Shown here: piece by piece, positions 1-64,000 of the stretch | How the letters are laid out: each line of letters starts with the position of its first letter | Numbering within the stretch: the first letter of the stretch is position 1 | Source: an uncultured Spirochaetales bacterium | Lineage (GTDB): Bacteria > Spirochaetota > Spirochaetia > JAFGXN01 | DNA length: 64,000 bases | NCBI GenBank assembly: GCA_949289575.1 | Contig: CASEOG010000001.1 | Span: 24,671-88,670 of the forward strand | Direction of reading: 5' to 3' | The notes under the pieces: model-generated | Told to the model about the DNA's origin: nothing | The model's input: only the letters and a program-made list of their open reading frames with translations | Database searches by the model: none | Position numbers and translations under genes: made by a program

Positions 1-954
1 GTCGGCTCCGCCGGAGACCCTTATCAGGCACGGGACCTGATTCTCAAATTCAAACCCGATGTCATGACGGTCGATATCGAAATGCCGAAAATGGACGGCC
101 TGGAATTTATCCGCAAGCTGCTGCCTCAGTATCCGATTCCGGTTATTGTTGTTTCTTCGCTGGCCAGAAAAAATTCGACACTGGCATTCGATGCACTCGA
201 AAGCGGAGCCGTTGCCTTTGTCCAGAAGCCGCAGCTGGCCGGGGATCCCGAACTGATTAAAGATTTTTTCAAAGCATTGATGCACGAAATCAGACTGGCT
301 TCGAAAACCGATGTTTCGCGACTTAAAAAACTGAACTTCGATATCCGTAATGTTCCGAAAAGCGTGTTCAGTCTTATCAGCTCCAAAACAACGGAAAAAA
401 TCATTCTGATGGGCGCCTCTACCGGAGGAACAACCGCTCTGACCTTCCTTTTAAAACAGTTCCCGTCCAACATGCCGGGAACCGTCATTGTCCAGCACAT
501 GCCTCCCGGTTTTACGGCCCGCTTTGCCGAAAGGCTGAACGAAGAATGCAGCATTACCGTCAAGGAGGCAAAAAGCGGCGATCTGATTCGACAGGGGGAA
601 GTCCTGATTGCCCCCGGAGGCGTTCACCTCAAAATTGTCAAAAAAGGAAAAGAGTATGCGGTAGAAACATTCGACGGACCCCGTCTGCACGGAGTCATTC
701 CTTCAATCGATTATCTCTATCTTTCGGCAGCCGAAGTTCTCAAAGAGAAAGCAATTGCGGTTATTCTGACGGGAATGGGGGACGACGGAGCCAAAGCCAT
801 GGCCCAGCTGCGGCTGACAGGCGCTTATACAATCGCACAGGACAGGGAATCTTCACTGATTTACGGCATGCCGGCGGCGGCGGTCGAAGCCGGCGGAGTC
901 GCTGTCAGCCTCCCTCTTGATAAAATTACGGAAGAAATTATACGAAGGTTGTAA
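1..954 (+). CDS. cheB: Chemotaxis response regulator protein-glutamate methylesterase CheB (5' end lies outside the window)
   Basis: Frame 1 is open from base 1 and reads ...VGSAGDPYQARDLILKFKPDVMTVDIEMPKMDGLEF (REC domain end), then a methylesterase domain with GASTGGT and the catalytic-region motifs HMPPGFT and GMGDDGA. Confidence 0.85.
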   Translation, partial: VGSAGDPYQARDLILKFKPDVMTVDIEMPKMDGLEFIRKLLPQYPIPVIVVSSLARKNSTLAFDALESGAVAFVQKPQLAGDPELIKDFFKALMHEIRLASKTDVSRLKKLNFDIRNVPKSVFSLISSKTTEKIILMGASTGGTTALTFLLKQFPSNMPGTVIVQHMPPGFTARFAERLNEECSITVKEAKSGDLIRQGEVLIAPGGVHLKIVKKGKEYAVETFDGPRLHGVIPSIDYLYLSAAEVLKEKAIAVILTGMGDDGAKAMAQLRLTGAYTIAQDRESSLIYGMPAAAVEAGGVAVSLPLDKITEEIIRRL

Positions 955-956
955 TT

Positions 957-1445
957 ATGGAAAAACCGACTTTAGTGGTAAACATTTCCGACATGAAAAT
1001 CTCTGACAACCCCGACGATCACATCGTCACCTACTCGCTCGGCTCCTGCCTCGGTGTCACGGTCTACGATACCGCATTAAAAATCGGAGCGATGATTCAC
1101 TGTCTTCTTCCCGATTCGAGTATCGGCAAAGGCAAACCGGATTTTAATCCGGCCATGTATGTCGACTCGGGACTGACAACCCTTTTTCGGGAACTGATCG
1201 AACGGGGTTCGAACAAAAAAAACTGGCAAATCAAAGCGGCCGGTTGCGGCGATCCGGCATCCGCACTGACGGAACATTTTAATATCGGAAACCGCAATTT
1301 CATTATGCTGAAAAAAATCTTATGGACCAACGGACTGATTCTTCACGGAAAACTGGTCGGAGGAAATCGTCCGAAAACTCTTTTTCTGGATATCAAAAAC
1401 GGAACAACAATTGTCAAAATGGGAAACGACATTGTTACATTGTGA
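957..1445 (+). CDS. cheD: Chemoreceptor glutamine deamidase CheD
   Basis: 162 aa. The N-terminal motif ...YSLGSCLGVTVYD... is typical of CheD. It lies immediately downstream of cheB. Confidence 0.8.
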   Translation: MEKPTLVVNISDMKISDNPDDHIVTYSLGSCLGVTVYDTALKIGAMIHCLLPDSSIGKGKPDFNPAMYVDSGLTTLFRELIERGSNKKNWQIKAAGCGDPASALTEHFNIGNRNFIMLKKILWTNGLILHGKLVGGNRPKTLFLDIKNGTTIVKMGNDIVTL

Positions 1446-1456
1446 GGGGGATAGGA

Positions 1457-1831
1457 ATGAGTAAGACCATTTTAATTGTCGATGATTCGGCAACACAACG
1501 TCTTATGTTAAAAAAGATTTTAAAAATGATCGGCCTTACGGATATTGTCATAAAAGAGGCCTCAAACGGAAAAGAAGCATTGGAGGTCATCGAAAATCAT
1601 CCCGTTTCTCTGATTCTGACCGATTTGAATATGCCGACGATGAGCGGAGAAGAACTGATTGCAACACTGAAATCGCAGGCATCGACCTGTCGTCTGCCGA
1701 TTATCGTTATTACCTCCAAGGGAGCGGAAAATATGCAGGTCGAAATGACCGAAATCGGTATCGACGGCATCCTGATGAAACCGTTCGAACCGGAACAACT
1801 GGCCACACTGCTTCAGCATTTGGGAGAATAA
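1457..1831 (+). CDS. cheY: CheY-like single-domain response regulator
   Basis: The REC domain reads ILIVDDSATQRLMLKKIL...LILTDLNMPTMSGEEL...ILMKP. The ATG at 1457 follows a GGGGGATAGGA ribosome-binding site; the upstream extension in the ORF track is probably not translated. Confidence 0.8.
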   Translation: MSKTILIVDDSATQRLMLKKILKMIGLTDIVIKEASNGKEALEVIENHPVSLILTDLNMPTMSGEELIATLKSQASTCRLPIIVITSKGAENMQVEMTEIGIDGILMKPFEPEQLATLLQHLGE

Positions 1832-1833
1832 TT

Positions 1834-2277
1834 ATGGAAGTTTTTGCGGACGCCTTTATCGAAACATTCGAATCGACCACTTTTCAATTCTTAAACCCGC
1901 TCGACAAAATTCCCGAAGAGGATGACGGCAGCGGTTACTTTCTCGGCAAGTGCGATTTTTCCGGAGCCATCAACGGCTCATTTTCTCTGATTATCCACGA
2001 CAATACCGTCAACGAATATCTGAATTTTCTTTTCGGAGACGAACCGGAGACGGTAATTACCGACGAACTGAAATCGGATTCCGTCAAGGAACTGGCCAAT
2101 GTGATTTGCGGAAACATGATTTCCAAATGCGTCAATGCCCAGGCCTCCGATTACAAAATCGAAAAACCGCAGCTCACATCACTGTCGCGGTTCAGTGATT
2201 TTGCCGATCACTCTCTTTACACACTCTTCTCCGATTCATTCGGAAAAGTCTGCGGCTTTTCGTTTCGGCTGAAATAA
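1834..2277 (+). CDS. CheC/CheX-family chemotaxis phosphatase (CheX-like)
   Basis: 147 aa, directly after cheY and of the size found for CheX. Family assignment is from position and size only. Confidence 0.45.
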   Translation: MEVFADAFIETFESTTFQFLNPLDKIPEEDDGSGYFLGKCDFSGAINGSFSLIIHDNTVNEYLNFLFGDEPETVITDELKSDSVKELANVICGNMISKCVNAQASDYKIEKPQLTSLSRFSDFADHSLYTLFSDSFGKVCGFSFRLK

Positions 2278-2301
2278 ATTTAAAATAATTCTTCGGAAGA
2301 C

Positions 2302-2330
2302 TTGTCATCACGATTTTTTTTCACTATCTT
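2302..2330 (+). promoter_or_regulatory. Candidate sigma70 promoter of grpE-dnaK-dnaJ (TTGTCA-17-TATCTT)
   Basis: TTGTCA at 2302-2307, a 17-nt spacer and TATCTT at 2325-2330, about 20 bp upstream of the grpE start. No CIRCE inverted repeat is visible. Confidence 0.3.
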
Positions 2331-2351
2331 AATATCAGATAAGGAGAAAAC

Positions 2352-2999
2352 ATGAGCAAACACACCCATCACCACTCCGAAAAACCGAAGACAAACGAAA
2401 CCGACTGCGAACAGATACCGGCCGATACGGTTGAAATTCGGAAGGATTGCAATACGGACGAACCGACGCAGTGCGCTGCCTCCGCCGAAGAAACGGACGC
2501 CGCCGATACACAGCGGCAGCGGGAAATCGAAGAACTGCAGCGCCGGCTCGAAACCGCTCAAGCCGAAGCGGCCGAAGCGAAAGAAACCCTTCTTCGCAAA
2601 GCGGCCGACCTGGAAAACACAAAAAAACGGCTGCAAACGGAAAAAGAAAAATCGGTCAGACTGGCCAATAAAGGCATACTGACAGATCTGCTGGATGTTT
2701 TGGATAATTTCGACCGCGCCTTTTCGGCCGTTTCCGGCGACGAAACCGTATCGGCTCTTATCGACGGCGTGAAAATGATCGAAAACCAGATTGTGACGCT
2801 TTTGGCCAACAAATATGATGTCAAAGCCTTCGAAAGCGTCGGACAGCTCTTCGATCCCGAAAAACACGAAGCGATCGCTCTCGGCGAAGCCTCGGAAAAC
2901 GGAGATCAGATAGTGCTGACGGAATATCAGAAAGGATATACTTGGGGCGAAACGATTTTGCGGACGGCAAAAGTCGTCGTTTCGGCACCCGGCAAATAA
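2352..2999 (+). CDS. grpE: Nucleotide exchange factor GrpE
   Basis: 215 aa with a Glu/Ala-rich N-terminus, a coiled-coil and a C-terminal GrpE fold (...KYDVKAFESVGQLFDPEKHEAI...). An AAGGAG ribosome-binding site lies 5 nt upstream. It sits directly upstream of dnaK. Confidence 0.9.
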   Translation: MSKHTHHHSEKPKTNETDCEQIPADTVEIRKDCNTDEPTQCAASAEETDAADTQRQREIEELQRRLETAQAEAAEAKETLLRKAADLENTKKRLQTEKEKSVRLANKGILTDLLDVLDNFDRAFSAVSGDETVSALIDGVKMIENQIVTLLANKYDVKAFESVGQLFDPEKHEAIALGEASENGDQIVLTEYQKGYTWGETILRTAKVVVSAPGK

Positions 3000-3028
3000 T
3001 CAGGATTAAATAGAAAGGAGATAAAACT

Positions 3029-4945
3029 ATGGGAAAAATTATCGGAATTGACTTGGGAACAACAAACTCTTGTGTCGCCGTTGTCGACGGCAACGAACCG
3101 ATTGTCATTCAGAACGCGGAAGGTCAGAGAACCACTCCGTCGATTGTGGCGTTTACCAACAAAGACGAACGGCTTGTCGGACAGACCGCCAAAAACCAGA
3201 TGGTGACCAACCCCGAAAATACCGTTTTCTCGATTAAACGGTTTATGGGACGCCGCTTCAGCGAAGTCAGCGAAGAAATCAAACTGGTCCCCTACCACGT
3301 CGCCGCCGGTGCCTCCGGAGATGTGCGTGTGAAGATCAACTCGAAAGAATACTCTGCCCCCGAAATTTCGGCAGCAATTCTGCAGAAAATGAAACAGACG
3401 GCGGAAGATTATCTGGGCGAAACCGTCAGCGAAGCGGTCATCACCGTTCCGGCTTACTTCAACGACGCTCAGAGACAGGCCACCAAAGATGCCGGAAAAA
3501 TCGCCGGTCTGGAAGTCAAACGAATCGTCAACGAACCGACAGCCGCCGCATTGGCTTACGGTTTGGGGAAAGCCAACAAAGACGAAACGATCGCCGTTTA
3601 CGACTTGGGCGGAGGAACATTCGATATTTCCATTTTGGAATTGGGCGACGGTGTTTTCGAAGTCAAATCGACCAACGGTGACACCCACCTGGGCGGCGAC
3701 AACTTCGACAAAAAGATCATGGATTGGCTCATCTCCGAGTTTAAAGCGCAAACGGGAATCGATCTCAGTCAGGACAGAATGGCTTTGCAGAGATTGAGAG
3801 AAGCGGCCGAAAAAGCCAAAATCGAACTCTCCAGCAAACAGAACGCCGACATCAACCTGCCGTTCATTTCCGCGGGACCTGCCGGACCGATTCACCTGAC
3901 CAACAGTCTTTCCCGGGCGAAATTCGAACAGATGACAGCCGACCTGGTCGAAGCCACCAGGACTCCCTGTCTGAACGCCCTCAAAGATGCGGGACTGCAG
4001 GCCTCCGATATCGACGAAGTCATTCTTGTCGGCGGATCGACCCGTATTCCGGCGGTTCAGGAACTGGTCAAGCAACTGTTCGGCAAAGAGCCGCACAAAG
4101 GGGTTAACCCGGACGAAGTGGTTGCCATGGGCGCCGCCATTCAGGGCGGTATTCTGGCCGGCGACGTTAACGACGTCCTGCTGCTGGATGTCACTCCCCT
4201 TTCGCTGGGAATCGAAACGCTGGGCGGCATCTGCACCCGTCTGATCGAACGGAATACCACCATTCCGACCAAGAAGAGTCAGATTTTCAGCACGGCAGCC
4301 GATAACCAGACGGCGGTTTCCATCCACGTTCTGCAGGGAGAGCGGGAACAGGCTTCGGCCAACAGAACTCTGGGCCGTTTCGACCTGACCGAAATTCCGC
4401 CGGCACCGAGAGGCGTTCCTCAAATCGAAGTCACTTTCGACATCGACGCCAACGGTATCGTGCACGTTTCGGCAAAAGATTTGGGCACCGGCAAAGAGCA
4501 GAAAATCCGCATCGAGTCTTCTTCCGGTTTGAGCGAAAGCGAAATCGAAAAGATGGTGAAAGATGCCGAAGCAAACGCCGAAGCCGACAAAAAGCTGAAA
4601 GAAACAGCCGAAGCCCGCAACCAGGCCGACAGCATGATTTATGCAACGGAGAAGGCTCTGAAAGATTACGGCGATAAAGTTTCGGCCGATGAGAAGGCCA
4701 ACATCGAAACAGCCATTGCCGACCTGAAAAAAGCGATGGAAAGCAATTCGGCGGATGAAATGAAAGCCAAGACCGAAGCTCTGGCTCAGGCTTCCCACAA
4801 ACTGGCCGAAGAAGTTTACAAAACTTCTCAGGGACAGCCCGGTGCCGGACAGCCCGGTAACGATGCGGGCGCCTCCGCATCGGCCGGCAGCGGCAACGAA
4901 AAGAAACCGGATGCCGATGACGCCGACTTCGAAGTTGTGAACTGA
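3029..4945 (+). CDS. dnaK: Molecular chaperone DnaK (Hsp70)
   Basis: 638 aa with the Hsp70 signatures [22 protein letters not shown] and [11 protein letters not shown], and a C-terminal ...[10 protein letters not shown]. Confidence 0.97.
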
Positions 4946-4964
4946 GTAACGGAGGAAACCGAAA

Positions 4965-6107
4965 TTGGCTGCAAAGCGTGATTATTACGAAGTCCTGGGA
5001 GTTTCCAAAACGGCTTCCAAAGACGAAATCAAAAAAGCTTATCGAAAACTGGCTATCAAGTATCACCCTGACAAAAATCAGGGTGATGCTTCTGCCGAAG
5101 AGAAGTTTAAAGAAGCAACGGAAGCCTACGACGTTTTGAGCGACGAAAAAAAGCGCGATGCATACGACCGTTACGGACATGCCGGTGTCGATAACATGGG
5201 GCACGATTACAGCCACGTGTATCACGATTTTTCCGATATCTTCGGCAGCGGCGGAGATTTTTCCGATATTTTCAGTTCTTTTTTCGGAGGCGGCGGATTC
5301 GGAGGATTCGGCGGCGGGTCGCGCGGAACTTCGTTTGCCGGCAGCGATTTACGCTACAATCTGACAATTTCGTTTAAAGATGCCGTTTTCGGAACAGCGA
5401 CCGAAGTTTCCTACACACGCAACATTGCCTGTGACGAATGCGGCGGCAGCGGCGCCAAAAAAGGCACGACGCCGAAAACCTGTCCGCAGTGTAACGGACG
5501 CGGTCAGGTTCACCGCAGTGCCGGTTTCTTCCAAATGGCCACCACCTGTCCCCAATGCAACGGACAGGGCGTTGTTATCGAAAATCCGTGTCCCAAATGT
5601 TCCGGGAAAGGGGTTCTGAAAGCCAATCAGAAAATCAAGATCACCATACCGCCGGGAATCGAATCGGGACAAAGACTGAGGGTTCCCGGACAGGGCAATG
5701 CGGGACCGAACAACAGCCGCGCAGGCGACCTGTACGTCAGCGTAACAGTCAAACCCCACCCCTATTTCGAACGGGACGGGCACAATCTGTACGTTATGAT
5801 ACCCATCGCCTTTACCCAGGCGGCGCTCGGATCGGAAGTTACGGTGACAACCATCGATGACAAAAAAATAAAAGTCAAAATCCCGGCCGGAACCCCCAAC
5901 GGAAAACTGCTGAAACTGAAAGGTTACGGCGTTCCTTACGGCGCCAATACCTCTTCAAGGGGCGATTTTTACATTAAACTCGCCATCCGGACACCGGAAA
6001 AAATGAACTCCAAAGCAAAATCATTGCTGCAGGAGTTCGCCAAAGAATACGGCGAAAACAGCGAACCGACCCCGGTCGAGCTCTCCAAAATCGGGAACAT
6101 CGGATGA
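4965..6107 (+). CDS. dnaJ: Molecular chaperone DnaJ
   Basis: The J-domain reads DYYEVLGV...[16 protein letters not shown], followed by a G/F-rich linker and four CxxCxGxG zinc-finger repeats. It starts at a TTG with a GGAGGA ribosome-binding site. Confidence 0.95.
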
Positions 6108-6832
6108 GAACGATTTACGGATTTCACGCCATCGAAGAAGCTTACCGCAAATATCCGCACGGCACACTGCTGGCGGCCGAGAGATTGAATGATCGGGCCG
6201 CCAAAATCAAAGAAGAAGCTGTCCGTGCCGGCATAAAAGTCATGACCGTCTCCGATGAAGAGATCCGCCGTCTCTCCGGCGTTGCCGACTGCAAAGGCCT
6301 GCTCTACCGATGCCGCAGTATCCGCGAAAATTATTCATCGCTTCACGACTTTTTAAAGGCAATCGGCAGCCGGGAAGAAGTCCGGATTTTTATTTTGGAT
6401 TCGGTGACCGATCCCCACAACTTCGGAGCCATCCTGCGGAGCGTCGACCAGTTCGACATGGATCTGGTCATCACCCGGAACAAACGCAGTGCCAAAGAAA
6501 ACGACACGGTAGCCGTCACCTCGGCCGGAGCCGTCAATTACGTCAACACCCTGTCGGTCACCAATCTCAACACCGCCATCGACGAGTTAAAAGACAACGG
6601 CTTTTGGGTCTACGGTGCCGACATCCGCGGTACGGAGCTGCCGCAGGCAAAACTGAACGGCCGCATCGCGGTCGTAATGGGAAGCGAAGGCAAAGGACTC
6701 AGCCGCCTGACCGCCGAAAAGTGCGACGGAAAAATCACCATTCCCACCTGCGGCAACATCGACTCACTCAATGTCAGCGTCGCCGCCGGTATTCTGATGT
6801 ACGAAATCCGCCGTCAAACCCGACAGCTCTAA
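6104..6832 (+). CDS. TrmH/SpoU-family RNA 2'-O-methyltransferase
   Basis: 242 aa. The C-terminal SpoU methylase motifs are present (...[13 protein letters not shown]..., ...[14 protein letters not shown]...). Its ATG overlaps the dnaJ stop in an ATGA arrangement. Confidence 0.75.
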
Positions 6833-7329
6833 GCTTTAATCTGAAAACGGTCCAGCAGTAAAAGAAGAATCTCGGCTACCGGCGGACAAACCTCACCGTT
6901 AAGCTCCGTTTTTTTTAATACCTCTTTGGTCATGCCGTCGAGCAGATGCGGAAATTCGCGGCACGCTTTCGGCCGGTCATTGTAAACCAGACACCGGTTA
7001 TCATCACAGAGAAAAGGACACGGCATCTCGGCAAAGACATAATCGCCGTCTTCGTCGGTTTTCAGATAGCAGGAAATAAACTGCTTTTTTTTCATCCGGA
7101 AATAGTCCGACAGCCGCTCGATGTCTTTATCGAGAAACATCGGTCCCAAACCGGTACAGCAGTTGGCGCACTGCGTACAGTCGTACCTGAAAAAAATCTC
7201 CTGGTATAAAGGGTAAAAAAGAGAATCAAGTTCCTTTTTCGGCCTTTGATTCAGAAAACGAAACAGCGCCTTAATCCGCTTTTTCTCGGCGCGGTAGCGC
7301 ACCAGCATCTGCTCATAATCATCTCTCAT
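6829..7329 (-). CDS. YkgJ-family (CxxCxxCC) zinc/iron-chelating cysteine-cluster protein
   Basis: Cysteine clusters TQCANCCTG and CPFLCDDNRCLVYNDRPKACREFP. The start is taken as the ATG at 7329, which is preceded by GGAGGG; the ORF-track extension to 7386 would overlap the kinase gene by 68 bp. Confidence 0.6.
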   Translation of the reverse strand: MRDDYEQMLVRYRAEKKRIKALFRFLNQRPKKELDSLFYPLYQEIFFRYDCTQCANCCTGLGPMFLDKDIERLSDYFRMKKKQFISCYLKTDEDGDYVFAEMPCPFLCDDNRCLVYNDRPKACREFPHLLDGMTKEVLKKTELNGEVCPPVAEILLLLLDRFQIKA

Positions 7330-8728
7330 ACAAACCCTCCGGAGAAACGGCAATATCCGATTGTCCGCTCTCGACCGACGACACATAAATCGGGACGGTA
7401 ATCATCATCACCGCACCGCCGGCCGGATGATTAAAACAGGAAATCTCTCCGTTATGCAGCTCGATAATCGACCGGACCGACGACAACCCCAAACCGAAAC
7501 CGGGTAAATTACGGTTGCGGTTGCTGCGGTAAAACAGCTCGAAAACATTCTTCTGTTCCTCTTCCGGAATTCCGGAACCGTTATCGCGAACCGTATAAAC
7601 CAGATTGTGCTCATCGCAACGACAGGCAATTTCTACCAAAGGCGATTCGGCATTGCTGTACTTCATCGCATTGTCAAACAAATTTTCGAAACAGCGCAAC
7701 AGCAGCTTCGTATTGCCTTTGATCTTCAAATCGGTCGGAAAATCGACCACCGTCTGCAGCTCGACATGACGCGCCCGCGCCTCTTTTTTAAACATCTTCA
7801 TTGTTGTCTGCAAAAACGGATAAACATCAATCGGCAGAAAACTGCCGGCCAGGCTTCCCGAATCAAAGACCGCATATTCAATCAGACTGAGAATCCGACG
7901 CTCGAGCAAATCGGCCTTCTCTTTCATGATATCGATATATTCGTCGTACTCCTCGTCGCTTTGCGGAATTCCGTCCTGTATGGCCTCCAGATACCCCTTA
8001 ATGGACGTCAGAGGCGTCTTCAAATCGTGGGAAACGGCGAGGAAAAAGCGGGATCGACGCTCTTCCTCCTCTCTCAACTTGCCGGCCATCATTTCGACGG
8101 CGGAAAAAAGTCCGCCGAAATCGCCGGAACGCTCCTCCTCCGAAAAAGCCGTATCGATCTGTCCTGCTGCAACCGAAACAATGGCTTTCTCCAACGTTTT
8201 CAGACTCGAACGAAGCTTGGTGACCACCCGCATCGATAAAATGGCGGGAACCACGAGAAGAACAATCGAAATCAGAATGACGGAGGGAATCACCTGAGTC
8301 ATCCGGTTGGAGACTTTCCCCATCCAGCGGGAAAAATAGATCAGTGTTCCGTACGAATCCTTGTACTGATAGCGGGTAAAAACCAGTCCTCGGTCGGTAT
8401 AGTGATCGGTAATCAGCTGAAGAATATCACTACCGGAAAGCAGATTTTTTTTTGTAAAAATACGCGGATTCAGGTAATGAATCTTGCCGGAATTGTCGAG
8501 CACAAGCAGAATCTCGGAATCAAGCGATACATCATTACCGTCGGCCGGCTCAAAGACCTTTTTGACAAGACGGTGCATATTCCACGGTGCTCCGATTTGC
8601 GTTTTTTCGTTATAAACATACTGCCCGTGAGAAAGGCCCGAATAGAGAATGGCAAAAACAATCACACAGACCAGTGAAGGGACAACGATACCGTAGATCA
8701 GCAAGAGAAGCTTGGACTGAATTTTCAC
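7319..8728 (-). CDS. Sensor histidine kinase (HAMP-HisKA-HATPase_c)
   Basis: 469 aa with two transmembrane segments, an H-box (AVSHDLKTPLTSIKGY), and N/G boxes (FDNAMKYS..., RDNGSGIP, GFGLGLS). Confidence 0.85.
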   Translation of the reverse strand: MKIQSKLLLLIYGIVVPSLVCVIVFAILYSGLSHGQYVYNEKTQIGAPWNMHRLVKKVFEPADGNDVSLDSEILLVLDNSGKIHYLNPRIFTKKNLLSGSDILQLITDHYTDRGLVFTRYQYKDSYGTLIYFSRWMGKVSNRMTQVIPSVILISIVLLVVPAILSMRVVTKLRSSLKTLEKAIVSVAAGQIDTAFSEEERSGDFGGLFSAVEMMAGKLREEEERRSRFFLAVSHDLKTPLTSIKGYLEAIQDGIPQSDEEYDEYIDIMKEKADLLERRILSLIEYAVFDSGSLAGSFLPIDVYPFLQTTMKMFKKEARARHVELQTVVDFPTDLKIKGNTKLLLRCFENLFDNAMKYSNAESPLVEIACRCDEHNLVYTVRDNGSGIPEEEQKNVFELFYRSNRNRNLPGFGLGLSSVRSIIELHNGEISCFNHPAGGAVMMITVPIYVSSVESGQSDIAVSPEGLYER

Positions 8729-9402
8729 TGCAGATAATAGCCTTTTCCGTAAACCGTTTTCAGGAATTCGGGGAACGAAGAATTGGTCTCCAGCCGGTCG
8801 CGAATTCTGCGGATGTGAACGGGAATCGTCGAAATATCGCCGTGCCCGTTACCCCAAATGGCCGAGTAAAGCTCTTCCGCCGAAATAATCTGTCCCCGAC
8901 GCTTGGCCAGATAAATCAGAAGTTCCAGCTCTTTCGGCCGCAGCTTGACTCGGACACCGTTCTTTTTGAGACAAAACGACTCCGGATCGATAATATAATC
9001 ACCGAAAACATAACAATCGCTTTCCTTCTCCGTTGTTTTTTTCTGTCTCTGTATATGAGTCCGAACACGTGCCGTCAGAACACGCGGCGAGAACGGCTTA
9101 CACACAAAATCATCGGCCCCCATTCCGAAGCCGAGCAGCATATCGGCATCCTCGTTACGTGCCGAAACAATGATAACCGGCGTATCACGGGACGCGCGAA
9201 TCTTTTGAAGAACTTCATAACCGTCGATTCCGGGCAGACTCAAATCGAGAATCACCAAATCAAACGTTTCGTTCTGAAACAGCTCGATTCCTTCTTCTCC
9301 TGTCGCTACCGCCACGGCATCGATGCCCTCTTTTTTCAAATAAGCGGAAATCAAACCGGAAATTTCCGTCTCATCTTCAACAATCAATACACGTGCCTGC
9401 AT
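8725..9402 (-). CDS. OmpR/PhoB-family response regulator
   Basis: A REC domain (VLIVEDE...LVILDLSLPGIDG) followed by a C-terminal winged-helix domain (...VHIRRIRDRLE...). Its stop overlaps the start of the kinase gene. Confidence 0.85.
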   Translation of the reverse strand: MQARVLIVEDETEISGLISAYLKKEGIDAVAVATGEEGIELFQNETFDLVILDLSLPGIDGYEVLQKIRASRDTPVIIVSARNEDADMLLGFGMGADDFVCKPFSPRVLTARVRTHIQRQKKTTEKESDCYVFGDYIIDPESFCLKKNGVRVKLRPKELELLIYLAKRRGQIISAEELYSAIWGNGHGDISTIPVHIRRIRDRLETNSSFPEFLKTVYGKGYYLQ

Positions 9403-9442
9403 AAAAAATCCTCACTTTATCTTATCACCTTATTTTATCATA

Positions 9443-11059
9443 TTATTTTAAATTTCCGAAACACTTTTTTACAACTTCGCTGTTTCCGACCTTTGTGCAG
9501 AGCGAGACAATCACCGTCACCGCGGCCGACACCGGCAACGCGTAAACCAGCGGATCGACGAAGCGGAAGCTGTTCATCACCGCGGCCGGCGTTCCGAAAA
9601 GCAGCTGCGGCAAACCGAACACCGCCGATTCGGCTTCGTGGAAAAAGAGAAAGCCGATCACCGCCGCGGCCAGGCCCGACAGCATGCCGGCAATCACCCC
9701 GGTCTTCGTCAGACGCTTCCAGTAAAGCGACAGCAGAAACGGCGCCAGATAACCGGAGGCCATAATACCGAAGAAAATCGACGTGGCGCGGGCAATAATC
9801 CCCGCCCCCATTTTCATCGACAGGAAAATCGTCAGCAGAATCGCCGCAATAATCCCGATGCGGGAAATCAGCACCGAATAACGGCTGTGAATGCGCCCGC
9901 GCGCCGCCGCCTCGAACAGATCGCGGCCGAAGGAAACGCCGATGGCGTGGAACTGACTGCTGAGCGTACTGATAGCCGCCGACAAAATCACCAGCATAAA
10001 GAAATAGGAAAACCAGCCGGGCATCGCCTGCTTAATCAGCAGCGGAATGACACTGTCGGCATTGAAACCGGCCGCCTCCAGCGCCAGTTTGCCGCTTTTT
10101 TCGTAGAAAAAGACATTCGATAACGCCCCGAGAACGTAAGGCGTGGCCACGGTAATCAGAATAAAAAGACCGCCGACCACAACCGCCCGGTTTAACTCGC
10201 GGTTGCTTTTGACGGTGAGGCAGCGCACCGCCAGATGCGGCTGCGCCAGCACCCCGATACCGACGCCGAACACCAGCGACGAATAGAGCACCCACCACAG
10301 CTGCGAAAACGGCTGCGGCGAAGAGAGCCAGCCGCGGTGTCCCTGCGCCGCCGAGGCTTCGGGAACCAGCTCCTTCATGGCGTGAAGTTTGGAAAAGGCC
10401 TCGACGGGACCGCCCAGCCTGACAAACATCGCCACCAGAAGAAAAATCATTCCGAGCGCCATTAAAGTGCCCTGAAGCGCATCGGTGTACATCACCCCGC
10501 GCAATCCGCCGACCAGAACATAAACGGCCACCAGCAGCGAAAAAGCGGCCAACGCCCATTCGTACGGCATCCCCAGCAGACTTTCCAGAATGCGGGCAGC
10601 GCCGATGAGCACCGCCGCCGCATACAACGGCATGGAAACGACCATCACCGCCGCGGTAAACAGCCGCACAAAGGGAGAAGAAACGCGCGCCCCCAGAAAC
10701 TCCGGAAAGGTGTGCGCATTCAACGCCAGCCCCACCGCGCGGGTGCGCCGGCCGAAAACGGCAAAGGCCAGAAAAATTCCGAAAAAGATATTGGCACCGG
10801 CCAGCCACAGAAGACTGAGACCGATTCCGGCCGCCATTCCTCCGAAACCGACAATGGCCGAGGTGGAAATAAAGGCGGCTCCGTAGCTGAGCGCCATTAC
10901 GAAAGGCGGAATGTTGCGCCCCCCGGAAGCAAAATCGTCGCCGTTGCGGGAAGTAATCCGTCCCCAATAACTGAGAAAGGCAATCGCTCCCAGATAGACA
11001 ACAACAACCGCCAGCAAAACGAAAATATTGACATCGAGCGTCACACTGACCGGATTCAC
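9443..11059 (-). CDS. Sodium:solute symporter family transporter (PutP/PanF-like)
   Basis: 538 aa and polytopic, with the general SSF architecture. Confidence 0.7.
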   Translation of the reverse strand: MNPVSVTLDVNIFVLLAVVVVYLGAIAFLSYWGRITSRNGDDFASGGRNIPPFVMALSYGAAFISTSAIVGFGGMAAGIGLSLLWLAGANIFFGIFLAFAVFGRRTRAVGLALNAHTFPEFLGARVSSPFVRLFTAAVMVVSMPLYAAAVLIGAARILESLLGMPYEWALAAFSLLVAVYVLVGGLRGVMYTDALQGTLMALGMIFLLVAMFVRLGGPVEAFSKLHAMKELVPEASAAQGHRGWLSSPQPFSQLWWVLYSSLVFGVGIGVLAQPHLAVRCLTVKSNRELNRAVVVGGLFILITVATPYVLGALSNVFFYEKSGKLALEAAGFNADSVIPLLIKQAMPGWFSYFFMLVILSAAISTLSSQFHAIGVSFGRDLFEAAARGRIHSRYSVLISRIGIIAAILLTIFLSMKMGAGIIARATSIFFGIMASGYLAPFLLSLYWKRLTKTGVIAGMLSGLAAAVIGFLFFHEAESAVFGLPQLLFGTPAAVMNSFRFVDPLVYALPVSAAVTVIVSLCTKVGNSEVVKKCFGNLK

Positions 11060-11247
11060 CGCACACCTCCCGTCAGCTCGTCATCGATACGCTCCTCTTC
11101 CTCCTGCCACCGCGCTTCCTGTTCCTTTTCTTTGCGGGAGAGCACCGCCTCGCGGGCGCCGGCCACGACGCCGTAGACGACACACAGCAGCGCCGAAGCC
11201 AAAAGAAACACGGCACCGAAAAGAACGCTGAACTCGCCGCCTGTCAT
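11056..11247 (-). CDS. Small membrane protein co-translated with the symporter (YhdT/DUF997-like accessory subunit?)
   Basis: 63 aa with one hydrophobic helix and a charged tail. It overlaps the neighbouring genes by 4 bp on both sides, like the small gene upstream of E. coli panF. Confidence 0.4.
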   Translation of the reverse strand: MTGGEFSVLFGAVFLLASALLCVVYGVVAGAREAVLSRKEKEQEARWQEEEERIDDELTGGVR

Positions 11248-12440
11248 TTTGCCGCCTTTTTGCAGTCGGCAAACGCCTTTTCGAAATACGGCAGCGAATT
11301 GAGAATCACCTTATCGGGTACGCAGTAGGAAATGCGGAAATAACCGGGGTACGAGAAGCCGCGTCCGGGAACCGTCAGAATATTGTACTGCGCCAGCCGC
11401 TCGCAATCGGCCGCATCGTCCCCCGACGGCGCTTTGACAAACAGATAAAAGGTGCCCTGCGGTTCGACAAACTCGTAACCGATAGCCGCCAAACCGTCGC
11501 ACAACAGCTTGCGCCGCCGGTCGTAAATGGCAATATCGACCCCGCAATCCTGCGGCAGACGGGCGATGACCCGCTGCATCAGCGACGGAGCGTTGACAAA
11601 ACCGAGAATCCGGTTGCACAATATAAAGCCGGCAACAAGCCGTTCGGCATCTTCGGCCGCCGGGTTCAGGGCAATGTAGCCCAACCGCTCGCCCGGAATG
11701 GAAAGCTCCTTGGAAAAAGAGTTGACCACCACCGCATGCGGATATTTATCGAAAAGAGAAGGCACCGTGCGCCCGCCGTAAACGATGCGGCGGTACGGTT
11801 CGTCGCTGATGAGATAAACGGCGCGCCCCGTCTCTTTCTGTTTGCGCAGCAGCATTTGAGAGAGCTTTTCCAGCACCTGCTGCGAATAAATGTGCCCCGA
11901 CGGATTGTTGGGTGAATTGATAATGAGAGCCGCCGTGCGCGGAGTGATGGCCGCTTCCAGTGCCTCGATATCGGGATCGAAATCGGGCGCACACGGAACC
12001 GTTTTAAAAACGCCGCCGTGGTTTTCGGTATAAAAGCGGTACTCCATAAAACAGGGCGCCGGCGCCAGCACCTCGTCGCCCGGGTTGAGAATCGTCTTTA
12101 AAACAACGTTCAACGCTCCCCCGGCGCCGCAGGTCATCACCACACAGCCGGCCGGAACCGCCGTGTTCTGTTCGGCGGACACACGAGCCGCCACCGCCTC
12201 GCGCGCTTCCTGATGGCCGGCGTTGGACATGTAGCCGTATTTGTTTTCACCCGGGGTGCGGACCCATTCGACGATTTTTTCCTCGAACACCGCCGGAGGT
12301 GCCGCATCGGGATTGCCCAAACTGAAATCGAACACCGCATCGGCACCGTATTTTTGGCGCAGCTCGTTGCCGCGCTCGAACATTTTTCTGATAAACGAAC
12401 CGCCCTCAATCGCGGCCGCCGTTCTTTCCGAGATAGCCAT
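11244..12440 (-). CDS. PLP-dependent aminotransferase, class I (aspartate/alanine aminotransferase family)
   Basis: 398 aa. The fold-type I lysine-region motif is present (...NSFSKELSIPGERLGY...). Confidence 0.8.
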   Translation of the reverse strand: MAISERTAAAIEGGSFIRKMFERGNELRQKYGADAVFDFSLGNPDAAPPAVFEEKIVEWVRTPGENKYGYMSNAGHQEAREAVAARVSAEQNTAVPAGCVVMTCGAGGALNVVLKTILNPGDEVLAPAPCFMEYRFYTENHGGVFKTVPCAPDFDPDIEALEAAITPRTAALIINSPNNPSGHIYSQQVLEKLSQMLLRKQKETGRAVYLISDEPYRRIVYGGRTVPSLFDKYPHAVVVNSFSKELSIPGERLGYIALNPAAEDAERLVAGFILCNRILGFVNAPSLMQRVIARLPQDCGVDIAIYDRRRKLLCDGLAAIGYEFVEPQGTFYLFVKAPSGDDAADCERLAQYNILTVPGRGFSYPGYFRISYCVPDKVILNSLPYFEKAFADCKKAAK

Positions 12441-12555
12441 AAATACTCCTGTGTTTCCATTATATACAAAAGAAGAAAAAAAGACCAGACCCCGCTACGA
12501 ACGATAGGCGGTAAGATTCACCCGTCTTATACCGCCGAACGGAAACAATTTGTTA

Positions 12556-12584
12556 TTGAAAAAATGACTTTTTCGATATATAAT
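12556..12584 (+). promoter_or_regulatory. Near-consensus sigma70 promoter TTGAAA-17-TATAAT driving the islet gene
   Basis: TTGAAA at 12556-12561, an exact 17-nt spacer and TATAAT at 12579-12584, about 40 bp upstream of the ATG at 12627. A GAGGAAA ribosome-binding site lies at 12614-12620. Confidence 0.55.
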
Positions 12585-12626
12585 TAATTGATAATATACT
12601 TTAAAATCTTTTCAGAGGAAATTCTG

Positions 12627-13529
12627 ATGGCAGATATCAAGCTTTTCAATATCAAAGGTGAAGTTAAAGAATATCAAAGCGGTACGGTTACACTGGAAAA
12701 AGAATTACAAACAATTATCGAGAAAAACATGGAAACCTTTTTCGGTGTCACCTTTTTAGCTACGGAATATCGTACCACCGACGGCGGAAGAATGGATAGC
12801 ATCGGTATTGACGAAAACCATTGTCCTGTTATCTTTGAATACAAACGATCAATGAAAGATAATGTCATCAATCAGGGTTTATTTTATCTGAACTGGCTTC
12901 TTGACCATAAAGACAGTTTTAAAGTGCTCGTTATTGAAAAACTGGGGCTAAATGCTGCCGAAAATATCGATTGGTCTATGCCCCGTGTTGTTTGTATTGC
13001 CGGTGATTTTACAAAATATGACGAATCTGCCATTAAACAAATGAATCGAAATATCAGTCTCATTCGCTATAAAAAATTTGATGAAGATTTACTTATGTTT
13101 GAGCATCTCAATGAAAATACTGTTCCCTCCTTCGTTGACGAAACATCCGATGTATCGATATCAAAACAAAAAAACGCTCAAAGATCATTTGCGGCAAAAA
13201 AGAAAGAGGCATCGCCAGAAATCATCGCTCTATACGAAGACCTAAGAAACTATATATTAAGTCTCGGAGACGATATTACGGAAAATCAACTCAAACATTA
13301 TGTGGCATTTAAAAAGATGAAAAACATCGCCTGCATCGAGATTTTTCATAACCGTCTTATTATGCATCTTAAGTTGAACTCTGATTCCGTTAATTATGAA
13401 GACGGATTTACCCGCAACACATCCCAAATCGGTCATTACGGGACCGGTAATGTGGAAGTCACTATTCGCAACAGAATCGATTACGAAAAAGCAAAACCCT
13501 TATTGGACAGATCCTATAACGAAAATTAA
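12627..13529 (+). CDS. PD-(D/E)xK nuclease-superfamily protein (NucS/DUF91-like N-terminal domain plus an uncharacterised C-terminal domain), encoded on a low-GC islet
   Basis: 300 aa. The N-terminus reads ...EKELQTIIEKNMETFFGVTFLATEYRTTDGGRMDSIGIDENHCPVIFEYKRSMKDNVINQGLFYLNW..., which gives the D-x(n)-E-x-K pattern (D..IFEYK) and the usual restriction-endonuclease-like spacing. The gene is about 33% GC against roughly 52% in the flanks, and has its own promoter and terminator. Confidence 0.6.
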   Translation: MADIKLFNIKGEVKEYQSGTVTLEKELQTIIEKNMETFFGVTFLATEYRTTDGGRMDSIGIDENHCPVIFEYKRSMKDNVINQGLFYLNWLLDHKDSFKVLVIEKLGLNAAENIDWSMPRVVCIAGDFTKYDESAIKQMNRNISLIRYKKFDEDLLMFEHLNENTVPSFVDETSDVSISKQKNAQRSFAAKKKEASPEIIALYEDLRNYILSLGDDITENQLKHYVAFKKMKNIACIEIFHNRLIMHLKLNSDSVNYEDGFTRNTSQIGHYGTGNVEVTIRNRIDYEKAKPLLDRSYNEN

Positions 13530-13623
13530 AGCAAATTTTCAAAAACCCGAACCCTTTTCCCCCTTTCCTCATCCCCACCCGAAGATGATTTCGGTGACTC
13601 GTTTATATGAGACTTTCTCCGGA

Positions 13624-13661
13624 AACTCTGAGAGATTTCTAAAAAACTCTCAGAGTTTTTT
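13624..13661 (+). terminator. Rho-independent terminator of the islet gene
   Basis: An 11-bp perfect stem (aactctgagag at 13624-13634 pairing with ctctcagagtt at 13647-13657), a 12-nt loop, then TTTTTT. Confidence 0.6.
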
Positions 13662-13709
13662 AAAAAACATAGGACGTTTTTCGAGTTTTTTAGAAAACGT
13701 AGGACGTTT
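13653..13709 (+). repeat. Two tandem 27-bp imperfect direct repeats, each containing an AAAACGT-AGG-ACGTTT palindrome
   Basis: Copy 1 is gagttttttaaaaaacataggacgttt at 13653-13679 and copy 2 is gagttttttagaaaacgtaggacgttt at 13683-13709. They are 25/27 identical with a 30-bp period, and sit about 100 bp upstream of the GGDEF gene. Confidence 0.6.
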
Positions 13710-13806
13710 GTTCGGTCAGAACGGGAATCTGTTCTCCGCGGCATAAAAATTATCCTGTACAAACCGGAGAGAATATGCTAACATTGGAAATATCGGAAAT
13801 ATTTTT

Positions 13807-14808
13807 ATGGATGATTTGCGGCAAACACAAAGAAAAGCGCCGGGCAATGAGAAAACGCTCAAACGGAAAATCGAAGACCTGACCTCGTTCATGGTGCGCA
13901 AACATTACTGCGAAAACGATACCAAAGCACTCATCGATTTGATAGAAGAGCCTTTCAGCTGGATCGGTGCGGGAGAGCAGGAATATGCTGTCGGTGCGGA
14001 GAATGTGATTTCCGCCTTCCGGCAGTTTTCCGGGAAGGTGCCGTCCTGCATTGTCTCCGACGAGCACTACGATGCTGTCCCTATCGGAGAGGGTATCTGG
14101 CTGTGTTCGGGTCATTATCGGGTGCAGACCGACCCGTCAACGGAAACATTTCTGCGTGTTCACCAGCGTATTACCGCCGTTTTCCGAATGAAAGATGACG
14201 GATCTTTCTGCTGCTCCCACATCCACATTTCCAATCCCTACAGCGAGATGAATGATACCGATATCGGTTTCCCGACGCAAATGGCCAACGATTCGCGCGA
14301 ATATCTGCGCGAGCAGATTGCGGCTCAAAAGAAACTGATTGACAGGCAGACACAGCGGCTGATGCAACTCAGTTTCCGGGATACGATGACAGGACTTTAT
14401 AACCGCAACAAATTTAATCAGGAAATGCACAAAAGAACGCGACGGGAAGAAAAATCACTTCCTTTGGGAGTTGCCTATTTCGATCTCAACGGACTGAAAG
14501 AAGAAAACGACCGCTTCGGCCACGAAGCCGGCGACAAGCTGATAATCCGAACCGCCGACCATATTAACCGTTCTTTCGGTGACAAGACATACCGCATCGG
14601 AGGAGACGAGTTTGTGGTTATCGACAGGGAATCCGATGAACGGCAGTTCGTCTCGCTGATTGAAACGGTTCGCGAAAACCTGAAGCTGGACGGCATCAGT
14701 GTTTCGGTCGGCGTCCGGTGGCGGGCCGGCGGCGGCAACATTACAGAGCAGTTTCATGAAGCCGATCGGCTGATGTATGAAGAGAAACACCGTTTTTACC
14801 GCGACTGA
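13807..14808 (+). CDS. Diguanylate cyclase (GGDEF domain) with an N-terminal NTF2/SnoaL-like sensor domain
   Basis: The C-terminal GGDEF domain has an intact active site (YRIGGDEFVV) and the ...FDLNGLKEENDRFGHEAGD... region. The N-terminal 150 aa resemble an NTF2-like fold (...GHYRVQTDPSTETFLRVHQRITAVFRMKDDGSF...). The start codon is uncertain because no clear ribosome-binding site is visible. Confidence 0.8.
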   Translation: MDDLRQTQRKAPGNEKTLKRKIEDLTSFMVRKHYCENDTKALIDLIEEPFSWIGAGEQEYAVGAENVISAFRQFSGKVPSCIVSDEHYDAVPIGEGIWLCSGHYRVQTDPSTETFLRVHQRITAVFRMKDDGSFCCSHIHISNPYSEMNDTDIGFPTQMANDSREYLREQIAAQKKLIDRQTQRLMQLSFRDTMTGLYNRNKFNQEMHKRTRREEKSLPLGVAYFDLNGLKEENDRFGHEAGDKLIIRTADHINRSFGDKTYRIGGDEFVVIDRESDERQFVSLIETVRENLKLDGISVSVGVRWRAGGGNITEQFHEADRLMYEEKHRFYRD

Positions 14809-14820
14809 AACGGGAGGGAT

Positions 14821-15471
14821 ATGAAGCATCGTCGATTGCGAATCACGGTTTTGTCGTTCATTTGGGGAATTCTGTTTCCGCTTTCCCTGACGGCGCACCC
14901 CCACGTTTTTATGGACTGCCGCACCGAGCTGCTGTGGGAGAACGGCCGGCCGGCACGCTGCCGGATTGAATGGGTTTTCGACCGTTTTTTCAGCAGCGAT
15001 ATTATCAGAGGCTTCGACCGGGACGGAGACGGCCGCTTCAATGAGAAAGAGAAAGAGGCGGTTTATAACGGCGCCTTTATCAATCTGAAAAATTACGGCT
15101 ATTTTACCTTGATTCGTGCGCAGGGAAAAACTTTCCGCCCCGAGACGGTTTCCGGTTTTACCGCCTCCCATTCCGGCGGAAGACTGACCTATTCGTTTAC
15201 CGTCGATATTCCCGAAGAGGCGGCTCTGCCCTTTTCGATTGCCGTTTACGATGTCACTTTTTTCTGCAGCATCGAATACGATGCCGACCGGCCGATTCTC
15301 TTTCGCAATGTGCCTGCCGGACAAAAGGTTTCTTACCGCGTGGTGCAGACAAAGGAAAATCCGGTTTATTATAATCCGATGGGAGCGGTCAACGACAATG
15401 CGGTCTACAACGAATGGAAGCCGGGGCTGGAAACCTTTTACCCGATTGAAATCGAAGTGAGTGCCCGATGA
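14821..15471 (+). CDS. DUF1007-family periplasmic protein (partner of NicO-type Ni/Co transporters; COG3683-like)
   Basis: A signal peptide is followed by the HPHVFMDCRTELLW motif typical of DUF1007. Its stop overlaps the next start by 4 bp. Confidence 0.6.
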   Translation: MKHRRLRITVLSFIWGILFPLSLTAHPHVFMDCRTELLWENGRPARCRIEWVFDRFFSSDIIRGFDRDGDGRFNEKEKEAVYNGAFINLKNYGYFTLIRAQGKTFRPETVSGFTASHSGGRLTYSFTVDIPEEAALPFSIAVYDVTFFCSIEYDADRPILFRNVPAGQKVSYRVVQTKENPVYYNPMGAVNDNAVYNEWKPGLETFYPIEIEVSAR

Positions 15472-17438
15472 GACGGACGGTTCTCTTTCTCTTTTTTCTG
15501 GCGGTGTCGGCCGGTGCGTTATGGGGCAATCCTTTTTTTTCGGCACCCGACGCGGGCAACACCGATTCGCCCTCGTCGGCAAACGAAACCACGGTGCAGC
15601 CGGCGCCCGTCCGTTCGCAGGCTGTTTCCGCCGATTCGGCACGGACGCAAAAACATCTGCGGGAAAAAATGGGCGATCTCCTCGACCGGATGGCTCATCC
15701 TCAGTCGCCTCGGGAACGCCGTTCGTTGCTGATTTCGCTGTTTCTGCTGTCGTTTGCCTACGGTGTGTTTCACGCTTCGGGGCCGGGGCACCGGAAAACG
15801 TTGGTTTTCGGACTTTATACGGGGCGCCGGGCGCCGGTTTGGGAACCGGCTCTGACCTCTTTTCTGCTGGCGTTTCTCCACGGCGGTTCGGCAGTCATTC
15901 TGATTCTTCTGTTTAAAGGGGTGGAAGGTTCGCTCGGACAGCGCATCGACCGGTTTGCTCTTTACATGGAAGGCTTTTCGTATCTGCTGATTATTCTTCT
16001 TGCCGTTGCCATTTTTGCCGGTGCGGCGGTCGAATATGCTGCTTTTTTAAAAGGACGTCAAAAGAAAGCCCGTTTTTCCGGTTATTTTCTTTTTCTTCTT
16101 TCGGGTCTCTATCCGTGTCCGGGAGCGGTGCTGGTGCTGATTCTCTCCTACACGCTCGGGATTCCGGCCTACGGTCTTTTTGCGGTGGCGGCAATGTCGC
16201 TGGGAATGGCTCTGCCGGTTGCGGCCGCCGGTTATCTGGCCTGGTTCGGCCGCGAAGGCATTTTTCTCGCCTGCCGTAAACGAGAGTCGCTTCTGCACCA
16301 TATCACATTCGGCGTCACCGCTTTCAGTTCGCTCTTTCTGATTGGATTTTCGATTTATATCGCGTCGCCCTTTTTCTCGTCGCTGATTCCCCGAAAACCG
16401 TTTTCTCCCGTTGCGGTCGAAACAGAGGCCGATTTACGCACCGTAACCGACTTACTGGGACGCACGGTTACGATTCCCTGCCGGGTCGAGACGGTCGCTA
16501 CCCTCAACAGTGCGGCTCGTCTGGTTGTTTATGCGGGGGCGGCGCACAAATTGTGCGGTGTTACCGAAACAGACCGGAAAGGGGTCGAGGGAATGCCCTA
16601 CTCGTATGTGAATAAACAGTTCTTTTCCGGTTTGACGCTGACCGGTTCGGGCGGCAGCAGCGATACGGTTTTTTCCGAAAATCTGGTGTTGCTCGACCCC
16701 GATGTCGTGTTTGCTTTCACCGGCGACCGAGTGAGACTGGATCGTCTTTCAAAACAGACCTCCCTTCCGATCATCGGTCTCTCCGCATCGGGGATGTTTG
16801 CCGACGATTTTCTCGAATCTCTGACACTCATCGGAACGGTAACCGGCTGCGAGGTCGAAGCGGCACGGGTGGTCGAAGCGTTAAAGGGGTGGCAGACCGA
16901 TTTGACGGTCCGAACGGAAGAAATTGACGACGAAGCAAAACCGACGGTTTACATGGGCGGCATGGGCTTTCGCGGTCCGCACGGGTTTGACGGAACCTGC
17001 GCCCTCTATCCCCCTTTTACCGTCATTGCAGCCGCCCATATTGCCGATTTACCGGGCCGCTCGGGGCCTTTTTTGATGAATCCCGAAACGGTGGCCGCCG
17101 CCGATCCCGATATTATTTTTTTAAATCCTTCCAACCTTCCTCTGATTCGTGAGGATTACAACCGTCACCCCGATTTTTACCGAAGCCTGAAAGCGGTTCG
17201 CGAGGGCCGTCTTTACAGTCAGGTTTCTTATAATTACAATTCGACCAATATGGAAATCGCCGTTGCCGATGCCTACTATGCCGGCACTGTTCTCTACCCC
17301 GAAGCCTTTGCCGATATCGACTTCGCCGCCAAGGCCGAAGAGATTTTCGAAACAATGCTCGGCTGCCGTTATCTGCCGGTACTGGATGCGGCCGGAATCG
17401 GATTTTCGAAACTGTCGCTCGACAAGGAGGCTCCGTGA
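15468..17438 (+). CDS. Fusion protein: NicO/RcnA-family nickel/cobalt permease domain plus a C-terminal TroA/FecB-like (Peripla_BP_2) substrate-binding domain
   Basis: 656 aa. The N-terminal 300 aa are polytopic and carry the NicO signature FHASGPGHRKT (HxxxPGHxK). The C-terminal 330 aa look like a class III substrate-binding protein (...PTVYMGGMGFRGPHGFDG..., ...DPDIIFL...). It is a single uninterrupted ORF. Confidence 0.6.
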   Translation: MRRTVLFLFFLAVSAGALWGNPFFSAPDAGNTDSPSSANETTVQPAPVRSQAVSADSARTQKHLREKMGDLLDRMAHPQSPRERRSLLISLFLLSFAYGVFHASGPGHRKTLVFGLYTGRRAPVWEPALTSFLLAFLHGGSAVILILLFKGVEGSLGQRIDRFALYMEGFSYLLIILLAVAIFAGAAVEYAAFLKGRQKKARFSGYFLFLLSGLYPCPGAVLVLILSYTLGIPAYGLFAVAAMSLGMALPVAAAGYLAWFGREGIFLACRKRESLLHHITFGVTAFSSLFLIGFSIYIASPFFSSLIPRKPFSPVAVETEADLRTVTDLLGRTVTIPCRVETVATLNSAARLVVYAGAAHKLCGVTETDRKGVEGMPYSYVNKQFFSGLTLTGSGGSSDTVFSENLVLLDPDVVFAFTGDRVRLDRLSKQTSLPIIGLSASGMFADDFLESLTLIGTVTGCEVEAARVVEALKGWQTDLTVRTEEIDDEAKPTVYMGGMGFRGPHGFDGTCALYPPFTVIAAAHIADLPGRSGPFLMNPETVAAADPDIIFLNPSNLPLIREDYNRHPDFYRSLKAVREGRLYSQVSYNYNSTNMEIAVADAYYAGTVLYPEAFADIDFAAKAEEIFETMLGCRYLPVLDAAGIGFSKLSLDKEAP

Positions 17439-18496
17439 GCTGTTCCGCCTATAAGGGAAGTTATACCGGATATATCCGCCGCAAAAAACGGTTTTTGGCG
17501 CTTCTGTTGCTGCTCACCGTGCTGACCGCTTTTGCGGCGCTCGCTTTCGGACCGGCCGGGCTGTCGCTGCGGGAAACGGCCGCAGCCCTTTTCGGTTTCG
17601 GTTCGCCGCAGGCCCGAACCATTCTGTTTCAGATTCGGCTGCCGCGGATTTTAACGGCAATCGTTGCCGGTATCGGGCTGGCCTCCGCCGGATGCATAAT
17701 GCAAAGCCTTTTAAAGAACCCGCTGGCGTCGGCCTCGACACTGGGCGTTTCCCAGGGCGCTGCTTTCGGAGCAGCCTTTGCCATTACCGTTCTGAATGCG
17801 GGGGTTCAGAGTCCGACACCCGACACGGTTTCGTTTTCCGATCCCTATCTGATTTTTCTCTGTGCCTTTGCCGGCTCGCTGCTGCCGACGGTGCTGATTC
17901 TGATGCTTTCCTGTTTTCGGCGGGTTTCGCCCGAGGTGATGATTTTAACGGGTGCGGCTCTCTCTTCGTTCTTCTCGGGCGGCGTCATGATGCTGCAGTA
18001 CTTTGCCGACGAGTTGAAGATTGCCGCCGTGGTTTTCTGGACTTTCGGTAATCTCGGCAACACGGCGGGACGGGAAATTGCAATCATGGCCGTCGTCACA
18101 ACGGTTTCCTTTCTCTTTTTCTATTTGAACCGCTGGAACTGCAACGCTCTGCAAACGGGAGAAAACAGCGCCAAGGGACTCGGCGTCGATACCGACCGGT
18201 TGCGCATCGGCGGCATGCTGATTGCTTCGCTGACCGCTTCCGTTATTGTCTCATATATCGGAATCATCAATTTCGTCGGTCTGATTGCGCCTCATCTCAT
18301 GCGGCGGCCGGTCGGCAGCGATTACCGTTATCTGTTACCGGCTTCGGCGCTCTGCGGTTCGCTTCTGCTGCTTGTCAGCGATACGGTTTCGCGGTTGATT
18401 CTGCCTCCGGTTGTTCTTCCCATCGGTGCCGTGACAACCTTTCTCGGAGCCCCGCTCTTTCTTTTTCTCATTTTAAAAGGAGAACACCATCGATGA
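17435..18496 (+). CDS. FecCD-family ABC permease (iron-siderophore / cobalamin / metal-chelate type)
   Basis: 353 aa with about ten transmembrane helices and a BtuC/FecD-like profile (...LLKNPLASASTLGVSQGAAFGAA...). Confidence 0.8.
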   Translation: MSCSAYKGSYTGYIRRKKRFLALLLLLTVLTAFAALAFGPAGLSLRETAAALFGFGSPQARTILFQIRLPRILTAIVAGIGLASAGCIMQSLLKNPLASASTLGVSQGAAFGAAFAITVLNAGVQSPTPDTVSFSDPYLIFLCAFAGSLLPTVLILMLSCFRRVSPEVMILTGAALSSFFSGGVMMLQYFADELKIAAVVFWTFGNLGNTAGREIAIMAVVTTVSFLFFYLNRWNCNALQTGENSAKGLGVDTDRLRIGGMLIASLTASVIVSYIGIINFVGLIAPHLMRRPVGSDYRYLLPASALCGSLLLLVSDTVSRLILPPVVLPIGAVTTFLGAPLFLFLILKGEHHR

Positions 18497-19245
18497 TCCG
18501 TATCGAACATCTTGCTTACGCCTACCACGGGCATCATCCCGCTCTCGACGATATCTCCTTTCATCTGGAACAGGGAGAACGTCTGGCGCTGTTGGGCAAC
18601 AACGGTGCCGGAAAAAGTACGCTTTTGAAATGTCTCAACCGCATTCTGGAACCGCCGGCGGGAACCGTTTTTCTCGACGGCTGCGATGTCAAACGGATGC
18701 GGCGCAACGAGATAGCCAAAATGTGCGCCTACGTCGACCAGCAGCCGCAGATGCCCCGCCTTTCGGTCTTCGATACGGTTTTAATGGGTCGCAAGCCTTA
18801 CATCCGCTTCGAACCGACGGCGTTTGACCGTGAGCGGACGGAGGAGGTTCTCGAACTGTTGAGACTTTCTGCGTTTGCGCCCCGTTATGCCGACGAACTG
18901 TCCGGCGGCGAACGGCAAAAGGTGGCCCTGGCCCGGGCCCTGGTTCAGCAGCCGCAGATTCTGCTTCTCGACGAACCGACGGCGGGGCTCGATTTACGCA
19001 ACAGCAGGGAGGTTTTGGAGCTGATTCGCACCGTTTCCTGTGAACAGAATCTGACGGTGGTCACGGTTCTCCATGATCTTGACCGGGCTTTGCGCTGCTG
19101 CAACCGCTTTTTGCTGATGAAAAAGAAGAAGATCGCTCTTTTCGGAGACGAATCGGTTTTAACGGACGATGCGGTTTCGCATGTCTACGAAACGCCGGTC
19201 AAAATCAGAATGATCGAGGGACGCAGGACGGTCATTGCCGATTAA
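18493..19245 (+). CDS. ABC transporter ATP-binding protein (FecE/BtuD-like)
   Basis: Walker A (GNNGAGKST), the ABC signature (LSGGERQKV) and Walker B (LLLDEP) are all present. Confidence 0.9.
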   Translation: MIRIEHLAYAYHGHHPALDDISFHLEQGERLALLGNNGAGKSTLLKCLNRILEPPAGTVFLDGCDVKRMRRNEIAKMCAYVDQQPQMPRLSVFDTVLMGRKPYIRFEPTAFDRERTEEVLELLRLSAFAPRYADELSGGERQKVALARALVQQPQILLLDEPTAGLDLRNSREVLELIRTVSCEQNLTVVTVLHDLDRALRCCNRFLLMKKKKIALFGDESVLTDDAVSHVYETPVKIRMIEGRRTVIAD

Positions 19246-19270
19246 ATCGATTTTTTTAAGGAAGAAAAAT

Positions 19271-19801
19271 ATGAACGAAGAAATGATGTGGGAAAAATGT
19301 GTCTCGTTTCACGGTCACGTATGCGGAGGGCTGACAATCGGATTCAAGGCGGCTCTTTATGCAGCCGAACAGCTTCGCCTCTCCTTTTCGAAAGACGAGG
19401 AAATTGTCTGTATTGCCGAAAACGATGCGTGCGGAGTCGATGCAATTCAGGTCATGCTCGGCTGTTCCGTCGGCAAAGGAAATCTTCTGTTTCATATCAC
19501 GGGCAAGCAGGCTTTTTCGTTTTACAACCGGCAGACAGGAGAATCGCTGCGACTGGTACTCAATCCGCGGCCGCAAAATATCTCCCGTGAGGAATCGGCC
19601 GCTTATTACCGCAGCCTCGAGCCCCGGCAGATGTTTACCGTTAAGGAAACGGTCATTCCGCTTCCCGAGCGGGCGCCCCGTTTCGATTCCTTTGTCTGCG
19701 AAGAGTGCGGCGAAACGGCCGGCACGCGGTGGCTGCGGATGGAGGGCGGGCGCCGACTGTGTGTCGACTGCTGCCGTTTAACCGACCGGTTTCATGTTTA
19801 G
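19271..19801 (+). CDS. FmdE-family protein with a C-terminal zinc-ribbon
   Basis: The FmdE motif ...CVSFHGHVCGGLTIGFKAA... is present, with a C-terminal CEECGE...CVDCC zinc-ribbon. The start is taken as the ATG at 19271, which follows an AAGGAAG ribosome-binding site. Confidence 0.6.
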   Translation: MNEEMMWEKCVSFHGHVCGGLTIGFKAALYAAEQLRLSFSKDEEIVCIAENDACGVDAIQVMLGCSVGKGNLLFHITGKQAFSFYNRQTGESLRLVLNPRPQNISREESAAYYRSLEPRQMFTVKETVIPLPERAPRFDSFVCEECGETAGTRWLRMEGGRRLCVDCCRLTDRFHV

Positions 19802-19818
19802 AGGCCGCTGCCGGCACG

Positions 19819-19857
19819 AAAAAAAAGGGAACCCGCGCAGGCGGGTTCCCTTCCTTC
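19819..19857. terminator. Bidirectional rho-independent terminator between convergent genes
   Basis: An A8 tract, then a 10-bp GC-rich perfect stem (gggaacccgc, loop gcag, gcgggttccc at 19827-19850), then ttccttc. On the minus strand it reads as a hairpin followed by T8. Confidence 0.65.
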
Positions 19858-19886
19858 GGAGCAAGCGCCGTTGCGGGCGGCCGCTC

Positions 19887-20867
19887 TTATTTTTCGAAAT
19901 CGGCAAGCGGTTTCAGAATATTGCCGAGGGCGTAGATGCTGACGGCATACTCTTTGCCGCTTCCGGCGACCGTCACGGCAAAACGCTCTTCGCCGGCGGC
20001 GGCTGCCGAAACGCAAACCGTCTGCTTTGTCCCGTCACGGAATCCGAGAACCAGGGTGACCGCGGCGTTTTCGGCCGTCACCCCCGTTGCGGGAATCACC
20101 AAATCGGCTCCTTTCAGTTCCGTAATCTGGCGCACAAACGAGTCGACTCTCATTCCGTCAATCCCTTTATCGGAGCCTTCCGCTTTCCACACCAGCTCTT
20201 TATCGTTTTCGCTTCCGACCGTGCGGATCAGAGTGTAATCGAAGGTTCCGCCCTCTTCCAGCGGCGAAGTTCCTTTCACGCTCACCGACTGGACATCGCT
20301 GCTCTTCGAAGCGTCGGCAAACAGCTTTAAATTCACCCAGTGGGAACGCTGACCGTAAAGACTCATGCCCGGATCGGACGTCTCATAAACCTGCTTGTCG
20401 CCTTCGGCGCGCACATACCGGAAACCGGGACGGTCGGCCACCGCATTACCGAACAGAAGCAGAATTTCGCTGCCGTTGTCCGAAACCAGTTTAATATAAG
20501 CGGTTGCGCTTTCGGAGGCCACCCCGAACTGTCCGTATTTTTCTTCGTTGGCCGTAATTTTTTTACCGCGCGGCAAAGCGGCCACTGCCGACAGAAAGGC
20601 GGAGACCCGGCTTGTGTCGGCGGGCGCTGCCGTTCCGTCGTAATCGACCGCCCAGAGTCCCTCTTCGGTTTCGGTGACTGTGACGGTTTTCTCTTCGGAA
20701 AAGAGTTCGATTTGATTCACTTTTTTCCCGGAGAACGAGGCCAAAAGCGGTTCGTTCTGCGCCCGGCTGCTGCGGCAGTTTCCGGAAAAGAAGATGCCGA
20801 GCAGCAACGTCAGCGTCAATACGGCGCACAAAGACGCCAGCACAATGATTTTATTTCGGTCACTCAT
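19887..20867 (-). CDS. DUF4340-domain protein (accessory to a Gld-like ABC-2 exporter)
   Basis: 326 aa with an N-terminal membrane anchor. It is the last gene of an operon that also has ATPase, ABC-2 permease and GldG-like genes. Confidence 0.5.
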   Translation of the reverse strand: MSDRNKIIVLASLCAVLTLTLLLGIFFSGNCRSSRAQNEPLLASFSGKKVNQIELFSEEKTVTVTETEEGLWAVDYDGTAAPADTSRVSAFLSAVAALPRGKKITANEEKYGQFGVASESATAYIKLVSDNGSEILLLFGNAVADRPGFRYVRAEGDKQVYETSDPGMSLYGQRSHWVNLKLFADASKSSDVQSVSVKGTSPLEEGGTFDYTLIRTVGSENDKELVWKAEGSDKGIDGMRVDSFVRQITELKGADLVIPATGVTAENAAVTLVLGFRDGTKQTVCVSAAAAGEERFAVTVAGSGKEYAVSIYALGNILKPLADFEK

Positions 20868-22498
20868 CGGACACCTCCTTTACCGGCTTTCCGTTTTCTC
20901 AAAAAGATACGGACGGTACCGAATATGATGATGCACAGCGGCACCAGCGCAATGACAAAGACTTGAACGAAAATGAAATAGGCGCGACGCGCTTCGGGAT
21001 CCTGAATCCGGTCCAGCTGCGTATTGCGCTGCACCCGGGTTCTCAACTGCAGCAAATCTTCGTCGGCGGTCAGCCACTCGACCGCATTTTGGATGAAAGT
21101 GAAGTTCTGTTCCAGATTGATGCTGAACATGTTGTAGATTTGAACGGTCATCTGATTCTGCTGATCGACAACCGCGAAATCGGTATCGCCGACGACCAGA
21201 ATGCGTCCGACAGCGGTCGAAATATCCGACACCTGCTCGAATTCGTTTGCTTCACCCGGCCGTTTGGGAATTGTTTTGCCTTTAAAGAAGCTGTCGAAAT
21301 GACCGGAGAGTGCGGCAGCGACGGTATAGCGTGCCCGCGCCTGTTCCTGCGCCGTTACGGCCATCATGGCGGCCTGCGAAAAGTCAATACCGCTGTCCAA
21401 ACCGGCTGTCCAGGCTGTACGGGCAGTTTCGGCCAAAGTGACCGTTTCGATTTTATCGTTGTTCAGCACCGCATCGGTAAAGGTCAGCGGCGACGCCCAC
21501 AACAGGTTCAACCCGTTGAAAGAGGCCGTAATCGGATGGTTTTTATTGCCGCCGGTTCCGGGAACTTTGACAAAGTACGGGTACTGAACAATCGAAAAGG
21601 CGTTGCCGGTCGGCATCAAAGCCGCATTGCAGGATGTATCGGCCAAAAGCTGCTCTTCGATACGGATACCGCACGCTTCGAGCCAGTCGGCAACGGCAGT
21701 TTCGGTTAAGGGCGAACCGCTCATGCCGTACGGCGACAGCTGCGTTTGGTGGCGGTCGGTCAGCATCAGCAGCGATCCGCCCTGCAGCAGATACTGATCG
21801 AGAACCAGCTGCTGATATTCGCTGCCGCTTTCGCCGATGACAATCACCGCTTTAAACGTCGAATCGATTTTGGTTTCGGGGGCGATGGTTTCCACGGTGT
21901 AGAGGGCGCCGAGCACCTGATGCAGAAACGCCAGCTGATTGTCGTCGGTCAGACCGGCGGTTAACGGCAACAGTCCGATTTTCCGGTTTTCTTTGTAAAC
22001 CAGCTCTTTGATTTGGCGGTTGAGGTCGTACTCCAGCGTTTCGGTTTGTGTCACCGCGGGAATCACGCTCTGTTCGCCGAGATAGGATAAAATCAATCCC
22101 GAATAGGCGACCGAACGGGAAAACTCGGTCACATTGTTTTCGCTGATTTGCAGCGGCGCCAGTCCTTTGCGGGCCGGTTCGCCGGAAGCGCCCGCTTTGT
22201 CGGAATCGATAATTTCGACCGAGATTTTTCCTTTCGAGACGGACGCATATTCCGAAATGGTGTCTTCGATTTCTTTAAAGACGGGAACGCGGTCTTTCAG
22301 TTTCGACGACAAATAAAATGTGATATTGAGATGTTCGGGGATCTCTCTGACAATCTGTTTGGTAACGGGGGAAAGCGAGTATTTACGCGAGAAGGTCAAA
22401 TCCCACCGGAAAGCGTAGACGAGGCTGTTCAATCCGACCAGAAAGAGAAGCAGGACGGAGAGAACGGTTATCAGAATTTGGGTTCGTTTCATTTTCAT
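20864..22498 (-). CDS. GldG-like ABC-type transport auxiliary component
   Basis: 544 aa with transmembrane segments at both the N- and C-termini and a large extracytoplasmic domain. It sits after the ABC-2 permease. Confidence 0.55.
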   Translation of the reverse strand: MKMKRTQILITVLSVLLLFLVGLNSLVYAFRWDLTFSRKYSLSPVTKQIVREIPEHLNITFYLSSKLKDRVPVFKEIEDTISEYASVSKGKISVEIIDSDKAGASGEPARKGLAPLQISENNVTEFSRSVAYSGLILSYLGEQSVIPAVTQTETLEYDLNRQIKELVYKENRKIGLLPLTAGLTDDNQLAFLHQVLGALYTVETIAPETKIDSTFKAVIVIGESGSEYQQLVLDQYLLQGGSLLMLTDRHQTQLSPYGMSGSPLTETAVADWLEACGIRIEEQLLADTSCNAALMPTGNAFSIVQYPYFVKVPGTGGNKNHPITASFNGLNLLWASPLTFTDAVLNNDKIETVTLAETARTAWTAGLDSGIDFSQAAMMAVTAQEQARARYTVAAALSGHFDSFFKGKTIPKRPGEANEFEQVSDISTAVGRILVVGDTDFAVVDQQNQMTVQIYNMFSINLEQNFTFIQNAVEWLTADEDLLQLRTRVQRNTQLDRIQDPEARRAYFIFVQVFVIALVPLCIIIFGTVRIFLRKRKAGKGGVR

Positions 22499-22508
22499 CG
22501 GTTCTCTC

Positions 22509-23240
22509 CTATTTCCATTTTTTCAAAATCAGAACGCGGATATTCAAATACAAAAAGAGGATGGTCATTCCCGCAAAATAGATGAAATCGCGTGAATCGA
22601 GCACTCCTTTTTTGAAGCTGTCGAAATGGTGTGTCGCAAAAAGTGTATTGATGATGCGGGCCAAAGCGTTGGGCATTTCCACCATCATCGGGAAATAACC
22701 GCTGAGAACCAGAAACGCGAGAGCCAGAATCGAGACCAAAAAAGCGCTGATCTGATTGGAGCAGAGCGAGGAGAAAAACATGCCGACGGCGATGCAGAGG
22801 GCACCGAAAAGAGCGGTTCCCAGATATTGGCCGATCATCTCTCCCGGTTCGAAGGAACCGGTAAAGGCGGTCAAAAACGGCACCGGCAGTGTGAGCGCAA
22901 TCATAATCAGAAAGAGAACAAAGGCTCCGAAAAATTTCCCCAGCACCAGCTGCGTTTCGGTAAACGGCAGGGTCAGCAGAATTTCGTCCGATTTCATTTT
23001 CTTCTCTTCCGCCCAGAGCCGCATCGTCATGGCCGGAATCACGATGATGAAGAGAAACGGAAACGAGGAGAAATAGCCGCGCAGCGAGGCGTAGTTGCCG
23101 GCAAAAAAGCCGTTAAACAGGAAAAACCAGACCGAAGCGGCGGTTAAAAAGACAACAAAAACGATGTAAGCTATCGGCGAATTGAAATAGGTCTTCAATT
23201 CTTTTTTGACAATCGGTTGAATGGCACTGTGCATCCTCAA
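22509..23240 (-). CDS. ABC-2 family transporter permease (GldF-like)
   Basis: 243 aa with six transmembrane helices. Confidence 0.65.
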   Translation of the reverse strand: MRMHSAIQPIVKKELKTYFNSPIAYIVFVVFLTAASVWFFLFNGFFAGNYASLRGYFSSFPFLFIIVIPAMTMRLWAEEKKMKSDEILLTLPFTETQLVLGKFFGAFVLFLIMIALTLPVPFLTAFTGSFEPGEMIGQYLGTALFGALCIAVGMFFSSLCSNQISAFLVSILALAFLVLSGYFPMMVEMPNALARIINTLFATHHFDSFKKGVLDSRDFIYFAGMTILFLYLNIRVLILKKWK

Positions 23241-24172
23241 ACTCCTTCATGGGTCAGGCGGATAAAGATGTCTTCCAGCCCGATTTTTTCGAAATACATT
23301 TCGGCAATCCGGTAACGGTTTTTTACCGCCCAGTCAAACAGTTCCGGCGAACGCGATTCGGAGGTCAGCTGCACGGCAGCCGTGACCCTTCCGTTTTTGG
23401 CTTCTGCCGAGCGGACGGCCGTAACCGCTTCGCACTCTTTTAACCGTTCGGCAACGGCATCGGCGTCGTCGGCTTCGACTGCCAGATGAAGCACCGGCTC
23501 GCCTTTGAGGCTCTTGCCGATTTCTTCTGTGGTTCCTTCGGCCGCAATCAGTCCGTCGTTGACAATCAGAACACGGTCGCAGACCGCTTCGACTTCCTGC
23601 AGAATATGGGTCGAAAGCAGAACCGTCTTTTCTTTCCCGATTTTTTTTATCAGATTCCGGATTTCGATAATCTGATTGGGATCGAGTCCCGTTGTCGGTT
23701 CATCGAGAATCAGGATTTCCGGTTCGTGAAGAATCGCCTGTGCCAGACCGACCCGTTGCCGGTAGCCTTTCGACAGGTTGCCGATTTCTTTATACAGAAC
23801 CGATGTCAGACCGCATTCGGCCGCCGTTTTTTCGATCCGGGCGCCTTTCTCCGCCCCGTCGATACCGCGTGCTTCGGCTATAAAATTCAGATACTCGTAA
23901 ACATTCAGGTCGGTATAAACCGGCGCCATCTCGGGCAGATATCCGATTTGGTGTTTCACCTGAAGAGGTTCGCGAATGGCATCGTAGCCGTTGAGTGTTG
24001 CCGATCCGCCGTCCGGATAATGATAGCAGGTCAGAACCTTCATAATGGTCGTCTTTCCCGCTCCGTTGGGACCGAGCAGTCCCACAATTTCTCCTTTTCC
24101 GATTGAAAAAGAGACTCCTTTCACGGCGGGAAACGTTCCGTAATTTTTTACCAGATTTTTTACTTCGATCAT
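23237..24172 (-). CDS. ABC transporter ATP-binding protein (GldA-like)
   Basis: Walker A (GPNGAGKTT), signature (LSKGYRQRV) and Walker B (LILDEP). Confidence 0.9.
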   Translation of the reverse strand: MIEVKNLVKNYGTFPAVKGVSFSIGKGEIVGLLGPNGAGKTTIMKVLTCYHYPDGGSATLNGYDAIREPLQVKHQIGYLPEMAPVYTDLNVYEYLNFIAEARGIDGAEKGARIEKTAAECGLTSVLYKEIGNLSKGYRQRVGLAQAILHEPEILILDEPTTGLDPNQIIEIRNLIKKIGKEKTVLLSTHILQEVEAVCDRVLIVNDGLIAAEGTTEEIGKSLKGEPVLHLAVEADDADAVAERLKECEAVTAVRSAEAKNGRVTAAVQLTSESRSPELFDWAVKNRYRIAEMYFEKIGLEDIFIRLTHEGV

Positions 24173-24238
24173 GATCAGATCCCTTTCCCCTTGAGTCGAT
24201 TTTCTTTTTAAAACAATAAAAAAAACAATACGTTACAA

Positions 24239-25177
24239 TTAATCTTTATTTTTTACCGGAATTGCCATTCCGTCTTTTGTCAGAAAGGTCTGCGGGAACA
24301 GTTCGCGTGCTTCGGTCAGCAGCTGCTGCAAATCGCGGTGGGTATAACGCGGCGAATAGTGAATCAGTCCCATCCGTTCGATGCCTCCCGCCTCTGCCGC
24401 AATGCGCGCAGCCTGAGCCGATGTCAGATGCTTTTTCTCGGCGGCGCTGTCGGCCAAATCGGCGGTAAACATGCCTTCGCAAATGAAGAGGTCGGAGCCG
24501 GTCACTTCCGGAGCTATCGTCGGCAGATAAGCGGTATCGGTCACAAACGAAAAGCGGCAGCCGCGTCGGGGCGGCCCCAGTACCGTTTGCGGATCGACCG
24601 GTTCGCCGTTGCCGTTCATAACCGTTTCTCCCTGCTGCAACCGGGCCCAAAGCGGACCGCGAGGCACGCCGGCGGCTTCGGCAGCGGCCGGATCGAAAAC
24701 GCCGGGACGGGGGTCTTCGACCAGTTTATACCCGACACACACTTTCGAATGATTGAGCGGAAACGAAAAGACGGAGAAGTCGTCTCCGCGGAACACTTCC
24801 CCCGGAACCGACGGATTCTCGATTTCTTTAACAATAATTTCGTAGTTGATATACATATCCAGAACCCGCCGGCTGGTTTCGATGTACTCTTTGATTTTCG
24901 GCGGACCGATGATATAAAGCGGCTCGTCGCGGTCGACCTGTGCCGAAAGCATCAGCAACCCGGGGATTCCGGTGATGTGGTCGGCATGGGTATGCGAAAC
25001 AAAAATCGCCGAAATTTTTTTCCATTTCAGATTCAGATTTCTCAGTGAAATTTGGGTTCCTTCCCCGCAGTCGAACAGAAAGAGATACCCTTCCCGACGC
25101 AGCAGAACACTGGTTAAAAATCGGTTGGGCAACGGCATCATGCCGCCGGTTCCCAGGACAAATGTTTCAAAGCTCAT
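24239..25177 (-). CDS. rnz: Ribonuclease Z / metallo-beta-lactamase-fold tRNA 3' endonuclease
   Basis: The N-terminus reads ...FVLGTGGMMP..., the metal-binding motif is VSHTHADH, and the length (312 aa) matches short-form RNase Z. Confidence 0.7.
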   Translation of the reverse strand: MSFETFVLGTGGMMPLPNRFLTSVLLRREGYLFLFDCGEGTQISLRNLNLKWKKISAIFVSHTHADHITGIPGLLMLSAQVDRDEPLYIIGPPKIKEYIETSRRVLDMYINYEIIVKEIENPSVPGEVFRGDDFSVFSFPLNHSKVCVGYKLVEDPRPGVFDPAAAEAAGVPRGPLWARLQQGETVMNGNGEPVDPQTVLGPPRRGCRFSFVTDTAYLPTIAPEVTGSDLFICEGMFTADLADSAAEKKHLTSAQAARIAAEAGGIERMGLIHYSPRYTHRDLQQLLTEARELFPQTFLTKDGMAIPVKNKD

Positions 25178-27653
25178 GAACAGGCTGCTCCTTTGCGGTT
25201 TCCGTGTTTTCCGTCGGCGGGGTCGGGGCCGTTCCGGCGGTCAGCCGAAAAACAATTTCGCCTTTCTGCATCCGGCACTCGACTTTATCGGCTTCGGGAT
25301 GTCTCAAACACTCCAATGCCAGCGGATCTTCGATGCGGGTACGGATGGCGCGCCGCATGGTTCGGGCACCGTAAACGGGATCGAAACCGGTTGCCACCAA
25401 TTCGTCGCGCACGGCGGCGGCTATCTTTAAGGTTATCCCGTTTTTGGCCAGCCGTTCGACCGTCTCGCGACACAAAAGATCGGCAATCTGTCGAATCTGC
25501 GGCTCTTTGAGGCTGTCGAATACGACGATTTCATCCAGACGGTTGATAAACTCGGGAGCCAGAAACCGTTTGGCCTCCGCCATGGCCGACTGTTTAATTT
25601 CGGCATAACTTTTCCACCCCTTTTCCTGCGAAAAGCCGAGCTGTCCCGCGCGGTTTAAATCTTTCGACCCGAGATTACTGGTCATGATAATGACCGCATT
25701 ACGGAACGAGACTTTGTGTCCGAGACTGTCAATCAGTTCTCCCTCTTCGAGAACCTGCAGCAGCAGATTAAAGACATCGGGATGCGCTTTTTCGATTTCG
25801 TCCAGCAAAACAACGCAGTACGGACGGCGGCGCACCATTCCGGAAAGCATTCCGCCCTCTTCGAAACCGACGTAACCGGGAGGCGCTCCGACCAGTTTGG
25901 ACACATTGTGTTTTTCCATATAATCGGACATATCGACACGAATCAGCGCATCGGAACTGCCGAAGAGTGTTTCGGCCAAAGTTTTGGCCAGATAGGTTTT
26001 TCCGACACCGGTCGGCCCCAGAAAAAGAAACGAACCCGACGGCCGCTGCGGCGAAGCGAAACCGACACGCGAGCGGCGGATAGCCGAAGCAACGGCGGCC
26101 ACCGCTTTGTCCTGTCCGATAACAACACGGTTCAGCTCCTCTTCCAGATGAAGCAGCCGGTGAGCCTCGCTTTCGGCCAGTTTTTCGGCGGGAATTCCCG
26201 TAGCCGTCGATACCACACGCAAAATGTCGTCTGCCGTGACAGGCAGCCGCTCTTCACTGCGTTCCCGATGCCAGACAGCAACGGCCGCAGCCAGCTCCCC
26301 TTCCAGCCGTTTGATGCGGTCGCGCTCTTTGGCTGCCTCTTCAAAGCGCTGTTCGTCAACCAGAATATTTTTCCTGAGCTTACGCTGACGGATTTTTTCC
26401 TCCAGGCGAACCACCGTTTTCGGCTTTTCGCTTTGTCGAATCCGCTTTTCGGCACCCGCTTCGTCCAAAAGGTCGATGGATTTATCCGGCTGAAACCGTT
26501 CGGTGATATAGCGTTGGGAAGCGTTAACGGCCGTTTCGACCGCCTCCCCGGTATAGACAACATGATGATGATCTGCGTAACGGCCGACTATGCCGTAGAG
26601 AATTTTTTTGGTGGCCTCTTCGTCCGGCTCATCGATATAAACATTCTGAAACCGTCGTTCCAGGGCGGAATCTTTTTCGATGCGGCGGCGGTATTCTTTC
26701 ACCGTTGTGGCTCCGATACACTGCAGCTCGCCGCGGCTGAGAGGCGGCTTCAAAATATTGGCCGCATCGATGGCCCCTTCCGAACCGCCTGCCCCGACAA
26801 TGGTGTGAATCTCGTCAATAAATAAAATGATGTTCCCCTTTTCCATCACAACCTGAAGCAGCTTCTTCAGACGGTCTTCGAACTCGCCCCGGTATTTGGT
26901 TCCGGCGACAATGGCTCCCATATCGAGATAGAGAATCCGGCGGTTCTGCAGGCCTTCGGGAACATTTCCGGCCGCAATCCGCTGCGCCAGTCCTTCCACC
27001 AAAGCGGTTTTACCGACGCCCGGTTCTCCGAGGAGAATCGGGTTGTTTTTCCGACGGCGGCTGAGAATTTTCATAACCCGCTCGATCTCTTTTTCGCGTC
27101 CGATAATCGGATCTCCCTCGCCCCTTTTCGCTTCGGCAACCATATCTTTGGAAAACAGAGAAAGAAATTCCTCTTTTTTTCGGTCCTCTTCGGTTTCACG
27201 AACGGGCCTGCGAACCGTGTCGTCGGTTTCATTCGCCTTAAAGAAAACAAGATTCCCGTTTTCGATCAGGGGACGGCATATCGAATCCGCGGTTTCGGCC
27301 GCCGTACGGAAAAGAAGCGGCACACCGGCTCTGACTCCGTTCGGAAGGAGAGCCAGCTTTCCGGAAAGAATATCCAGATAATTGCGGTAACGTTGCGAAT
27401 AGGGAGGATCCGAAACCGATTCATCGGTTATCGATTCGAAAAACCGTTTCAGCCGCAAAATCAGCTTCGACCGCGATCTTTCGGAGTCAAAACAGTCGTT
27501 TAATTTTTCTTTATCCAAAGCGGCATAAATTAAATGCTCGGGTTCGATTCGGCCCGAATGAAATTCAAGGGCCCGTTCGCGCACTTCGTTGAGCAACAGC
27601 TGCTCGGCGTCGTAATTCAGTCTTTGATGCACAAAACCTCCGCTTTTCCGCAA
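25167..27653 (-). CDS. clpC: Clp ATPase, ClpC/ClpA-type (two AAA+ modules)
   Basis: 828 aa with a Clp_N region, a first AAA+ module (GEPGVGKT) and a second (GPTGVGKT), and sensor motifs. Which start codon is used is uncertain; the ORF as called overlaps the upstream gene by 37 bp. Confidence 0.85.
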
Positions 27654-28672
27654 AAAATATCTTTCAGAAGATGTGCCCGCAAACTGTCGTACATCATCGG
27701 TTCCGACGATCCGGTAAAACGGTTACGAAATCGGGTCAGATAACTTTCCTTTAAAAAATCGAAAAGCCAGTTGATTGTCGAACAGGGATGATCGGCCACT
27801 CCGGCCAAAACGGCCATTCTGACTGTTTCCAAAATGTCGTACGATTCGGCCAGTGTCAGCTTCATCGAAAGATTAATCCGATCGAGAGCATCCCGATAAC
27901 GGGCCCGGATCTGCTCCGTCATACCGTTATGCCAGTCACGCCGCTTCAATCGTTCCATTTTGACAATCGTGCCGAGATTTCCCGAAAACCGGTTCATCAT
28001 TTCCTCTTCGGTTTCACCGTTTAATGCCGTGGTCGAGACCGATAAAATTCCGCAAACGGCTTCTTTCAGCACCGGACAGATGTACGGTTCGATTTTCAGA
28101 TTCTCGGCGGCCGCTATTTTCAGCAGGCGCGATCCCTCGTCCGTCTGATTGAGGGCGGGAAGAGAAAGCAGCACTTCGGCTTCGAGTCCGGCTCCGGTTC
28201 GGGTACGGTGGCTGTTCAGATAACCGTAGCGGAGCGATACCGCATAAGGAAAAATCTTTTCCAGGCGGCGGTCGATATCACTCAGACTTTCGAGAGAACG
28301 GAACGGGTCGAATTCGGACGAAACGATTCTCAATTCGATGCCCTCCCGATTCAGAAAAAAAAGTGTTGCTCCGTTTTTATCGGTATAAAAAAAGACCGGA
28401 ACGGTCATACGTCCGTAGTCGTCGGGCAAAAGTCCCCGATCGCGATAATAAAAAAATTCGTCATCGCTCATTTTTTCCGAACGGTGCAGAGTCCACTCTC
28501 CTTCCGGCAGACGGTCCATCCGCTCCGTGACCGCACCGAGAAAACGGCGGCTCTCCGCTGCCTGCATCCGTGACGGGAACAGATATCCGGTACAGTTCCG
28601 AAAGAGCGACATTCGCAAGCGGATAACGCAATCACTGTATGAAATAAAATTACTGTCGTGCATCATATCCAT
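27617..28672 (-). CDS. McsB-like ATP:guanido phosphotransferase (protein-arginine kinase homologue) with a substituted signature motif
   Basis: 351 aa. The N-terminus (...VIRLRMSLFRNCTGYLFPSRM...) aligns with the McsB N-terminus. The signature region reads YGYLNSHRTRTGAGLEAEVLLSLP where canonical McsB has GYLTSCPTNVGTGLRASV..LP. Confidence 0.55.
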   Translation of the reverse strand: MDMMHDSNFISYSDCVIRLRMSLFRNCTGYLFPSRMQAAESRRFLGAVTERMDRLPEGEWTLHRSEKMSDDEFFYYRDRGLLPDDYGRMTVPVFFYTDKNGATLFFLNREGIELRIVSSEFDPFRSLESLSDIDRRLEKIFPYAVSLRYGYLNSHRTRTGAGLEAEVLLSLPALNQTDEGSRLLKIAAAENLKIEPYICPVLKEAVCGILSVSTTALNGETEEEMMNRFSGNLGTIVKMERLKRRDWHNGMTEQIRARYRDALDRINLSMKLTLAESYDILETVRMAVLAGVADHPCSTINWLFDFLKESYLTRFRNRFTGSSEPMMYDSLRAHLLKDIFCGKAEVLCIKD

Positions 28673-28676
28673 CCGA

Positions 28677-29183
28677 TTATTCCTGCCGGAGAGCCTCTTT
28701 TTTATGCTCTATTTCAGTTTTTAAACGTTGCGCCTCGGCATAATTTTCGTTTTCCACTGCCGATTTCAGCCGGATCTCCAGATCGGGCAATTCCTGTACC
28801 GCAATCCGGCAAATTTCCATTGCTTCGGGAATCCGGCCTTTATAAATTTTATCATGAAAAAAAGAATCGTTCAACTCTTTTTCGAAAGTCACGTAACACT
28901 GCGGACAACCGGCCGTCTCTTTTTTCATCAACTGTCCCAAAGAGATTCCGCACCGGGGACAATAGACCGTCTGTGCGGGCGCTTCGCCGGAAGAGACTGT
29001 CTCCTTCATCGATCCGACGGCCCGAAAAATCGTATCCAGCACTTTTTCGAGTTGAGGATTTTTCTGATCGATACCCCGCTCTGCCGCACACTCGGCACAA
29101 AGATTGAGGTCCGATGTCTGGTTGCCCCGTGTCTGTTTAATATGAATGACGGCATCGTTTTTCTTGCAAATATCGCACTTCAT
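28677..29183 (-). CDS. McsA-like protein (four CxxC zinc-finger pairs plus a UVR domain)
   Basis: Cysteine pairs at CDIC...CAEC and CPRC...CPQC, and a C-terminal UVR-like helix (...ENENYAEAQRLKTEIE...). Confidence 0.6.
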   Translation of the reverse strand: MKCDICKKNDAVIHIKQTRGNQTSDLNLCAECAAERGIDQKNPQLEKVLDTIFRAVGSMKETVSSGEAPAQTVYCPRCGISLGQLMKKETAGCPQCYVTFEKELNDSFFHDKIYKGRIPEAMEICRIAVQELPDLEIRLKSAVENENYAEAQRLKTEIEHKKEALRQE

Positions 29184-29184
29184 T

Positions 29185-30486
29185 TTACAAATCCTTCATG
29201 ACATCCAAAGGTTTTCGTCCGGCAGCGGCAACAGCCGGAATAAGCGCCGCCGCACCCGAACTGAAGACTGTCAGCGTCGCAATCAGAAAAATATGACGAC
29301 GGCTGATCACCAACGGTATATTTTCAAGATAATACTCTTTATTCAGAATTTCAATCTTATTTTGAAAAAATCCGTCGCCGTTTAACCCGGACAGCAATCC
29401 GTAGAGAAACGAGAATACCGAATCGGCCGTTTCCGTTAATGTATTTAACTGCACGGCCGCCAGCAAACCGAGACTCAAACCGATCACCGTACCGCATATC
29501 CCGATCAGAAAACCGGCCGATAAAAACGAAAGGAAAACAGTCCGCGACGATACGCCGAGACTTCGCAAAAGGGCAACGGCGCTCCGTTTTTCCAGTTCGA
29601 ATGCAACCATAATGGAGAAGATATTGACTGCAGCCAGCAGAATAATCAGTACGGCTATCGATAAAATAAGGGTAAACGTACTGTCGAGATTTTCCATAAG
29701 CGACCGGTTTTTTTCTTTCCACGTACGAAAGGTAATCCCTTCACTGCCGAAAAGACGGTTTAACTCCGCCGCCGCTTTTGATGCGGAAATTTCGTCGGGG
29801 GAATCGAGTTTGATTCCCAGAACCGTATGCCCCTCTCTTCCGAACAGCGACCGTGCCCGATCGTATCCGATGTAAGCCGTCATGTGGTCCAGTTCGTAAT
29901 AACCTGTCGTAAAAACCCCGGTGACGGTAAATGTCACGGCCTGCAGAAAAGACCGGCCTCCCGCTTCCCGGTTAAGCAGCATCCGAATGCGGTCGCCGGC
30001 TTTCAGGCTCAGCGATTCGGCAATGCCGTCACTGACAAGAAGGCTGTCCGAAGAACTCAAATCAAATCGGCCGTCCAGAATCTGAAAATATTTGCGAAAT
30101 CCGGCATCGCTGTCGTACAAATCGGCCGGAACGCCTTTCAATGCGGCCGCATTACGGCCTTTATCCGAAGCCAGCAGCACATGAGTTTCCAGAATCGGAA
30201 CAGCCGATCGGATTCCGTCCCGCCCGGTAATCCGGTTTGCCCAATCGGCAGCCCGTTCGGAAAAATCGGTGTGATACGACTGCCCCGTAATGTGAAAAGA
30301 GCCGATTTCCAGATACCGCCCGACAATTCCGCTGATCATCCCGGAAGCGGTCTGAATGGAAACGACAACCGGAATCAGAGAAATAACGATGCCGAAAACG
30401 GCACCGCGGACTTTTCCGTTATCTCTGCGTCCGCCGAGAGGCACAAAAAGCATCCGAAAAGCGTAAAAAAAAGCGCCCGTCTTCAT
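29185..30486 (-). CDS. LolE/LolC-like ABC permease (FtsX/MacB family)
   Basis: 433 aa with an N-terminal transmembrane segment, a large periplasmic domain and a C-terminal FtsX four-helix bundle. Confidence 0.7.
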   Translation of the reverse strand: MKTGAFFYAFRMLFVPLGGRRDNGKVRGAVFGIVISLIPVVVSIQTASGMISGIVGRYLEIGSFHITGQSYHTDFSERAADWANRITGRDGIRSAVPILETHVLLASDKGRNAAALKGVPADLYDSDAGFRKYFQILDGRFDLSSSDSLLVSDGIAESLSLKAGDRIRMLLNREAGGRSFLQAVTFTVTGVFTTGYYELDHMTAYIGYDRARSLFGREGHTVLGIKLDSPDEISASKAAAELNRLFGSEGITFRTWKEKNRSLMENLDSTFTLILSIAVLIILLAAVNIFSIMVAFELEKRSAVALLRSLGVSSRTVFLSFLSAGFLIGICGTVIGLSLGLLAAVQLNTLTETADSVFSFLYGLLSGLNGDGFFQNKIEILNKEYYLENIPLVISRRHIFLIATLTVFSSGAAALIPAVAAAGRKPLDVMKDL

Positions 30487-31175
30487 AATTTCTGCAATCT
30501 GCCCTGTGTCAGTACGTAATGAATATCGCCCTTCCCGGCCAGCCGGGAATCGTGAGTGACCAGAATCAGACTTTTCCCCTCTTTTTCGACTACATCGAAC
30601 AGCAGCTCTTCGACCCGCTCCGAATGAGACTCATCGAGGTTTCCCGTCGGTTCGTCTGCCAGAATCAGCGGCGGATTATTGATTAATGCCCGCGCTACGG
30701 CAATACGCTGACACTCTCCGCCCGACAGCTGAGCCGGGAAATGGTCGGCCCGGGCCGTCAATCCGACACGTTCCAAAAGGAAACGGGCTCTCTCTTTTGC
30801 CGTTTTGGCAGGCTCGCCGGAAAGATAGGCCGGCAGCCAGATATTTTCCAAAGCGGTAAAATCTTCCAGCAAATGGTGAAACTGAAAAACAAAACCGATA
30901 CATTCGCGCCGATACGAGGTCAGTTCTCTTTCGCTCAGTCGGGAAAGTTCGTATCCGCACATCGAAACCTCCCCTCCGCTCAGGGCATCCAGACCGGAAA
31001 TCAGATTCAGAAAGGTTGTTTTTCCGCATCCGCTGGGACCGGTAACCGTCACTTTCTCCTTCTTCCCCAGCACAAAATCGATCCCGTTCAGAATTGATAT
31101 TTTTTCGTTTCCCATTTCGTATGTTTTCGAAAGATTCTCGACACGAAGCAGGACCTCGCTTTTATTCTCATTCAT
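30483..31175 (-). CDS. LolD-like ABC ATP-binding protein
   Basis: Walker A (GPSGCGKTT), signature (LSGGECQRIAVARAL) and Walker B (ILADEPTGNLD). Confidence 0.85.
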   Translation of the reverse strand: MNENKSEVLLRVENLSKTYEMGNEKISILNGIDFVLGKKEKVTVTGPSGCGKTTFLNLISGLDALSGGEVSMCGYELSRLSERELTSYRRECIGFVFQFHHLLEDFTALENIWLPAYLSGEPAKTAKERARFLLERVGLTARADHFPAQLSGGECQRIAVARALINNPPLILADEPTGNLDESHSERVEELLFDVVEKEGKSLILVTHDSRLAGKGDIHYVLTQGRLQKL

Positions 31176-32418
31176 AACGCATTACCTCACACGGTTTAAT
31201 TTCGGTCAGTCTCGCGGTTGCCGCATAGGCGGCTGCCGCCGATGCCGCCAGACTGAAACAGGCAATCGCCGTCACCTCTTTAAAATCAATCCGTATCGGC
31301 AAGTCATAGAAGAATCTCAAATCGGGCATAAGGGACGCGGTAACGGGTGCGGAATAAAACAGAATTTCGATAAGAGAAATCAGTTCCGAAAAATGAATGG
31401 TAACAAACAGACCGGTAACCGTTCCCCAGAAAACGGCACGAATTCCCATCAGAATCCCGACAAACAGAAACGAAAGCCGGATTTGTCTCGGCGAAACACC
31501 GATAGCCTTAAAGACTGCAATTTCTTTCTGCTTCTCGAAAATCAGTCGTTTGATCATAAAATAAAGATTCAGAATGACAACGGCCGCAACGAGTCCGAGA
31601 AGAAAGGACATGGCAAATTTCTCCAGTTTCAGCGCACTGAAAAAAGAGCGGTGGGAATCCCGCCAGCTTTTTACGACGGCATCGGCCGGCAGATACGGTC
31701 TGAGGGCAGCGGTCGTCCGATCATCGGCAAAACGGTTTTTCAGTTTTATTCCGTAAATCAGAGGGTTTACGGAAAATCCGTTGCTCCAGCTGCCGGTACC
31801 GGTGAGAATCAGCAGTTCATCGATTTCCCGAAAAGCCGTTTCATAGATACCGCCGACCGTAAATGTCTTTACGGGGGGACTGACAAGAGAGAATCCGGAG
31901 GCACTCAATGAAATCAGGTTAATTTTATCTCCGACTAGAAGGCCCATCCGCAAAGCCGTCGTGCGGCTGACGGCCACTGTATCCGGCTGACCGAAATCGA
32001 AACGGCCTCGGACTTCCCGAATTTGCGAAGCCATTCCCGGATCGATTTCTTTCCATTCGGGAGGAACGGCCCGCAGCAGATATCCGTAAAAGCGGCCGTT
32101 GCGGCCGGCCATCACCGTCTGGGTTTCGTAAAACGGCATGACCGAAACGACATTGGTGTCGCGTCGGAGAGTCTCAAGGCGGTCGTCATCCAAAACCGTT
32201 CCTTCAATCCGCAGATGATACGAAGAGACCTCGACAATGGCATTGATATAATCGGACTGAAGACCGTTCATAATACTCAATATCAGAATCAGGGCAAAAA
32301 TGCCGCAGGCGAGCGTCCCTGTCAGCAATCCGCTGAGAAGTCTTTTCCCCCGCGAACGGGAACGGAAAAGAATCCGCCAGGCCATAAATGCGGGTTGCGC
32401 CATCCGGTACGGGCTCAT
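31168..32418 (-). CDS. LolC/LolE-like ABC permease (FtsX/MacB family)
   Basis: 416 aa with the same architecture as the 29185-30486 gene. Confidence 0.7.
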   Translation of the reverse strand: MSPYRMAQPAFMAWRILFRSRSRGKRLLSGLLTGTLACGIFALILILSIMNGLQSDYINAIVEVSSYHLRIEGTVLDDDRLETLRRDTNVVSVMPFYETQTVMAGRNGRFYGYLLRAVPPEWKEIDPGMASQIREVRGRFDFGQPDTVAVSRTTALRMGLLVGDKINLISLSASGFSLVSPPVKTFTVGGIYETAFREIDELLILTGTGSWSNGFSVNPLIYGIKLKNRFADDRTTAALRPYLPADAVVKSWRDSHRSFFSALKLEKFAMSFLLGLVAAVVILNLYFMIKRLIFEKQKEIAVFKAIGVSPRQIRLSFLFVGILMGIRAVFWGTVTGLFVTIHFSELISLIEILFYSAPVTASLMPDLRFFYDLPIRIDFKEVTAIACFSLAASAAAAYAATARLTEIKPCEVMRYE

Positions 32419-33701
32419 GATCGGCGCCTCCGTTTTGCCGGTTTCTCTTCTTCGGCAGAGGGATTTTCTCCGGCAGAGGAATTTTCTCCGGCAGAGGAAT
32501 TTTCTCCGGCAGAGGAATTTTCTCCGGCAGAGGGATTTTCTCCGGCAGAGGGATTTTCTCCGGCAGAGGGATTTTCTCCGACAGAGGGATTTTCTCCGGC
32601 AGAGGGATTTTCTCCGACAGAGGGATTCTCTCCGGCAGAGGGATTCTCTCCGGTTTTTGTCTCATAAAAAAGAAGTTCGTTATCGACCTCTATATTGTCG
32701 CGGAATACGATTCTGATAAACGGTTTGCCGTCTCGATAAACAATTTCGGTATAATCCTGGGCCGACTCTCCGTAAATAAGTTCTCTGGTCAGCACTTCGT
32801 TGACATAAACAAGACTGCCCGCAACATTTCCATCTTTGTCATATTCATAAGTGACCCGCTCGCGCCGTCCGTCGGAACTGATATATTTTTCGGAAACACG
32901 GTTGTCGGCATCGTAAGTGTAATCGATAACGATCTTCGATGAACCGATATAAGTGACCTCTCTGGAAATACGGTTTTCTTTATCAAAGTCACGCACAATC
33001 TTTTTATCACCGGAAAAATCTTCCTCGACGGCACGCCCGTCTTCATCCTGTTCGATTTTACGATAGACCAGTTCGTCACCGATCCATTCTTCGGACGAGA
33101 CCAACTTCCCTTTATAATAGTTATACTGAAAAGAGTATCCGCTGTACGTATGAATCTGATTGCGCAAATCGAAATCGAGAAACCCGTATACCGAATAGGT
33201 GACTTTTCCGTTTTCGTAGGTATTGGTGGCTCGCAGCAGCCGACCGTTGGAACCGCGGGTATAGGTTGTCGTATAAAGAACTTTCTCGTCGGGTGTTTTG
33301 ACAACCGTTGCACTGAGGTTACTTCCCGAATACCGGTATTCCCGGACTTCGGAAATCCGGTTCTCGAAATAAATCTCCTCTTTTTGAAGACGAAAATTAT
33401 TGAAGTAAGAGGTCAGAAGTTTGCGGGATCCGCTGAATTCCGTTTCCTGATATCGGCCCGGATACATCCGTCGGTTATCGTACGTCCGTTCCCACCGGCG
33501 AATTTCTTTCTGTTTCTCGAAAAGCTGACGAATGACCGCATTATCGAGATCTTCGACAGTCACGACATATTCGAATTCATCGAAACGGGAAACACCGATC
33601 TGATTATAGACGGCCCCCGACTTGTCCGCACGATAATAGGTGACCTGCGCCGATAAAGGGAAATAACAGAATAAGATAATAACGGAAAAAAGATATTTCA
33701 T
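32415..33701 (-). CDS. Exported repeat protein with a C-terminal (GENPS[A/V])x11 tandem hexapeptide array
   Basis: The N-terminal signal peptide is MKYLFSVIILFCYFPLSAQ. The body has tyrosine/glycine-rich beta-repeat-like segments and the C-terminus holds 11 GENPSA/GENPSV/GENSSA units. Its stop overlaps the LolC-like start by 4 bp. Confidence 0.6.
   Translation of the reverse strand: MKYLFSVIILFCYFPLSAQVTYYRADKSGAVYNQIGVSRFDEFEYVVTVEDLDNAVIRQLFEKQKEIRRWERTYDNRRMYPGRYQETEFSGSRKLLTSYFNNFRLQKEEIYFENRISEVREYRYSGSNLSATVVKTPDEKVLYTTTYTRGSNGRLLRATNTYENGKVTYSVYGFLDFDLRNQIHTYSGYSFQYNYYKGKLVSSEEWIGDELVYRKIEQDEDGRAVEEDFSGDKKIVRDFDKENRISREVTYIGSSKIVIDYTYDADNRVSEKYISSDGRRERVTYEYDKDGNVAGSLVYVNEVLTRELIYGESAQDYTEIVYRDGKPFIRIVFRDNIEVDNELLFYETKTGENPSAGENPSVGENPSAGENPSVGENPSAGENPSAGENPSAGENSSAGENSSAGENSSAGENPSAEEEKPAKRRRRS
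32454..32651. repeat. 11 head-to-tail copies of an 18-bp tandem repeat (ggcagagg[g/a]att[t/c]tctcc), in-frame coding
   Basis: Counted directly. The variants are ggcagagggattttctcc, ggcagaggaattttctcc, gacagagggattttctcc and g[g/a]cagagggattctctcc. Confidence 0.9.
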
Positions 33702-34609
33702 TCTCCCAAAAAGCGGTCCAAAAACTGCTCCGTATCAAACGGTTTCAGATCTTCGTAGCCCTCTCCCACTCCGGTAAACGCAATCGGCAACCCGAACCGG
33801 CGACAGACCGCAAAAAGGTTTCCGCCGCGCGAAAGCGAATCATATTTTGTCAGAATCACGGCATCGATACCGACTGCCTCGTGAAAGATTTCCGCCTGCG
33901 AAACGCTGTTCTGTCCCGTTGTGGCATCAAGGACCAGAATTTTTCTCAACCGGCAGCCGGCAGCCTTGTTTTCGATAATTTTATTGATTTTTTTCAGCTC
34001 TTCGATTAAATGGGATTTTGTATGCATCCGTCCGGCAGTATCGGCAAGAATCAGAGAGCTGTTTTTTGCCTTTGCGCTGGATATGGCATCGTAAATGACC
34101 GCACCGGGATCGGCCCCCGGGGCGTGGCGAACCACCCGTATCCCCAACCGGTCGCCGTGTACCGCCAGCTGATCGATGGCGGCTGCACGGAACGTATCGC
34201 CCGCCGCCAAAACAATTTTCTCTTTCCCGATTTCCGCGGCGTAAAAGTGCGCCAGTTTTGCAATCGTGGTTGTTTTCCCCACGCCGTTAACACCGAGAAT
34301 CAGATCGATATTCAAAACATCGGGATCGGGACGTAACGAATCGGTCAGCAGCGATTCCCTCAGAATGTCGCGTAAAATCCGCCGGGCTGCCGCCTCATCC
34401 CGCGTTTTTTCGTTTTTCAACCGCGTTTTTAATTCTTCCGTGACCGAAACGGCCAGTCTGACGCCCATATCCCCTTCGACCATCAAATCTTCCAGCTCCG
34501 TATAAAATGCATCGGAAAGCGACGAAGAAGAAAGCAGCGAAAACAACCGGAACCCTTTCGATTCCCGCGAACCCGTTGTCTCCTGTTTATTTCTGCCGAA
34601 TAACTTCAT
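33698..34609 (-). CDS. ftsY: Signal recognition particle receptor FtsY (short form, NG domain only)
   Basis: SRP-GTPase motifs: G1 GVNGVGKTTT, G3 DTAGR and G4 TKYD. Confidence 0.85.
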   Translation of the reverse strand: MKLFGRNKQETTGSRESKGFRLFSLLSSSSLSDAFYTELEDLMVEGDMGVRLAVSVTEELKTRLKNEKTRDEAAARRILRDILRESLLTDSLRPDPDVLNIDLILGVNGVGKTTTIAKLAHFYAAEIGKEKIVLAAGDTFRAAAIDQLAVHGDRLGIRVVRHAPGADPGAVIYDAISSAKAKNSSLILADTAGRMHTKSHLIEELKKINKIIENKAAGCRLRKILVLDATTGQNSVSQAEIFHEAVGIDAVILTKYDSLSRGGNLFAVCRRFGLPIAFTGVGEGYEDLKPFDTEQFLDRFLGE

Positions 34610-34615
34610 AAAACC

Positions 34616-36103
34616 TCACCTGCTGTCATAAACTTTAACGTAATCTATCATGTCGACAATAAGTCCCGTCGCCATAATGGCATTCAGTACAATACTGACG
34701 GAAAAGACCGTCGCCATCGCTTTATATCCGAAAATAATCTGCTGCCGCTGCACGGCGTTATCGGCCGTTGCTTCCGGAATCGAATCGAGGAAACGGGTCT
34801 GATACCCGTTTGCCAAAATTGTCAGCGGAATAGAGAACGCCAGTCCCGCAATATTGAAATAAAAATCTTTCCGCTTGCTTTTCATATAGTCATCGATGTC
34901 AAATGCGGAAGATTTCAAAACAAAATTCATTTTATCTCCCGATTCCGGATTGAGAGCCGACACCAGATCGAGATAGCCCTCCTTCTTCAGCATCAGCGGT
35001 TCGTTGATACCCCCGTTCTCGATAAGAAAAGGAGTGGTCCCCACCCAGAGCGAAGACAGATAGACATCGGCTCCCGGAGGAAAGGTATTGACGACAACCG
35101 GAGGAACCGGATTACGGATTAGAGATACGGAGAGCGTTTTTGTCTCTTTCGGATTCAGAACAATTTCAATCTCTTCGCCGATATACCCGGGAGCTTCGAC
35201 TGTCATAATATAAGTTCCCGGTTTCATGCTGTTGTTTCTGTAGACGCCCGAACCGCTGTAGTCGTCTCCGATACGGATCGAAGCCGTTACCGGCATGGCG
35301 GAAACGGTAAAATCGGTCCACGGATAGCCGACAACGACCGTTATCAGATCTTTCAGATGTTCGGAAACCTGCATCTCGATTTTATCGGGCGCTCCGCCGC
35401 CTTCGGCATCGAAAACCGTCTTGTCGAGAATAGACGAATATGCGCCGATCCGGTAATAAATATACCCGGCCATTTCTTCGAGACGTCCGTAAATAACCAG
35501 GTCGGCCTTTTTTTCCGTTGCAAACTGTTTCTGTTTGTCCTTAATCGGATCAAACAGTTCCCGACTGTCGCTTTCTCTCAGCAGAACTATTTTCCGTTCT
35601 TCGGGAATCCCGATATCGGAAGGCGAAAAGTCCTTGAGATAACGGAACTTTTCATTCAGAGTATCCCTCTTTTGCAACAGCTCCCACTCTTTTTGCTGTC
35701 GGAATCCGTAAGAGGACGCGGCGGTAACATCGAAATCCAGCTCGTCGAAAGACTTCCGCAATTCGGCCGATTCTTTCAGCAGCGTCTGACGGGCATTATC
35801 GATAATTCTTTCGGCATAGCCGCGCCGTTCTTCATCCGACAAAGTGTGCGTTGTGTAATTCAAAAGCGTTGTATATATTTTTAAAGGAAGACTGGAAGCC
35901 AGATAGCGGTTCTCGAGCGAAATATTCCGGGTCGAAAAATAAGAGACAACGATATTCCAGTCGGTCGATTCGTCTTTGAGCTTCAGAGTTTCTATATAAT
36001 TTTCCTGTGCGGCAAAAAGCGGTCCGGTCCATACGAGAATAAATACAAGACAAAAGACCGGAAATCGGTATTTCACTCCGCCGGTTCCTCTTTGGCATTC
36101 CAC
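34616..36103 (-). CDS. Hypothetical membrane-anchored protein with a PEGA-like beta-sandwich region
   Basis: 495 aa with an N-terminal transmembrane/signal segment, a central region resembling a PEGA domain (...GTYIMTVEAPGY...EIEIVL...) and C-terminal transmembrane helices. No confident family assignment can be made. Confidence 0.35.
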   Translation of the reverse strand: MECQRGTGGVKYRFPVFCLVFILVWTGPLFAAQENYIETLKLKDESTDWNIVVSYFSTRNISLENRYLASSLPLKIYTTLLNYTTHTLSDEERRGYAERIIDNARQTLLKESAELRKSFDELDFDVTAASSYGFRQQKEWELLQKRDTLNEKFRYLKDFSPSDIGIPEERKIVLLRESDSRELFDPIKDKQKQFATEKKADLVIYGRLEEMAGYIYYRIGAYSSILDKTVFDAEGGGAPDKIEMQVSEHLKDLITVVVGYPWTDFTVSAMPVTASIRIGDDYSGSGVYRNNSMKPGTYIMTVEAPGYIGEEIEIVLNPKETKTLSVSLIRNPVPPVVVNTFPPGADVYLSSLWVGTTPFLIENGGINEPLMLKKEGYLDLVSALNPESGDKMNFVLKSSAFDIDDYMKSKRKDFYFNIAGLAFSIPLTILANGYQTRFLDSIPEATADNAVQRQQIIFGYKAMATVFSVSIVLNAIMATGLIVDMIDYVKVYDSR

Positions 36104-37182
36104 TTCAGGTATGCCTCCATAAATTCCGTCACATGACCGTCCATGACGGCAAGAATATTTCCTTTCTCGAATTTTGTCCGATGATCTTTCACCATCGTGT
36201 ACGGCTGAAAGACATAGGAACGAATCTGATTCCCCCAGGAAATATCCTTTTTCTCCCCGCTCTGTTTTTCTTTTTCCTCATCCTGCTCCTTTTTATAAAG
36301 ATCGTAGAGACGGGAACGGAGAATATTCATAGCGGTCGCCCGATTCTTGATCTGACTGCGCTCGTTCTGACACTGAACCACCGTTCCTGTCGGCAGGTGG
36401 GTAATGCGAACGGCCGAGTCGGTGGTATTGACGTGCTGCCCGCCCGCCCCGGAAGAACGGTAGGTATCGATCCGCAAATCTTCGGGTCTGATGTCGACTT
36501 CGATGCTTTCATCCATAACGGGAGACGCAAAGACCGAGGCAAAAGAAGTGTGTCGGCGTGCGTTCGAATCAAACGGCGAAATCCGTACCAGACGGTGAAT
36601 CCCGGTTTCGCCCTTCAAGTAGCCGTATGCGTAAAGGCCCTTTATCTGAACCGTGACCGACTTCAGACCGCCTTCGGCTTCCAAAATATCGAGGACTTCG
36701 GTTTTGTAGCCGCGCATTTCGGCCCATCTCAGATACATCCGGTAGAGCATCGACACCCAGTCGCACGCTTCCGTTCCGCCCGCCCCCGAGTGGATGGTCA
36801 GATAGGCATCCGCCTTATCGAAATCCCCGTTCAGCAGTTCTATCAGCCGCAGCTGTTCGAACAGTTTTTGAGTCTCTTCGAGAGAGGTTTCGATTTCTTC
36901 CTGCCAGGAGGGATCGTCGTCACTCTCGGCCATTTGAATCAGTTCGAGAATATCGTCGTAATCGCGAAACAGTTTCTGCCACGATTCGACACGCCGTTTC
37001 ATGGCTGTCAGTTCGTTAAGAACGGCTTCTGCTTTATCCCGATCGTTCCAAAAATCGGGAGCACAGGTCTGACTTTCTTTTTCGGCTATTTTCTTTTCGA
37101 GTACGGATAAATCGAGATGTTCTCTAATCTCATCAATCTTCGATCCTAAAGAACGGCTCACCATTTTGAGATCGTCCAGCAC
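36073..37182 (-). CDS. prfB: Peptide chain release factor 2
   Basis: Motifs SPF (RISPFDS) and GGQ (SGAGGQHVNTTDSAVRITHLPTG). The ORF is continuous, with no programmed +1 frameshift site. Confidence 0.9.
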   Translation of the reverse strand: MLDDLKMVSRSLGSKIDEIREHLDLSVLEKKIAEKESQTCAPDFWNDRDKAEAVLNELTAMKRRVESWQKLFRDYDDILELIQMAESDDDPSWQEEIETSLEETQKLFEQLRLIELLNGDFDKADAYLTIHSGAGGTEACDWVSMLYRMYLRWAEMRGYKTEVLDILEAEGGLKSVTVQIKGLYAYGYLKGETGIHRLVRISPFDSNARRHTSFASVFASPVMDESIEVDIRPEDLRIDTYRSSGAGGQHVNTTDSAVRITHLPTGTVVQCQNERSQIKNRATAMNILRSRLYDLYKKEQDEEKEKQSGEKKDISWGNQIRSYVFQPYTMVKDHRTKFEKGNILAVMDGHVTEFMEAYLKWNAKEEPAE

Positions 37183-37225
37183 TATTGTTACCTCTTTTTT
37201 ATTTTAACGTATTTTAAAGGAAAAT

Positions 37226-39178
37226 TCAACCGCGCATCTGAGCACGGACAATATTAAATGTCACTCCCGTCACCCATGACGACTCGGCACGGAGATCGAT
37301 TTTCCAGATTATTTTGGCCGAAACATGCTGATACAAGGAGACCGGCTCACCGTTGACTTCGGTTTCGGCATAAACCGGCTCGAAAAAAACATCTCCGCTC
37401 CGTGTGAATCCGAGAGTCAGCACCGTTTCGTTCACGGGATCGGTCAGCTTCAGTTCCGACACCTGCCGGAACTTCCGCGGTTTATCGAGAGTATATTCCG
37501 TTTCGTAACCGGCTTTCTTAACGGTACAAGTCCGGCAGTCGGGAAAAGAAATATTGAGCTCGGTTCCGAAATAACGGGAGAGATTCTGATTGCCCGTGCT
37601 GTAGAACTGATACTCGACGAAAACATCATTTCTTTTCAGAATATACTCTTTACGCATTTCCACATTGTCCGGCAACGAAAGAGTAAAACGATATATCCGT
37701 TTTTGTTCGTTTCTCGATTCCAGTTCATATATAAAATCACTTAAATCGTAGCGGAAAAGCCCCGGGTGCAACCGTTCGACACTGCCGGTTTGCGCATCTT
37801 CGGGAAGAAAAAAATCCTGGAAACAGGCGGCACGTCGTCTCAGAAAAACGCCGAAATCTCCTTTCGGATCGTAGTCGCAGAAGGTATTGATATAATTAAA
37901 GGCACTGGGCAGATAATCGAGTTCGCGCAGGGAAGCTCCTTTGCGATGAATCAGGGCCGTCAGCGTCTGTCCGAAGTAAAGAATCTCCTGAAGACCGTCG
38001 TCATCAAAATCGATTTCGGGAGCCGGTCCGCTGCGGCGCAGCATTTTTTCGACCGCTATCAGTGCGGTATACGATTTCTGTCTGGCAGCCGCATCGAAAA
38101 CTCCCGCATCATCCGCCTTGCGCAACGGATAGGCCGCCTGCCCTTCGGCAAACACATCAATAACCCGTTTCCGGTCGGCCTTGGGGCACGTATTCAAAAA
38201 CGATTCGATAAACCTGATACGGTTGTACAAATGCCCCGCTTCCTGGTATTTAACCAGAAAATTGCGGAAATGACCTTTCTCGAACAGGAACTCGTATCCC
38301 GTCGACTCGAACCGCCGTGAAATCAAATCGTAACAGCAAAATTTTTCATTGAAAAACATTTTCCCGAAACAGGAGATTCCCACCGACGAAGGAATAAAGA
38401 CCCGTTTGTACTCTTTCGCCGAAGAGATAACCTGTCCGGGACAGAGAAAGGTGAACGAAGATTCCCGGCAATTTTCGAAAAAAGAACCGATCCATTCATA
38501 TGACTGCGGCGTCAGCGAAAATCCGTTTTTGAAAACAGTAACGGTATCTTCATGCAAAGTCGATTGAAGCTGTTTCAGGTTATCGAAGTAGTCGTCGAGA
38601 GGCACTTCGCAAAACGGTTCGGACAAAGAGCGGATAATCGGAAAAAGAAACAGAGTCCGTCCCTGATCTTCCGTAATAAAAACATTAAACAAATCTTTTG
38701 CGGAGAATCCGCAGGACAAAAAAGCGGCATCATCGATAAACGTATACTGAAACCCCATCGAATTGAGCAGAGACGGAAACGATGATTCCCAGTTCCCGTC
38801 GTTAAGCCAGAACCCTTTCGTCCGGGTGCCCTTCCCCACCGTGTCTCGGACGGTCATATAATGCTGTTCGATTTGATAGGTTCGGCTCCGGGGGGAAATC
38901 AGCTGCAAAGGAGGCTCGTAATAACCGCACGAAAGGAATTCGATCCGTCTCTGCTTCGAAGAAAAAAGTTTCAGCTGAAAAAGACTTTCTTTATGCTCCT
39001 TCTTGAGCCAGTCAAGCAGATTTCCGCTGAAATAAAGGGTCAGTTTGAGATCTCTGTACCGGGCAAGCAATTCGATTAACGGTACAATCGACCGGCGGTA
39101 AAGGCGTTCCGCCTCATCTTCGGAAAAACAGGGAGAAAGAGAAAAAGATAATCCTAAAACAAATCCGACCCGACTCAA
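37226..39178 (-). CDS. Hypothetical protein, possibly glycoside hydrolase family 57-like
   Basis: 650 aa. The N-terminal region (...YFSGNLLDWL..., ...GFWLNDGNWES...) weakly resembles the GH57 catalytic domain, but the expected nucleophile context is not clearly conserved. Confidence 0.3.
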   Translation of the reverse strand: MSRVGFVLGLSFSLSPCFSEDEAERLYRRSIVPLIELLARYRDLKLTLYFSGNLLDWLKKEHKESLFQLKLFSSKQRRIEFLSCGYYEPPLQLISPRSRTYQIEQHYMTVRDTVGKGTRTKGFWLNDGNWESSFPSLLNSMGFQYTFIDDAAFLSCGFSAKDLFNVFITEDQGRTLFLFPIIRSLSEPFCEVPLDDYFDNLKQLQSTLHEDTVTVFKNGFSLTPQSYEWIGSFFENCRESSFTFLCPGQVISSAKEYKRVFIPSSVGISCFGKMFFNEKFCCYDLISRRFESTGYEFLFEKGHFRNFLVKYQEAGHLYNRIRFIESFLNTCPKADRKRVIDVFAEGQAAYPLRKADDAGVFDAAARQKSYTALIAVEKMLRRSGPAPEIDFDDDGLQEILYFGQTLTALIHRKGASLRELDYLPSAFNYINTFCDYDPKGDFGVFLRRRAACFQDFFLPEDAQTGSVERLHPGLFRYDLSDFIYELESRNEQKRIYRFTLSLPDNVEMRKEYILKRNDVFVEYQFYSTGNQNLSRYFGTELNISFPDCRTCTVKKAGYETEYTLDKPRKFRQVSELKLTDPVNETVLTLGFTRSGDVFFEPVYAETEVNGEPVSLYQHVSAKIIWKIDLRAESSWVTGVTFNIVRAQMRG

Positions 39179-39188
39179 ACTTCCTCTG

Positions 39189-39995
39189 CTACTTCAGACT
39201 GACAATACAGTGAGAAGGACATTTTTCGACAGCTTCGTTTCGACTGCCTTTCTTATTATAATCGATTTTTGCCAAAAATCCATCCATAAAAAATCCGCCG
39301 TCCGGAGATTTTTTTGTACAAAGAGAACATCCGAGACAGCCGACACCGCAATCCTGTTTTGTCTGCACCCCTTTTCCCGGATGGGAACAGGCAACGGCGT
39401 AATCGGCCGACTCAGGAATCATTTGAATGATATTCATCGGACAAACGGAAAGACATTTTCGACACGAAATGCATTTTTTTCGGTCAATCACGACACGTCC
39501 GCTTTTTTCGCGGTAAATCGCACGCACGGGACATACATCCATGCAGCTGCCGCCGCCCAGACAACCGTACTTGCACTTTTTGGCCCCTTTGTAAAAAAGA
39601 GCCCGGGAAGTACAGTCGGCGAGTCCGTTATATTCGAAACTGAGGGCTTCGGAGGCAAACGGAAGGGCATGACAGGCAATAAAGGCCTTTTCCGGTTCTC
39701 CGGCTGCGGCCGTTTCCTGTCCCGTAATTTCGGCTATTTTAGCCAGCCCTTCGGCTGTCAGCGACGTACATTTGTTGGCGGGAGCCCCCTCCAGAATAAT
39801 GGCCTCGGCATAAGCGGCACAACCGGCGTAACCGCAGGCTCCGCAGTTGGCTCCGGGAAGGATTTCTCCGATTTGCTCTATCCGCGCTTCTTTCCTGACA
39901 GCCAAAAAATGGGAGGCCGACGCAATAATCAGTCCGAGAAGAAGACCGATGGCAAACACAATCAGAACAGAAACAAAAAGAATCAGAAAACTCAT
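39189..39995 (-). CDS. rnfB: Rnf electron-transport complex subunit B (polyferredoxin)
   Basis: An N-terminal transmembrane helix, then several CxxCxxCxxxCP 4Fe-4S motifs. Confidence 0.85.
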   Translation of the reverse strand: MSFLILFVSVLIVFAIGLLLGLIIASASHFLAVRKEARIEQIGEILPGANCGACGYAGCAAYAEAIILEGAPANKCTSLTAEGLAKIAEITGQETAAAGEPEKAFIACHALPFASEALSFEYNGLADCTSRALFYKGAKKCKYGCLGGGSCMDVCPVRAIYREKSGRVVIDRKKCISCRKCLSVCPMNIIQMIPESADYAVACSHPGKGVQTKQDCGVGCLGCSLCTKKSPDGGFFMDGFLAKIDYNKKGSRNEAVEKCPSHCIVSLK

Positions 39996-40003
39996 GTGCC
40001 CTC

Positions 40004-40600
40004 CTATACTCCCGGAAAGAGATTGGAAATCATCGAACTGTTAAAGGCCATAAAAGCAAGTGCCATCGCTCCCGCCGTAATAAACGCGATCGGCACACCG
40101 CGAAACGGTGCGGGAACTTTTTCCAGAAGCAGTTTCTGACGGAGAAAGGACATAATTACCAAAACCATCAAAAACCCGATTCCTCCCGACATACCGGCAA
40201 CAAACGATTCCAGCGGTCCGAAATTTTCATCAACGGAAATAATCGCAATACCGAGAACGGCACAGTTGGTGGTTATCAGCGGCAGATAAATTCCGAGTGC
40301 TTTGTACAAAGCGGGAGAAAGTTTCCGGATAACCAGCTCCACCAGCTGCACCAGAGAGGCAATCACCAGAATAAAGACGATTGTCTTTAAAAATTCGATT
40401 CCCAGGGGGGCCAGAATTGCATGATAAACAGCCCATGTCAGCAGAGAAGAGATTGACATAACAAAAATAACGGCAAACCCCATACCGACAGCCGATTCGC
40501 GGTTCTGCGAGACCCCGATAAACGGACACAGCCCCATAAACTTCGACAAAATAAAGTTATTGACCAGAACAAACGAGAAAAAGATGACAATCAGATTCAT
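40004..40600 (-). CDS. rnfA: Rnf complex subunit A
   Basis: 198 aa with six transmembrane helices in an RnfA/NqrE-like profile. Its position in the rnfCDGEAB order fits. Confidence 0.85.
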   Translation of the reverse strand: MNLIVIFFSFVLVNNFILSKFMGLCPFIGVSQNRESAVGMGFAVIFVMSISSLLTWAVYHAILAPLGIEFLKTIVFILVIASLVQLVELVIRKLSPALYKALGIYLPLITTNCAVLGIAIISVDENFGPLESFVAGMSGGIGFLMVLVIMSFLRQKLLLEKVPAPFRGVPIAFITAGAMALAFMAFNSSMISNLFPGV

Positions 40601-41256
40601 GCGGCAGCTCCTTTTCTTTTTTCTTTATCTTTGCGTCCGGGGCGGCTCCGATACGCTTTCAAAGCGTTGATTCCGGCAATCACGAATCCCATGACAAACA
40701 GAGCCCCGGCAGGAGTTGCCAAAACGGCCGCCGGCGATTCGCTGAGTCCCGGTATCACAAAACGGTAAACAACGGATCCCGATTCCCACAATGTCAGCGT
40801 CCCCGATCCCAAAATTTCGCGGATAAAAGCTATCAGCATCAGAGAAAGGGTGAACCCGATTCCCATTCCCAGACCGTCGAGAACGGAAGGTATCAGCCGG
40901 TTTTTACCGGCAAAAGCTTCCGCCCGCCCCAAAACAATACAATTGACGACAATTAACGGAATAAAAATGCCGAGACCGCTGTAAAGGACGGGAGAAAATG
41001 CTTTCAGGACCAGTTCGACGATTGTCACAAATGTCGCTATAACGACGATATAACCGGGAATCCGAACCTGATTCGGAATCACTTTCTTTAAAAGGCTGAT
41101 AACGGCATTGGAGCAGACCAGAACAAAAATAACGCCCATTCCCATACCGATTGCATTAAAAAATTTCCCGGAAACTCCCAATGTGGGACAAAGTCCCAAA
41201 AGAAGGACCAATACCGGATTTTCCTTAAAAATTCCTTTTGTCAGTTCTTTGATCAC
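40597..41256 (-). CDS. rnfE: Rnf complex subunit E
   Basis: 219 aa, an RnfE/NqrD-like membrane protein. Confidence 0.85.
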   Translation of the reverse strand: MIKELTKGIFKENPVLVLLLGLCPTLGVSGKFFNAIGMGMGVIFVLVCSNAVISLLKKVIPNQVRIPGYIVVIATFVTIVELVLKAFSPVLYSGLGIFIPLIVVNCIVLGRAEAFAGKNRLIPSVLDGLGMGIGFTLSLMLIAFIREILGSGTLTLWESGSVVYRFVIPGLSESPAAVLATPAGALFVMGFVIAGINALKAYRSRPGRKDKEKRKGAAA

Positions 41257-41906
41257 CGGAGACCTCCTTCGGCAATAAAAGCCGATCCGACAGCCAAAGC
41301 TCCCGCGACGGCTTTAAACGTAACGGTTGCACCGGCGACGGCATCCGAATCGCTTTTCGGCAACTGTTCCCGGCTTTGCGGAACCGGCCGGCTGCCGCCG
41401 CTGCCGCGGAATTTTTCCATGTACCCGGGAAGCGCCGCCTTTTTGCCGATTCCGGGTGTCTCCGAATCGCTGACAACAACGGCATCGATGACCGAACCGT
41501 TTGTATCGTAGTAAGCCAGAAGAATCATATCGCCGCCGTACCCTTTCCCGATCAGTTCGAGAACATAACCGAGCATAATCCCGCCGTCATAAACATCGTA
41601 GGCACGCACAATTCCGGCACGGTTCTCGATCTCCCGACCGTTTTGAACGGCCGCTGTTCCGTTCGGATTTTTTGCCTTTGTTTCGATTTTATGAAAGCCG
41701 GCACCGTAAGCGGTATCGATACTCTCGTTTCCGCCGTTGACCAATGCATTTAAAGCAGAAGCGGTCATTTGTGCCGTATTCCGGTCTATCAGCGGTTTTG
41801 TGAATTTATAAACAAAACCCAAAAGCAGGGCGGCAACAGCACAAATTAAAGCGAGAACGGCCGCAATGCGGAGAATTTCGAGGCGGTTTTCTTTTGTCAG
41901 TTTCAT
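41253..41906 (-). CDS. rnfG: Rnf complex subunit G (FMN-binding)
   Basis: 217 aa with an N-terminal anchor and an FMN-binding domain containing the conserved ...SGATVT... covalent-FMN threonine context. Confidence 0.8.
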   Translation of the reverse strand: MKLTKENRLEILRIAAVLALICAVAALLLGFVYKFTKPLIDRNTAQMTASALNALVNGGNESIDTAYGAGFHKIETKAKNPNGTAAVQNGREIENRAGIVRAYDVYDGGIMLGYVLELIGKGYGGDMILLAYYDTNGSVIDAVVVSDSETPGIGKKAALPGYMEKFRGSGGSRPVPQSREQLPKSDSDAVAGATVTFKAVAGALAVGSAFIAEGGLR

Positions 41907-43018
41907 GCTTTTTCTCCTTTCTTTTTCCGTTTAACCCCGAAACGTCGCGGAATAAAAAGCCGGTCAAGCATCGGGACCGTTAAATTCATAAATACGATAG
42001 CCAGCGAAACTCCTTCGGGAAACGAACCGTAAAAGCGGATCAAAAAGGTCAAAAGCCCGCAACCGACACCGAACAGCAGCATGGCTCCGCTGCGGAACGG
42101 CGAGGTCACCATGTCGGTCGCCATAAAAAAAGCACCGAGCATCAGACCTCCGGTTAAAACCTGGTAAAGCGGATCGCCGGAAAAAAAGCCGGTTCCCGCT
42201 CTCAGTCCGCCGAAAACCCAGACCAACAACGCAAAGGTTCCGATAAATGCGGTCGGGATTTCCCAACGAATAATTCTTTTCGCCAACAGAAAGAGCCCTC
42301 CCGAAAGCAGGAGAAAAGCGGAAATCTCGCCGATACATCCCGACTTAAATCCGAAGAAAGCATCGAAATAACCGCTGCAGAAATTTTCTCCTGTCCAGGC
42401 GTTAATCCGATCCGTTACGGCCAGATCCCACCGGGTGACGGGATAATGTTTTAAGGCAATCAGATCGGCTTCGGAGGCAATCGACCCGGCATATTCCGAA
42501 ACGGAACTTTTCAGAAACGACAGCGGTGTTGCCGATGTGACGGCATCAGCCGTCGAGGAGAGAAAAACCCGCGGTGACTGAAACGTAAACATCGCCGAAG
42601 ACCAGGAAAAAAAAGCAAACAGACGTCCGCCCAATGCCGGATTGACAATGTTGCACCCCAGTCCGCCGAAAACCGCTTTAAACACAATAATCGCAACAAA
42701 TGAGGCGGCAACGGGAATATACAGAGGAATCGACGGCGGCATGTTCATGCCGACAAGTAATCCCGTTAAAACGGCCGAACCGTCACCCAAGGTATTCTTT
42801 TTACGAATCAGACAGACGAGACCCTCGGCAACCGCCGCCGAGACAATCGAAACAACCAAAACAGCCAGAGAATAGAACCCGAACTGAAACACTCCCCACA
42901 GTGCCGCCGGAAGCAGGGCCAGAATCACATACAGCATAATTTTTCCGGTCGACAGGTTTCCTCTGATCTGAGGAGAAGATACAACCGAAAAGCGGAATTC
43001 ACTCTTTTTATCTTTCAT
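41903..43018 (-). CDS. rnfD: Rnf complex subunit D
   Basis: The N-terminus FRFSVVSSPQIRGNLSTGKIMLYVILALLP aligns with the E. coli RnfD N-terminus ([29 protein letters not shown]). Confidence 0.9.
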   Translation of the reverse strand: MKDKKSEFRFSVVSSPQIRGNLSTGKIMLYVILALLPAALWGVFQFGFYSLAVLVVSIVSAAVAEGLVCLIRKKNTLGDGSAVLTGLLVGMNMPPSIPLYIPVAASFVAIIVFKAVFGGLGCNIVNPALGGRLFAFFSWSSAMFTFQSPRVFLSSTADAVTSATPLSFLKSSVSEYAGSIASEADLIALKHYPVTRWDLAVTDRINAWTGENFCSGYFDAFFGFKSGCIGEISAFLLLSGGLFLLAKRIIRWEIPTAFIGTFALLVWVFGGLRAGTGFFSGDPLYQVLTGGLMLGAFFMATDMVTSPFRSGAMLLFGVGCGLLTFLIRFYGSFPEGVSLAIVFMNLTVPMLDRLFIPRRFGVKRKKKGEKA

Positions 43019-44340
43019 CCCATTTTTCTCCTCAATATCTTTCCTTTTTTAAATGCCTGAACCAGGTAAAGACCGGCCGGACAGGTATAAGAACAGCACC
43101 CGCACTCTTTGCAGTCGGACAGACCGGCTTCAGCCGCCTTTGCGTACTCACCCGCCTGTATCAGCTTATAAAGGGTCACGGGAGCCAGTCCCATCGGGCA
43201 GACGCGGACACAACGGCCGCAGTGAAGACAGGCTGTTTCCGCCTTCGTCCGAATTTCTTTGGCTGTCAGCGCCAGAATACCGCCGGTTCCTTTGGTAACG
43301 GGTGTATTCCAGTCGGCCAGAGCAAACCCCATCATCGGACCGCCGATAACAATTTTTTTGACTTTCGAGAAGTCGGTACCGCACTCGGACAGTAAATCTT
43401 TTACCGGTACACCGATACGGGTCTTGAGATTGGCCGGATGGGCAACCGCTCCGCCGGAAACCGTCACAATCCGTTCCGTCAGAGGACGGCGTAAGACGAC
43501 GGCATCATAAACAGACTTTGCCGTTCCGACATTGCAGACAACACACCCGACCTCAATCGGTAAAGCTCCGGAAGGAACCTCTGCCCCCGTAACGGCCTGA
43601 ATCAGCTGCTTTTCGTCTCCCTGCGGATAGCGGACTTTCAGAGATTCCACAATATACGGTCGTCCGGAGCGGGCAACCGCTTCTTTCATTTTTTCGATTG
43701 CCTTCGGTTTATTGTTTTCGACAGCAATGATGACTTTGGCCGCATCCGTAATTTTGGCAACGATATCGATTCCTTCAAGTACTTCTTCCGTATATTCCAG
43801 CATAACACGATAATCGGCACACAGGTACGGTTCGCATTCGACTCCGTTGATAATTAAAAAATCGGCTTTCTTCCCTTTCGGAACAGCAATCTTGACATGA
43901 ACGGGAAAAGTCGCTCCTCCCAAACCGACCAGACCGGCTTCACGAATCATTGCCAAAAGTTCTTCCGAAGACATACGGGCCCATCCGTCATTTACCCGCC
44001 GGTCACTGACCGGTTCGAAAGGTCCCTCGATTCGCAAAAAAACAGCCCGGCTTGAGGATCCGTTCGGCAGAATCAAAGGCTCGACCTTTTCGACCACTCC
44101 CGGAAACGGACAATGAACATGAGCCGAAATCGGCCCCGCAGCCTCTCCGATGCGCTCACCTTCACGAACCGTATCGCCCGGTTTAACAAGACACTCTGCC
44201 GGTGCCCCCAGATGCTGCCCCATCGGTATCACGGCCGTCTGTCCGAAATAGCTGTTTCTTACCGGACAATCGGCAGCCGGAGCTTTTTTGTCGTCGGGAT
44301 GAATCCCGCCTCTCCCAAATGTTTTCAATCGATGCTTCAT
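43015..44340 (-). CDS. rnfC: Rnf complex subunit C (NADH-binding, 2x[4Fe-4S])
   Basis: Two CxxCxxCxxxCP motifs near the C-terminus. The start is taken as the Met of MKHRLKTFGRGGIHPDD, which matches RnfC N-termini; the ORF-track extension to 44436 would overlap the upstream gene by 100 bp. Confidence 0.85.
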   Translation of the reverse strand: MKHRLKTFGRGGIHPDDKKAPAADCPVRNSYFGQTAVIPMGQHLGAPAECLVKPGDTVREGERIGEAAGPISAHVHCPFPGVVEKVEPLILPNGSSSRAVFLRIEGPFEPVSDRRVNDGWARMSSEELLAMIREAGLVGLGGATFPVHVKIAVPKGKKADFLIINGVECEPYLCADYRVMLEYTEEVLEGIDIVAKITDAAKVIIAVENNKPKAIEKMKEAVARSGRPYIVESLKVRYPQGDEKQLIQAVTGAEVPSGALPIEVGCVVCNVGTAKSVYDAVVLRRPLTERIVTVSGGAVAHPANLKTRIGVPVKDLLSECGTDFSKVKKIVIGGPMMGFALADWNTPVTKGTGGILALTAKEIRTKAETACLHCGRCVRVCPMGLAPVTLYKLIQAGEYAKAAEAGLSDCKECGCCSYTCPAGLYLVQAFKKGKILRRKMG

Positions 44341-45836
44341 ACTTTTCCCTTTATTTTTTTCAACCGTAACGGCCCCGAGGGGATACGGAAGAACGGAATC
44401 AATAATACAAAATACAGTACGGAGAAGAGAATCCACAGAAGGCAGATTCCGACAGAGACACTGTCTCCTGTCGGCTCTTCTGCTGCCAGAAAACAGCGCG
44501 AAAGAGGATCATTTCCCGATTTTTTCATTATACTGTCGAAACCCCGTTCTGTAAATATTTCCGCTATGATTTTTTCGGCATGAATCCCGCCGTCTTTATA
44601 ATAATATTCGGTAATAAACACTTCGGTCCCCGGCTGAGGCAGTCTGTCCATTTTTTTGTACCGGTAACAGTATTGAAACACCTTTTCTTCCAGATAACCG
44701 ACCGCATTCAGGACACCGCGCGGTTGCCGTGAAGCCTGTTCGTAAATTGCTGTGTAAGAGGATGAGGGAAGATAAAAACCGCTCTCGCGAGTCATCACGC
44801 TGCCGGCGGGAAAACGGGAAAAAACGGTATACCCGACGGGAACGGAAAGAAGCACGACTCCCAAAACCAACTCGACAGCAGCCGCCTTTAACGGTCTGCG
44901 AAACGCATCTCCCATTAAAGGCCTGAAAACCAGACGCGTTTGTTTTAAACCGCTCTGTCCGCGTTCGAACGCCGCCGCCCCCCACAGCAGTCCCGTCGCG
45001 GCCATGGCCACGGCCGCAACAGCACCGGCCCGCTCGCCGGAAACCAGTAACGCCGGCAAAACGGCACAGAAAACAGCCGCCGCCCCCTCTATGATAATCC
45101 GCCTTCCTTCACGGCGGGAGACAGTATTAACCCCTGTCGCCATTCTGTATTCGCGGTGCGGCGCCCATTTTCTCCACAGCGAAAGAAACATATTGGGAAT
45201 AAAAACAGCTGCCCATAAAACAGCGGCGCTCCCCGAAAGAATCACAGCGGGAAAGATAACAGCGGGATACAGCAGCGCCCGCCGTGCCCGCCGCTGAATG
45301 ACCAGCGTCAGAACGAAACAAATGGTGGCGGTTATATAGAAGAAGATCCGGAAAGCAACGGGAGCCCTCTCTCTGTCATTTATCAAAAGTTCCGCTTCGG
45401 GATACTTCCTCTGCCATTCGTCAAAGAAAGCATCCTCGGGCTGACCGGCAGGAAAGAACAGCCGGAATTTCCGTCCGTTCTTTTCGATATCATACAATTC
45501 GGGAAGCGCGCGCAAAAAAGGCGTCATTCGGTCGTCATCGGGAAGAAAGCGTCCCCGAAGATCGTCGACCGTCAACCGTTCGGGATTGTAATGATCCAAC
45601 TGAAGCTCCAGATTTCCCGCCGACCGAAACGATATGCCCCGACTTTCCAAAAACGCGGTAAACCTGTCGGCGTATTCGACAGGAACGCCTGTCGAAATAC
45701 CGCCCTCTGTCGGACTGCCCTTCAAAAAACGGAAAAAAGAGAGACCGTACAGTACCGCCAGAGAGACAATCAGAAAAAAAACAAGCCGGCGGAAACGTTT
45801 GCACCGGCCTCCGCGGGAATCGGAATACTCCTCCAT
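44337..45836 (-). CDS. Hypothetical polytopic membrane protein, translationally coupled to rnfC
   Basis: 499 aa with several hydrophobic helices and no recognisable catalytic motif. Its stop overlaps the rnfC start in an ATGA arrangement. Confidence 0.35.
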   Translation of the reverse strand: MEEYSDSRGGRCKRFRRLVFFLIVSLAVLYGLSFFRFLKGSPTEGGISTGVPVEYADRFTAFLESRGISFRSAGNLELQLDHYNPERLTVDDLRGRFLPDDDRMTPFLRALPELYDIEKNGRKFRLFFPAGQPEDAFFDEWQRKYPEAELLINDRERAPVAFRIFFYITATICFVLTLVIQRRARRALLYPAVIFPAVILSGSAAVLWAAVFIPNMFLSLWRKWAPHREYRMATGVNTVSRREGRRIIIEGAAAVFCAVLPALLVSGERAGAVAAVAMAATGLLWGAAAFERGQSGLKQTRLVFRPLMGDAFRRPLKAAAVELVLGVVLLSVPVGYTVFSRFPAGSVMTRESGFYLPSSSYTAIYEQASRQPRGVLNAVGYLEEKVFQYCYRYKKMDRLPQPGTEVFITEYYYKDGGIHAEKIIAEIFTERGFDSIMKKSGNDPLSRCFLAAEEPTGDSVSVGICLLWILFSVLYFVLLIPFFRIPSGPLRLKKIKGKV

Positions 45837-45919
45837 GATAGTGATTATTATATATAAAAATCCCCTTTAAATAAAGAAAAATAGTTCACAAATTCGCAAA
45901 AAGAGAATATAATTTTTTT

Positions 45920-46774
45920 ATGAGGCTTCACTTCCCCGCTTTGTTTGTCAAAAAGAAAATTACCGTTTACGCCCTTGTCGGTCCGAGCGGCACGGGAAAA
46001 AGCTTTCGCTCCAAACTGGTTGCGGAATCACACAACATCGATGTTATCATAGACGACGGCCTTCTGATTAAGGGAAAGCAGATTCTTGCGGGAACTTCGG
46101 CCAAAAGAGCCGATTCGTATCTCGGCGCCGTGCGCATTGCCATCTTTGAAGACGAACAGCATCGGGAAGAAGTCAAAAAAGCGATTCAGGAAGAACATCC
46201 GAAATCGATTCTGGTTCTCGGTACAAGCGACAAAATGATTTCGCGTATCTGCGGAAGACTCGACCTTCCTCAGCCTTTTCTGACAATCAATATCGGTGAC
46301 GTTGCTTCGAAAGAGGAAATCGAGGCGGCTGTCAACGCCAGAAAACGGGGAAAACATGTGATTCCGGTTCCGATTATCGAAGTCGAAAAGAAATATCCTT
46401 CTTCGATCCTCAACGCCCTTCTGATAGCCTTTCCCAGGAATATATTCTCAAAAAAAAAGCGTTTTATCGAAAAAACCGTCGTCCAACCGGATTACGAATC
46501 GCCGGCCGGCACAATCACAATTTCCCAGGCAGCCTTAACCCAAATGCTGATGCACTGCACGGAAGAGTTTGACAAAGACATCAAAATCAAAAAGTTATTT
46601 ATCCGGGAGAACGGCAACACCTACATTCTTAAACTCGGCCTGGAAGTTCCCATTCATTCGTCGCTTCCGTTTCGACTCTCCGAACTTCGGCAGTTTATAA
46701 TAAAAAATATCGAAAAATATACTGGAATTCTTCTCGAAAAAGTCGATATTAATATAGTGAGTATGTCTCAATAA
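45920..46774 (+). CDS. Hypothetical protein with an N-terminal P-loop (Walker A) domain and a C-terminal Asp23/Gls24-like region
   Basis: Walker A (ALVGPSGTGKS) lies within the first 30 aa. The C-terminal 100 aa (...TITISQAALTQMLMHCTEEF...LKLGLEV...GILLEKVDINIV) resemble the Asp23 (alkaline-shock protein) fold. Confidence 0.4.
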   Translation: MRLHFPALFVKKKITVYALVGPSGTGKSFRSKLVAESHNIDVIIDDGLLIKGKQILAGTSAKRADSYLGAVRIAIFEDEQHREEVKKAIQEEHPKSILVLGTSDKMISRICGRLDLPQPFLTINIGDVASKEEIEAAVNARKRGKHVIPVPIIEVEKKYPSSILNALLIAFPRNIFSKKKRFIEKTVVQPDYESPAGTITISQAALTQMLMHCTEEFDKDIKIKKLFIRENGNTYILKLGLEVPIHSSLPFRLSELRQFIIKNIEKYTGILLEKVDINIVSMSQ

Positions 46775-46797
46775 CAATACAGAAGAGGAAAGAGAGA

Positions 46798-48312
46798 ATG
46801 AAACGTTTTTTATTTATCCTATCGGTGACCCTTCTTTCAACCGCAGCCTTTGCCCAATTTTCCGATAAAGTAGTCGAAAGCAAATACTACCAGGTTTACT
46901 TTCAGGAAAACGAAAAAGAGGCCGCACTGATTGCCCAAAAGCTGGACGCCTACTTTGATTTCTACAACAACTACTTTCATTTCGACACATCGGAAATGAA
47001 GAGCCGTCTGAAAGTCAAAATTCTCGGTTCGAAAGAGGCCTACCTCGATTATGTTTCAACGGCAACCGCCATTTCCGAACCGGTATCCACTTTTCTGTTT
47101 ATACAGTACAGGGATGCCTCAAAAAGCGAACTGATCGGATACCGCAAAGACAATACCGAATTCGAAGACACCTTAAGCCATTACAGCTTCATTCAGTTTT
47201 TCAGAAACTTTATTACAAATCCTCCCCTCTGGCTTGAAAAAGGATTTGCCGTTTATTTCGGAAAATCTTTTTACTCGACCTCGAAAAACGCCATTGTGTA
47301 CAAAGAAAATCTGACATGGCTTAACACCTTAAAATCTTTTCTCGACACCGAAAATCCCTCTTTAATCGATTTGAACACTCTTTTTTCCATGAGCAATGAA
47401 GATGTCGTTAAAAACAGCGATCTTTTCTACGCCCAATCCTGGGGTCTCGTCAAATTTCTCATCGAAAACCAGCAGGCGGTTTACAACCGAGTCATTTGGG
47501 ATTCCATCAACAAACTGAAACCGGCTGCATCGAAAGAGGAAAACGAACAGAATGCCAAGCAGGCCTTTGCCTGGCTGGATGCGACGCGATTTTCGAAGGA
47601 TTTTTACGAATACATTACAGCTCTGAAAACATTCCCGCAGCTTGTCGACAGCGGTATTTCTCTTTATGAAAAAGAAGAATACAGCGATGCCAAAATCGCA
47701 CTGATTAAAGCGATCGCGATGGAAGACAAAAATTATATTCCGTACTATTATCTGGGATTAATCCACTATAACACGGAAGATTACGCTATGGCCGACTTCT
47801 ACTACAATTCGGCAATTCAGATGAACGGCGACAAAGCCATCTGTTACTACGCATTGGGTGTGAATGCGTTTGCCGAACAGAATTACGAAAAATCGATTAA
47901 ATGTCTGAAAACAGCTGTTGCCTATTCCGCAGAATACAAAGAAAGAAGCGATAAAATTATCGACAATATCCGAACCATTTTAAGACTCCAGAACAGGACG
48001 ATGGATATTGACGCCATTCAGCCCTACCCCGAAACGACAGCCGTCGAAGAGGAAGAGGTTGCGATTCGTCCCGATATTACGGTGACAACAGTCGAAACAC
48101 AGAAAGAAGAAACGCCGGTCGAAACAACGGCGACAGCCGAAGAGCTTCCCGTTAAAACCGCTCCCGAAACGGTTACACCCGAGAAGGAAAGCAGCAGCGA
48201 AATCCGGGAAACACCTGCCGACACGGTTAATGCCCCGGCTGCTCCTGCCGACGAAGAAGTCAGCCGTTTGCGTCTGAACAAGGATACGGGCGAATACATG
48301 TCCGCAAACTGA
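46798..48312 (+). CDS. TPR-repeat exported protein
   Basis: A signal peptide is followed by TPR-like repeats (...YYYLGLIHYNTEDYAMADFYYNSAIQMNGD...) and a C-terminal Glu/Thr/Pro-rich low-complexity tail. Confidence 0.6.
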   Translation: MKRFLFILSVTLLSTAAFAQFSDKVVESKYYQVYFQENEKEAALIAQKLDAYFDFYNNYFHFDTSEMKSRLKVKILGSKEAYLDYVSTATAISEPVSTFLFIQYRDASKSELIGYRKDNTEFEDTLSHYSFIQFFRNFITNPPLWLEKGFAVYFGKSFYSTSKNAIVYKENLTWLNTLKSFLDTENPSLIDLNTLFSMSNEDVVKNSDLFYAQSWGLVKFLIENQQAVYNRVIWDSINKLKPAASKEENEQNAKQAFAWLDATRFSKDFYEYITALKTFPQLVDSGISLYEKEEYSDAKIALIKAIAMEDKNYIPYYYLGLIHYNTEDYAMADFYYNSAIQMNGDKAICYYALGVNAFAEQNYEKSIKCLKTAVAYSAEYKERSDKIIDNIRTILRLQNRTMDIDAIQPYPETTAVEEEEVAIRPDITVTTVETQKEETPVETTATAEELPVKTAPETVTPEKESSSEIRETPADTVNAPAAPADEEVSRLRLNKDTGEYMSAN

Positions 48313-48325
48313 TTTGTAAAATCAT

Positions 48326-48378
48326 AATAAAAAAAGCGGCGGGCCGGATTTATTCCGATTTTCCCGCCGCTTTTTTTT
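48326..48378. terminator. Bidirectional rho-independent terminator between convergent genes
   Basis: An A-tract (aataaaaaaa), a stem (agcggcggg at 48335-48343 pairing with cccgccgct at 48363-48371) and then T8. The hairpin overlaps the last codons of the minus-strand gene. Confidence 0.5.
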
Positions 48379-49525
48379 CACCCGAAGAGAGACTGTCGCT
48401 CCCTGCGGAAGTGTCCGGATTTTTTTTCCTGCGCGGGCGGCGCCGGGAAGATTTTTTCCGTCCGTTCTGTTTTCCGGAGAGAGTCACGCCGTCCCGGATC
48501 TCAAAAATCAACTTAATGGCAGCTTCGACGGGAGCAACAGGCCACTGCAACGGCGTCTGAAGCGATTTGCAGAACCCTTTTTTTTCGACACAGTTTTCGA
48601 AGAAACCGAGACGAGGATTAAACGGCGGCAAAAATGGTTTTAAAAAACGGAACATCATCATTTCGCGGCCGACACCGTTCTCCGATGCACATGCCGCTTC
48701 CTCATCAAGCTGTCTCAGTTCATCATAAAAACAGTCCCTAACCGTTCCCGACCGTGATATCAGAGCGGCCGCCTCCGGCAAAAAATAGCGGAGAAGATTC
48801 AGTTTTTCCGTCTGCAGAAAAATCGGGGCCGCTTTTCCCGATGAAAGAATCTTAAAAAATTCTTCCGTCAGACGGGAAACCGAAACGGATGAAAGCATTT
48901 GTGCTTTTTTGCGAATCGTCATCCGGATCTGTAAAGGAATTTTTAATTCACATTTGGCCGCATATTTGGCTGCACGCAGCATTCTGACCGGATCCGAATC
49001 GAATATTGTTTTTAAAGGAATAACATTGGAAAGCCGGTGGGACTTTAAATCTTTATATCCGCCGACATAATCGACAAGCTGCTCCTTTTCGGGGTCGAAA
49101 AAAAGTGCGTTTACGGAAAAATCGCGTCTTTTGACATCTTCATCTATTGTTCCGTACACGGCATTAAAATTATCCGACGAAACCGACCTGAAGGTCGTCA
49201 CTTCGACAATATACCGGCCCGGAAAAACAACATGGGCAAGTTTAAACCTTTTACCGATAATCCATGCATTTGAAAAAATTTTTTTTATCCGGTTGGGAGA
49301 GGCATCGGTTGCGACATCGAAATCTTTAGGAATCTTATTGAGCAACAGGTCTCTTACGGCACCCCCGACAATATATGCCTGAAACCCTGCCTTGTGTAGT
49401 GTCCTGACGACGTGGAGAGCCTGAGGTGAAACCATATTTTTTCGGAGAGGATGCTCCTCTCTTGTGTAAACAGAAGCACTCTTAATTCTCCGTCCGTGAG
49501 AATCGATTCCGTATCGATAAATCAT
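48350..49525 (-). CDS. tRNA nucleotidyltransferase / poly(A) polymerase family protein (CCA-adding enzyme-like)
   Basis: The head-domain motif ...AYIVGGAVRDLLL...DFDVAT... is present. The C-terminal tail is basic. Confidence 0.7.
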   Translation of the reverse strand: MIYRYGIDSHGRRIKSASVYTREEHPLRKNMVSPQALHVVRTLHKAGFQAYIVGGAVRDLLLNKIPKDFDVATDASPNRIKKIFSNAWIIGKRFKLAHVVFPGRYIVEVTTFRSVSSDNFNAVYGTIDEDVKRRDFSVNALFFDPEKEQLVDYVGGYKDLKSHRLSNVIPLKTIFDSDPVRMLRAAKYAAKCELKIPLQIRMTIRKKAQMLSSVSVSRLTEEFFKILSSGKAAPIFLQTEKLNLLRYFLPEAAALISRSGTVRDCFYDELRQLDEEAACASENGVGREMMMFRFLKPFLPPFNPRLGFFENCVEKKGFCKSLQTPLQWPVAPVEAAIKLIFEIRDGVTLSGKQNGRKKSSRRRPRRKKNPDTSAGSDSLSSGEKKAAGKSE

Positions 49526-49535
49526 CTCTTTTTCG

Positions 49536-51761
49536 CTATCGCACCGTTACGGAAGTCCGCAACGGTAAATTTTCGGAACTGTTTCCGATTAAAATGTCAA
49601 ACTGCCCGGGTTCGACAATCCATTTTTTCTGTGTATCATCATAATAACGGAAGGACTCCTCTGTCAGCGACATCGTCACCGTTTTCGCTTCTCCGGGATT
49701 CAGAAATATTTTCTCAAATCCTTTCAATTCTTTGTAAACACGATCCAAACGGGAAACCGGATCATGCACATACAGCTGTACGACTTCGGCGCCCGCTCTC
49801 TCTCCCGTATTTTTTACGGTAACCGTCACATCCGTTCCCTGTGCGGCGTCAAACGATTTTCTTGAAACCGTCAGCCCGGTAATCTCGAATTCCGTATAGG
49901 AAAGTCCGAAACCGAACGGGAATTGAGCCGGCCGGCCGACTTTATCGAGGAAGCGATATCCCAAATAACGGCCTTCCGCATACTCCATGCGATCCATTCG
50001 GTCATAAACATCGGGACTGTACTCGAAACGGTCGAAAGCCGCCGACTTCAGCATTTTCGGATCTCCTCCGAATACTTTAAACCGGCCTGTGCCGAGAGGA
50101 GAAATCATTCTGTATTTCGTATCTTTCGGCCAGATAACAAGTTTGTCCGGGTTTTCGACCTGGGCCGCAACCGGTCCGAAATCTTCCCACTTCTTGACCA
50201 TTGTATACGGCAGCTTTCCGGAAGGATTCACATCTCCGAAAACAATCCGGGCCAAAGCTGCGTCGGCCCATTTGCCGGCAAATCCGAGTTGAATAAACCC
50301 TTTCACTTCGTGAAGCCAACTCTCCGTCTCGATTCCCCCGCCGTAATTGCTGACGACAACCAAATTCGGGTTCAGTTTCGACAGTTTATGAATCTCTTTG
50401 CGGTTCCGTTCGCTCATCTCCCAGTTTCTGTCATTTGCTTCACCTTCTCCGAAGACCCATAATCCGGCAAAATAAAGAACCACATCGGCATTCTTTATCG
50501 TCACGACATCGGAAACACCGCACTGTCTGATTTTCGTTTCCCGGTCTCTGTAAGGTTTGAAGCCGGAAAGCGCATTCACAGTCATCAGCCGCCCCGGGCG
50601 CCCCGAAAATACGGTGCACGCACCTACCGTTGTCGTATTCAGATTACGACTGTTGGCACCGACAAGAACGACATTTCTCGGTTCGGTTTGGGACACAGGT
50701 AAAATATTATCCTGATTCTTCAGAAGTACAATACCTTCCTCCGCCAATCGACGGGCAAGCTTATCATGTTCTTCCGGATTCTTTTCCAATGAATCATCGA
50801 TCTGAGGTCCGTCGTAAAGCCCCTTTTCGATATATGTCCTCAAAATCCGAAAAACTTTATCGTCAAGCAGTTTTTCCTTATCCGCCAGATTTAATGCGGC
50901 GATGCATTTTGCATCATAATAAGGACTTCCGACCGGCATCTCCAAATCCAGCCCCGAAACAAACGGTCCTTCCGTCGAATAAACCGACATCCAATCCGAA
51001 ACGATAAAACCTTTAAAACCCCATTCGTTTTTCAGAATATCGGTCATCAGATATTTATTTTCCGACATCGGAAATCCGTTAACGGGATTATATCCCGTCA
51101 TCACAGATCCGACCCCCGCTCTGACGGCAGCTTCAAACGGCGGCAAATAAATTTCACGCATTGTCCGTTCGTCAATATCACTGCTTGTTCCGTGACGGTC
51201 GAAGTCCTGATTATTGGCCAGAAAATGTTTGACACAGGAAACGACATTCTGGCTCTGCATCGCCCTGACATAAGCAATTGTCATTTCCGACGTCAGAAAA
51301 GGATCCTCTCCCATATATTCGAAATTACGGCCGCAATTGGGCATACGGTATATGTTGACACCGGGCCCCAGAATCACCCGCTCGCCCCGGGCCTTGCCTT
51401 CTTTGGCGACCGCTTCCGCCATTGCCGCCATTGCCGCTCTGTCCCAGGAAGAGGTGACGATTAATGTCGAAGGGAAGCTTGTCCCGTGAAAAGAAATGCC
51501 CATCGTCGAATCCTGCATCGAGACAGCGGGAAGCCCCAAACGCTTTACTTCCCCCTGAATTTTCCAGGCCGATCCGTTTATAAACGAAACTTTTTCATCG
51601 TAAGTCATTTCGGCAAGAATCATTTCGGCTTTTTCGTCAACAGAGAGGTCCGTTTCCATGACCTTTCTCAGAAATGTTTTCTCATCGCCTTGTGAAACAC
51701 AGGATAAGAGACAAAAAAGAACTCCTGCAAAAATCCGTCGATACATTGTAAAATACTCCAA
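49536..51761 (-). CDS. Glycoside hydrolase family 3 beta-glucosidase (BglX-like)
   Basis: 741 aa. The catalytic-nucleophile motif GFKGFIVSDW is present, with a C-terminal domain and an N-terminal signal peptide. Confidence 0.85.
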   Translation of the reverse strand: MEYFTMYRRIFAGVLFCLLSCVSQGDEKTFLRKVMETDLSVDEKAEMILAEMTYDEKVSFINGSAWKIQGEVKRLGLPAVSMQDSTMGISFHGTSFPSTLIVTSSWDRAAMAAMAEAVAKEGKARGERVILGPGVNIYRMPNCGRNFEYMGEDPFLTSEMTIAYVRAMQSQNVVSCVKHFLANNQDFDRHGTSSDIDERTMREIYLPPFEAAVRAGVGSVMTGYNPVNGFPMSENKYLMTDILKNEWGFKGFIVSDWMSVYSTEGPFVSGLDLEMPVGSPYYDAKCIAALNLADKEKLLDDKVFRILRTYIEKGLYDGPQIDDSLEKNPEEHDKLARRLAEEGIVLLKNQDNILPVSQTEPRNVVLVGANSRNLNTTTVGACTVFSGRPGRLMTVNALSGFKPYRDRETKIRQCGVSDVVTIKNADVVLYFAGLWVFGEGEANDRNWEMSERNRKEIHKLSKLNPNLVVVSNYGGGIETESWLHEVKGFIQLGFAGKWADAALARIVFGDVNPSGKLPYTMVKKWEDFGPVAAQVENPDKLVIWPKDTKYRMISPLGTGRFKVFGGDPKMLKSAAFDRFEYSPDVYDRMDRMEYAEGRYLGYRFLDKVGRPAQFPFGFGLSYTEFEITGLTVSRKSFDAAQGTDVTVTVKNTGERAGAEVVQLYVHDPVSRLDRVYKELKGFEKIFLNPGEAKTVTMSLTEESFRYYDDTQKKWIVEPGQFDILIGNSSENLPLRTSVTVR

Positions 51762-51823
51762 TATAAATATTCTTTCTAAAGGATAATCGTTCCGATGAAA
51801 TAATCAAGAAATAAAACAAAAAA

Positions 51824-52903
51824 TTAAAACACAGTTATACGGGAATCCCGGCTTTTCAGCAGAGCGGACACCGTTTCGAAAAGGCGGGGGGCATCGTCGG
51901 AAAAGGGAGCGGCATCACGCAAAAAAAGAGTACGATGCTCCCGCCCCCGATTGACGGAATAGGTCAATTCGACGGAGGGGTCATTAACCGACAGCAGACG
52001 AAGACCGTCCGCCTTTTCCGTCACCCTCAGAACAACCCGGAAAATACCGCCGACACTGCACTCGGGACGATGCCCCATCCAGCCGATAAAATTCCCCAGC
52101 CCCCAAAAGACAAACGCATCCCCTCCTTTGGGAGAATCGAATCTCTCGAAAGCGCGGATAACATGCGCATGATTTCCGAAAACAACATCGACCCCTGCCT
52201 CAATCAGAGACCCGACCAAAGCGCGATCGGAGGTCCGGGGTTCTGTTATATACTCGTCTCCGTAATGCAGCATGACAATAACGAAATCATATTTACCGGA
52301 AGCATCCGCGATGCGGTCACGGAGTCTGATCCGGTCTGATGTATTTGCGACAGGTGAAGGATCCGGATAGGCAATATTGGTAATATCGGTTACGGAAAAA
52401 AGCGCAACGGATATATCCTTTACCAGAAGCACCAGCGGCTGAAGAGGATCTTCGCCTCCGGCAGCCGTCCCGACAAAAAGCGCACCGGTCTTTCTGTAAT
52501 AACCGACTGCTGCCTCGATGCCGGCCCGTCCGCGATCCAATGAATGATTATTGGCTGTTCCGAAAACATCGAATCCGGTTTTACGTAAAGCATCGACCAG
52601 TTCGAACGGAGCGTTAAAAAACGGATAACCGCTGATACCGAATTCCCGTCCGGCCGTCGGAGTTTCCTGATTGACAATGGCGATATCATCCTGTTGTACG
52701 GAACCGGCAACCGAAGCCGTTATTTCGTAAAAATCGGAAAGCGATCCGTTTTCGTTAAAATGGCGGTAATTACCGTCGTAAAACAGAACGTCTCCGCAGG
52801 CCGAAACGGACAGCTCCGTAACGAAATCTTCTTTTTTTTCCGGGATACGACAGGCTGCCGCAAAAAAAAGCAAAATGAGTAAAATCGACTTCGACCGGAT
52901 CAT
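51824..52903 (-). CDS. CapA/PgsA-family metallophosphoesterase (poly-gamma-glutamate synthesis-type)
   Basis: Motifs ...GTANNHSLDRG... and ...FGNHAHV.... Confidence 0.65.
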   Translation of the reverse strand: MIRSKSILLILLFFAAACRIPEKKEDFVTELSVSACGDVLFYDGNYRHFNENGSLSDFYEITASVAGSVQQDDIAIVNQETPTAGREFGISGYPFFNAPFELVDALRKTGFDVFGTANNHSLDRGRAGIEAAVGYYRKTGALFVGTAAGGEDPLQPLVLLVKDISVALFSVTDITNIAYPDPSPVANTSDRIRLRDRIADASGKYDFVIVMLHYGDEYITEPRTSDRALVGSLIEAGVDVVFGNHAHVIRAFERFDSPKGGDAFVFWGLGNFIGWMGHRPECSVGGIFRVVLRVTEKADGLRLLSVNDPSVELTYSVNRGREHRTLFLRDAAPFSDDAPRLFETVSALLKSRDSRITVF

Positions 52904-53652
52904 GAGAGACGGGTCAGAATTTCGGTATGATCGGGGAATACGGCAACCGTATCCTCAAAGTGGGCCGAAAGAGATCCGTCACATGTCACAACCGTCCAGT
53001 CATCATCCAAAACATCAACTTCGTACGATCCCGCATTGATCATCGGTTCGATAGCAATTACCATTCCCGACTGAAGGCGCGGATTCTTTCCGGCAAATTC
53101 GCAATAATTGGGAACCTCGGGCTCCTCGTGAAGTTTCAGACCGATTCCGTGCCCGCAGTAATCGCGCACGACACCGTAACCGTATGATCGGGCATGAGCC
53201 GATACAGCTCCGGAAATATCTTTAATACGGTTTCCGCATTTGGCCGCGGCAATCCCTTTGTCGAGACATTCGTAGGTAACCTGCATCAGTTTTGCGGCAT
53301 CCGGAGACACCTTTCCGACGGGAAAGGTTCGCGCCATATCACTGAAAAAACCTTTCAGATTAATTCCCAAGTCCATACCGACAATATCTCCCTCACGAAG
53401 CTGCCGGTTCCCGGGAATACCGTGAATGACCTCATCGTTAACGGAAATACAGGCCGACCCCGGAAAGCCCCCGTAATTCAAAAATGCGGGACGGCCTCCG
53501 TGACCGGTTATATAACGGTAAACCCACCTGTCAATCTGTCCGGTCGTCACGCCGGGGCGGATTTCTTCGCGCACTTCTTCCATCAGTTTTGCCAGAAGAC
53601 GGCATGACTGACGAATTCCGTCAATTTCTTCTTTTGTTTTGAGAACTATCAT
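52900..53652 (-). CDS. map: Type I methionine aminopeptidase
   Basis: 250 aa with the M24A metal-ligand context (...GHGIG...). Confidence 0.85.
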   Translation of the reverse strand: MIVLKTKEEIDGIRQSCRLLAKLMEEVREEIRPGVTTGQIDRWVYRYITGHGGRPAFLNYGGFPGSACISVNDEVIHGIPGNRQLREGDIVGMDLGINLKGFFSDMARTFPVGKVSPDAAKLMQVTYECLDKGIAAAKCGNRIKDISGAVSAHARSYGYGVVRDYCGHGIGLKLHEEPEVPNYCEFAGKNPRLQSGMVIAIEPMINAGSYEVDVLDDDWTVVTCDGSLSAHFEDTVAVFPDHTEILTRLS

Positions 53653-55325
53653 TTTTCTATACCCGAATTCAGATAATCAATATAAGAAATAACCTCTATA
53701 TTGGCGGGGTCCAAATCATGTGCCAACCTGAAAGATCGCATTGCTTTTTCGTATTCTTTTTTCATCAGATAAATTCGCCCGTATAAAACATGTACCGCAG
53801 CCGCCAACGGAGCATCCTCCCAATCAACATAAGAACGAGCCTTGTCGGCCTCACTCAGAGCCCTGTCGGAATACCCGAAATAAAGCGACAAAAGGGCACA
53901 GTTATAATAGGGCTGATACCCCATCCGATAGCGGCCCGTTTCCCGAACCGCTTTATGCGTACATTCCGAGAAAAAGTCATAAGCGGCCGGAAAATCTTCT
54001 TTCAGAACCGCGGAAACTCCGGCATAAAAATCAATCCACGCCCGAGATCCGAAATCGCGTCGACAATGTTTCAAAAGCGTTTCCATTTCCGCATAATCGG
54101 ACAGTCCCGTCAGATACCACAGAAAAACCTGAGGAATTTTTTCATTGATACCTTTGTTGTTATTGTAAAGATTCCACAAAGCGCCTATAAAACGCTCCGG
54201 TGAAACAGTCGAAAGAAGAAACTGATAAGCTATGACCGCATCGGGATTGTCGACATCAATCTTGAGAAAATTCTCCAGAACGGCTTTAGCCTTCTCCTGT
54301 TCGTTCAATTTTATATAATCTTCCGCAAGTTTCAAATTCAAAAGAGCAATGCCGGGAAAGGCACGGACGCCCTTCTCCATGAAAGCGACAGCCTCCGGAG
54401 TCTCTCCGTAAATATACGCCAGATTATAATACGGAATATAACTGTAGTCGGGATACATTTTCACGAAGTCGGCATAAAGGGCAGCCGCCTCGTTGGTAAT
54501 TCCCAGTTCGAGCGACAAATCGGCAAGAAACAGAAACCAGTCGCGGTTATGCTCCAGAAAAAAATCCCGATCCGGCATCTGGGCATACGAATAGGCTGCC
54601 TCATCTTCTTCCGCATCGTAAGCCAGATAACTGCCCAAGACAGGATGACTTTTGCCGATTTTCCGGTCAAACAGCGAAAATGCTTCTTTCACGTTCCCGG
54701 CAAGGGCCAGACTCAGAATATAATTCTTTACCAGGCGGGAGTCGTCGTTATTTTCCGACAAATAAAGATAACCGTTGGGATCATCCGAGCGGGCCACCGA
54801 TACTGCGGCACGACTGAGCGAATCCAGTGAAGCAAGGTTCAGCTTGTCATCGTTTTGCGAACGAAGAGCGGCCTCGCTTAAAAGTGAAGAGAGAATTCCG
54901 ACAGTCTCAAACGAATCCGAAGCCACCGACCACGCCTTATCATACTGTCCTGTTCGCAAAAGAGCATAGACGTACAACGAACGGGCATCGCGCCGGTCGG
55001 GATAATTACGGTATACATGCTCGCCGAAATCGGCAAAACGGGAGAAATTATCTTTTTCCACGGCAATTTTATAAACCCGTTTCAAAACTTCCTTCGAGAC
55101 GGAAAAATCCAGAGAAAAGGTTTTCAGATCTTCCAACAGCTGCTCGGCCTGAGAATAGTGGCCTTTTGCGATTTGCCGGTCGATTCCTTCAAGCTGATAC
55201 GAGACCTGTGTCTGCGCCTTGTGTTTTAAGGCAATCCTGACACCTGCGGCAATTCCGCCTCCCAATACGGCAAGAACACAAATCGAGACAAAGGCAACAA
55301 TAAATCCTTTTGCTTTCCCTGTCAT
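53649..55325 (-). CDS. TPR-repeat protein with an N-terminal membrane anchor
   Basis: 558 aa with an N-terminal transmembrane segment and many TPR-like helical repeats. Confidence 0.55.
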   Translation of the reverse strand: MTGKAKGFIVAFVSICVLAVLGGGIAAGVRIALKHKAQTQVSYQLEGIDRQIAKGHYSQAEQLLEDLKTFSLDFSVSKEVLKRVYKIAVEKDNFSRFADFGEHVYRNYPDRRDARSLYVYALLRTGQYDKAWSVASDSFETVGILSSLLSEAALRSQNDDKLNLASLDSLSRAAVSVARSDDPNGYLYLSENNDDSRLVKNYILSLALAGNVKEAFSLFDRKIGKSHPVLGSYLAYDAEEDEAAYSYAQMPDRDFFLEHNRDWFLFLADLSLELGITNEAAALYADFVKMYPDYSYIPYYNLAYIYGETPEAVAFMEKGVRAFPGIALLNLKLAEDYIKLNEQEKAKAVLENFLKIDVDNPDAVIAYQFLLSTVSPERFIGALWNLYNNNKGINEKIPQVFLWYLTGLSDYAEMETLLKHCRRDFGSRAWIDFYAGVSAVLKEDFPAAYDFFSECTHKAVRETGRYRMGYQPYYNCALLSLYFGYSDRALSEADKARSYVDWEDAPLAAAVHVLYGRIYLMKKEYEKAMRSFRLAHDLDPANIEVISYIDYLNSGIEK

Positions 55326-55729
55326 TTGCCCGCCTCCCTGGAGAGCTTATCCAAGATTCCGTTAACAAATTTATAAGATTCATCCGCCGAGAACGATTTC
55401 GAAATTTCGACCGCCTCATCAATAATGATTTTTGAAGGAAGCGGCTGCGTCTGAAAGCACATTTCGTATACAGCTACACGCAGAACCGCCAGATCAACCT
55501 TTGCTATCCGGTCAAAATCTCTCTTTTCCGAGGCTTCCAGAATCATACGATCGATTTCTTCGAGACAGGAAAAAGTTCCTTCCGTCAGCATATGAGCAAA
55601 AAGAAGGCTTTCCTCATGCAAATCACCGGAGGCCCATCTGAAATCGGAAAGAGCTCTCCTGTCGCGACTCATCCCGTAATTATAGAGAGCCTGGACAGCA
55701 ACAACACGACCGGAATGACGGACTCCCAC
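55322..55729 (-). CDS. nusB: Transcription antitermination factor NusB
   Basis: 135 aa. The N-terminus reads ...RVVAVQALYNYGMS.... Confidence 0.8.
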   Translation of the reverse strand: MGVRHSGRVVAVQALYNYGMSRDRRALSDFRWASGDLHEESLLFAHMLTEGTFSCLEEIDRMILEASEKRDFDRIAKVDLAVLRVAVYEMCFQTQPLPSKIIIDEAVEISKSFSADESYKFVNGILDKLSREAGK

Positions 55730-56763
55730 TAATTTAAATCCTTTTGAAAATATTTGATTTCCGCTTCGTCACGAAGTTCTTTACTCAACTCCTGCAAAGC
55801 GGTATTATACTGCTCGTACATTTTAATAGCCTGCATCCGTTCTTTTATACTGTCGCCGAATGTCACAGGCTGTTCGGGATCGATCTTGTCATCATAGTTC
55901 GGAATCCCGGCTTCTTCTTTGGCTGTCACCTTAAAAATGTGGTAACCGCGTCCGGTTTCCTGAACGGGGGTTACCCCTCCGACCGGCAGCGCAAAAAGAG
56001 TCTCGACGACTTTGGCATCCATAAGCTGAAAGGCTTCATTATACAGAAGCCATCCCATGGCACCCCCGTTATACTTGGAACCGCGGTCTTCGGAGTATGT
56101 CCGCGCCGCTTCCTCGAAACTCATCTTTCCTGAAGCCACTTTTGCACCCGCTTCATCGATAACCTTTCTGGCATTCTTCTTGTCGGCTGCGGCCAAACCT
56201 GTCGTATCGATATAAATCTGACTGACCCGAACCCGAGCCGGGAGATTCAGGGTTCCGGCATTAACCTGTTTTCGAAATTCCGTCCGTGCTTCCGCGTCGG
56301 TAATTTCCGGCGGAATCATTGCTTTCGGCCGTTTTTTCGCTACATACTGTTTGATTTTTTCCTGATTGGTGTATGCCTCTTTGATTCTGTCGAGAGACAT
56401 CCCGCCGTACGTTTCCAGATCTTTATCGGTGGCCGTTCGTTTTAAAAGCGTCGAAAGTTCGGCCAGTTTCTGTTTTTTGAAATTATTAAATGAAGAATCA
56501 TTTACCCGGATTCCGTCCCTGTCGGCCCCCTGGACCAGTAATGCCACATCAATCAGCTGATCCAGCACTTCCTGTTTTGTAACGGAAACGGAATTATTCG
56601 ACGCCTTCATAATTTCGTCGTAGCGGTCATCAACAGAGGCTCTGGTAATCGGCTCGCGTCGAATCAGTTCGACTGTCGCCACAATATTATCAATACGGTC
56701 TGCGGAGAAAGCACCCGTTAAAGCTGCTCCCGCCATCAAAAGTGTAAAGAAATATTTTTTCAT
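55729..56763 (-). CDS. Peptidyl-prolyl cis-trans isomerase, parvulin family (SurA/PrsA-like)
   Basis: A signal peptide, a SurA-like N-terminal region, and a C-terminal PpiC domain (...GGAMGWL...GYHIFKV...). Confidence 0.7.
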   Translation of the reverse strand: MKKYFFTLLMAGAALTGAFSADRIDNIVATVELIRREPITRASVDDRYDEIMKASNNSVSVTKQEVLDQLIDVALLVQGADRDGIRVNDSSFNNFKKQKLAELSTLLKRTATDKDLETYGGMSLDRIKEAYTNQEKIKQYVAKKRPKAMIPPEITDAEARTEFRKQVNAGTLNLPARVRVSQIYIDTTGLAAADKKNARKVIDEAGAKVASGKMSFEEAARTYSEDRGSKYNGGAMGWLLYNEAFQLMDAKVVETLFALPVGGVTPVQETGRGYHIFKVTAKEEAGIPNYDDKIDPEQPVTFGDSIKERMQAIKMYEQYNTALQELSKELRDEAEIKYFQKDLN

Positions 56764-56783
56764 ACCAGAGCCCCCTTCACCTT

Positions 56784-57152
56784 TTATTCCTCTGTTACGG
56801 TTTCCGCACCGGCATCCGTGGCGTTCAATTCCTGAATTTCGTCGATCCAGGTTTTTTCGGCACCGCTTCGGGCATTTACTTCCGCTTCCACTCCGTCCGT
56901 TGCTTTCGAATCACTGTAGCTCTTGGTATAAACCATCATCAGACTCAGCGAGAGGACAAAGAAAAGAACAGCCAGAATTCCCGTAAAACGGGTCAGAATA
57001 TTCCCGGACTGCAGACCGACAGACGAATTATTGCTTCCGCCGAAAATTCCGCCGAGCCCGTCACCCTGGTCGTCCTGAATCAAAATCACGCCCATAAGCA
57101 AAACGGACACGATACAAAATAAGATTAATAAAAGGACACTTAATACTGCCAT
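56784..57152 (-). CDS. secG: Preprotein translocase subunit SecG
   Basis: 122 aa. The N-terminal helix is followed by the ...LIQDDQGDGLGGIFGG... motif. Confidence 0.75.
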   Translation of the reverse strand: MAVLSVLLLILFCIVSVLLMGVILIQDDQGDGLGGIFGGSNNSSVGLQSGNILTRFTGILAVLFFVLSLSLMMVYTKSYSDSKATDGVEAEVNARSGAEKTWIDEIQELNATDAGAETVTEE

Positions 57153-57163
57153 CTGAAACTCCG

Positions 57164-57916
57164 TTATTTATCGTAATTGACAATCGGGAGGAAAGTTTCC
57201 GCCTTCAACGAAGCTCCTCCAATCAGACCGCCGTCGATATCCGGCATCGCCATCAGTTCTTTCGCATTGCCGGCATTCATCGATCCGCCGTACTGAATAA
57301 TCATATTCTCGGCACATTTCGGACAATACAGGGCTGCGATTTTGGCACGGGCTGCCACATGAACTTCCTGTGCATCATGCGGTGTTGCGGTTTTTCCCGT
57401 TCCGATAGCCCAGACAGGCTCGTATGCGATTGTCACACGGGACAGTTCTTCGGCCGAAACATCTTTCAATCCGGCTTCGATTTGTGCATTGACAACTTCA
57501 ATGGCTTTTCCGGCTTCGCGTTCGTCAAGCGTTTCTCCGACGCACAAAATCACTTCCAGTCCGTGAGCCAATGCCAGTTTCACCTTTTTGTTGATGACTT
57601 CATCGGATTCCTTGTAAATCGACCGTCTTTCGGAATGGCCGAGAATCACAACCTGAACACCGACATCTTTCAACATCAAAACGGAAGTCTCCCCCGTATA
57701 GGCACCGGCTTCGGCAAAAGCCATGTTTTGGGCTCCCAGCAAAATCGGACTGCCGGCAAGCACTTTGGAAACCGCATCCAGACAGGTAAAATTGGGCGCA
57801 ATCAGAACACGATGGGGGCATTCCTTAACCGATTTTACCAGGGATTTTGCCAATTCGACTGCCTGTGTCACAGTCAAATTCATTTTCCAGTTTCCGGCAA
57901 TAAAACTCTTTCTCAT
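57164..57916 (-). CDS. tpiA: Triosephosphate isomerase
   Basis: Active-site context ...FIAGNWKMN...AYEPVWAIGTG...GGASLK.... Confidence 0.95.
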   Translation of the reverse strand: MRKSFIAGNWKMNLTVTQAVELAKSLVKSVKECPHRVLIAPNFTCLDAVSKVLAGSPILLGAQNMAFAEAGAYTGETSVLMLKDVGVQVVILGHSERRSIYKESDEVINKKVKLALAHGLEVILCVGETLDEREAGKAIEVVNAQIEAGLKDVSAEELSRVTIAYEPVWAIGTGKTATPHDAQEVHVAARAKIAALYCPKCAENMIIQYGGSMNAGNAKELMAMPDIDGGLIGGASLKAETFLPIVNYDK

Positions 57917-57935
57917 TTCTCTCTATCCTCCGTAA

Positions 57936-59120
57936 TTACTGCTCCAATGCGACAATACCGGGCAGTTTTTTACCTTCCAGGAATTCCAGAGAGGCGCCGC
58001 CGCCTGTCGAAACATGGCTCAATTTTTTTGACAGTCCGAATTTATTGGCTGCCGCTACGGAATCTCCGCCGCCGACAACGGTTATGCCCTGACATTCGGC
58101 AACAGCCATTGCCACCTGTTTGGTTCCGTTGGCAAATTTATCAAATTCAAAAACTCCCATCGGGCCGTTCCAGACAACGGTTTTGGCCGGAATAATCGCC
58201 TTTGAAAACAGTTCGATTGTTTTGGGACCGATATCCATTCCCATTTTATCGGCGGGAATATTATCGGAATCGATAATCGTGGCTTCCGCATTTTCGGAAA
58301 ACTCCGAAGCAACCACATTATCGACAGGCAGAAGAACCTGTACGCCCGCTTTTTCCGCAGCCGCCAGAAAATTCTTCGCGGTATCCAGAAAATCGGCTTC
58401 CAGGAGCGACTTCCCGACTTCATACCCTTTCGCTTTCAGGAAAGTATAGGCCATACCGCCGCCGATGATAAACGTATCGGCCGTCTTCAGCAGCGATTCC
58501 AAAACGGCAATCTTGGAAGAAACTTTCGCACCGCCGATAATGGCGACCAACGGCTTATCGGGATTGGTCAGAATCGGAGCAAAAAACTTCACTTCCTTTT
58601 CAATCAAAAATCCGGCTGCGGAGGGCAGAAAATGAGCAACCCCTTCCGTGGAAGCTTCCGCACGGTGAGCCGTACCGAAAGCATCGTTAACATAAACATC
58701 ACCGAGAGCGGCCAACTGTTTCGCAAATTCGGGATCGTTTTTCTTTTCGGCTTTATAGTAGCGGACATTTTCCAGGAACAGAATTTCGCCCGGTTTCAGA
58801 GCTTTGGCAGCCGCTTCGACCTTTTCGCCGATTGTATCATCGATATACTGAACCGGTCTGTCCAGTTTTTCGCTTAATCTTTTAGCGATCGGTTTCACGG
58901 AAAACTGCGGTTCCCGTGTTCCGTCTCCGGCCGGCCGGCCCAGGTGACACATAATCACCAGAGATGTGCCCGGTTTGGCCAAAATATATTCAATTGTCGG
59001 CAAAGCTTCGACAATTCTGGTTTCATCCGTAATGACTCCGTCCTTAATCGGAACGTTAAAATCGACGCGCAGCAAAACACGCTTATTATCCAAATCAATA
59101 TCACGAACGGTTCTCAACAT
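57936..59120 (-). CDS. pgk: Phosphoglycerate kinase
   Basis: 394 aa with the ...RVDFNVP... motif near the N-terminus and the ...GGGASLE... region. Confidence 0.95.
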   Translation of the reverse strand: MLRTVRDIDLDNKRVLLRVDFNVPIKDGVITDETRIVEALPTIEYILAKPGTSLVIMCHLGRPAGDGTREPQFSVKPIAKRLSEKLDRPVQYIDDTIGEKVEAAAKALKPGEILFLENVRYYKAEKKNDPEFAKQLAALGDVYVNDAFGTAHRAEASTEGVAHFLPSAAGFLIEKEVKFFAPILTNPDKPLVAIIGGAKVSSKIAVLESLLKTADTFIIGGGMAYTFLKAKGYEVGKSLLEADFLDTAKNFLAAAEKAGVQVLLPVDNVVASEFSENAEATIIDSDNIPADKMGMDIGPKTIELFSKAIIPAKTVVWNGPMGVFEFDKFANGTKQVAMAVAECQGITVVGGGDSVAAANKFGLSKKLSHVSTGGGASLEFLEGKKLPGIVALEQ

Positions 59121-59192
59121 AAGACTTTTCCTCCGAAATCAAAAAAAGAAAAGACAGCCCCTGCAACGAGGGGCTGCGGTTTTCAGATCAAA

Positions 59193-60257
<1,065 letters not shown>

Positions 60258-60299
60258 CTATCTCCTTGTAACCTGAAAATCAGGGTATTACCTTTTTAA

Positions 60300-60328
60300 A
60301 ATATATTCCAAATACAAATGGTTGTCAA
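60300..60328 (-). promoter_or_regulatory. Consensus-like sigma70 promoter of the gap-pgk-tpiA-secG operon (TTGACA-17-TATATT on the minus strand)
   Basis: Read on the minus strand: TTGACA (plus-strand 60323-60328), a 17-nt spacer, and TATATT (plus-strand 60300-60305), about 45 nt upstream of the gap start. Confidence 0.5.
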
Positions 60329-60471
60329 TAAGAAACGGGGGAATCCTCCGATTTTTCACAAGAGGCCGCAAAACGGCACTTTCTCTTTTTCCTTTAAATC
60401 GGCCGCACGGACAAAAAAGTGTTGCGAAACGCCCGATTCCGTTTTAAAATAGTATTAACAGGAGATTTTTT

Positions 60472-61494
60472 ATGAGTCAGGGACGTTTTTATACTTTGAA
60501 AAACAAAAACGGTATGGAGATCAGACTTTTCGATTACGGTGCAACCTTGGCCGGCATTACCGTTCCCGACAGAGAGGGCCGTTTCGAGGATGTGGCTTTC
60601 GGATTCGATAATCTGGAAGGATACCTGAATGACAACGATTACTTCGGATCGACAGTCGGACGTCATGCCGGGCGTATCGGCGGCGGACGGTTCGAAATCG
60701 ACGGCACGGTCCATCAGCTGGCGGTCAACAACGGACCGAACCACCTGCACGGCGGCATCAAAGGTTTCGATAAAGTCTTTTGGAATGCACAGGAAGTGAC
60801 GAAAAAAAACGGGAAAGCCGTCAGTTTTTCTTACATGAGCCCCGACGGCGAAGAACATTTTCCCGGCAATCTGACCGTTTCGGCCGTTTACACACTGACC
60901 GACAACGATGAAATTATCATCGACCTCTATGCGGTAACCGACAAGGCCACACCCGTCAATCTGACGAATCACGCCTATTTCAACCTGTCGGGAGCCGGCA
61001 ATCCGTCGATTCTGGATCATCGGATGAAACTGGACTGCGATTTTTTTCTGCCGGGCGACGAAGGTCTGATTCCGACGGGAGAAGTGGCTCCGGTCGACGG
61101 AACACCGCTCGATTTCCGCGAATTTAAAGTCATCGGGAAAGAAATCGACGCCGACCATCCCTCGACAAAATTCGGAGCCGGATACGATCTTGCTTTCGTT
61201 GTCAACGGAAAAGGCAACAGCACGGTTCACGTCGCAACCGTTATCGACGACAAAAGCGGACGGAGACTGGATGTCTCCACCAATCAGAAGGCGGTCATCT
61301 TCTATACCGGAAACTTCTTAAAAGGAACATTCAAAGCGAAAGACGGAAAAACTTATCCGCGCCGATCCGGGTTCTGCCTCGAACCGGGAGCCTTCCCCGA
61401 TTCTCCGAACAAATCGTGGTTTCCGAACATCATCCTCAAACCGGGAGAATTATACCACAACCAAATTATTTACAAATTCAGTGTCGAAAAATAG
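60472..61494 (+). CDS. galM: Aldose 1-epimerase (galactose mutarotase)
   Basis: 340 aa with mutarotase-family motifs (...NHLHGG..., ...TNHAYFNL..., ...GFCLEP...). Confidence 0.85.
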   Translation: MSQGRFYTLKNKNGMEIRLFDYGATLAGITVPDREGRFEDVAFGFDNLEGYLNDNDYFGSTVGRHAGRIGGGRFEIDGTVHQLAVNNGPNHLHGGIKGFDKVFWNAQEVTKKNGKAVSFSYMSPDGEEHFPGNLTVSAVYTLTDNDEIIIDLYAVTDKATPVNLTNHAYFNLSGAGNPSILDHRMKLDCDFFLPGDEGLIPTGEVAPVDGTPLDFREFKVIGKEIDADHPSTKFGAGYDLAFVVNGKGNSTVHVATVIDDKSGRRLDVSTNQKAVIFYTGNFLKGTFKAKDGKTYPRRSGFCLEPGAFPDSPNKSWFPNIILKPGELYHNQIIYKFSVEK

Positions 61495-61498
61495 AATC

Positions 61499-63172
61499 TC
61501 AAAAAGATTCCGAAAACGGCCCGACGGTTCCGCAACCGTCGAGCCATTTTTTTTCTTCTTCACTCAACCGCGATTCGTCAATCAGCTCTTTTTCGAAAGG
61601 AAAATCGGTGATTCTTTCGAAATGAAGCAGACCCGATTTCCGGTCGGCCGCAATCGCATACAGGTTCTCCAGACGAATTCCGTAAGAACCTTTGCGGTAA
61701 CAGCCGGGCTCGATCGAAACAATGATGCCGGGTTGCGCCCCCACCCCGCACGACGGCGAAATCGAGAAAGGCGGTTCGTGGACACAGTTAAGCCAGCCGA
61801 CTCCGTGGCCGGTTCCGTGTCCGTATTTCACACCGCCCCGTTCGGCCTCGCTGCGGGCAATCGCATCGAGATCCGCTCCCGGTGTTCCCGCCGGAAAAAC
61901 CGTCCGCGCCAACGCGATATGCGCTTTCAGTACCGTTGTGTAGTCGCGCACCGCTTCCGCCGGAGGCCGGCCGCCGCCGGTCCAAAAGACGCGGGTCATA
62001 TCGGTTGTCCCGTCTGTCGTATGAATACCGCAATCGAGCAGCAGCAGACCGCCGCTTTTCACCGGTGCCGCCGTTGCCGGTTCCGGTTTGTAATGCACCA
62101 CCGCCCCGTTTTCGCCGAACGCCGCAATCGTTTCAAACGACGCCCCGCGGTAGCGGCCGCTGTCGAGACGGAACGCTTCCAGGCGGCGCGCGACATCGGC
62201 CTCGGTAAAAGCCGCCCCCTCCGCGGCCGCCCGCAAGAGCCATTCGCGAAGGCGCGCCGCAGCCCGCTTTTCGACCGCCGCGGCCCGCTTGACGGCGGCG
62301 ATCTGCGAGCGCGTTTTAACGGTTTGCAGCATACGAATCCGCAAACCTCCGTCCGACAATATATTACCGCGGTCCGTCAGCCGTTCCCTCAAATTTTCGT
62401 TCAAATCGGAAAAGGAGCATTCGATTTTCATTCCGGTAACGGTTTCGATTTTCGAAGAGAATTCCGAATAAGGAAAAACCGTAACCCCGGGCAACGGTTC
62501 GGGCAGCGGATGGTCGCAAAAGAGCACGGCCTCGTTTCCGGTGATCCACATCCACGCATAAAAAAAGAGATCGCCCCCTTCCTGTCCGAACAGCCGGAAG
62601 CCGGTAAGCCAGGCAATCGTATCCGGAGCCGTCAGCAAAACGACGTCGCTGTCCGTTTCCCGGCGAAGCCGTTTCATTTTTTTTAAAAACGCGGCACGGA
62701 TATTTTTTTCCGCCGGTGCCAGAGGGCCGGTTCCCGGGAAAAACCGGCGTCCGGGTTCGGGATCGAAATCGATTAACGCCGCTCCCTTTTGACGGCACAC
62801 CGCTTCCAGAGAGGCGTAAAGCGGATGGGCAATACCGTTTTTATTGACCGCCACCGTATCTCCTCTCCGCACTTCGTCAAGCAGCCACTCCTCCAAAGAG
62901 GGAACACCGGGCTCGCCGTCCCGAATCAGTACGGTCTCACTCTCCCCGAAAAGCCGTTCGCATTCAAGGTAGTAACGGCTGTCGGTTCGGAAGAAGGTCC
63001 GGGTCCGGGTCAAAATCACCACGCCGGCGGAACCGCGAAAGCCGAGAAGCCGTTTTCTGACATTAAAAAAATCGGGCACATTTTCACACAAATGAGGATC
63101 GGATGAAAAAAGAATCAGCAGATCGATCTCTTCCGCCTCCATCCTCTTTCGAATTTCATCTGTCGGGCTCAT
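61499..63172 (-). CDS. M24B Xaa-Pro aminopeptidase with creatinase-type N-terminal domains
   Basis: 557 aa. The C-terminal pita-bread-fold metal ligands are present (...HGTGHGVG..., ...EPG...). Confidence 0.75.
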   Translation of the reverse strand: MSPTDEIRKRMEAEEIDLLILFSSDPHLCENVPDFFNVRKRLLGFRGSAGVVILTRTRTFFRTDSRYYLECERLFGESETVLIRDGEPGVPSLEEWLLDEVRRGDTVAVNKNGIAHPLYASLEAVCRQKGAALIDFDPEPGRRFFPGTGPLAPAEKNIRAAFLKKMKRLRRETDSDVVLLTAPDTIAWLTGFRLFGQEGGDLFFYAWMWITGNEAVLFCDHPLPEPLPGVTVFPYSEFSSKIETVTGMKIECSFSDLNENLRERLTDRGNILSDGGLRIRMLQTVKTRSQIAAVKRAAAVEKRAAARLREWLLRAAAEGAAFTEADVARRLEAFRLDSGRYRGASFETIAAFGENGAVVHYKPEPATAAPVKSGGLLLLDCGIHTTDGTTDMTRVFWTGGGRPPAEAVRDYTTVLKAHIALARTVFPAGTPGADLDAIARSEAERGGVKYGHGTGHGVGWLNCVHEPPFSISPSCGVGAQPGIIVSIEPGCYRKGSYGIRLENLYAIAADRKSGLLHFERITDFPFEKELIDESRLSEEEKKWLDGCGTVGPFSESF

Positions 63173-63256
63173 GTTTTCAGTATAGTCTCCGGAACCGGTT
63201 TCGGCAAGAGCGTTCGGAGCGAAAAATCACTTTCGTTCCGCTGTCGAAAAAAAAGA

Positions 63257-63285
63257 TTGTCACTTTTGATTTTTCGTGTTATACT
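63257..63285 (+). promoter_or_regulatory. Candidate sigma70 promoter TTGTCA-17-TATACT upstream of the metalloregulator gene
   Basis: TTGTCA at 63257-63262, a 17-nt spacer and TATACT at 63280-63285. The -10 element is only 5 nt from the GTG start, which would imply a leaderless or very short leader. Confidence 0.3.
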
Positions 63286-63290
63286 GAGTT

Positions 63291-63725
63291 GTGTTACAGG
63301 AATTATCCGAAAGTCTGGAAGATTATCTGGAAGCGATTTATCATCTGCAGAAAGAGTTCAAAGTAGCCCGGGTCAAAGATATCGCTTCCCGTCTCAATGT
63401 CAAAATGCCCTCCGTGACCAATGCCGTCAAAGTTCTGAAGTCGAGAGAGTTAATCGATTACGAGAAAAATTCGTTCATCACTCTGACAAAAGAAGGCGAA
63501 AAGCTGGCAAAAAAGATTACGCACAAGCATGAAGTATGCGAGGAATTTTTCTCGGAAATGCTGAATGCGGAACCGGAAGAATCGCGCATTTTGGCCTGCG
63601 CCGTCGAACATTACATTTCCGGGGCAACAGCCGCCAAAATCGAAGATTTAACCGGTTTAATCCGGGATTACTGCGAAAAAGATCCGGCCTTTTTCAGCCG
63701 GATGAGTGCCATCAGGAACGGTTGA
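63291..63725 (+). CDS. DtxR/MntR-family metal-dependent transcriptional repressor (TroR-like)
   Basis: The N-terminal helix-turn-helix reads ...LSESLEDYLEAIYHL...VARVKDIASRLNVKMPSVTNAVKVL..., followed by a metal-binding/dimerisation domain. The start is a GTG. Confidence 0.75.
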   Translation: MLQELSESLEDYLEAIYHLQKEFKVARVKDIASRLNVKMPSVTNAVKVLKSRELIDYEKNSFITLTKEGEKLAKKITHKHEVCEEFFSEMLNAEPEESRILACAVEHYISGATAAKIEDLTGLIRDYCEKDPAFFSRMSAIRNG

Positions 63726-63727
63726 AG

Positions 63728-64000
63728 ATGATTGATTTTTTATCCGAAATTCTCCTTAACGAACCGGTTGCACCGGATTTTTACCGGATGCGTTTTACGC
63801 TTCCCGAAACGGTTGCGCCGCTGCCGGGACAATTTTTTTCAGTGAAAGACGAGCAGCCGACCGGGACGCTTTTAAGGCGTCCGTTTGCCTTTTCGGATGT
63901 CGGCGACGGTACGGCCGAAATGATTTACCAGCTGCGGGGAGAGACGACGCGGTCTCTGGCCCGACGGCAGCCGGGAGACCGGATTTCGGTTCTGCTGCCG
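63728..64000 (+). CDS. Dihydroorotate dehydrogenase electron-transfer subunit-like (PyrK-type FAD/NAD-binding); 3' end lies outside the window
   Basis: The N-terminal beta-barrel FAD-binding region reads ...FYRMRFTLPE...PGQFFSVK...RRPFAF.... The ORF is open to the window edge. Confidence 0.45.
   Translation, partial: MIDFLSEILLNEPVAPDFYRMRFTLPETVAPLPGQFFSVKDEQPTGTLLRRPFAFSDVGDGTAEMIYQLRGETTRSLARRQPGDRISVLLP

Follow-up and report, generated by a model that had tools for sequence, protein, structure and literature searches.

This analysis asks whether the single gene in an AT-rich interval of a spirochaete chromosome is, as the original prediction had it, a horizontally acquired stand-alone nuclease of the defence type. 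The window analysed is a 64-kb stretch from an uncultured Spirochaetales bacterium, and the interval, which we call the islet, has a GC content of 0.365 (0.367 for its ORF), against 0.58 in the left flank, 0.53 in the right flank and 0.503 over the window (Table 1). Its 900-nt GC minimum stands at z = -3.3 in the whole 64-kb window, and GC3 is 0.37 in the islet ORF vs 0.59-0.71 in the neighbouring genes. The low-GC islet is thus real, although the roughly 33% GC originally given for it was slightly too low (36.5% by computation). In keeping with the predicted lack of a methyltransferase or integrase partner, the ORF list and the Rfam and tRNA scans show neither a methyltransferase nor an integrase, nor any tRNA or Rfam RNA family, within or next to the islet, and no antitoxin-like ORF in that list adjoins the gene. 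There are no homologues of the type I restriction-modification (R-M) hsd genes within the 64-kb window, so the window copy is not R-M-embedded.

Table 1 Features of the islet and its neighbours, with positions numbered from the first nucleotide of the window
Feature	Position	Strand	Remarks
Class I/II aminotransferase gene	11244-12440	-	Left neighbour of islet
Low-GC islet	12441-13806		Lowest-GC 900-nt stretch in 64 kb; between aminotransferase and GGDEF genes
Predicted sigma-70-like promoter TTGAAA-17-TATAAT	12556-12584	+	-35 at 12556-12561, -10 at 12579-12584; 11/12 positions match
Ribosome-binding site AGAGGA	12614-12619	+	Read from sequence; AAAGGA at same position in relatives
300-aa ORF, DUF5655 / PADLOC PDC-S18 family	12627-13529	+	ATG start; profile matches; dN/dS 0.125 vs SUG3664 orthologue
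NucS/EndoMS-type PD-(D/E)xK nuclease domain, aa about 20-165	12684-13121	+	E24, D57, E71, K73, Q83, Y87
Variable linker, aa about 166-190	13122-13196	+	Low confidence, pLDDT 53-66; mean column conservation 0.16
DUF5655 domain, aa about 191-300	13197-13526	+	YjbR/YdhG-like alpha/beta fold; Pfam match aa 194-299
Hairpin and T-run, probable intrinsic terminator	13623-13661	+	16-nt arms, 4-nt loop; kept in relatives
Two 27-nt direct repeats, core AAAACRTAGGACGTTT	13653-13709	+	After hairpin
SnoaL_3+GGDEF protein gene	13807-14808	+	Right neighbour of islet

The gene has the signals of an independent expression unit that the original prediction had described, namely a near-perfect sigma-70 promoter, a good ribosome-binding site and a terminator. 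Its ATG start is backed by a conserved N-terminus, which has the consensus M-x-x-x-x-L-F in a 76-sequence alignment and reads MADIKLF in the window protein and its closest homologues, and, as a second support, by the AGAGGA motif 7 nt 5' of the ATG. The predicted promoter ranks first among eight promoter-like sites in the AT-rich stretch; shuffled AT-rich sequence gives 4.5 +/- 2.3 such sites, and by itself the match therefore counts for little. The -35 hexamer is unchanged in all three of the relatives compared (L007, L131 and L133), and the -10 hexamer is identical in the first two and has one substitution (TATACT) in L133. TTGAAA-17-TATAAT is the putative promoter of the ORF. The conserved hairpin beyond the stop codon (13623-13658) has arms that are 94% complementary and leads into TTTTTT; the arms are 16 nt long, and the strict terminator scan made no call there because the T-run lies partly inside the stem. 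In relatives, the direct repeat that follows it (core AAAACRTAGGACGTTT) is present in three copies, two exact and one degenerate.

The N-terminal half of the protein has a PD-(D/E)xK fold, probably of the NucS/EndoMS type, with a complete, conserved active site, and would be expected to act as a nuclease. A search of the PDB with the single sequence gave no match and a search with the profile only a non-significant match to NucS, so that a comparison of folds was required. In that comparison the best structural neighbours of the AF2 model (pLDDT 91.3, pTM 0.84) are PD-(D/E)xK nucleases, and the closest solved structure is NucS/EndoMS (PDB 2vld, 5gke). The Pfam NucS_C model scores the window protein at 14.9 bits, below the cutoff of 24, and scores of 33 and 53 bits bring some other family members over that threshold. 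In the family profile, D57, E71-x-K73 and Q83-xxx-Y87 align with NucS D160, E174-x-K176 and Q187-xxx-Y191, giving both proteins the pattern D...ExK...QxxxY. Among 76 homologues of 31-91% identity, D57 is conserved in 96%, E71 in 91%, K73 in 95%, E24 in 96%, Q83 in 93% and Y87 in 95%; the catalytic D...(D/E)xK of the PD-(D/E)xK superfamily is thus kept across the homologues, and the NucS-like assignment made from the sequence originally is supported.

This closeness to NucS/EndoMS might also mean that the protein is a DNA-repair or recombination nuclease, acting on mismatches, branched or damaged DNA and having no immune role. One family member carries an N-terminal HIRAN domain, which is a DNA-end-binding domain, and the phage proteins matched by Foldseek include some annotated as MmcB-like DNA repair. 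However, the window protein lacks the N-terminal DNA-binding/dimerisation domain of NucS and has an extra C-terminal DUF5655 domain, and it scores below the cutoffs of the NCBIfam NucS equivalog models (NF003270, 17.7 bits vs 216; NF002876, 11.7 vs 252), matching in the catalytic part only. We consider a repair role improbable, and the distribution of the family, described below, also speaks against it.

The C-terminal part was predicted to be possibly of the DUF5655 type, and it is: PF18899 matches above its curated cutoff (E = 4.4e-12, 46.5 bits vs 24) over profile positions 7-108 of 109. This domain of about 110 aa folds like the YjbR/YdhG "double-wing" domains, and its conserved positions are Y225, N233 and the loop G269-H-x-G-x-G274. 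The YdhG/frataxin-like fold is functionally promiscuous. DNA binding by the domain finds no support in its charge, which is near neutral (net 0 in the window protein, with a family median of -2). The linker that separates it from the nuclease domain is 19-34 aa long across the family.

The gene already belongs to a catalogued family and does not represent a new kind of system. The PADLOC comparison that the original prediction had proposed gives a full-length match to PDC-S18, a single-gene system, with profile PDLC04946 (E = 3.7e-131, 435 bits, aa 1-299 vs profile 18-322 of 365) and a second match with PDLC04945 (E = 1e-62). The PDC systems are described as 145 untested candidates, whose prediction relied on the embedding of their genes within other defence systems; the candidates assayed in PMC12881386, of which only about half protected, do not include PDC-S18. 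The searched literature contained no mention of PDC-S18, and a search for "NucS-like" returned nothing on the family, whose NCBI annotation is "DUF91/DUF5655 domain-containing protein". There is no structural difference between PDC-S18 and the window copy, and both are single-gene units; the window copy, however, stands alone in the chromosome of a spirochaete, whereas PDC-S18 was nominated from copies embedded in defence systems.

Homologues of the same length and two-domain architecture are numerous, with 6292 matches in the search and 2742 cluster representatives in a separate count, and at 50% identity the family falls into at least 2,700 clusters. Conservation across phyla is high: the best 120 matches share 72-100% identity with the window protein, and Clostridia, Oscillospiraceae and Spirochaetia MAGs are among their sources. 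Family members occur on plasmids, on prophage-like contigs, near a Tn7-like element (tnsB, tniB, tniQ) and in R-M operons; solitary copies are found on Staphylococcus and Streptomyces plasmids and in phage G. This mobile and patchy distribution contrasts with that of NucS, which is a lineage-wide housekeeping protein, and, together with a composition foreign to the host, argues against the repair role raised above, which is itself favoured by the stable retention of the gene, in this lineage, at a single chromosomal site surrounded by housekeeping genes.

A feature of the family that the original prediction did not contain, and which is new here, is its linkage to type I R-M systems. In 16 of 44 sampled loci (about a third) the family gene, X, lies inside or against a type I operon, and among the IMG/VR loci the proportion is 10 of 31. 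The linked copies are usually on the same strand as the hsd genes, with stop and start codons that overlap or nearly abut, as X does with hsdS and hsdR in Escherichia coli KL53 and Cupriavidus. Those two, and Acinetobacter, have the order hsdM-hsdS-X-hsdR, and X also lies between hsdS and hsdR in an IMG/VR locus (L071). Gut Firmicutes have the order HTH-X-hsdM-hsdS-...-hsdR, and in three loci (L045, L134 and L137) X leads the operon, in the same orientation. Such leader genes, 14-18 bp from hsdM, encode the closest relatives of the window protein. Overall, X varies in position relative to the hsd genes: it may precede M, lie between S and R, follow R or be divergent. About two thirds of the loci sampled lack any hsd gene within 5-10 kb, a figure that includes loci near IMG/VR contig ends, where flanks are short. 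The tree intermixes solo with R-M-linked copies and places the window copy as sister to the clade of R-M-leader Firmicute genes (80-83% aa identity).

The slot between hsdS and hsdR recalls PrrC, whose gene lies between hsdS and hsdR in EcoprrI and is embedded in that hsdMSR system. By analogy with PrrC, a latent nuclease that backs up a type I system, X could be a "guard" that works only with a type I R-M enzyme: it would be held inactive by HsdM/S/R and freed once the enzyme is put out of action by an anti-restriction protein of a phage, and the spirochaete copy would either work with a type I system encoded at another place in the genome or have been repurposed. The four loci with X between hsdS and hsdR, the leader genes next to hsdM among the closest relatives and the definition of PDC candidates by just such embedding all fit this model. 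PrrC itself, however, is an unrelated, ABC-ATPase-like tRNA nuclease with type I R-M neighbours, whereas the window protein is of the PD-(D/E)xK, DNA type and has none in the window. The dependence that the model requires also sits poorly with the many loci that have no hsd gene nearby, the interleaving of solo and linked copies, the lack of a fixed position of X, and a solo copy here that has its own predicted promoter and is under purifying selection (below), and we think such dependence unlikely for the window protein.

A broader and still tentative idea, to which we would give rather less than even weight, is that DUF5655/PDC-S18 proteins are a widespread class of DNA nucleases wired to type I restriction, either as a latent "guard" DNase in the PrrC slot or as a new modification- or structure-reading restriction enzyme with a YjbR-like reader. 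If it is true, the orphaned and selectively kept spirochaete copy would show that the module can act alone. Among known enzymes, the Mrr-type or type IV ones of the E. coli immigration control region likewise combine a small stand-alone PD-(D/E)xK nuclease with a separate recognition domain and, like members of this family, often adjoin type I R-M genes. The recognition domain of the window protein has a different fold, and a Pfam scan of the protein gave no Mrr_cat or Mrr N-terminal match.

The ORF was acquired horizontally, as its composition had suggested, and only the ORF was transferred. Its nearest non-spirochaete relatives are 80-83% identical proteins on Firmicute-type contigs, and DNA similarity to these homologues is limited to positions 12613-13530, ending at the ends of the ORF. 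Its GC content is 14-20 points under that of the flanks, whereas the family norm tracks host GC (a mean of -3.7 points over 37 loci). The islet is not specific to one strain but is fixed at the same locus in the closest sampled relatives. The synteny comparison originally proposed had no empty site to draw on, and presence/absence polymorphism could therefore not be demonstrated: with the flanking aminotransferase as query against genome and metagenome contigs, the only close genome contains the islet, synteny on that side is wholly broken in two 79%-identical spirochaete MAGs, and the metagenome collection gives no match above 55%.

The gene is under purifying selection. None of the six contigs that encode the identical protein, nor those that carry the two 91-92% alleles, has a disrupted reading frame, and in comparison with the SUG3664 allele dN/dS is about 0.1 over a dS of about 0.3 (0.06 for the nuclease domain and 0.13 for the C-terminal domain). 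Positive selection on the C-terminal half was considered and rejected; its greater divergence from the same allele goes with a high dS (0.65) and a dN/dS of 0.13, which indicates a recombination mosaic and not diversifying selection.

These values bear on whether the gene is a selfish passenger or relic, that is, either what remains of a broken R-M cassette or an addiction gene of the toxin type, persisting with no benefit to the host. The gene is the only ORF left of what was probably a larger HTH-X-hsdMSR module, the flanks of the islet holding no hsdM or HTH remnant (similarity to either, as a trace of a lost cassette, was sought there and that candidate rejected). Mobile elements accompany some relatives: in L134 a TnpV-like gene flanks X, and the L137 contig has a Tn7-like transposon and a resolvase gene upstream. 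Against this stand the intact frames, the low dN/dS, the retention of every catalytic residue and the lack of an adjoining antitoxin-like ORF, which together make a relic or addiction gene highly improbable.

We conclude that the window protein is probably an autonomous DNA endonuclease of the defence type, orphaned from an R-M context. The NucS/EndoMS-type catalytic domain would cleave DNA in a metal-dependent manner, and the DUF5655 domain, joined to it by a flexible linker of about 25 aa, may recognise a target or cue and gate that cleavage, following the sensor-plus-nuclease logic of Shedu, Mrr-type restriction enzymes and CARF/SAVED-coupled nucleases. The family would be a mobile accessory of type I R-M loci. 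A spirochaete ancestor probably captured only the ORF, from a low-GC donor, the nearest known relatives of which are the leader genes of HTH-X-hsdM-hsdS-...-hsdR operons. The captured ORF would have gained or kept its own promoter and terminator and would since have been held by selection as a solitary gene; its upkeep by purifying selection in this solitary state makes independent action against incoming phage or plasmid DNA its most likely role. The match to PDC-S18 and the recurrent R-M embedding uphold the defence candidacy originally proposed.

Of the systems just named, Shedu (SduA, DUF4263; PDB 8ps4, 8ti9) is likewise a single gene with a NucS-like PD-(D/E)xK core and a variable non-catalytic domain that is thought to sense or gate. 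That accessory domain is N-terminal in Shedu, whereas in the window protein it is C-terminal and YjbR-like, and the DUF4263 and PADLOC SduA models do not match the window protein. With regard to autonomy, we note that co-transcription of the nearest relatives with type I R-M genes may point to a need for an R-M partner absent from the window. A gene fixed at a single locus in every close relative sampled is less typical of defence islands, which turn over fast, and the single gene offers no readable mechanism of self/non-self discrimination.

The neighbourhoods of solo copies are, at most, suggestive of defence-island enrichment: a PADLOC scan of 123 neighbour ORFs matched 226 families, including at least six type II and three type III methyltransferases, compared with 91 families among 123 control ORFs, where type II methyltransferase models never matched more than one ORF and DruM cytosine-methylase models matched once each, these being per-family counts from a test set biased to prophage-like contigs.

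For the window itself this matters little, as it adds one more horizontally acquired defence-type gene to a gut spirochaete. The family, large, cross-phylum, with an intact nuclease active site and repeatedly inserted in type I R-M operons, is a testable lead, and E. coli strains with the order hsdM-hsdS-X-hsdR, such as KL53, make it easier to distinguish an independent restriction-like enzyme from a type I back-up effector. The KL53 family member is WP_023063267.1.

The window protein, the product of the islet's sole long ORF, is by sequence a member of the PDC-S18/DUF5655 family. In a PADLOC search, one of the checks that the original prediction had named, the PDC-S18 model matches aa 1–299 (E = 3.7e-131), and Pfam DUF5655 (PF18899) matches aa 194–299 above its curated cutoff (E = 4.4e-12). 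Pfam NucS_C matches aa 24–91 at 14.9 bits, under its cutoff of 24, and some other family members score above that threshold (33 and 53 bits); the NCBIfam NucS equivalog models match the catalytic segment alone, with scores far under their cutoffs, and a PHROGs search with the protein gave no match. The two domains guessed at earlier, a NucS-like nuclease and a DUF5655 C-terminus, are both supported by these profile searches. In an alignment of 76 homologous sequences (31–91% identical), E24, Q28, E32, D57, G60, D62, P67, E71, Y72, K73, Q83, Y87, W90, A125, and D132 are near-invariant in the nuclease half and Y225, N233, and G274 in the C-terminal half; the predicted catalytic D..ExK residues are among them (D57, E71, and K73). 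When the 76-sequence profile is set against Pyrococcus abyssi NucS, D57/E71-x-K73/Q83-xxx-Y87 fall on D160/E174-x-K176/Q187-xxx-Y191 in exact register, with an E-value that is not significant; the latter are the active-site residues of NucS. An AlphaFold2 model built from the alignment is confident (pLDDT 91.3, pTM 0.84) and weak only at aa ~165–187, and Foldseek with this model finds NucS (E = 8.6e-5), SduA (E = 6e-3), and YjbR (probability 0.97). Profile matches, conserved residues, model, and fold matches therefore define a two-domain architecture, a NucS-type PD-(D/E)xK nuclease (aa ~20–165), a variable linker of 19–34 aa and a YjbR/YdhG-like alpha/beta domain. This second domain is conserved, non-catalytic and flexibly tethered to an intact NucS-type active site; its charge is near neutral, and only fold analogy suggests that it may bind DNA. 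One family member has an N-terminal HIRAN domain and another two DUF5655 copies.

The window protein is probably an autonomous metal-dependent DNA endonuclease: its NucS-type domain would cut DNA, its YjbR-like domain would gate cleavage on recognising an infection cue or some feature of the DNA, and the spirochaete protein would work by itself against incoming DNA. Shedu, Mrr-type enzymes and CARF/SAVED nucleases have the nuclease-plus-gating design proposed here, and their cores are structural neighbours of the window protein. Its likeness to Shedu is limited to core fold and logic, with Mrr it has general design alone in common, and it is homologous but not orthologous to NucS/EndoMS; PrrC shares gene position alone with the family. 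By these comparisons the window protein therefore belongs to an already catalogued candidate family.

The family is large (6292 matches at 90% clustering; clustering at 50% identity leaves 2742 representatives, of which 373 match below E = 1e-30), and its conservation is unusually high: the best 120 of the 6292 matches are 72–100% identical, the named ones coming from Spirochaetia, Clostridia, and Oscillospiraceae MAGs. The family is also mobile: it occurs in 43 plasmid records (Staphylococcus, Acinetobacter, Streptomyces, Cupriavidus, Rhizobium, and others), 31 IMG/VR contigs, three GenBank phage records, Bacillus phage G (by fold match) and 6 of 5426 complete E. coli genomes. Such a mobile and patchy distribution, together with the missing NucS N-terminal domain, argues against a repair nuclease, which we consider unlikely.

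The recurrent neighbour of the family is a type I R-M system, and the linkage is strong. The closest non-spirochaete relatives of the window protein are P0005 and P0006 (82–83% identical) and P0026 (80%). The genes for P0005 and P0026 are second in operons headed by a 70–72-aa HTH_17 protein, and contigs with P0006 have a TnpV-like gene upstream in its place; in all three cases hsdM follows 14–18 bp downstream, then hsdS, embedded genes and hsdR. The conserved HTH_17 (MerR/excisionase-type) ORF, 71% identical between two such loci (L045 9796–10008 and L137 7790–8008), overlaps the 5′ end of the family gene; the window lacks this ORF, whose product may act as a controller protein for these R-M cassettes. 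The genes embedded between hsdS and hsdR (L134 11620–13358, L137 11612–14083, L045 13594–14649) encode CAP12/Pycsar-type TIR, AbiJ-like, DUF4062, or RelA_SpoT-domain proteins and are further defence-type genes. Upstream on the L137 contig lie a Tn7-like element (tnsB, tniB, tniQ) and a resolvase gene.

A Cupriavidus plasmid, Acinetobacter plasmids, E. coli KL53, and the IMG/VR locus L071 have the order hsdM-hsdS-X-hsdR, X being the family gene. The KL53 locus (L143, NZ_CP030919.1; 6703–13979, X being WP_023063267.1) is an island with an integrase and a tractable model for the family, and similar copies of the family gene are present in five further complete E. coli genomes. The slot between hsdS and hsdR is that of prrC in EcoprrI. 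The main rival reading is a PrrC-like guard or accessory that requires a type I R-M partner, and the overlapping or nearly abutting stop/start codons of this arrangement in KL53 and Cupriavidus speak for it. Custom HMMs, made from the HsdM, HsdS, and HsdR proteins at three loci and applied to the 31 IMG/VR loci, found hsd genes adjoining the family gene in 10; taken together, 16 of 44 loci show R-M linkage, and X may lead the operon, stand between S and R, follow R, or be divergent. The other loci hold solitary copies, such as those on Staphylococcus and Streptomyces plasmids, in a Clostridia MAG and near Cas9 and Cas4-like genes. In a neighbour-joining tree R-M-linked and solo copies are interleaved, and the window copy with its orthologue in SUG3664 (Spirochaetia bacterium GCA_034120015.1, the closest genome) is the sister of the R-M-leader clade. 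Many copies, including that of the window, where no hsd genes occur in the 64 kb, are autonomous; the many solo copies, their interleaved phylogeny and the selection acting on the orphan window copy (below) make the guard or accessory reading rather improbable.

The PADLOC authors' preprint (10.1101/2024.01.29.577857) describes the PDC systems as 145 untested "phage defence candidates", nominated because BREX, DISARM, or type I R-M loci contain embedded homologues, and has prrC embedded in the EcoprrI system. We found no mention of PDC-S18 in the searchable literature or supplements; four of eight candidates (7 PDC systems and HEC-01) were protective in PMC12881386, PDC-S18 not being among the eight. 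Because the PADLOC candidate list is already based on such embedding, the family-level picture (NucS core, YjbR-like domain, hsdS/hsdR or leader insertion, tractable E. coli strains) is not a new category, but it is useful as a lead.

The islet is not strain-specific. Six gut-metagenome contigs carry an identical protein with unchanged neighbours, and 91–92% identical alleles occupy the same aminotransferase-X-GGDEF locus in SUG3664 and three other contigs; the insertion is therefore older than these lineages. The synteny comparison proposed originally thus shows the islet at a shared locus in the closest relatives but yields no clean empty site, because the spirochaete MAGs that come next in similarity, with a 79% identical aminotransferase, have another gene order on that side; a metagenome scan gave nothing closer. 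DNA similarity to Firmicute-type homologues (~74%) is limited to 12613–13530, and no hsdM or HTH remnant was found around the islet. At 37 other loci the GC of the family gene tracks its host (0.25–0.69, on average 3.7 points below the flanks), whereas the window copy is 14–20 points below its flanks, which indicates transfer from a low-GC donor and bears out the predicted horizontal acquisition. Relative to the SUG3664 allele, dN/dS is 0.06 in the nuclease domain (dS 0.16) and 0.13 in the C-terminal domain (dS 0.65), with dS 0.09 for the flanking aminotransferase; the gene is thus constrained, and with purifying selection a selfish relic is very improbable. Positive selection on the 3′ half was considered and rejected, as its divergence reflects a region-wide recombination mosaic. 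Nucleotide identity between window 4627–14850 and the SUG3664 locus (L007) is 95–100% over 9523–12372, 70–85% over 7000–9500 and 43–79% over 13273–14260, a pattern suggesting that related spirochaete lineages often undergo homologous recombination with one another.

The islet (12441–13806) has a GC content of 0.365 against 0.58 and 0.53 in its 2-kb flanks and 0.503 in the full window, so the ~33% first estimated was slightly low and the contrast real. It is the GC minimum among 900-nt stretches of the window (z = -3.3), and GC3 of its ORF is 0.37 vs 0.59–0.71 for the genes around. Neither a tRNA nor an Rfam family occurs inside or next to it, nor does an integrase or a methyltransferase, as originally noted for the latter two.

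Features of the islet and its neighbours (window coordinates)
Feature	Position	Strand	Details
Class I/II aminotransferase gene	11244–12440	-	left neighbour of ORF
Promoter-like site TTGAAA-17-TATAAT	12556–12584		11/12 consensus positions
AGAGGA ribosome-binding site			7 nt before ATG of ORF
Family gene (ORF)	12627–13529	+	ATG start, 300 aa
Hairpin	13623–13658		16-nt arms, 94% complementary, 4-nt loop, then T residues
Two 27-nt direct repeats	13653–13709		core AAAACRTAGGACGTTT, 30 nt apart, directly 3′ of hairpin
SnoaL_3+GGDEF gene	13807–14808	+	right neighbour of ORF

The promoter and ribosome-binding site expected from the sequence are both present, the former putative. Its distance to the ATG downstream is 42 nt; among three related contigs its -35 hexamer is unchanged in all and its -10 in two, with one substitution in L133. 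Matches to the consensus are not rare in this AT-rich region (8 observed vs 4.5 +/- 2.3 in shuffles). Homologues share a conserved N-terminus (consensus M-x-x-x-x-L-F; the nearest have MADIKLF), which confirms that translation starts at this ATG. The supposed clean terminator with an 11-bp stem holds as a hairpin kept in relatives and followed by T residues; its arms are longer, and a strict terminator scan does not call it because the T-run lies partly within the stem. The AAAACRTAGGACGTTT repeats, which have three copies in the corresponding intergenic region of L007 and the related contigs L131 and L133 and no other occurrence in the 64-kb window, may serve as an operator of the GGDEF gene downstream, or they may represent a small repeat element.

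A diguanylate cyclase gene also adjoins the family gene or its R-M operon on an Acinetobacter plasmid (L138 2296–3882), and this adjacency in two unrelated loci is probably a coincidence. Directly beside the islet, gene content differs between the window, with a DUF1007 gene and then a 656-aa NicO + Peripla_BP_2 fusion (14821–17438), and SUG3664, with just a 394-aa Peripla_BP_2 gene (L007 10236–11420). The only further stretch below 42% GC in the window, 46351–48050, covers a 284-aa ORF (45920–46774, +; no Pfam match) and a 504-aa TPR protein (46798–48312, +); it is possibly another islet of foreign origin.

Follow-up and report, generated by a model that had tools for sequence, protein, structure and literature searches.

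In the window, the whole 64-kb stretch of DNA that was analysed, which comes from an uncultured spirochaete of gut type, a NicO-type membrane permease and a class III substrate-binding protein (SBP) are encoded as a single protein of 656 residues. The fusion is real and conserved, and it is apparently unique. Judged by comparison with unfused alleles, it is derived, the product of the insertion of a cassette, polymorphic within its species and limited to one small clade. Our best explanation as a whole (insertion, an SBP tethered by NicO that serves the adjacent FecCD permease and ATPase, and two uptake routes for what is most likely nickel) is one that we favour on balance rather than with assurance. 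We regard the fusion as a curiosity and not as a new kind of system: known modules in a new combination.

Five co-directional genes, as an earlier note on this DNA had proposed, occupy positions 14821–19801 of the plus strand, and the profile scores of all five open reading frames exceed the Pfam gathering cut-offs, those for NicO, Peripla_BP_2, DUF1007 and FmdE among them. The first (14821–15471) encodes a periplasmic DUF1007 protein of 216 residues (138.5 bits against a cut-off of 27, 4e-40). It is followed by the NicO–Peripla_BP_2 fusion (15468–17438), a FecCD-type (type II) ABC importer permease (17435–18496; Pfam FecCD, 282 bits, 5e-84) that starts with GTG behind the ribosome-binding site AAGGAGG, an ABC importer ATPase (18493–19245; Pfam ABC_tran, 125 bits, 3.5e-36) and a cytoplasmic FmdE-family protein (19271–19801; Pfam FmdE, 110.9 bits against 22.9, 6e-32), which closes the operon. 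The 4-bp overlaps that the note described are real at three junctions (15468–71, 17435–38 and 18493–96). At the fourth, the likeliest start of FmdE is ATG 19271, which has the ribosome-binding site AAGGAAG and yields the 176 residues called in relatives, and not TTG 19235; FmdE would thus follow the ATPase after a gap of 25 bp, with no overlap. Immediately upstream, on the same strand, a gene for a GGDEF diguanylate cyclase whose N-terminal domain is SnoaL-like (13807–14808; Pfam GGDEF 4e-22, SnoaL_3 7e-5) stops 12 bp short of DUF1007. The conserved operon begins with this gene, which lies directly 5′ of the SBP or of the fusion in all syntenic spirochaete loci. A DtxR-family gene, also seen earlier, stands elsewhere in the window (63291–63725). 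No Rfam family, riboswitches included, reaches threshold anywhere in the 64 kb; the note had seen no riboswitch in the 12-bp gap upstream.

Could the long reading frame be an artefact of assembly or frameshift, or a decaying pseudogene? Two members of the fusion cluster P0001 would suit that reading: in P0188, of 305 residues, a deletion at the linker shifts the frame, and in P0181 the N-terminus is altered. Against them, the identical fusion protein occurs on 18 contigs in the same gene context, and 13 of the 15 members listed, out of 19 in the cluster, have 656 residues with substitutions in both halves; the full-length variants come from independent samples and assemblers. A second species (L002, 82% nucleotide identity) has the same architecture and the same 656-residue gene. 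Aligned with it free of gaps, the window gives dN/dS values of 0.16 for DUF1007, 0.15 for the NicO transmembrane domain and 0.15 for the SBP. Purifying selection acts on both halves of the fusion, and the artefact or pseudogene reading, to which we give next to no credence, is already effectively refuted. Separate NicO and SBP genes, the arrangement that the earlier note had named as contrary to its proposal, were not encountered: orthologous loci either carry the same fusion of 656 residues or are without both DUF1007 and NicO. In a search of 1.84 billion representative proteins, P0001 was the sole cluster to span the two halves, and no GTDB representative carries the fusion.

How did the fusion arise? 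Strains of the same species contain an unfused operon, GGDEF–lipoprotein-like SBP–FecCD–ABC ATPase–FmdE, with neither DUF1007 nor NicO, and the related species, the fused second species apart, are likewise all unfused and devoid of both. These unfused loci are L001 and L004–L013; GGDEF is missing from L008 and L010–L013. Compared with L001, which belongs to the same species, the window is 98.6–98.9% identical in the flanks, and blastn finds no alignment over 14800–16405, breakpoints that can be read directly. The 1606 bp of the window stand for 176 bp of L001 (7983–8158), which code for the SBP's own N-terminal signal anchor. The cassette, on the plus strand, takes in the final two codons of GGDEF, the intergenic region, DUF1007 and NicO to about residue 313, where homology to the mature SBP restarts. 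Linker codons 309–313 (RKPFS) are an in-frame match to codons 7–11 (RKPLS) of the SBP precursor in the unfused allele. This match of 13 out of 14 nucleotides (window 16392–16405, L001 8019–8032) was equalled in 11 of 2000 shuffles, a moderately significant trace of SBP codons; in L002 no such trace is visible. Beyond the cassette, the SBP domain shares 96% of its amino acids with the free SBP of L001, and FecCD, the ATPase and FmdE share 98.9%, 99.2% and 100% with their counterparts there. The GGDEF gene is 100% identical to that of L001 in its 3′ third and only about 75–85% in its 5′ two-thirds. Against L002, dS is lower in the cassette (0.33–0.43) than in the flanks (SBP 0.60, FecCD 0.80, GGDEF 1.22), which argues for lateral spread of the cassette.

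The N-terminal half has the features of the NicO family. Residues 1–23 (15468–15536) form a signal-like segment, MRR followed by a hydrophobic stretch and NPF, and hydropathy predicts that the next 63 residues are periplasmic; the N21-P22-F23 motif is kept in NicO relatives. The six-helix membrane domain (residues 87–307, 15726–16388) is delimited by Pfam, hydropathy, invariant residues and an AlphaFold2 model (pLDDT 86, pTM 0.80). NicO (PF03824) matches residues 89–202 with 32.5 bits against a cut-off of 27.7. The signature pointed out in the note, H102-ASGPGHRK, is present, as is P216-C-P, and both are invariant in an alignment of 32 NicO relatives; thus the HxxxPGHxK of the first transmembrane helix, the PCP of the fourth and the six-helix core of the family are all found. 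Candidate metal ligands are H102, H108, H138, E168 and C217. Lysine- and arginine-rich loops lie at 106–130, 189–207 and 258–280, between the six hydrophobic segments. An even number of helices after the signal segment, together with this positive-inside pattern, predicts a periplasmic C-terminus for NicO and hence a periplasmic SBP domain, the topology that the note had called for. The NicO domain stops where stand-alone NicO proteins stop (...IYIASPFFSSLI), and the junction sequences define a linker, PRKPFSPVAVETEADLRT, of residues 308–325 (16389–16442).

The remainder of the protein (residues 326–656, 16443–17438) is a class III SBP domain. Peripla_BP_2 (PF01497) matches residues 375–583 with 38.7 bits against a cut-off of 27.5, so that one reading frame, as supposed, scores above threshold for both families. 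The assignment to class III (cluster A-2) stands, the domain being of the FhuD/BtuF type; the label 'TroA-like', also used in the note, is loose, for the match is not to PF01297, the ZnuA/TroA type. The closest solved SBP is Thermotoga maritima TM0189 (PDB 2ETV), which aligns with residues 327–651 at E = 4.7e-64, or 3e-133 with a profile. An RGPHG motif is kept. In BtuF, one conserved glutamate per lobe docks onto the FecCD-type permease. The fusion has lobe glutamates in the same sequence context, E404 (SENLVLLDPD) and E540 (NPETVAAADPD), invariant in 12 homologues (alignment columns E84 and E220), and we infer that they are equivalent to E72 and E202 of BtuF. BtuCD-F, FhuBCD and NiuBDE likewise have a Peripla_BP_2 SBP, a FecCD permease and a single ATPase gene. 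In that class the SBP is free or lipid-anchored, whereas here it is the C-terminal domain of an unrelated permease; and, unlike those systems, the present module includes an FmdE gene.

How might the fused protein work? The ancestral operon, GGDEF–membrane-tethered class III SBP–FecCD–ATPase–FmdE, would have encoded an ATP-driven importer whose substrate was a metal, free or chelated. A DUF1007–NicO cassette would then, in a single lineage, have landed within the opening codons of the gene for the SBP, whose signal anchor would have been lost, and NicO would read directly into the mature SBP. The last NicO helix would lead out into the periplasm, so that NicO would both export the SBP domain and hold it at the membrane; a linker of some 18 residues would take over from a lipoprotein-like anchor whose tether measured about 27. 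The SBP domain would dock on the FecCD/ATPase importer as before, DUF1007 and NicO would provide a parallel second uptake route, independent of ATP, and FmdE would receive the metal in the cytoplasm. We infer that both modules transport, that both do so inwards, that the metal is probably nickel and that FmdE handles it thereafter. In the main, the fusion would swap one anchor for another, while forcing co-expression, 1 : 1 stoichiometry and co-localization of two routes for the same metal. Fused and unfused strains have FecCD, ATPase and FmdE sequences that are 99–100% identical, and both lobe glutamates are invariant; these findings suggest that the SBP most likely still serves its own ABC importer, with NicO merely substituting for its membrane anchor.

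Does the joining of two modules entail their mechanistic coupling? The earlier note saw two mechanistically different transport systems stitched together. One gene does join both; coupling need not follow, because the downstream ABC partners are unchanged. Conceivably ligand passes from the tethered SBP into the NicO pore, with or without the help of DUF1007, or the neighbouring ABC importer is regulated or gated by the fusion. NicO would in the former case be an SBP-dependent secondary transporter, and the covalent link would have been selected for hand-off and not only for anchoring. TRAP and TTT transporters are SBP-dependent secondary transporters; they offer an analogue solely for this speculative hand-off, with no homology. 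Coupling would accord with the persistence of the fusion through a dS of about 0.4 and its spread between species faster than the flanks, with the same metal apparently concerning both modules, and with the repeated occurrence of metal ABC importers beside DUF1007–NicO pairs. Fusions of DUF1007 to NicO exist too (P0029), and the permease family therefore tolerates, perhaps uses, tethered periplasmic binding domains. Yet the unchanged FecCD, ATPase and FmdE and the retained docking glutamates both fit the old job of the SBP, the fusion is confined to one small clade among 1.84e9 representatives though both modules are widespread, and the unfused allele coexists within the same species. We consider coupling improbable. 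Nor does the protein belong with OpuA and GlnPQ, in which an SBP is fused to its own ABC transmembrane domain. The likeness is that a short linker rather than a lipid anchor tethers the SBP at the membrane; there the SBP is joined to the permease that it feeds, here to the non-ABC NicO, and FecCD is a separate polypeptide (17435–18496). Might NicO instead export? Escherichia coli RcnA, a Ni/Co efflux pump, belongs to the same Pfam family, NicO, and has the HxxxPGHxK and PCP signature as well. ATP-driven import would then be coupled to a safety-valve efflux pump, the SBP being fused only for anchoring. The NCBIfam RcnA-subfamily model NF007454 does match residues 208–300, weakly, with 18 bits against a cut-off of 195; loop 189–207 contains no histidine, where RcnA has a His-rich cytoplasmic loop. 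By these measures NicO is not an RcnA-type pump. Its partner, moreover, is not RcnB but DUF1007, a secreted protein with an N-terminal HPH that always accompanies it; DUF1007–NicO neighbours ZnuABC-type uptake systems, and in L018 it is accompanied by NikR, which typically represses uptake genes once nickel is plentiful. The context thus suggests uptake, and we think export very unlikely.

Which metal is taken up? The earlier note left nickel, cobalt, a corrinoid or another metal open. Gene context in a few genomes narrows the choice and leans, not firmly or conclusively, to nickel, for the uptake of which the system is probably used. The closest relative with a readable context, at 46% identity, is a DUF1007–NicO–NikR operon (L018, L019). 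In three Clostridia (L010, L011 and L013), larE–larB–larC abuts the SBP–FecCD–ABC–FmdE module, LarC scoring 214.7 bits against a cut-off of 90; LarB, LarC and LarE make the nickel-pincer cofactor (PMC12611868). Helicobacter pylori NiuBDE is a FecCD-type ABC importer for nickel (PMC5140060). Its combination of class III SBP, FecCD permease and ATPase is present here as a likeness of architecture only: the NiuB/CeuE structures (4INO, 4LS3) match at just E = 3e-5 to 6.5e-5 by profile, far behind 2ETV, 4MO9, YiuA and MolA, and orthology is not borne out. In 80 metagenome loci that encode an SBP homologue (36–60% identity), no lar, nikR, DUF1007 or NicO gene lies within 8 kb, and neither NikR nor a recognized nickel enzyme was found in the 64-kb window. 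The same architecture might instead serve cobalt or a corrinoid, or zinc, manganese or iron, free or chelated. A homologue of 38% identity (L089) lies behind a cobalamin riboswitch with the late cobalamin genes cobQ–cbiB–cobD, DUF1007–NicO occurs beside ZnuA/ABC-3 importers (L014, L015), a DtxR-family repressor (L103) and, in Bordetella pertussis, a SitABCD-like importer (PMC9858536), and the window has its own DtxR-family gene. The closest solved SBPs are annotated as binders of iron/siderophore or molybdate, and BtuC is the best NCBIfam match of the permease, below cut-off (209 against 334). However, the cobalamin, zinc and DtxR contexts belong to more distant homologues (31–43%), those of NikR (46%) and lar (49–62%) to closer ones. 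BtuD likewise fails to reach its cut-off with the ATPase (132 against 281), the permease reaches no BtuC, FhuB, FecC or FecD equivalog cut-off, and neither in the window nor in any of the 11 closest loci does the Rfam search find a cobalamin riboswitch. A BtuFCD cobalamin importer is rejected on these grounds, and a substrate other than nickel in general seems to us possible but rather unlikely.

The two accessory proteins resemble those of known systems. DUF1007 has a signal peptide and then a mature N-terminus, A|HPH (H26-P27-H28), invariant in nine aligned sequences, and carries an EF-hand-like loop, DRDGDGRFNEKE. With its profile match, its secretion signal and its constant pairing with NicO in six other loci (L014, L015, L018, L020, L101 and L103), it belongs to the DUF1007 family (PF06226) and is the presumed periplasmic metal-binding partner of NicO. 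Known DUF1007–NicO modules (COG3683/COG2215; B. pertussis BP3078–BP3079 and L018) have the same gene order and overlapping stop and start codons, and the HPH of DUF1007 and the HxxxPGHxK and PCP of NicO are invariant here too. The module adjoins a metal ABC importer here, as it does in B. pertussis, L014 and L015. Unlike in those modules, NicO runs without a stop into a binding domain of 330 residues, and the importer beside it belongs to the FecCD/Peripla_BP_2 type, not to ZnuABC/ABC-3. A search of the literature found no biochemically characterized member of this module family.

In FmdE (PF02663), HxHxC at 26–30 and a further cysteine make up a His/His/Cys/Cys metal site, and the C-terminal part has a CxxC...CxxC zinc ribbon (CxxC at 155 and 176); PDB 2GLZ matches the protein at 4e-11. 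It is presumed to be an intracellular metal acceptor or handler. FmdE adjoins ABC genes in 50 of the 80 metagenome loci; here it lies directly 3′ of a metal-type ABC importer, and formylmethanofuran dehydrogenase genes are absent. FmdE genes mostly adjoin genes for metal-ion transporters, and the proteins described combine the same four-ligand site, in an N-terminal domain, with a treble-clef zinc ribbon at the C-terminus (Axelrod et al. 2010, PMC2954224). The His2Cys2 site of 2GLZ held mixed zinc and nickel (PMC2954224), which speaks for nickel as the substrate here, but the nickel may have come from the purification resin.

Is the fused gene real, and does it lie where it was said to? Our ORF calls for the window gave five open reading frames on the + strand at the positions listed beforehand by the earlier note: DUF1007 (14821–15471; Pfam E = 4e-40), the 656-aa fusion (15468–17438), a FecCD permease (17435–18496; Pfam E = 5e-84), an ABC ATPase (18493–19245; Pfam ABC_tran) and FmdE (19235/19271–19801), which matches Pfam FmdE and ends in a C-terminal CxxC...CxxC ribbon. 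Within the fusion, Pfam NicO (residues 89–202) and Peripla_BP_2 (residues 375–583) both exceed the gathering score, and residues 327–651 resemble 2ETV, the class III substrate-binding protein (SBP) TM0189 of T. maritima, with E = 4.7e-64. The 4-bp overlaps claimed throughout the operon are present at each of the first three gene junctions. The claim probably fails at FmdE, which more likely starts at ATG 19271, since that codon has a good RBS in front of it and the orthologues are called in the same way. The GGDEF gene ends 12 bp upstream of DUF1007, directly adjacent as had been noted. Elsewhere the window carries cheB-cheY-cheX, grpE-dnaK-dnaJ and Rnf genes. The source is an uncultured member of the Spirochaetia, whose nearest GTDB representative with a syntenic locus is ‘MAG: Spirochaetia bacterium SUG3664’.

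The exact 656-aa sequence occurs on 18 public contigs, the longest of 327 kb, and every one of them reads GGDEF–DUF1007–fusion–FecCD. At 90% identity its cluster comprises 19 sequence variants; among those listed, 13 of 15 are 656 aa long, and they differ by 0–18 substitutions distributed across both halves. A second species (loci L002 and L003, from two runs) has the identical architecture and length at about 82% nucleotide identity, in three variants of 656 aa. The window aligns with L002 without gaps; at a dS of about 0.3–0.6, dN/dS comes to 0.16 in DUF1007 and to 0.15 in both the NicO membrane domain and the SBP domain. The possibility of an assembly or frameshift artefact, raised by the earlier note, is answered by these identical contigs, by the constant length across species and by the similar constraint on each half. 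We conclude that the fusion is a real gene, and the interpretation of it as a single gene joining a NicO permease to a class III SBP is supported.

Two single variants of the cluster depart from this pattern. In P0188 (305 aa) a deletion in the linker shifts the frame and translation ends behind helix 6; the variant is a natural ‘fission’ allele, a pseudogene allele or an assembly error. In P0181 (658 aa) the hydrophobic N-terminus is replaced by the product of the overlapping GTG-15461 frame. The protein P0029 (458 aa) is another fusion in the same system, with DUF1007 joined N-terminally to NicO; it follows that members of the permease family can carry a tethered periplasmic domain at either terminus.

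How unusual is this arrangement? An exhaustive HMMER search across 1.84 billion representative proteins gave a match to both halves in the fusion's own cluster alone, the remaining top matches covering one half each, and the GTDB species representatives contain no such fusion. The sole other long representative match, P0114 (685 aa), has an unrelated N-terminal region and a partial SBP only, and was rejected as a NicO fusion. The parts are of known kinds and their covalent combination is new, best described as a domain architecture built from two known metal-uptake modules. Judged by sequence, each part belongs to a known family and the whole stands outside any described fused class. It differs from the OpuA/GlnPQ-type fusions in that its SBP is attached to a permease that is not of the ABC kind, from RcnA in that its NicO reaches 18 bits where the cut-off is 195 and has no His-rich loop, and from BtuFCD in that scores fall below the equivalog cut-offs and there is no riboswitch. 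With NiuBDE it has the architecture alone in common.

How might the fusion have arisen? The locus L001, from a strain of the same species, has flanks 98.6–98.9% identical to the window and at the same site carries GGDEF, a 396-aa SBP, FecCD, ATPase and FmdE, without DUF1007 or NicO. Here 176 bp of L001 (7983–8158) are replaced by 1606 bp in the window (14800–16405). The replaced stretch codes for the SBP N-terminus, MVMGQKRKPLSDGGFCVGKLSRKQKTVFSAALSVLAC..., a hydrophobic, lipoprotein-like signal anchor. The unfused operon is also found at the related loci L004–L006, L007 and L009 and, without the GGDEF gene, at L008, L010, L011, L012 (Treponema sp. OMZ 840) and L013. The unfused operon is ancestral and the fusion is derived.

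Stand-alone NicO proteins end in ...YIA(W/M/L)PF(F/L)xxL, and the fusion goes on from exactly there with PRKPFSPVAVETE...; since this end coincides with the junction, NicO is complete in the fusion. The linker codons RKPFS resemble codons 7–11 (RKPLS) of the unfused precursor, in frame and at 13 of 14 nt, a match equalled in 11 of 2000 shuffles. No such linker trace is visible in L002. The in-frame match suggests that the cassette, that is, the inserted DUF1007–NicO segment, inserted into the opening codons of the SBP gene; the redundant signal anchor would have been deleted afterwards.

Between the window and L002 the cassette has a dS of 0.33–0.43, and the SBP, FecCD and GGDEF genes have values of 0.60, 0.80 and 1.22. 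That the two species differ less in the cassette than in its flanking genes indicates that the cassette spread between them by recombination. The locus as a whole is a recombination mosaic. The region directly upstream of the operon differs between strains (window 12588–13865, L001 5781–7050, and 1–1340 of L017, a further relative): the upstream gene there is DUF5655 in the window and L001, and an N6/N4 DNA methyltransferase with a 147-aa gene in L017. Between the window and L001, identity is about 50–85% over the GGDEF promoter and the first two-thirds (5') of the gene, and 100% over its 3' third.

On which side of the membrane does the tethered SBP lie? The hydropathy profile starts with a signal-like segment at the N-terminus, continues through 63 hydrophilic residues and then shows six membrane helices, and the AlphaFold2 model of residues 1–320 (pLDDT 86, pTM 0.80), for which no solved structural relative was found, has the same helices. 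The K/R-rich loops 106–130, 189–207 and 258–280 alternate with neutral or short loops, a pattern that predicts a periplasmic location for the region after helix 6 and the SBP domain, as the earlier note had argued must be so. In the fusion, helix 6 is tethered to the first SBP strand by about 18 residues; in the free SBP about 27 residues separate the putative lipobox Cys37 from the same strand. Identity to the free SBP is 96% for the SBP domain, and a comparison of fused with unfused strains gives 98.9% for FecCD, 99.2% for ATPase and 100% for FmdE. The lobe glutamates E404 and E540 are invariant among homologues, in a sequence context that we take to be that of the docking glutamates of BtuF. 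This near-constancy of the SBP and its partners, and the retained glutamates, are most simply read as meaning that the SBP continues to work with its own ABC importer and that NicO took over as its anchor.

What, then, of the cassette's own function? NicO keeps the invariant residues H102, H108, H138 and C217 and the near-invariant E168, and DUF1007 keeps its invariant mature N-terminus HPH and its EF-hand-like loop. With the key residues of both intact, DUF1007 and NicO presumably form a second uptake route. The SBP would have exchanged its anchor for NicO and kept the same ABC partners, with DUF1007–NicO working beside them. The His-Pro-His of DUF1007 (residues 26–28) comes right after the signal peptide; the canonical EF-hand-like loop DRDGDGRFNEKE (residues 64–75) has a weak PDB match to the EF hand of RasGRP2. 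Both are conserved across nine diverse DUF1007 sequences, which suggests two metal sites in the family; no published functional work on DUF1007 was found in the literature mentioning it.

Does the covalent link do more than anchor and co-localise? We consider it improbable that its role is mechanistic beyond this. A more elaborate scheme can be drawn, in which the tethered SBP and DUF1007 would bind nickel, free or chelated, and pass it on both to the NicO pore and to FecCD, NicO being an SBP-dependent secondary transporter docked to the ABC importer; the result would be a hybrid machine with two energy sources, recent enough for both alleles to segregate in one species. This too we rate as quite unlikely, and the exchange of one SBP anchor for another is the reading we retain.

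Which metal might be carried? The closest NicO relative with a readable context (46% identity, loci L018/L019) lies in a DUF1007–NicO–NikR operon (L018 6361–8691). In three Clostridia, whose SBPs are 49–62% identical, SBP–FecCD–ATPase–FmdE is contiguous with larE-larB-larC, lying upstream and overlapping by 4 bp in L010 (3028–5893), upstream across a 24-bp gap in L011 (3163–5983) and downstream in L013 (9029–11758). LarC scores above the NCBIfam equivalog cut-offs, and LarB, LarE and LarC make the nickel-pincer nucleotide cofactor (PMC12611868). In H. pylori, nickel enters through NiuBDE, an ABC importer of the FecCD type that has a class III SBP (PMC5140060). Most FmdE genes adjoin metal transporters, and mixed Zn/Ni occupied a solvent-exposed His/His/Cys/Cys site in the FmdE homologue 2GLZ (PMC2954224); HxHxC is kept in the window FmdE. 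The lead to nickel comes from the convergence of the NikR and lar contexts. Conditional on the rest of the model, we give nickel as substrate roughly an even chance. The ‘iron complex’ ABC importers beside lar may be nickel suppliers for Lar enzymes.

Other contexts point elsewhere. Near SBP homologues at 80 metagenome loci, lar, nikR, DUF1007 and NicO were found in none and FmdE in 50, so that the lar link is confined to the three genomes; there are no lar genes in the window or the spirochaete loci and no NikR in the 64-kb window. In L089 (3129–12462) a 38%-identical homologue follows a cobalamin riboswitch together with cobQ-cbiB-cobD. A TrmO_N-like gene stands between ATPase and FmdE there and in L071 (10996–11937), and a class I SAM methyltransferase accompanies distant module homologues (L012 8902–9732, L021 1073–1882, L025 963–1793, L029 6498–7268). 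These extra genes and the cobalamin context make the FmdE-linked ABC family functionally heterogeneous. The more distant DUF1007–NicO pairs adjoin ZnuA/ABC-3 importers or a DtxR-family repressor, and the B. pertussis pair adjoins a SitABCD-like importer (PMC9858536). In L014 (668–4132) and L015 (1735–6837) the ZnuA/ABC-3 importer is divergent, with an IS200-like (Y1_Tnp) gene between, and the motif TTATTCACACA(A/C)CCATGT(G/A)ATTTTGCATGCAG is conserved in both loci upstream of DUF1007. Beside SBP–FecCD–ATPase–FmdE of a 60%-identical relative lies a divergent five-gene Opp/Nik-type ABC operon (L008 2134–7631); it does not qualify as a nickel system, its Opp4, NikA-E and Cnt NCBIfam matches all falling below the cut-offs.

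What is added here to the observation of a fused gene is the cassette insertion, the anchor swap, the polymorphism within a species, the spread between species, the uniqueness and the context lead to nickel. Ancestral and derived alleles in one species, in operons otherwise near-identical, amount to a clean natural experiment. Can an SBP give up its lipid or signal anchor for an unrelated membrane protein and keep its ABC partners unchanged? How do gene fusions originate, if the route here was insertion in the first codons and then loss of the redundant signal anchor? And what is the benefit of two uptake routes for one metal on a single transcript and at a single membrane spot? The contexts also offer leads for three poorly characterised families, namely DUF1007, the uptake-type NicO and the transporter-linked FmdE: the lar and NikR neighbourhoods suggest that they have a role in nickel supply, including supply for the nickel-pincer cofactor. 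Should the link to nickel be right, SBP–FecCD–ATPase–FmdE would be a widespread nickel importer now annotated as an ‘iron complex’ transporter. The natural fusion is neat and rare, a useful handle on the three families, and not a new principle.

How might the operon be regulated? In keeping with the earlier note, which saw no riboswitch in the 12-bp upstream gap, the Rfam scan gave no family in the window or the 11 closest loci; cobalamin riboswitches occur only at the distant homologue loci L089 and L036. Between 13400 and 20000, promoter and terminator counts were close to shuffle expectation and thus uninformative, and no common palindrome was found among the upstream regions of the DUF1007–NicO modules, GGDEF and the window DtxR gene. 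The DtxR-family repressor reported elsewhere in the window is indeed there, a DtxR/MntR-family protein of 144 aa with Fe_dep_repress and Fe_dep_repr_C (63291–63725), 44 kb from the operon at the window end; its targets may lie beyond the window. The DtxR-family protein linked to DUF1007–NicO in L103 (316–2626) is 32% identical to it.

A cluster of short repeats lies upstream of GGDEF (window 13600–13720, L001 ~6780–6880, L002 ~190–290, L017 ~1110–1240). It includes AAACTCTGAGAG / AAACTCTCAGAG, with a perfect palindrome, TAAAAAACTCTCAGAGTTTTTTA; two to three copies of AAAAC(A/G)TAGGAC(G)TTTTT come next. Fused and unfused alleles alike retain the cluster, as do species with only 74–82% identity around it. 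The repeats may be the site of a regulator or the terminator of the gene before.

Follow-up and report, generated by a model that had tools for sequence, protein, structure and literature searches.

A predicted McsB-derived pseudokinase encoded between McsA-like and ClpC-type proteins in a gut spirochaete

McsB, to our knowledge the only protein arginine kinase known in bacteria, both writes phosphoarginine degrons and serves as an adaptor of the ClpC unfoldase. A gut spirochaete carries, closely coupled on the minus strand, genes for a McsA-like protein, a McsB-like protein and a ClpC-type unfoldase, and the locus raises the question of whether its McsB-like protein is still a kinase. A sequence-only reading of the 64-kb stretch of DNA analyzed here (the window) had noted two substitutions in the kinase signature motif and had proposed either altered chemistry or a pseudokinase adaptor role.

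The three open reading frames confirmed the mcsA-mcsB-clpC order first read from the window, as well as its likeness to the Firmicute phosphoarginine degradation module (Table 1): the McsA-McsB-ClpC(P) system of Bacillota such as B. subtilis, G. stearothermophilus and S. aureus has these three proteins in this order. A single nucleotide separates lolE from mcsA and 4 nt separate mcsA from mcsB; mcsB and clpC overlap by 16 nt, and clpC and rnz by 11 nt. The neighbors were also as originally described, with translationally coupled LolCDE-like genes (two MacB_PCD/FtsX permeases and an ABC ATPase) upstream and an RNase Z-like gene downstream. We treat the LolCDE-like genes as part of a conserved block and assume no functional link. 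Unlike the Bacillota module, the module in the window is embedded after lolCDE, with lolE directly preceding mcsA, and the reported absence of ctsR was upheld: Pfam scans of the window's open reading frames detected no CtsR, HrcA or ClpP family, and a search of the window found neither a CtsR box (≤2 mismatches) nor a CIRCE element. Thus, the upstream ctsR and the CtsR operator repeats of the ctsR-mcsA-mcsB-clpC class III heat-shock operon were not found within the window. We conclude that the module is a variant of the known McsA-McsB-ClpC system.

TABLE 1 Features of the module and its flanking genes, with positions in the window
Feature	Position	Strand	Basis
RNase Z-like metallo-beta-lactamase gene, overlaps clpC stop by 11 nt	24239..25177	-	Pfam Lactamase_B_2, Lactamase_B
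ClpC-type double-AAA+ unfoldase	25167..27653	-	B. subtilis ClpC, 730 bits over residues 164-808
LGF tripeptide vs VGF ClpP-docking loop of B. subtilis ClpC	25632..25640	-	
Diverged ClpC N-domain, residues 1-130 (821-aa form)	27243..27632	-	AF2 fold match
N-domain repeat 2 motif AGVP vs GTEH; second phosphoarginine-site E106 to V104	27318..27329	-	
N-domain repeat 1 motif IEPEH vs IGTEH of B. subtilis; E32 kept, T31 to P	27534..27548	-	
McsB-like predicted pseudokinase, 351 aa, phosphagen-kinase-type domain and C-terminal helical (dimerisation-type) domain	27617..28672	-	PF00217, NCBIfam, AF2, Foldseek, hhalign
C-terminal helical domain of McsB-like protein; Y328 (for R337), D329 (for D338), R332 (for R341)	27620..27928	-	
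McsB-like residues 193-204, KIEPYICPVLKE, vs VVRGIYGEGSE; R207 to E195, E212 to V201	28061..28096	-	
McsB-like residues 150-168, GYLNSHRTRTGAGLEAEVL, vs GYLTSCPTNVGTGLRASVM; C167 to H155, N170 to R158, R176 to E164	28169..28225	-	
McsB-like residues 107-115, LNREGIELR, vs canonical (M)NEEDHIRI; NEEDH gone, H123 to G111, R125 to E113	28328..28354	-	
McsB-like residues 18-26, RLRMSLFRN, vs canonical SSRIRLARN; R29 = R20, R31 to S22	28595..28621	-	
McsA-like protein, 168 aa, two zinc fingers and C-terminal UVR-like coiled coil	28677..29183	-	8wtb_B alignment
McsA-like zinc finger 2: C75, C78, C93, C96	28896..28961	-	CPRCG...CPQC, aligned to Z2 of 8wtb_B and 8gqd_E
McsA-like zinc finger 1: C3, C6, C29, C32	29088..29177	-	CDICKK...CAEC, aligned to McsA Z1
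LolC/LolD/LolE-like ABC transporter genes	29185..32418	-	Pfam MacB_PCD+FtsX, ABC_tran, MacB_PCD+FtsX

The first protein of the module had been described as McsA-like on the strength of four CxxC pairs and a UVR helix, and both were recovered (C3/C6, C29/C32, C75/C78 and C93/C96), the Pfam UVR match being weak (18.4 bits; cut-off, 21.5). Structurally characterized B. subtilis McsA (8wtb_B) matched the protein end to end (E 1.2e-8), and the alignment contained all eight zinc cysteines in two four-cysteine fingers, a linker with the G-x-IP segment (KGRIPE versus AGKIPK in 8wtb_B) and a C-terminal UVR-type coiled coil, as in the Bacillota system. The NCBIfam McsA model gave 69 bits, below its cut-off of 210, and the McsA-like, McsB-like and ClpC-like proteins all fell far under their NCBIfam cut-offs. 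In Firmicutes, the second McsA zinc finger (Z2) is the McsB-binding domain (PMC11046695).

Similarity of the second protein to McsB had been noted at the N terminus, and the match proved to be much longer, as solved McsB structures aligned with residues 13-337 (phmmer, E 2e-10) and hhalign paired the protein with canonical McsB over 330 columns at a probability of 99.9%. Pfam ATP-gua_Ptrans (PF00217) scored 57 bits, Pfam McsB_C (PF27454) had no match at E≤0.01, and NCBIfam McsB models scored 68-85 bits without reaching cut-offs of 385-500 (84.9 versus 385 for equivalog NF002194 and 68.3 versus 500 for equivalog NF053707). Structure prediction, which the sequence-only reading had recommended, gave an AlphaFold (AF2) model with a complete McsB fold (pLDDT 90.8, pTM 0.88), and its best Foldseek matches were full-length McsB structures (6tv6 and 6fh1; TM 0.79, 333 columns), with B. 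subtilis McsB likewise at TM 0.79. The catalytic-domain fold is shared with phosphagen kinases such as arginine kinase and creatine kinase (Foldseek E ~1e-13, TM ~0.55), but the McsB-like protein lacks their N-terminal specificity domain, and its C-terminal domain is of the McsB type. We conclude that the protein has the McsB architecture, a catalytic domain followed by the C-terminal dimerisation domain.

The active site was compared with 26 columns that are invariant in 63 canonical McsBs. HMMER aligned YLNSHRTRTGAGLEAEV to YLTSCPTNVGTGLRASV in the same register that had been set by eye for the signature motif, and the profile-profile alignment agreed. Profile alignment with canonical McsB, a check that had also been recommended, indicated that 10 of the 26 columns are kept and that 16 are replaced; R29, R34 and N35 are kept. 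Four of the five phosphate-binding arginines, each invariant in the canonical set, are replaced (R31S, R125E, R176E and R207E), three of them by glutamate, and only R29 is kept, as R20. Further replacements are C167H, N170R, E212V and NEEDH to LNREG; C167 and NEEDH form the McsB catalytic site (PMC11046695). The arginines R29, R31, R125, R176 and R207 of B. subtilis McsB correspond to R124, R126, R229, R280 and R309 of arginine kinase, in which Arg126, Arg229 and Arg309 bind phosphates and Glu225, Glu314 and Cys271 bind the guanidinium (PMC11075012, PMC11492440). In contrast to the phosphagen kinases, the catalytic Arg, Glu and Cys are absent from the McsB-like protein. Both signature substitutions noted at the outset are therefore real, but the list was incomplete, as R31, R125, R207, E212 and most of NEEDH are also lost. 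Moreover, the glutamate in place of the GTGLRAS arginine (E164) is invariant in the clade, whereas the histidine in place of the CP(T/S)N cysteine (H155) holds for this protein and not as a clade trait, the position being H, L, R or T. The register at catalytic Glu121 is ambiguous, with R109 (hhalign, MAFFT) or E110 (phmmer) opposite, and one catalytic glutamate may thus be retained as E110. We conclude that loss of catalysis is well supported at the level of sequence.

Other changes accompany the replacements. The former ATP/guanidinium cleft would now be lined by glutamates, arginines new to the protein lie near the old active site (R18, R109, R115, R156 and R158), and P196/C199/P200 form a new motif that is invariant in the clade. 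At the phosphoarginine receptor site, defined by the McsB mutant R337A/D338A (PMC8370763), R337 is replaced by Y328, while D329 and R332 are kept and invariant in the clade. The C-terminal tail ...VLCIKD is also conserved.

The McsB-like open reading frame is intact in nine sequence clusters down to 44% identity, with no frameshifts or stops and a length of 351-356 aa. Across these clusters 94 columns are invariant, including S22, E110, E113 and E164, and two further acidic residues are nearly so (E166 in 8/9 and E195 in 7/9). Invariant stretches that are new relative to canonical McsB occur at residues 169-203 and in the C-terminal domain. The dN/dS was 0.11-0.12, compared with 0.09 for clpC, and the gene is the fastest evolving of the block, with identity to the P0008 orthologue locus of 44% for the McsB-like protein, 65% for McsA, 69% for ClpC and 81% for RNase Z. 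We conclude from these comparisons that the McsB-like gene is not decaying and is under purifying selection.

A ClpC-type double-AAA+ unfoldase had been read as the third gene, in agreement with its score against B. subtilis ClpC. The open reading frame encodes 828 aa from TTG 27653 or 821 aa from GTG 27632, and the latter, the form in public gene calls, is the likelier start. In the 821-aa numbering, the core is canonical, with two AAA+ modules, Walker A motifs at 202 and 539, pore loops KYRG (246) and GYVG (586), and the short M-domain and (V/L)GF ClpP-docking loop of Bacillota ClpC. The N-domain differs from that of Bacillota ClpC: Pfam Clp_N gave nothing at E≤10, a PDB sequence search returned no match, and hhalign gave a probability of 3%. 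The AF2 model (pLDDT ~90 over residues 1-130) nonetheless matched ClpC/ClpC1 N-domains at TM 0.5-0.6 and E 1e-4. Phosphoarginine-site residues of the ClpC N-domain include E32 and E106 (PMC12583610), and a check of such residues, again recommended beforehand, indicated that T7/E32 has become N6/E32 at site 1 and that T81/E106 has become S79/V104 at site 2, so that the second GTEH motif is gone. A double Clp_N domain with two phosphoarginine sites was thus not found by Pfam, PDB sequence search or motif comparison. Loss of GTEH and of a Pfam-detectable N-domain extends to every ClpC orthologue of the clade (P0157-P0172).

The lolCDE-mcsA-mcsB-clpC-rnz block is syntenic in seven other loci (L001-L004, L006, L009 and L012), and across spirochaete genomes with this block McsB is degenerate to different degrees. 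The syntenic orthologues of L012, L011, L009 and L004 resemble the McsB-like protein in that all lack C167 and E212, and several also lack R176. They differ from it in that R125, R176 and R207 are all glutamate only in the window's clade, which is the extreme; L011 retains R29, R31, E121, D122, H123, R125 and R176. Among the compared spirochaete loci, the ClpC N-domain GTEH is lost only in the window's clade and L004. The McsB of L009 looks equally dead (R31S, R125S and R176E), yet its ClpC keeps GTEH, so that McsB degeneracy and remodelling of the ClpC N-domain do not track each other perfectly.

Because nearly all residues required for ATP binding and arginine phosphorylation are lost while the gene remains under purifying selection, the McsB-like protein is most likely a non-enzymatic partner of ClpC. 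The reading we favor, and consider probable, is that a McsB-derived pseudokinase, together with McsA, serves ClpC as an adaptor or regulator that needs no phosphorylation. The pseudokinase has the whole McsB architecture but would be capable of neither ATP-phosphate binding nor guanidinium activation, and thus presumably has no kinase activity; it would still be made and maintained alongside a well-conserved McsA-like partner and a catalytically intact ClpC. The second zinc finger of McsA would bind it, as in Firmicutes, and the complex may bind, or pass a signal to, the remodelled N-domain of ClpC, in place of writing phosphoarginine tags that are read there. We know of no direct precedent for an adaptor role without phosphorylation, since the adaptor function of B. 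subtilis McsB reportedly depends on kinase activity (as described by Kirstein et al. in 2007). An adaptor complex of McsA and McsB that binds ClpC at its N-domain has been described (PMC12583610). Activation or targeting of ClpC via its N-domain or M-domain with no covalent tagging, as proposed here, has parallels in MecA and MdfA (PMC12583610), although both are unrelated in sequence and fold to the McsB-like protein, whose interaction with ClpC we infer. Outside the Firmicutes, Chlamydia likewise has a pair of McsAB orthologues together with a ClpC, but there mcsAB lies apart from clpC, and chlamydial ClpC degrades phosphoarginine-casein (PMC10128030).

Between the two outcomes originally offered, the replacement of 16 of 26 columns favors the pseudokinase, and altered chemistry is disfavored by the behavior of the new arginines. 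If the protein were still a kinase of arginine (or another guanidino compound) through a rewired site, it would use R18, R109, R115, R156 and R158 to bind phosphate and E110 as the catalytic base. The fold is fully preserved, R115 lies two residues past lost R125 on the same strand, R156 and R158 sit in the signature loop, and E110 is invariant and opposite E121 in the phmmer register. None of the new arginines, however, is retained by all clade members (R18 to E and R109 to Q in P0008, R115 to S in P0004, R158 to L in P0006 and P0007, and R156 to L, Q or V), whereas E113 and E164, two of the glutamates that took the place of arginines, show no variation in the clade. Such an enzyme would also have to tolerate three Arg-to-Glu reversals in the triphosphate pocket together with loss of the Cys, Glu212 and Asn170, all at columns invariant in canonical McsBs, for which we know of no precedent among active phosphagen kinases. 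We consider a rewired kinase very improbable.

Two alternatives accept the loss of catalysis but not the role at ClpC. The conserved acidic residues in place of arginines (E110, E113 and E164, with E166 and E195 in most members) could make the cleft a ligand or peptide sensor for free arginine, polyamine, metal or Arg/Lys-rich proteins that regulates a target other than ClpC, leaving the gene order as an inherited relic; synteny by itself is no proof that the genes work together, because the block holds unrelated genes (lolCDE, rnz and an ABC transporter). This is unlikely, given that mcsA, mcsB and clpC stay adjacent in a different genomic context at a further locus (L016), that mcsB and clpC share 16 nt at their junction, and that the ClpC N-domain is most diverged in lineages with the most degenerate McsB. 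Alternatively, the gene could be a functionless relic en route to loss, kept only by translational coupling in an essential operon, as its rapid evolution, the NCBI label "hypothetical protein" for its orthologue MDY3939412.1, and a Treponema sp. MAG in which clpC directly follows lolCDE with no mcsAB might suggest. We give that idea very little credence, as the dN/dS is similar to that of clpC, all nine clusters have undisrupted frames of constant length, the invariant columns include long stretches new relative to canonical McsB, and the confidently predicted AF2 fold points to a protein that folds and is under selection.

The pseudokinase reading has a more specific form, which we advance as a tentative and rather doubtful possibility: the McsB "writer" may have become a "reader" or scaffold, with the Glu-lined cleft binding unmodified Arg-rich segments of clients or a basic patch of the remodelled ClpC N-domain, such that McsA/pseudo-McsB would deliver clients to ClpCP without phosphoarginine. 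If true, the module would have descended from the phosphoarginine degron system and done away with phosphorylation, a state reached in spirochaetes by degrees, from near-canonical to degenerate to dead to lost.

Of the 156 representative McsB-like clusters retrieved, half are missing at least one catalytic motif, and "protein arginine kinase" labels outside Bacillota should therefore not be read as evidence for phosphoarginine signalling. The two roles of McsB have been hard to separate because in Bacillus the adaptor role appears tied to kinase activity. A predicted kinase-dead McsB, conserved with McsA and ClpC within a graded spirochaete series, would be a natural separation-of-function allele, and it could reveal how McsA/McsB acts on ClpC without phosphorylation and which features of the ClpC N-domain co-evolve.

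Three minus-strand open reading frames encoding McsA-like, McsB-like and ClpC-type proteins occupy 25167 to 29183, exactly as the sequence-only reading had described. The genes are tightly packed: mcsA lies 1 nt from the end of lolE and 4 nt from mcsB, mcsB overlaps clpC by 16 nt (counted from the GTG start), and clpC overlaps an RNase Z-like gene by 11 nt. By Pfam, the module is preceded by LolC/D/E-like genes and followed by the RNase Z-like gene and an ABC system of the GldA/F/G type. With che genes, grpE-dnaK-dnaJ, rnf, prf, ftsY, pgk and tpi, the window is a piece of ordinary core chromosome, and related contigs came from Spirochaetia MAGs. The reported lack of ctsR held up, as Pfam scans of the window ORFs detected no ctsR, hrcA or clpP, and neither a CtsR box nor a CIRCE element was found in the window. 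Moreover, grpE-dnaK-dnaJ directly follows cheX with no hrcA upstream, and thus HrcA, a classical McsB target, is not evident here. A scan for promoters and terminators between 19.5 and 37.5 kb was set aside, as their numbers hardly differed from those expected in shuffled sequence.

Coordinates of the module and of other features in the window
Feature	Position	Strand	Remark
McsA-like	28677-29183	-	168 aa
McsB-like	27617-28672	-	351 aa
McsB-like C-terminal tail	27617-27650		VLCIKD
ClpC-type	25167-27653	-	828 aa from TTG 27653; likelier start GTG 27632 gives 821 aa, as in public gene calls
13-gene block	19887-34609	-	
grpE-dnaK-dnaJ	2352-6107	+	
ORF, no Pfam match (E<=0.01)	32415-33701	-	one of four, 309-499 aa
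ORF, no Pfam match (E<=0.01)	44337-45836	-	one of four, 309-499 aa
ORF, no Pfam match (E<=0.01)	39210-40139	+	one of four, 309-499 aa
ORF, no Pfam match (E<=0.01)	14455-15642	-	one of four, 309-499 aa
Low-G+C stretch, 2 kb	12001-14000		
Low-G+C stretch, 2 kb	46001-48000		

The two low-G+C stretches (0.426, compared with about 0.50 elsewhere in the window) may be small acquired segments; they carry genes for a DUF5655 protein and a TPR protein. The seven additional ClpC residues read from the TTG are kept in orthologues only through the overlap, in the other frame, with the mcsB sequence encoding its tail.

Sequence and structure comparisons both identify the McsB-like protein as a genuine homologue of McsB that has kept its fold. 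Pfam ATP-gua_Ptrans matched it at 57 bits, phmmer matched residues 13 to 337 to the B. subtilis and Geobacillus McsB structures (E 2e-10), and hhalign aligned the profile of its clade, the nearest McsB-like orthologues, with a profile of 63 canonical McsBs over 330 columns (probability 99.9%, E 1.9e-35). An AlphaFold2 model built from an alignment of 100 sequences (pLDDT 90.8, pTM 0.88) had as its best PDB matches the full-length McsB structures 6tv6 and 6fh1 (TM 0.79, about 333 columns, 20% identity), and arginine and creatine kinases matched in the catalytic domain only. The protein falls far under the curated cut-offs of the NCBIfam McsB models (85 versus 385 and 68 versus 500), and an orthologue is named "hypothetical protein" at NCBI. 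A C-terminal Cys-x-(K/R)-D tail is common to the spirochaete McsB-like proteins (the window protein, P0009, which is the McsB-like protein of related locus L004, and L012:4958-6016), with the forms VLCIKD, VVCIKD and KCSRD, and is absent from the ends of all other McsB-like representatives retrieved.

HMMER and hhalign both placed YLNSHRTRTGAGLEAEV of the window protein opposite YLTSCPTNVGTGLRASV, exactly the register that had been drawn by eye. The catalytic site of McsB consists of C167 and the NEEDH motif (PMC11046695), and the residues aligned with these and related positions are listed below in B. subtilis numbering; the positions that PMC11046695 and PMC8370763 give for C167, R190/R194 and R337/D338 served to check this numbering.

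Residues of B. subtilis McsB and their counterparts in the window protein
B. subtilis McsB	Window protein
R29	R20
R31	S22
E120	N108
E121	R109 (hhalign, MAFFT) or E110 (phmmer)
D122	E110 or gap
H123	G111
R125	E113
C167	H155
P168	R156
N170	R158
R176	E164
R207	E195
E212	V201

Although the canonical McsBs share only about 40% mutual identity, 26 columns are invariant among the 63, and the window protein keeps 10 of these. Four of the five phosphate-binding arginines are replaced, three of them now by glutamate. In arginine kinase the guanidinium is held by Glu225 together with a Cys and a second Glu, and equivalents of the latter two are missing as well; the roles of Arg126/229/309, Glu225, Glu314 and Cys271 in that enzyme have been described (PMC11075012, PMC11492440). 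The change of the phosphate-binding R176 to Glu, noticed from the sequence alone, was confirmed, and this Glu is invariant in the clade. The Cys-to-His change noticed with it stands for the window protein, but the position varies among H, L, R and T within the clade. As 6 of the 16 replaced positions are invariant in the clade versus 94 of 351 overall, enrichment over background is not clear, and we make no claim beyond the conserved glutamates.

The McsA-like protein aligned with B. subtilis McsA over its whole length (E 1.2e-8), and none of the eight zinc cysteines is missing; the GxIP segment and the coiled coil are also retained. In Firmicutes, McsA binds McsB through its second zinc finger and the loop that follows (PMC11046695). 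The ClpC core is likewise canonical, aligning with B. subtilis ClpC from residue 164 to 808 at 730 bits. It has both Walker A/B sets, pore loops KYRG and GYVG and a short M-domain that includes the conserved Phe, and its LGF aligns with VGF of the ClpP-docking loop. A large set of ClpC-type proteins of about 656 aa without any N-domain (P0174-P0194, one named as Spirochaetia) is 57% identical to this AAA+ core and may represent ClpC paralogues of a distinct class that lacks the N-domain.

The first 163 residues of ClpC differ from those of B. subtilis ClpC. Searched alone, the N-domain matched nothing in the PDB by sequence and nothing in Pfam even at E<=10, and hhalign against the B. subtilis N-domain (identical in sequence to 5hbn) aligned no more than 29 columns (probability 3%). 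Homology became apparent by two routes only: alignment via intermediate spirochaete ClpCs, which indicated a diverged double Clp_N, and an AlphaFold model made with database ClpC proteins as input (pLDDT about 90 over residues 1 to 130), which matched ClpC/ClpC1 N-domains loosely (TM 0.5 to 0.6, rmsd 4 to 5 Å). Clp_N is absent from the precomputed Pfam lists of all ClpC orthologues of the clade (P0157-P0172) and present in full-length ClpCs further out in the match list. E32 and E106 define the two phosphoarginine pockets of the ClpC N-domain, and T7 lies in one of them (PMC12583610). A check of these residues, proposed in the sequence-only reading, found the sites remodelled: repeat 1 has IEPEH for IGTEH and keeps E32, T7 is Asn, and repeat 2 has AGVP for GTEH with Val at E106.

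The 13-gene block containing the module keeps its order across spirochaete genomes at only about 23 to 50% McsB and ClpC identity. That order, ftsY-hyp-lolC-lolD-lolE-mcsA-mcsB-clpC-rnz-ABC-ABC2-gldG-DUF4340, is found in related loci L001-L003, L006, L004 and L012 (3.87-Mb genome) and partly in L009; the 428-aa ORF between ftsY and lolC, without a Pfam match at E<=0.01, keeps its position in all related loci. Within the block, McsB forms a graded series. L011 keeps R29, R31, E121, D122, H123, R125 and R176 and lacks C167 and E212; L016 keeps NEEDH with C167K and R176K; L012 has NDTDH, C167S, R176N and R207S; L009 has R31S, R125S and R176E; L004 has R29K, R31E, R125T and R176K; and the window's clade is the extreme. 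Only L004 and the window's clade have lost the GTEH motif of ClpC site 2, which is intact in L009, L011, L012 and L016, and thus its co-variation with McsB decay is suggestive, not strict. Among 156 representative McsB-like clusters, a sample biased by being drawn with the clade's own profile, 70 had all five canonical motifs and 34 had none; beyond the canonical group, McsB-like proteins thus seem often to have degenerate catalytic motifs.

The McsB-like protein could instead be a rewired active kinase, as new arginines (R18, R109, R115, R156 and R158) lie near the old active site. Each of them is missing from at least one clade member and none is invariant, making a rewired phosphate site unlikely, and His155 was rejected as a substitute nucleophile given the variability of its position. 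We consider a rewired kinase less likely than a pseudokinase. The protein could also be a relic on its way to loss: in L015 (Treponema sp. MAG, GCA_031283575.1, 681-6514), lolCDE is followed by a 75-bp spacer and a clpC with Clp_N, and mcsAB is absent, which suggests complete loss of the mcsA-mcsB pair in some lineages. The clade comprises 8 clusters at 90% identity; at 50% identity, a set of 1.84 billion proteins contains just two of its representatives, after which scores drop from 598 bits to 143 and 119. The window protein and the 8 clusters, with identity down to 44%, show no frameshifts and lengths of 351 to 356 aa, and their 94 invariant columns include long stretches unlike canonical McsB, which cover residues 169 to 203, a KMERLKRR segment and the greater part of the C-terminal domain. 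Moreover, with dS at about 1, mcsB-like gave a dN/dS of 0.11 to 0.12, close to the value for clpC (0.09) and above that for rnz (0.04 to 0.055), and mcsB-like is the fastest-evolving gene of the block. This pattern marks a protein on which selection continues after catalytic constraint has been lifted, not a pseudogene, and a relic is the less likely reading. A ligand sensor unrelated to ClpC is a further reading that we consider less likely.

We conclude that the window protein is, as the evidence supports well, an McsB-derived pseudokinase under selection that is co-transcribed with McsA and with a ClpC that looks active but has a remodelled domain for reading phosphoarginine. Literature searches returned no description of an McsB pseudokinase or a spirochaete McsB and nothing relevant on Treponema guanido phosphotransferase, and we therefore class the module as a previously undescribed variant of the known McsA-McsB-ClpC system. 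The pseudokinase finding is computationally solid and mechanistically suggestive. We infer that McsA and the pseudo-McsB would serve ClpC as an adaptor or regulator that does not depend on phosphorylation, a role that would extend the adaptor role described for McsA/McsB (PMC12583610).
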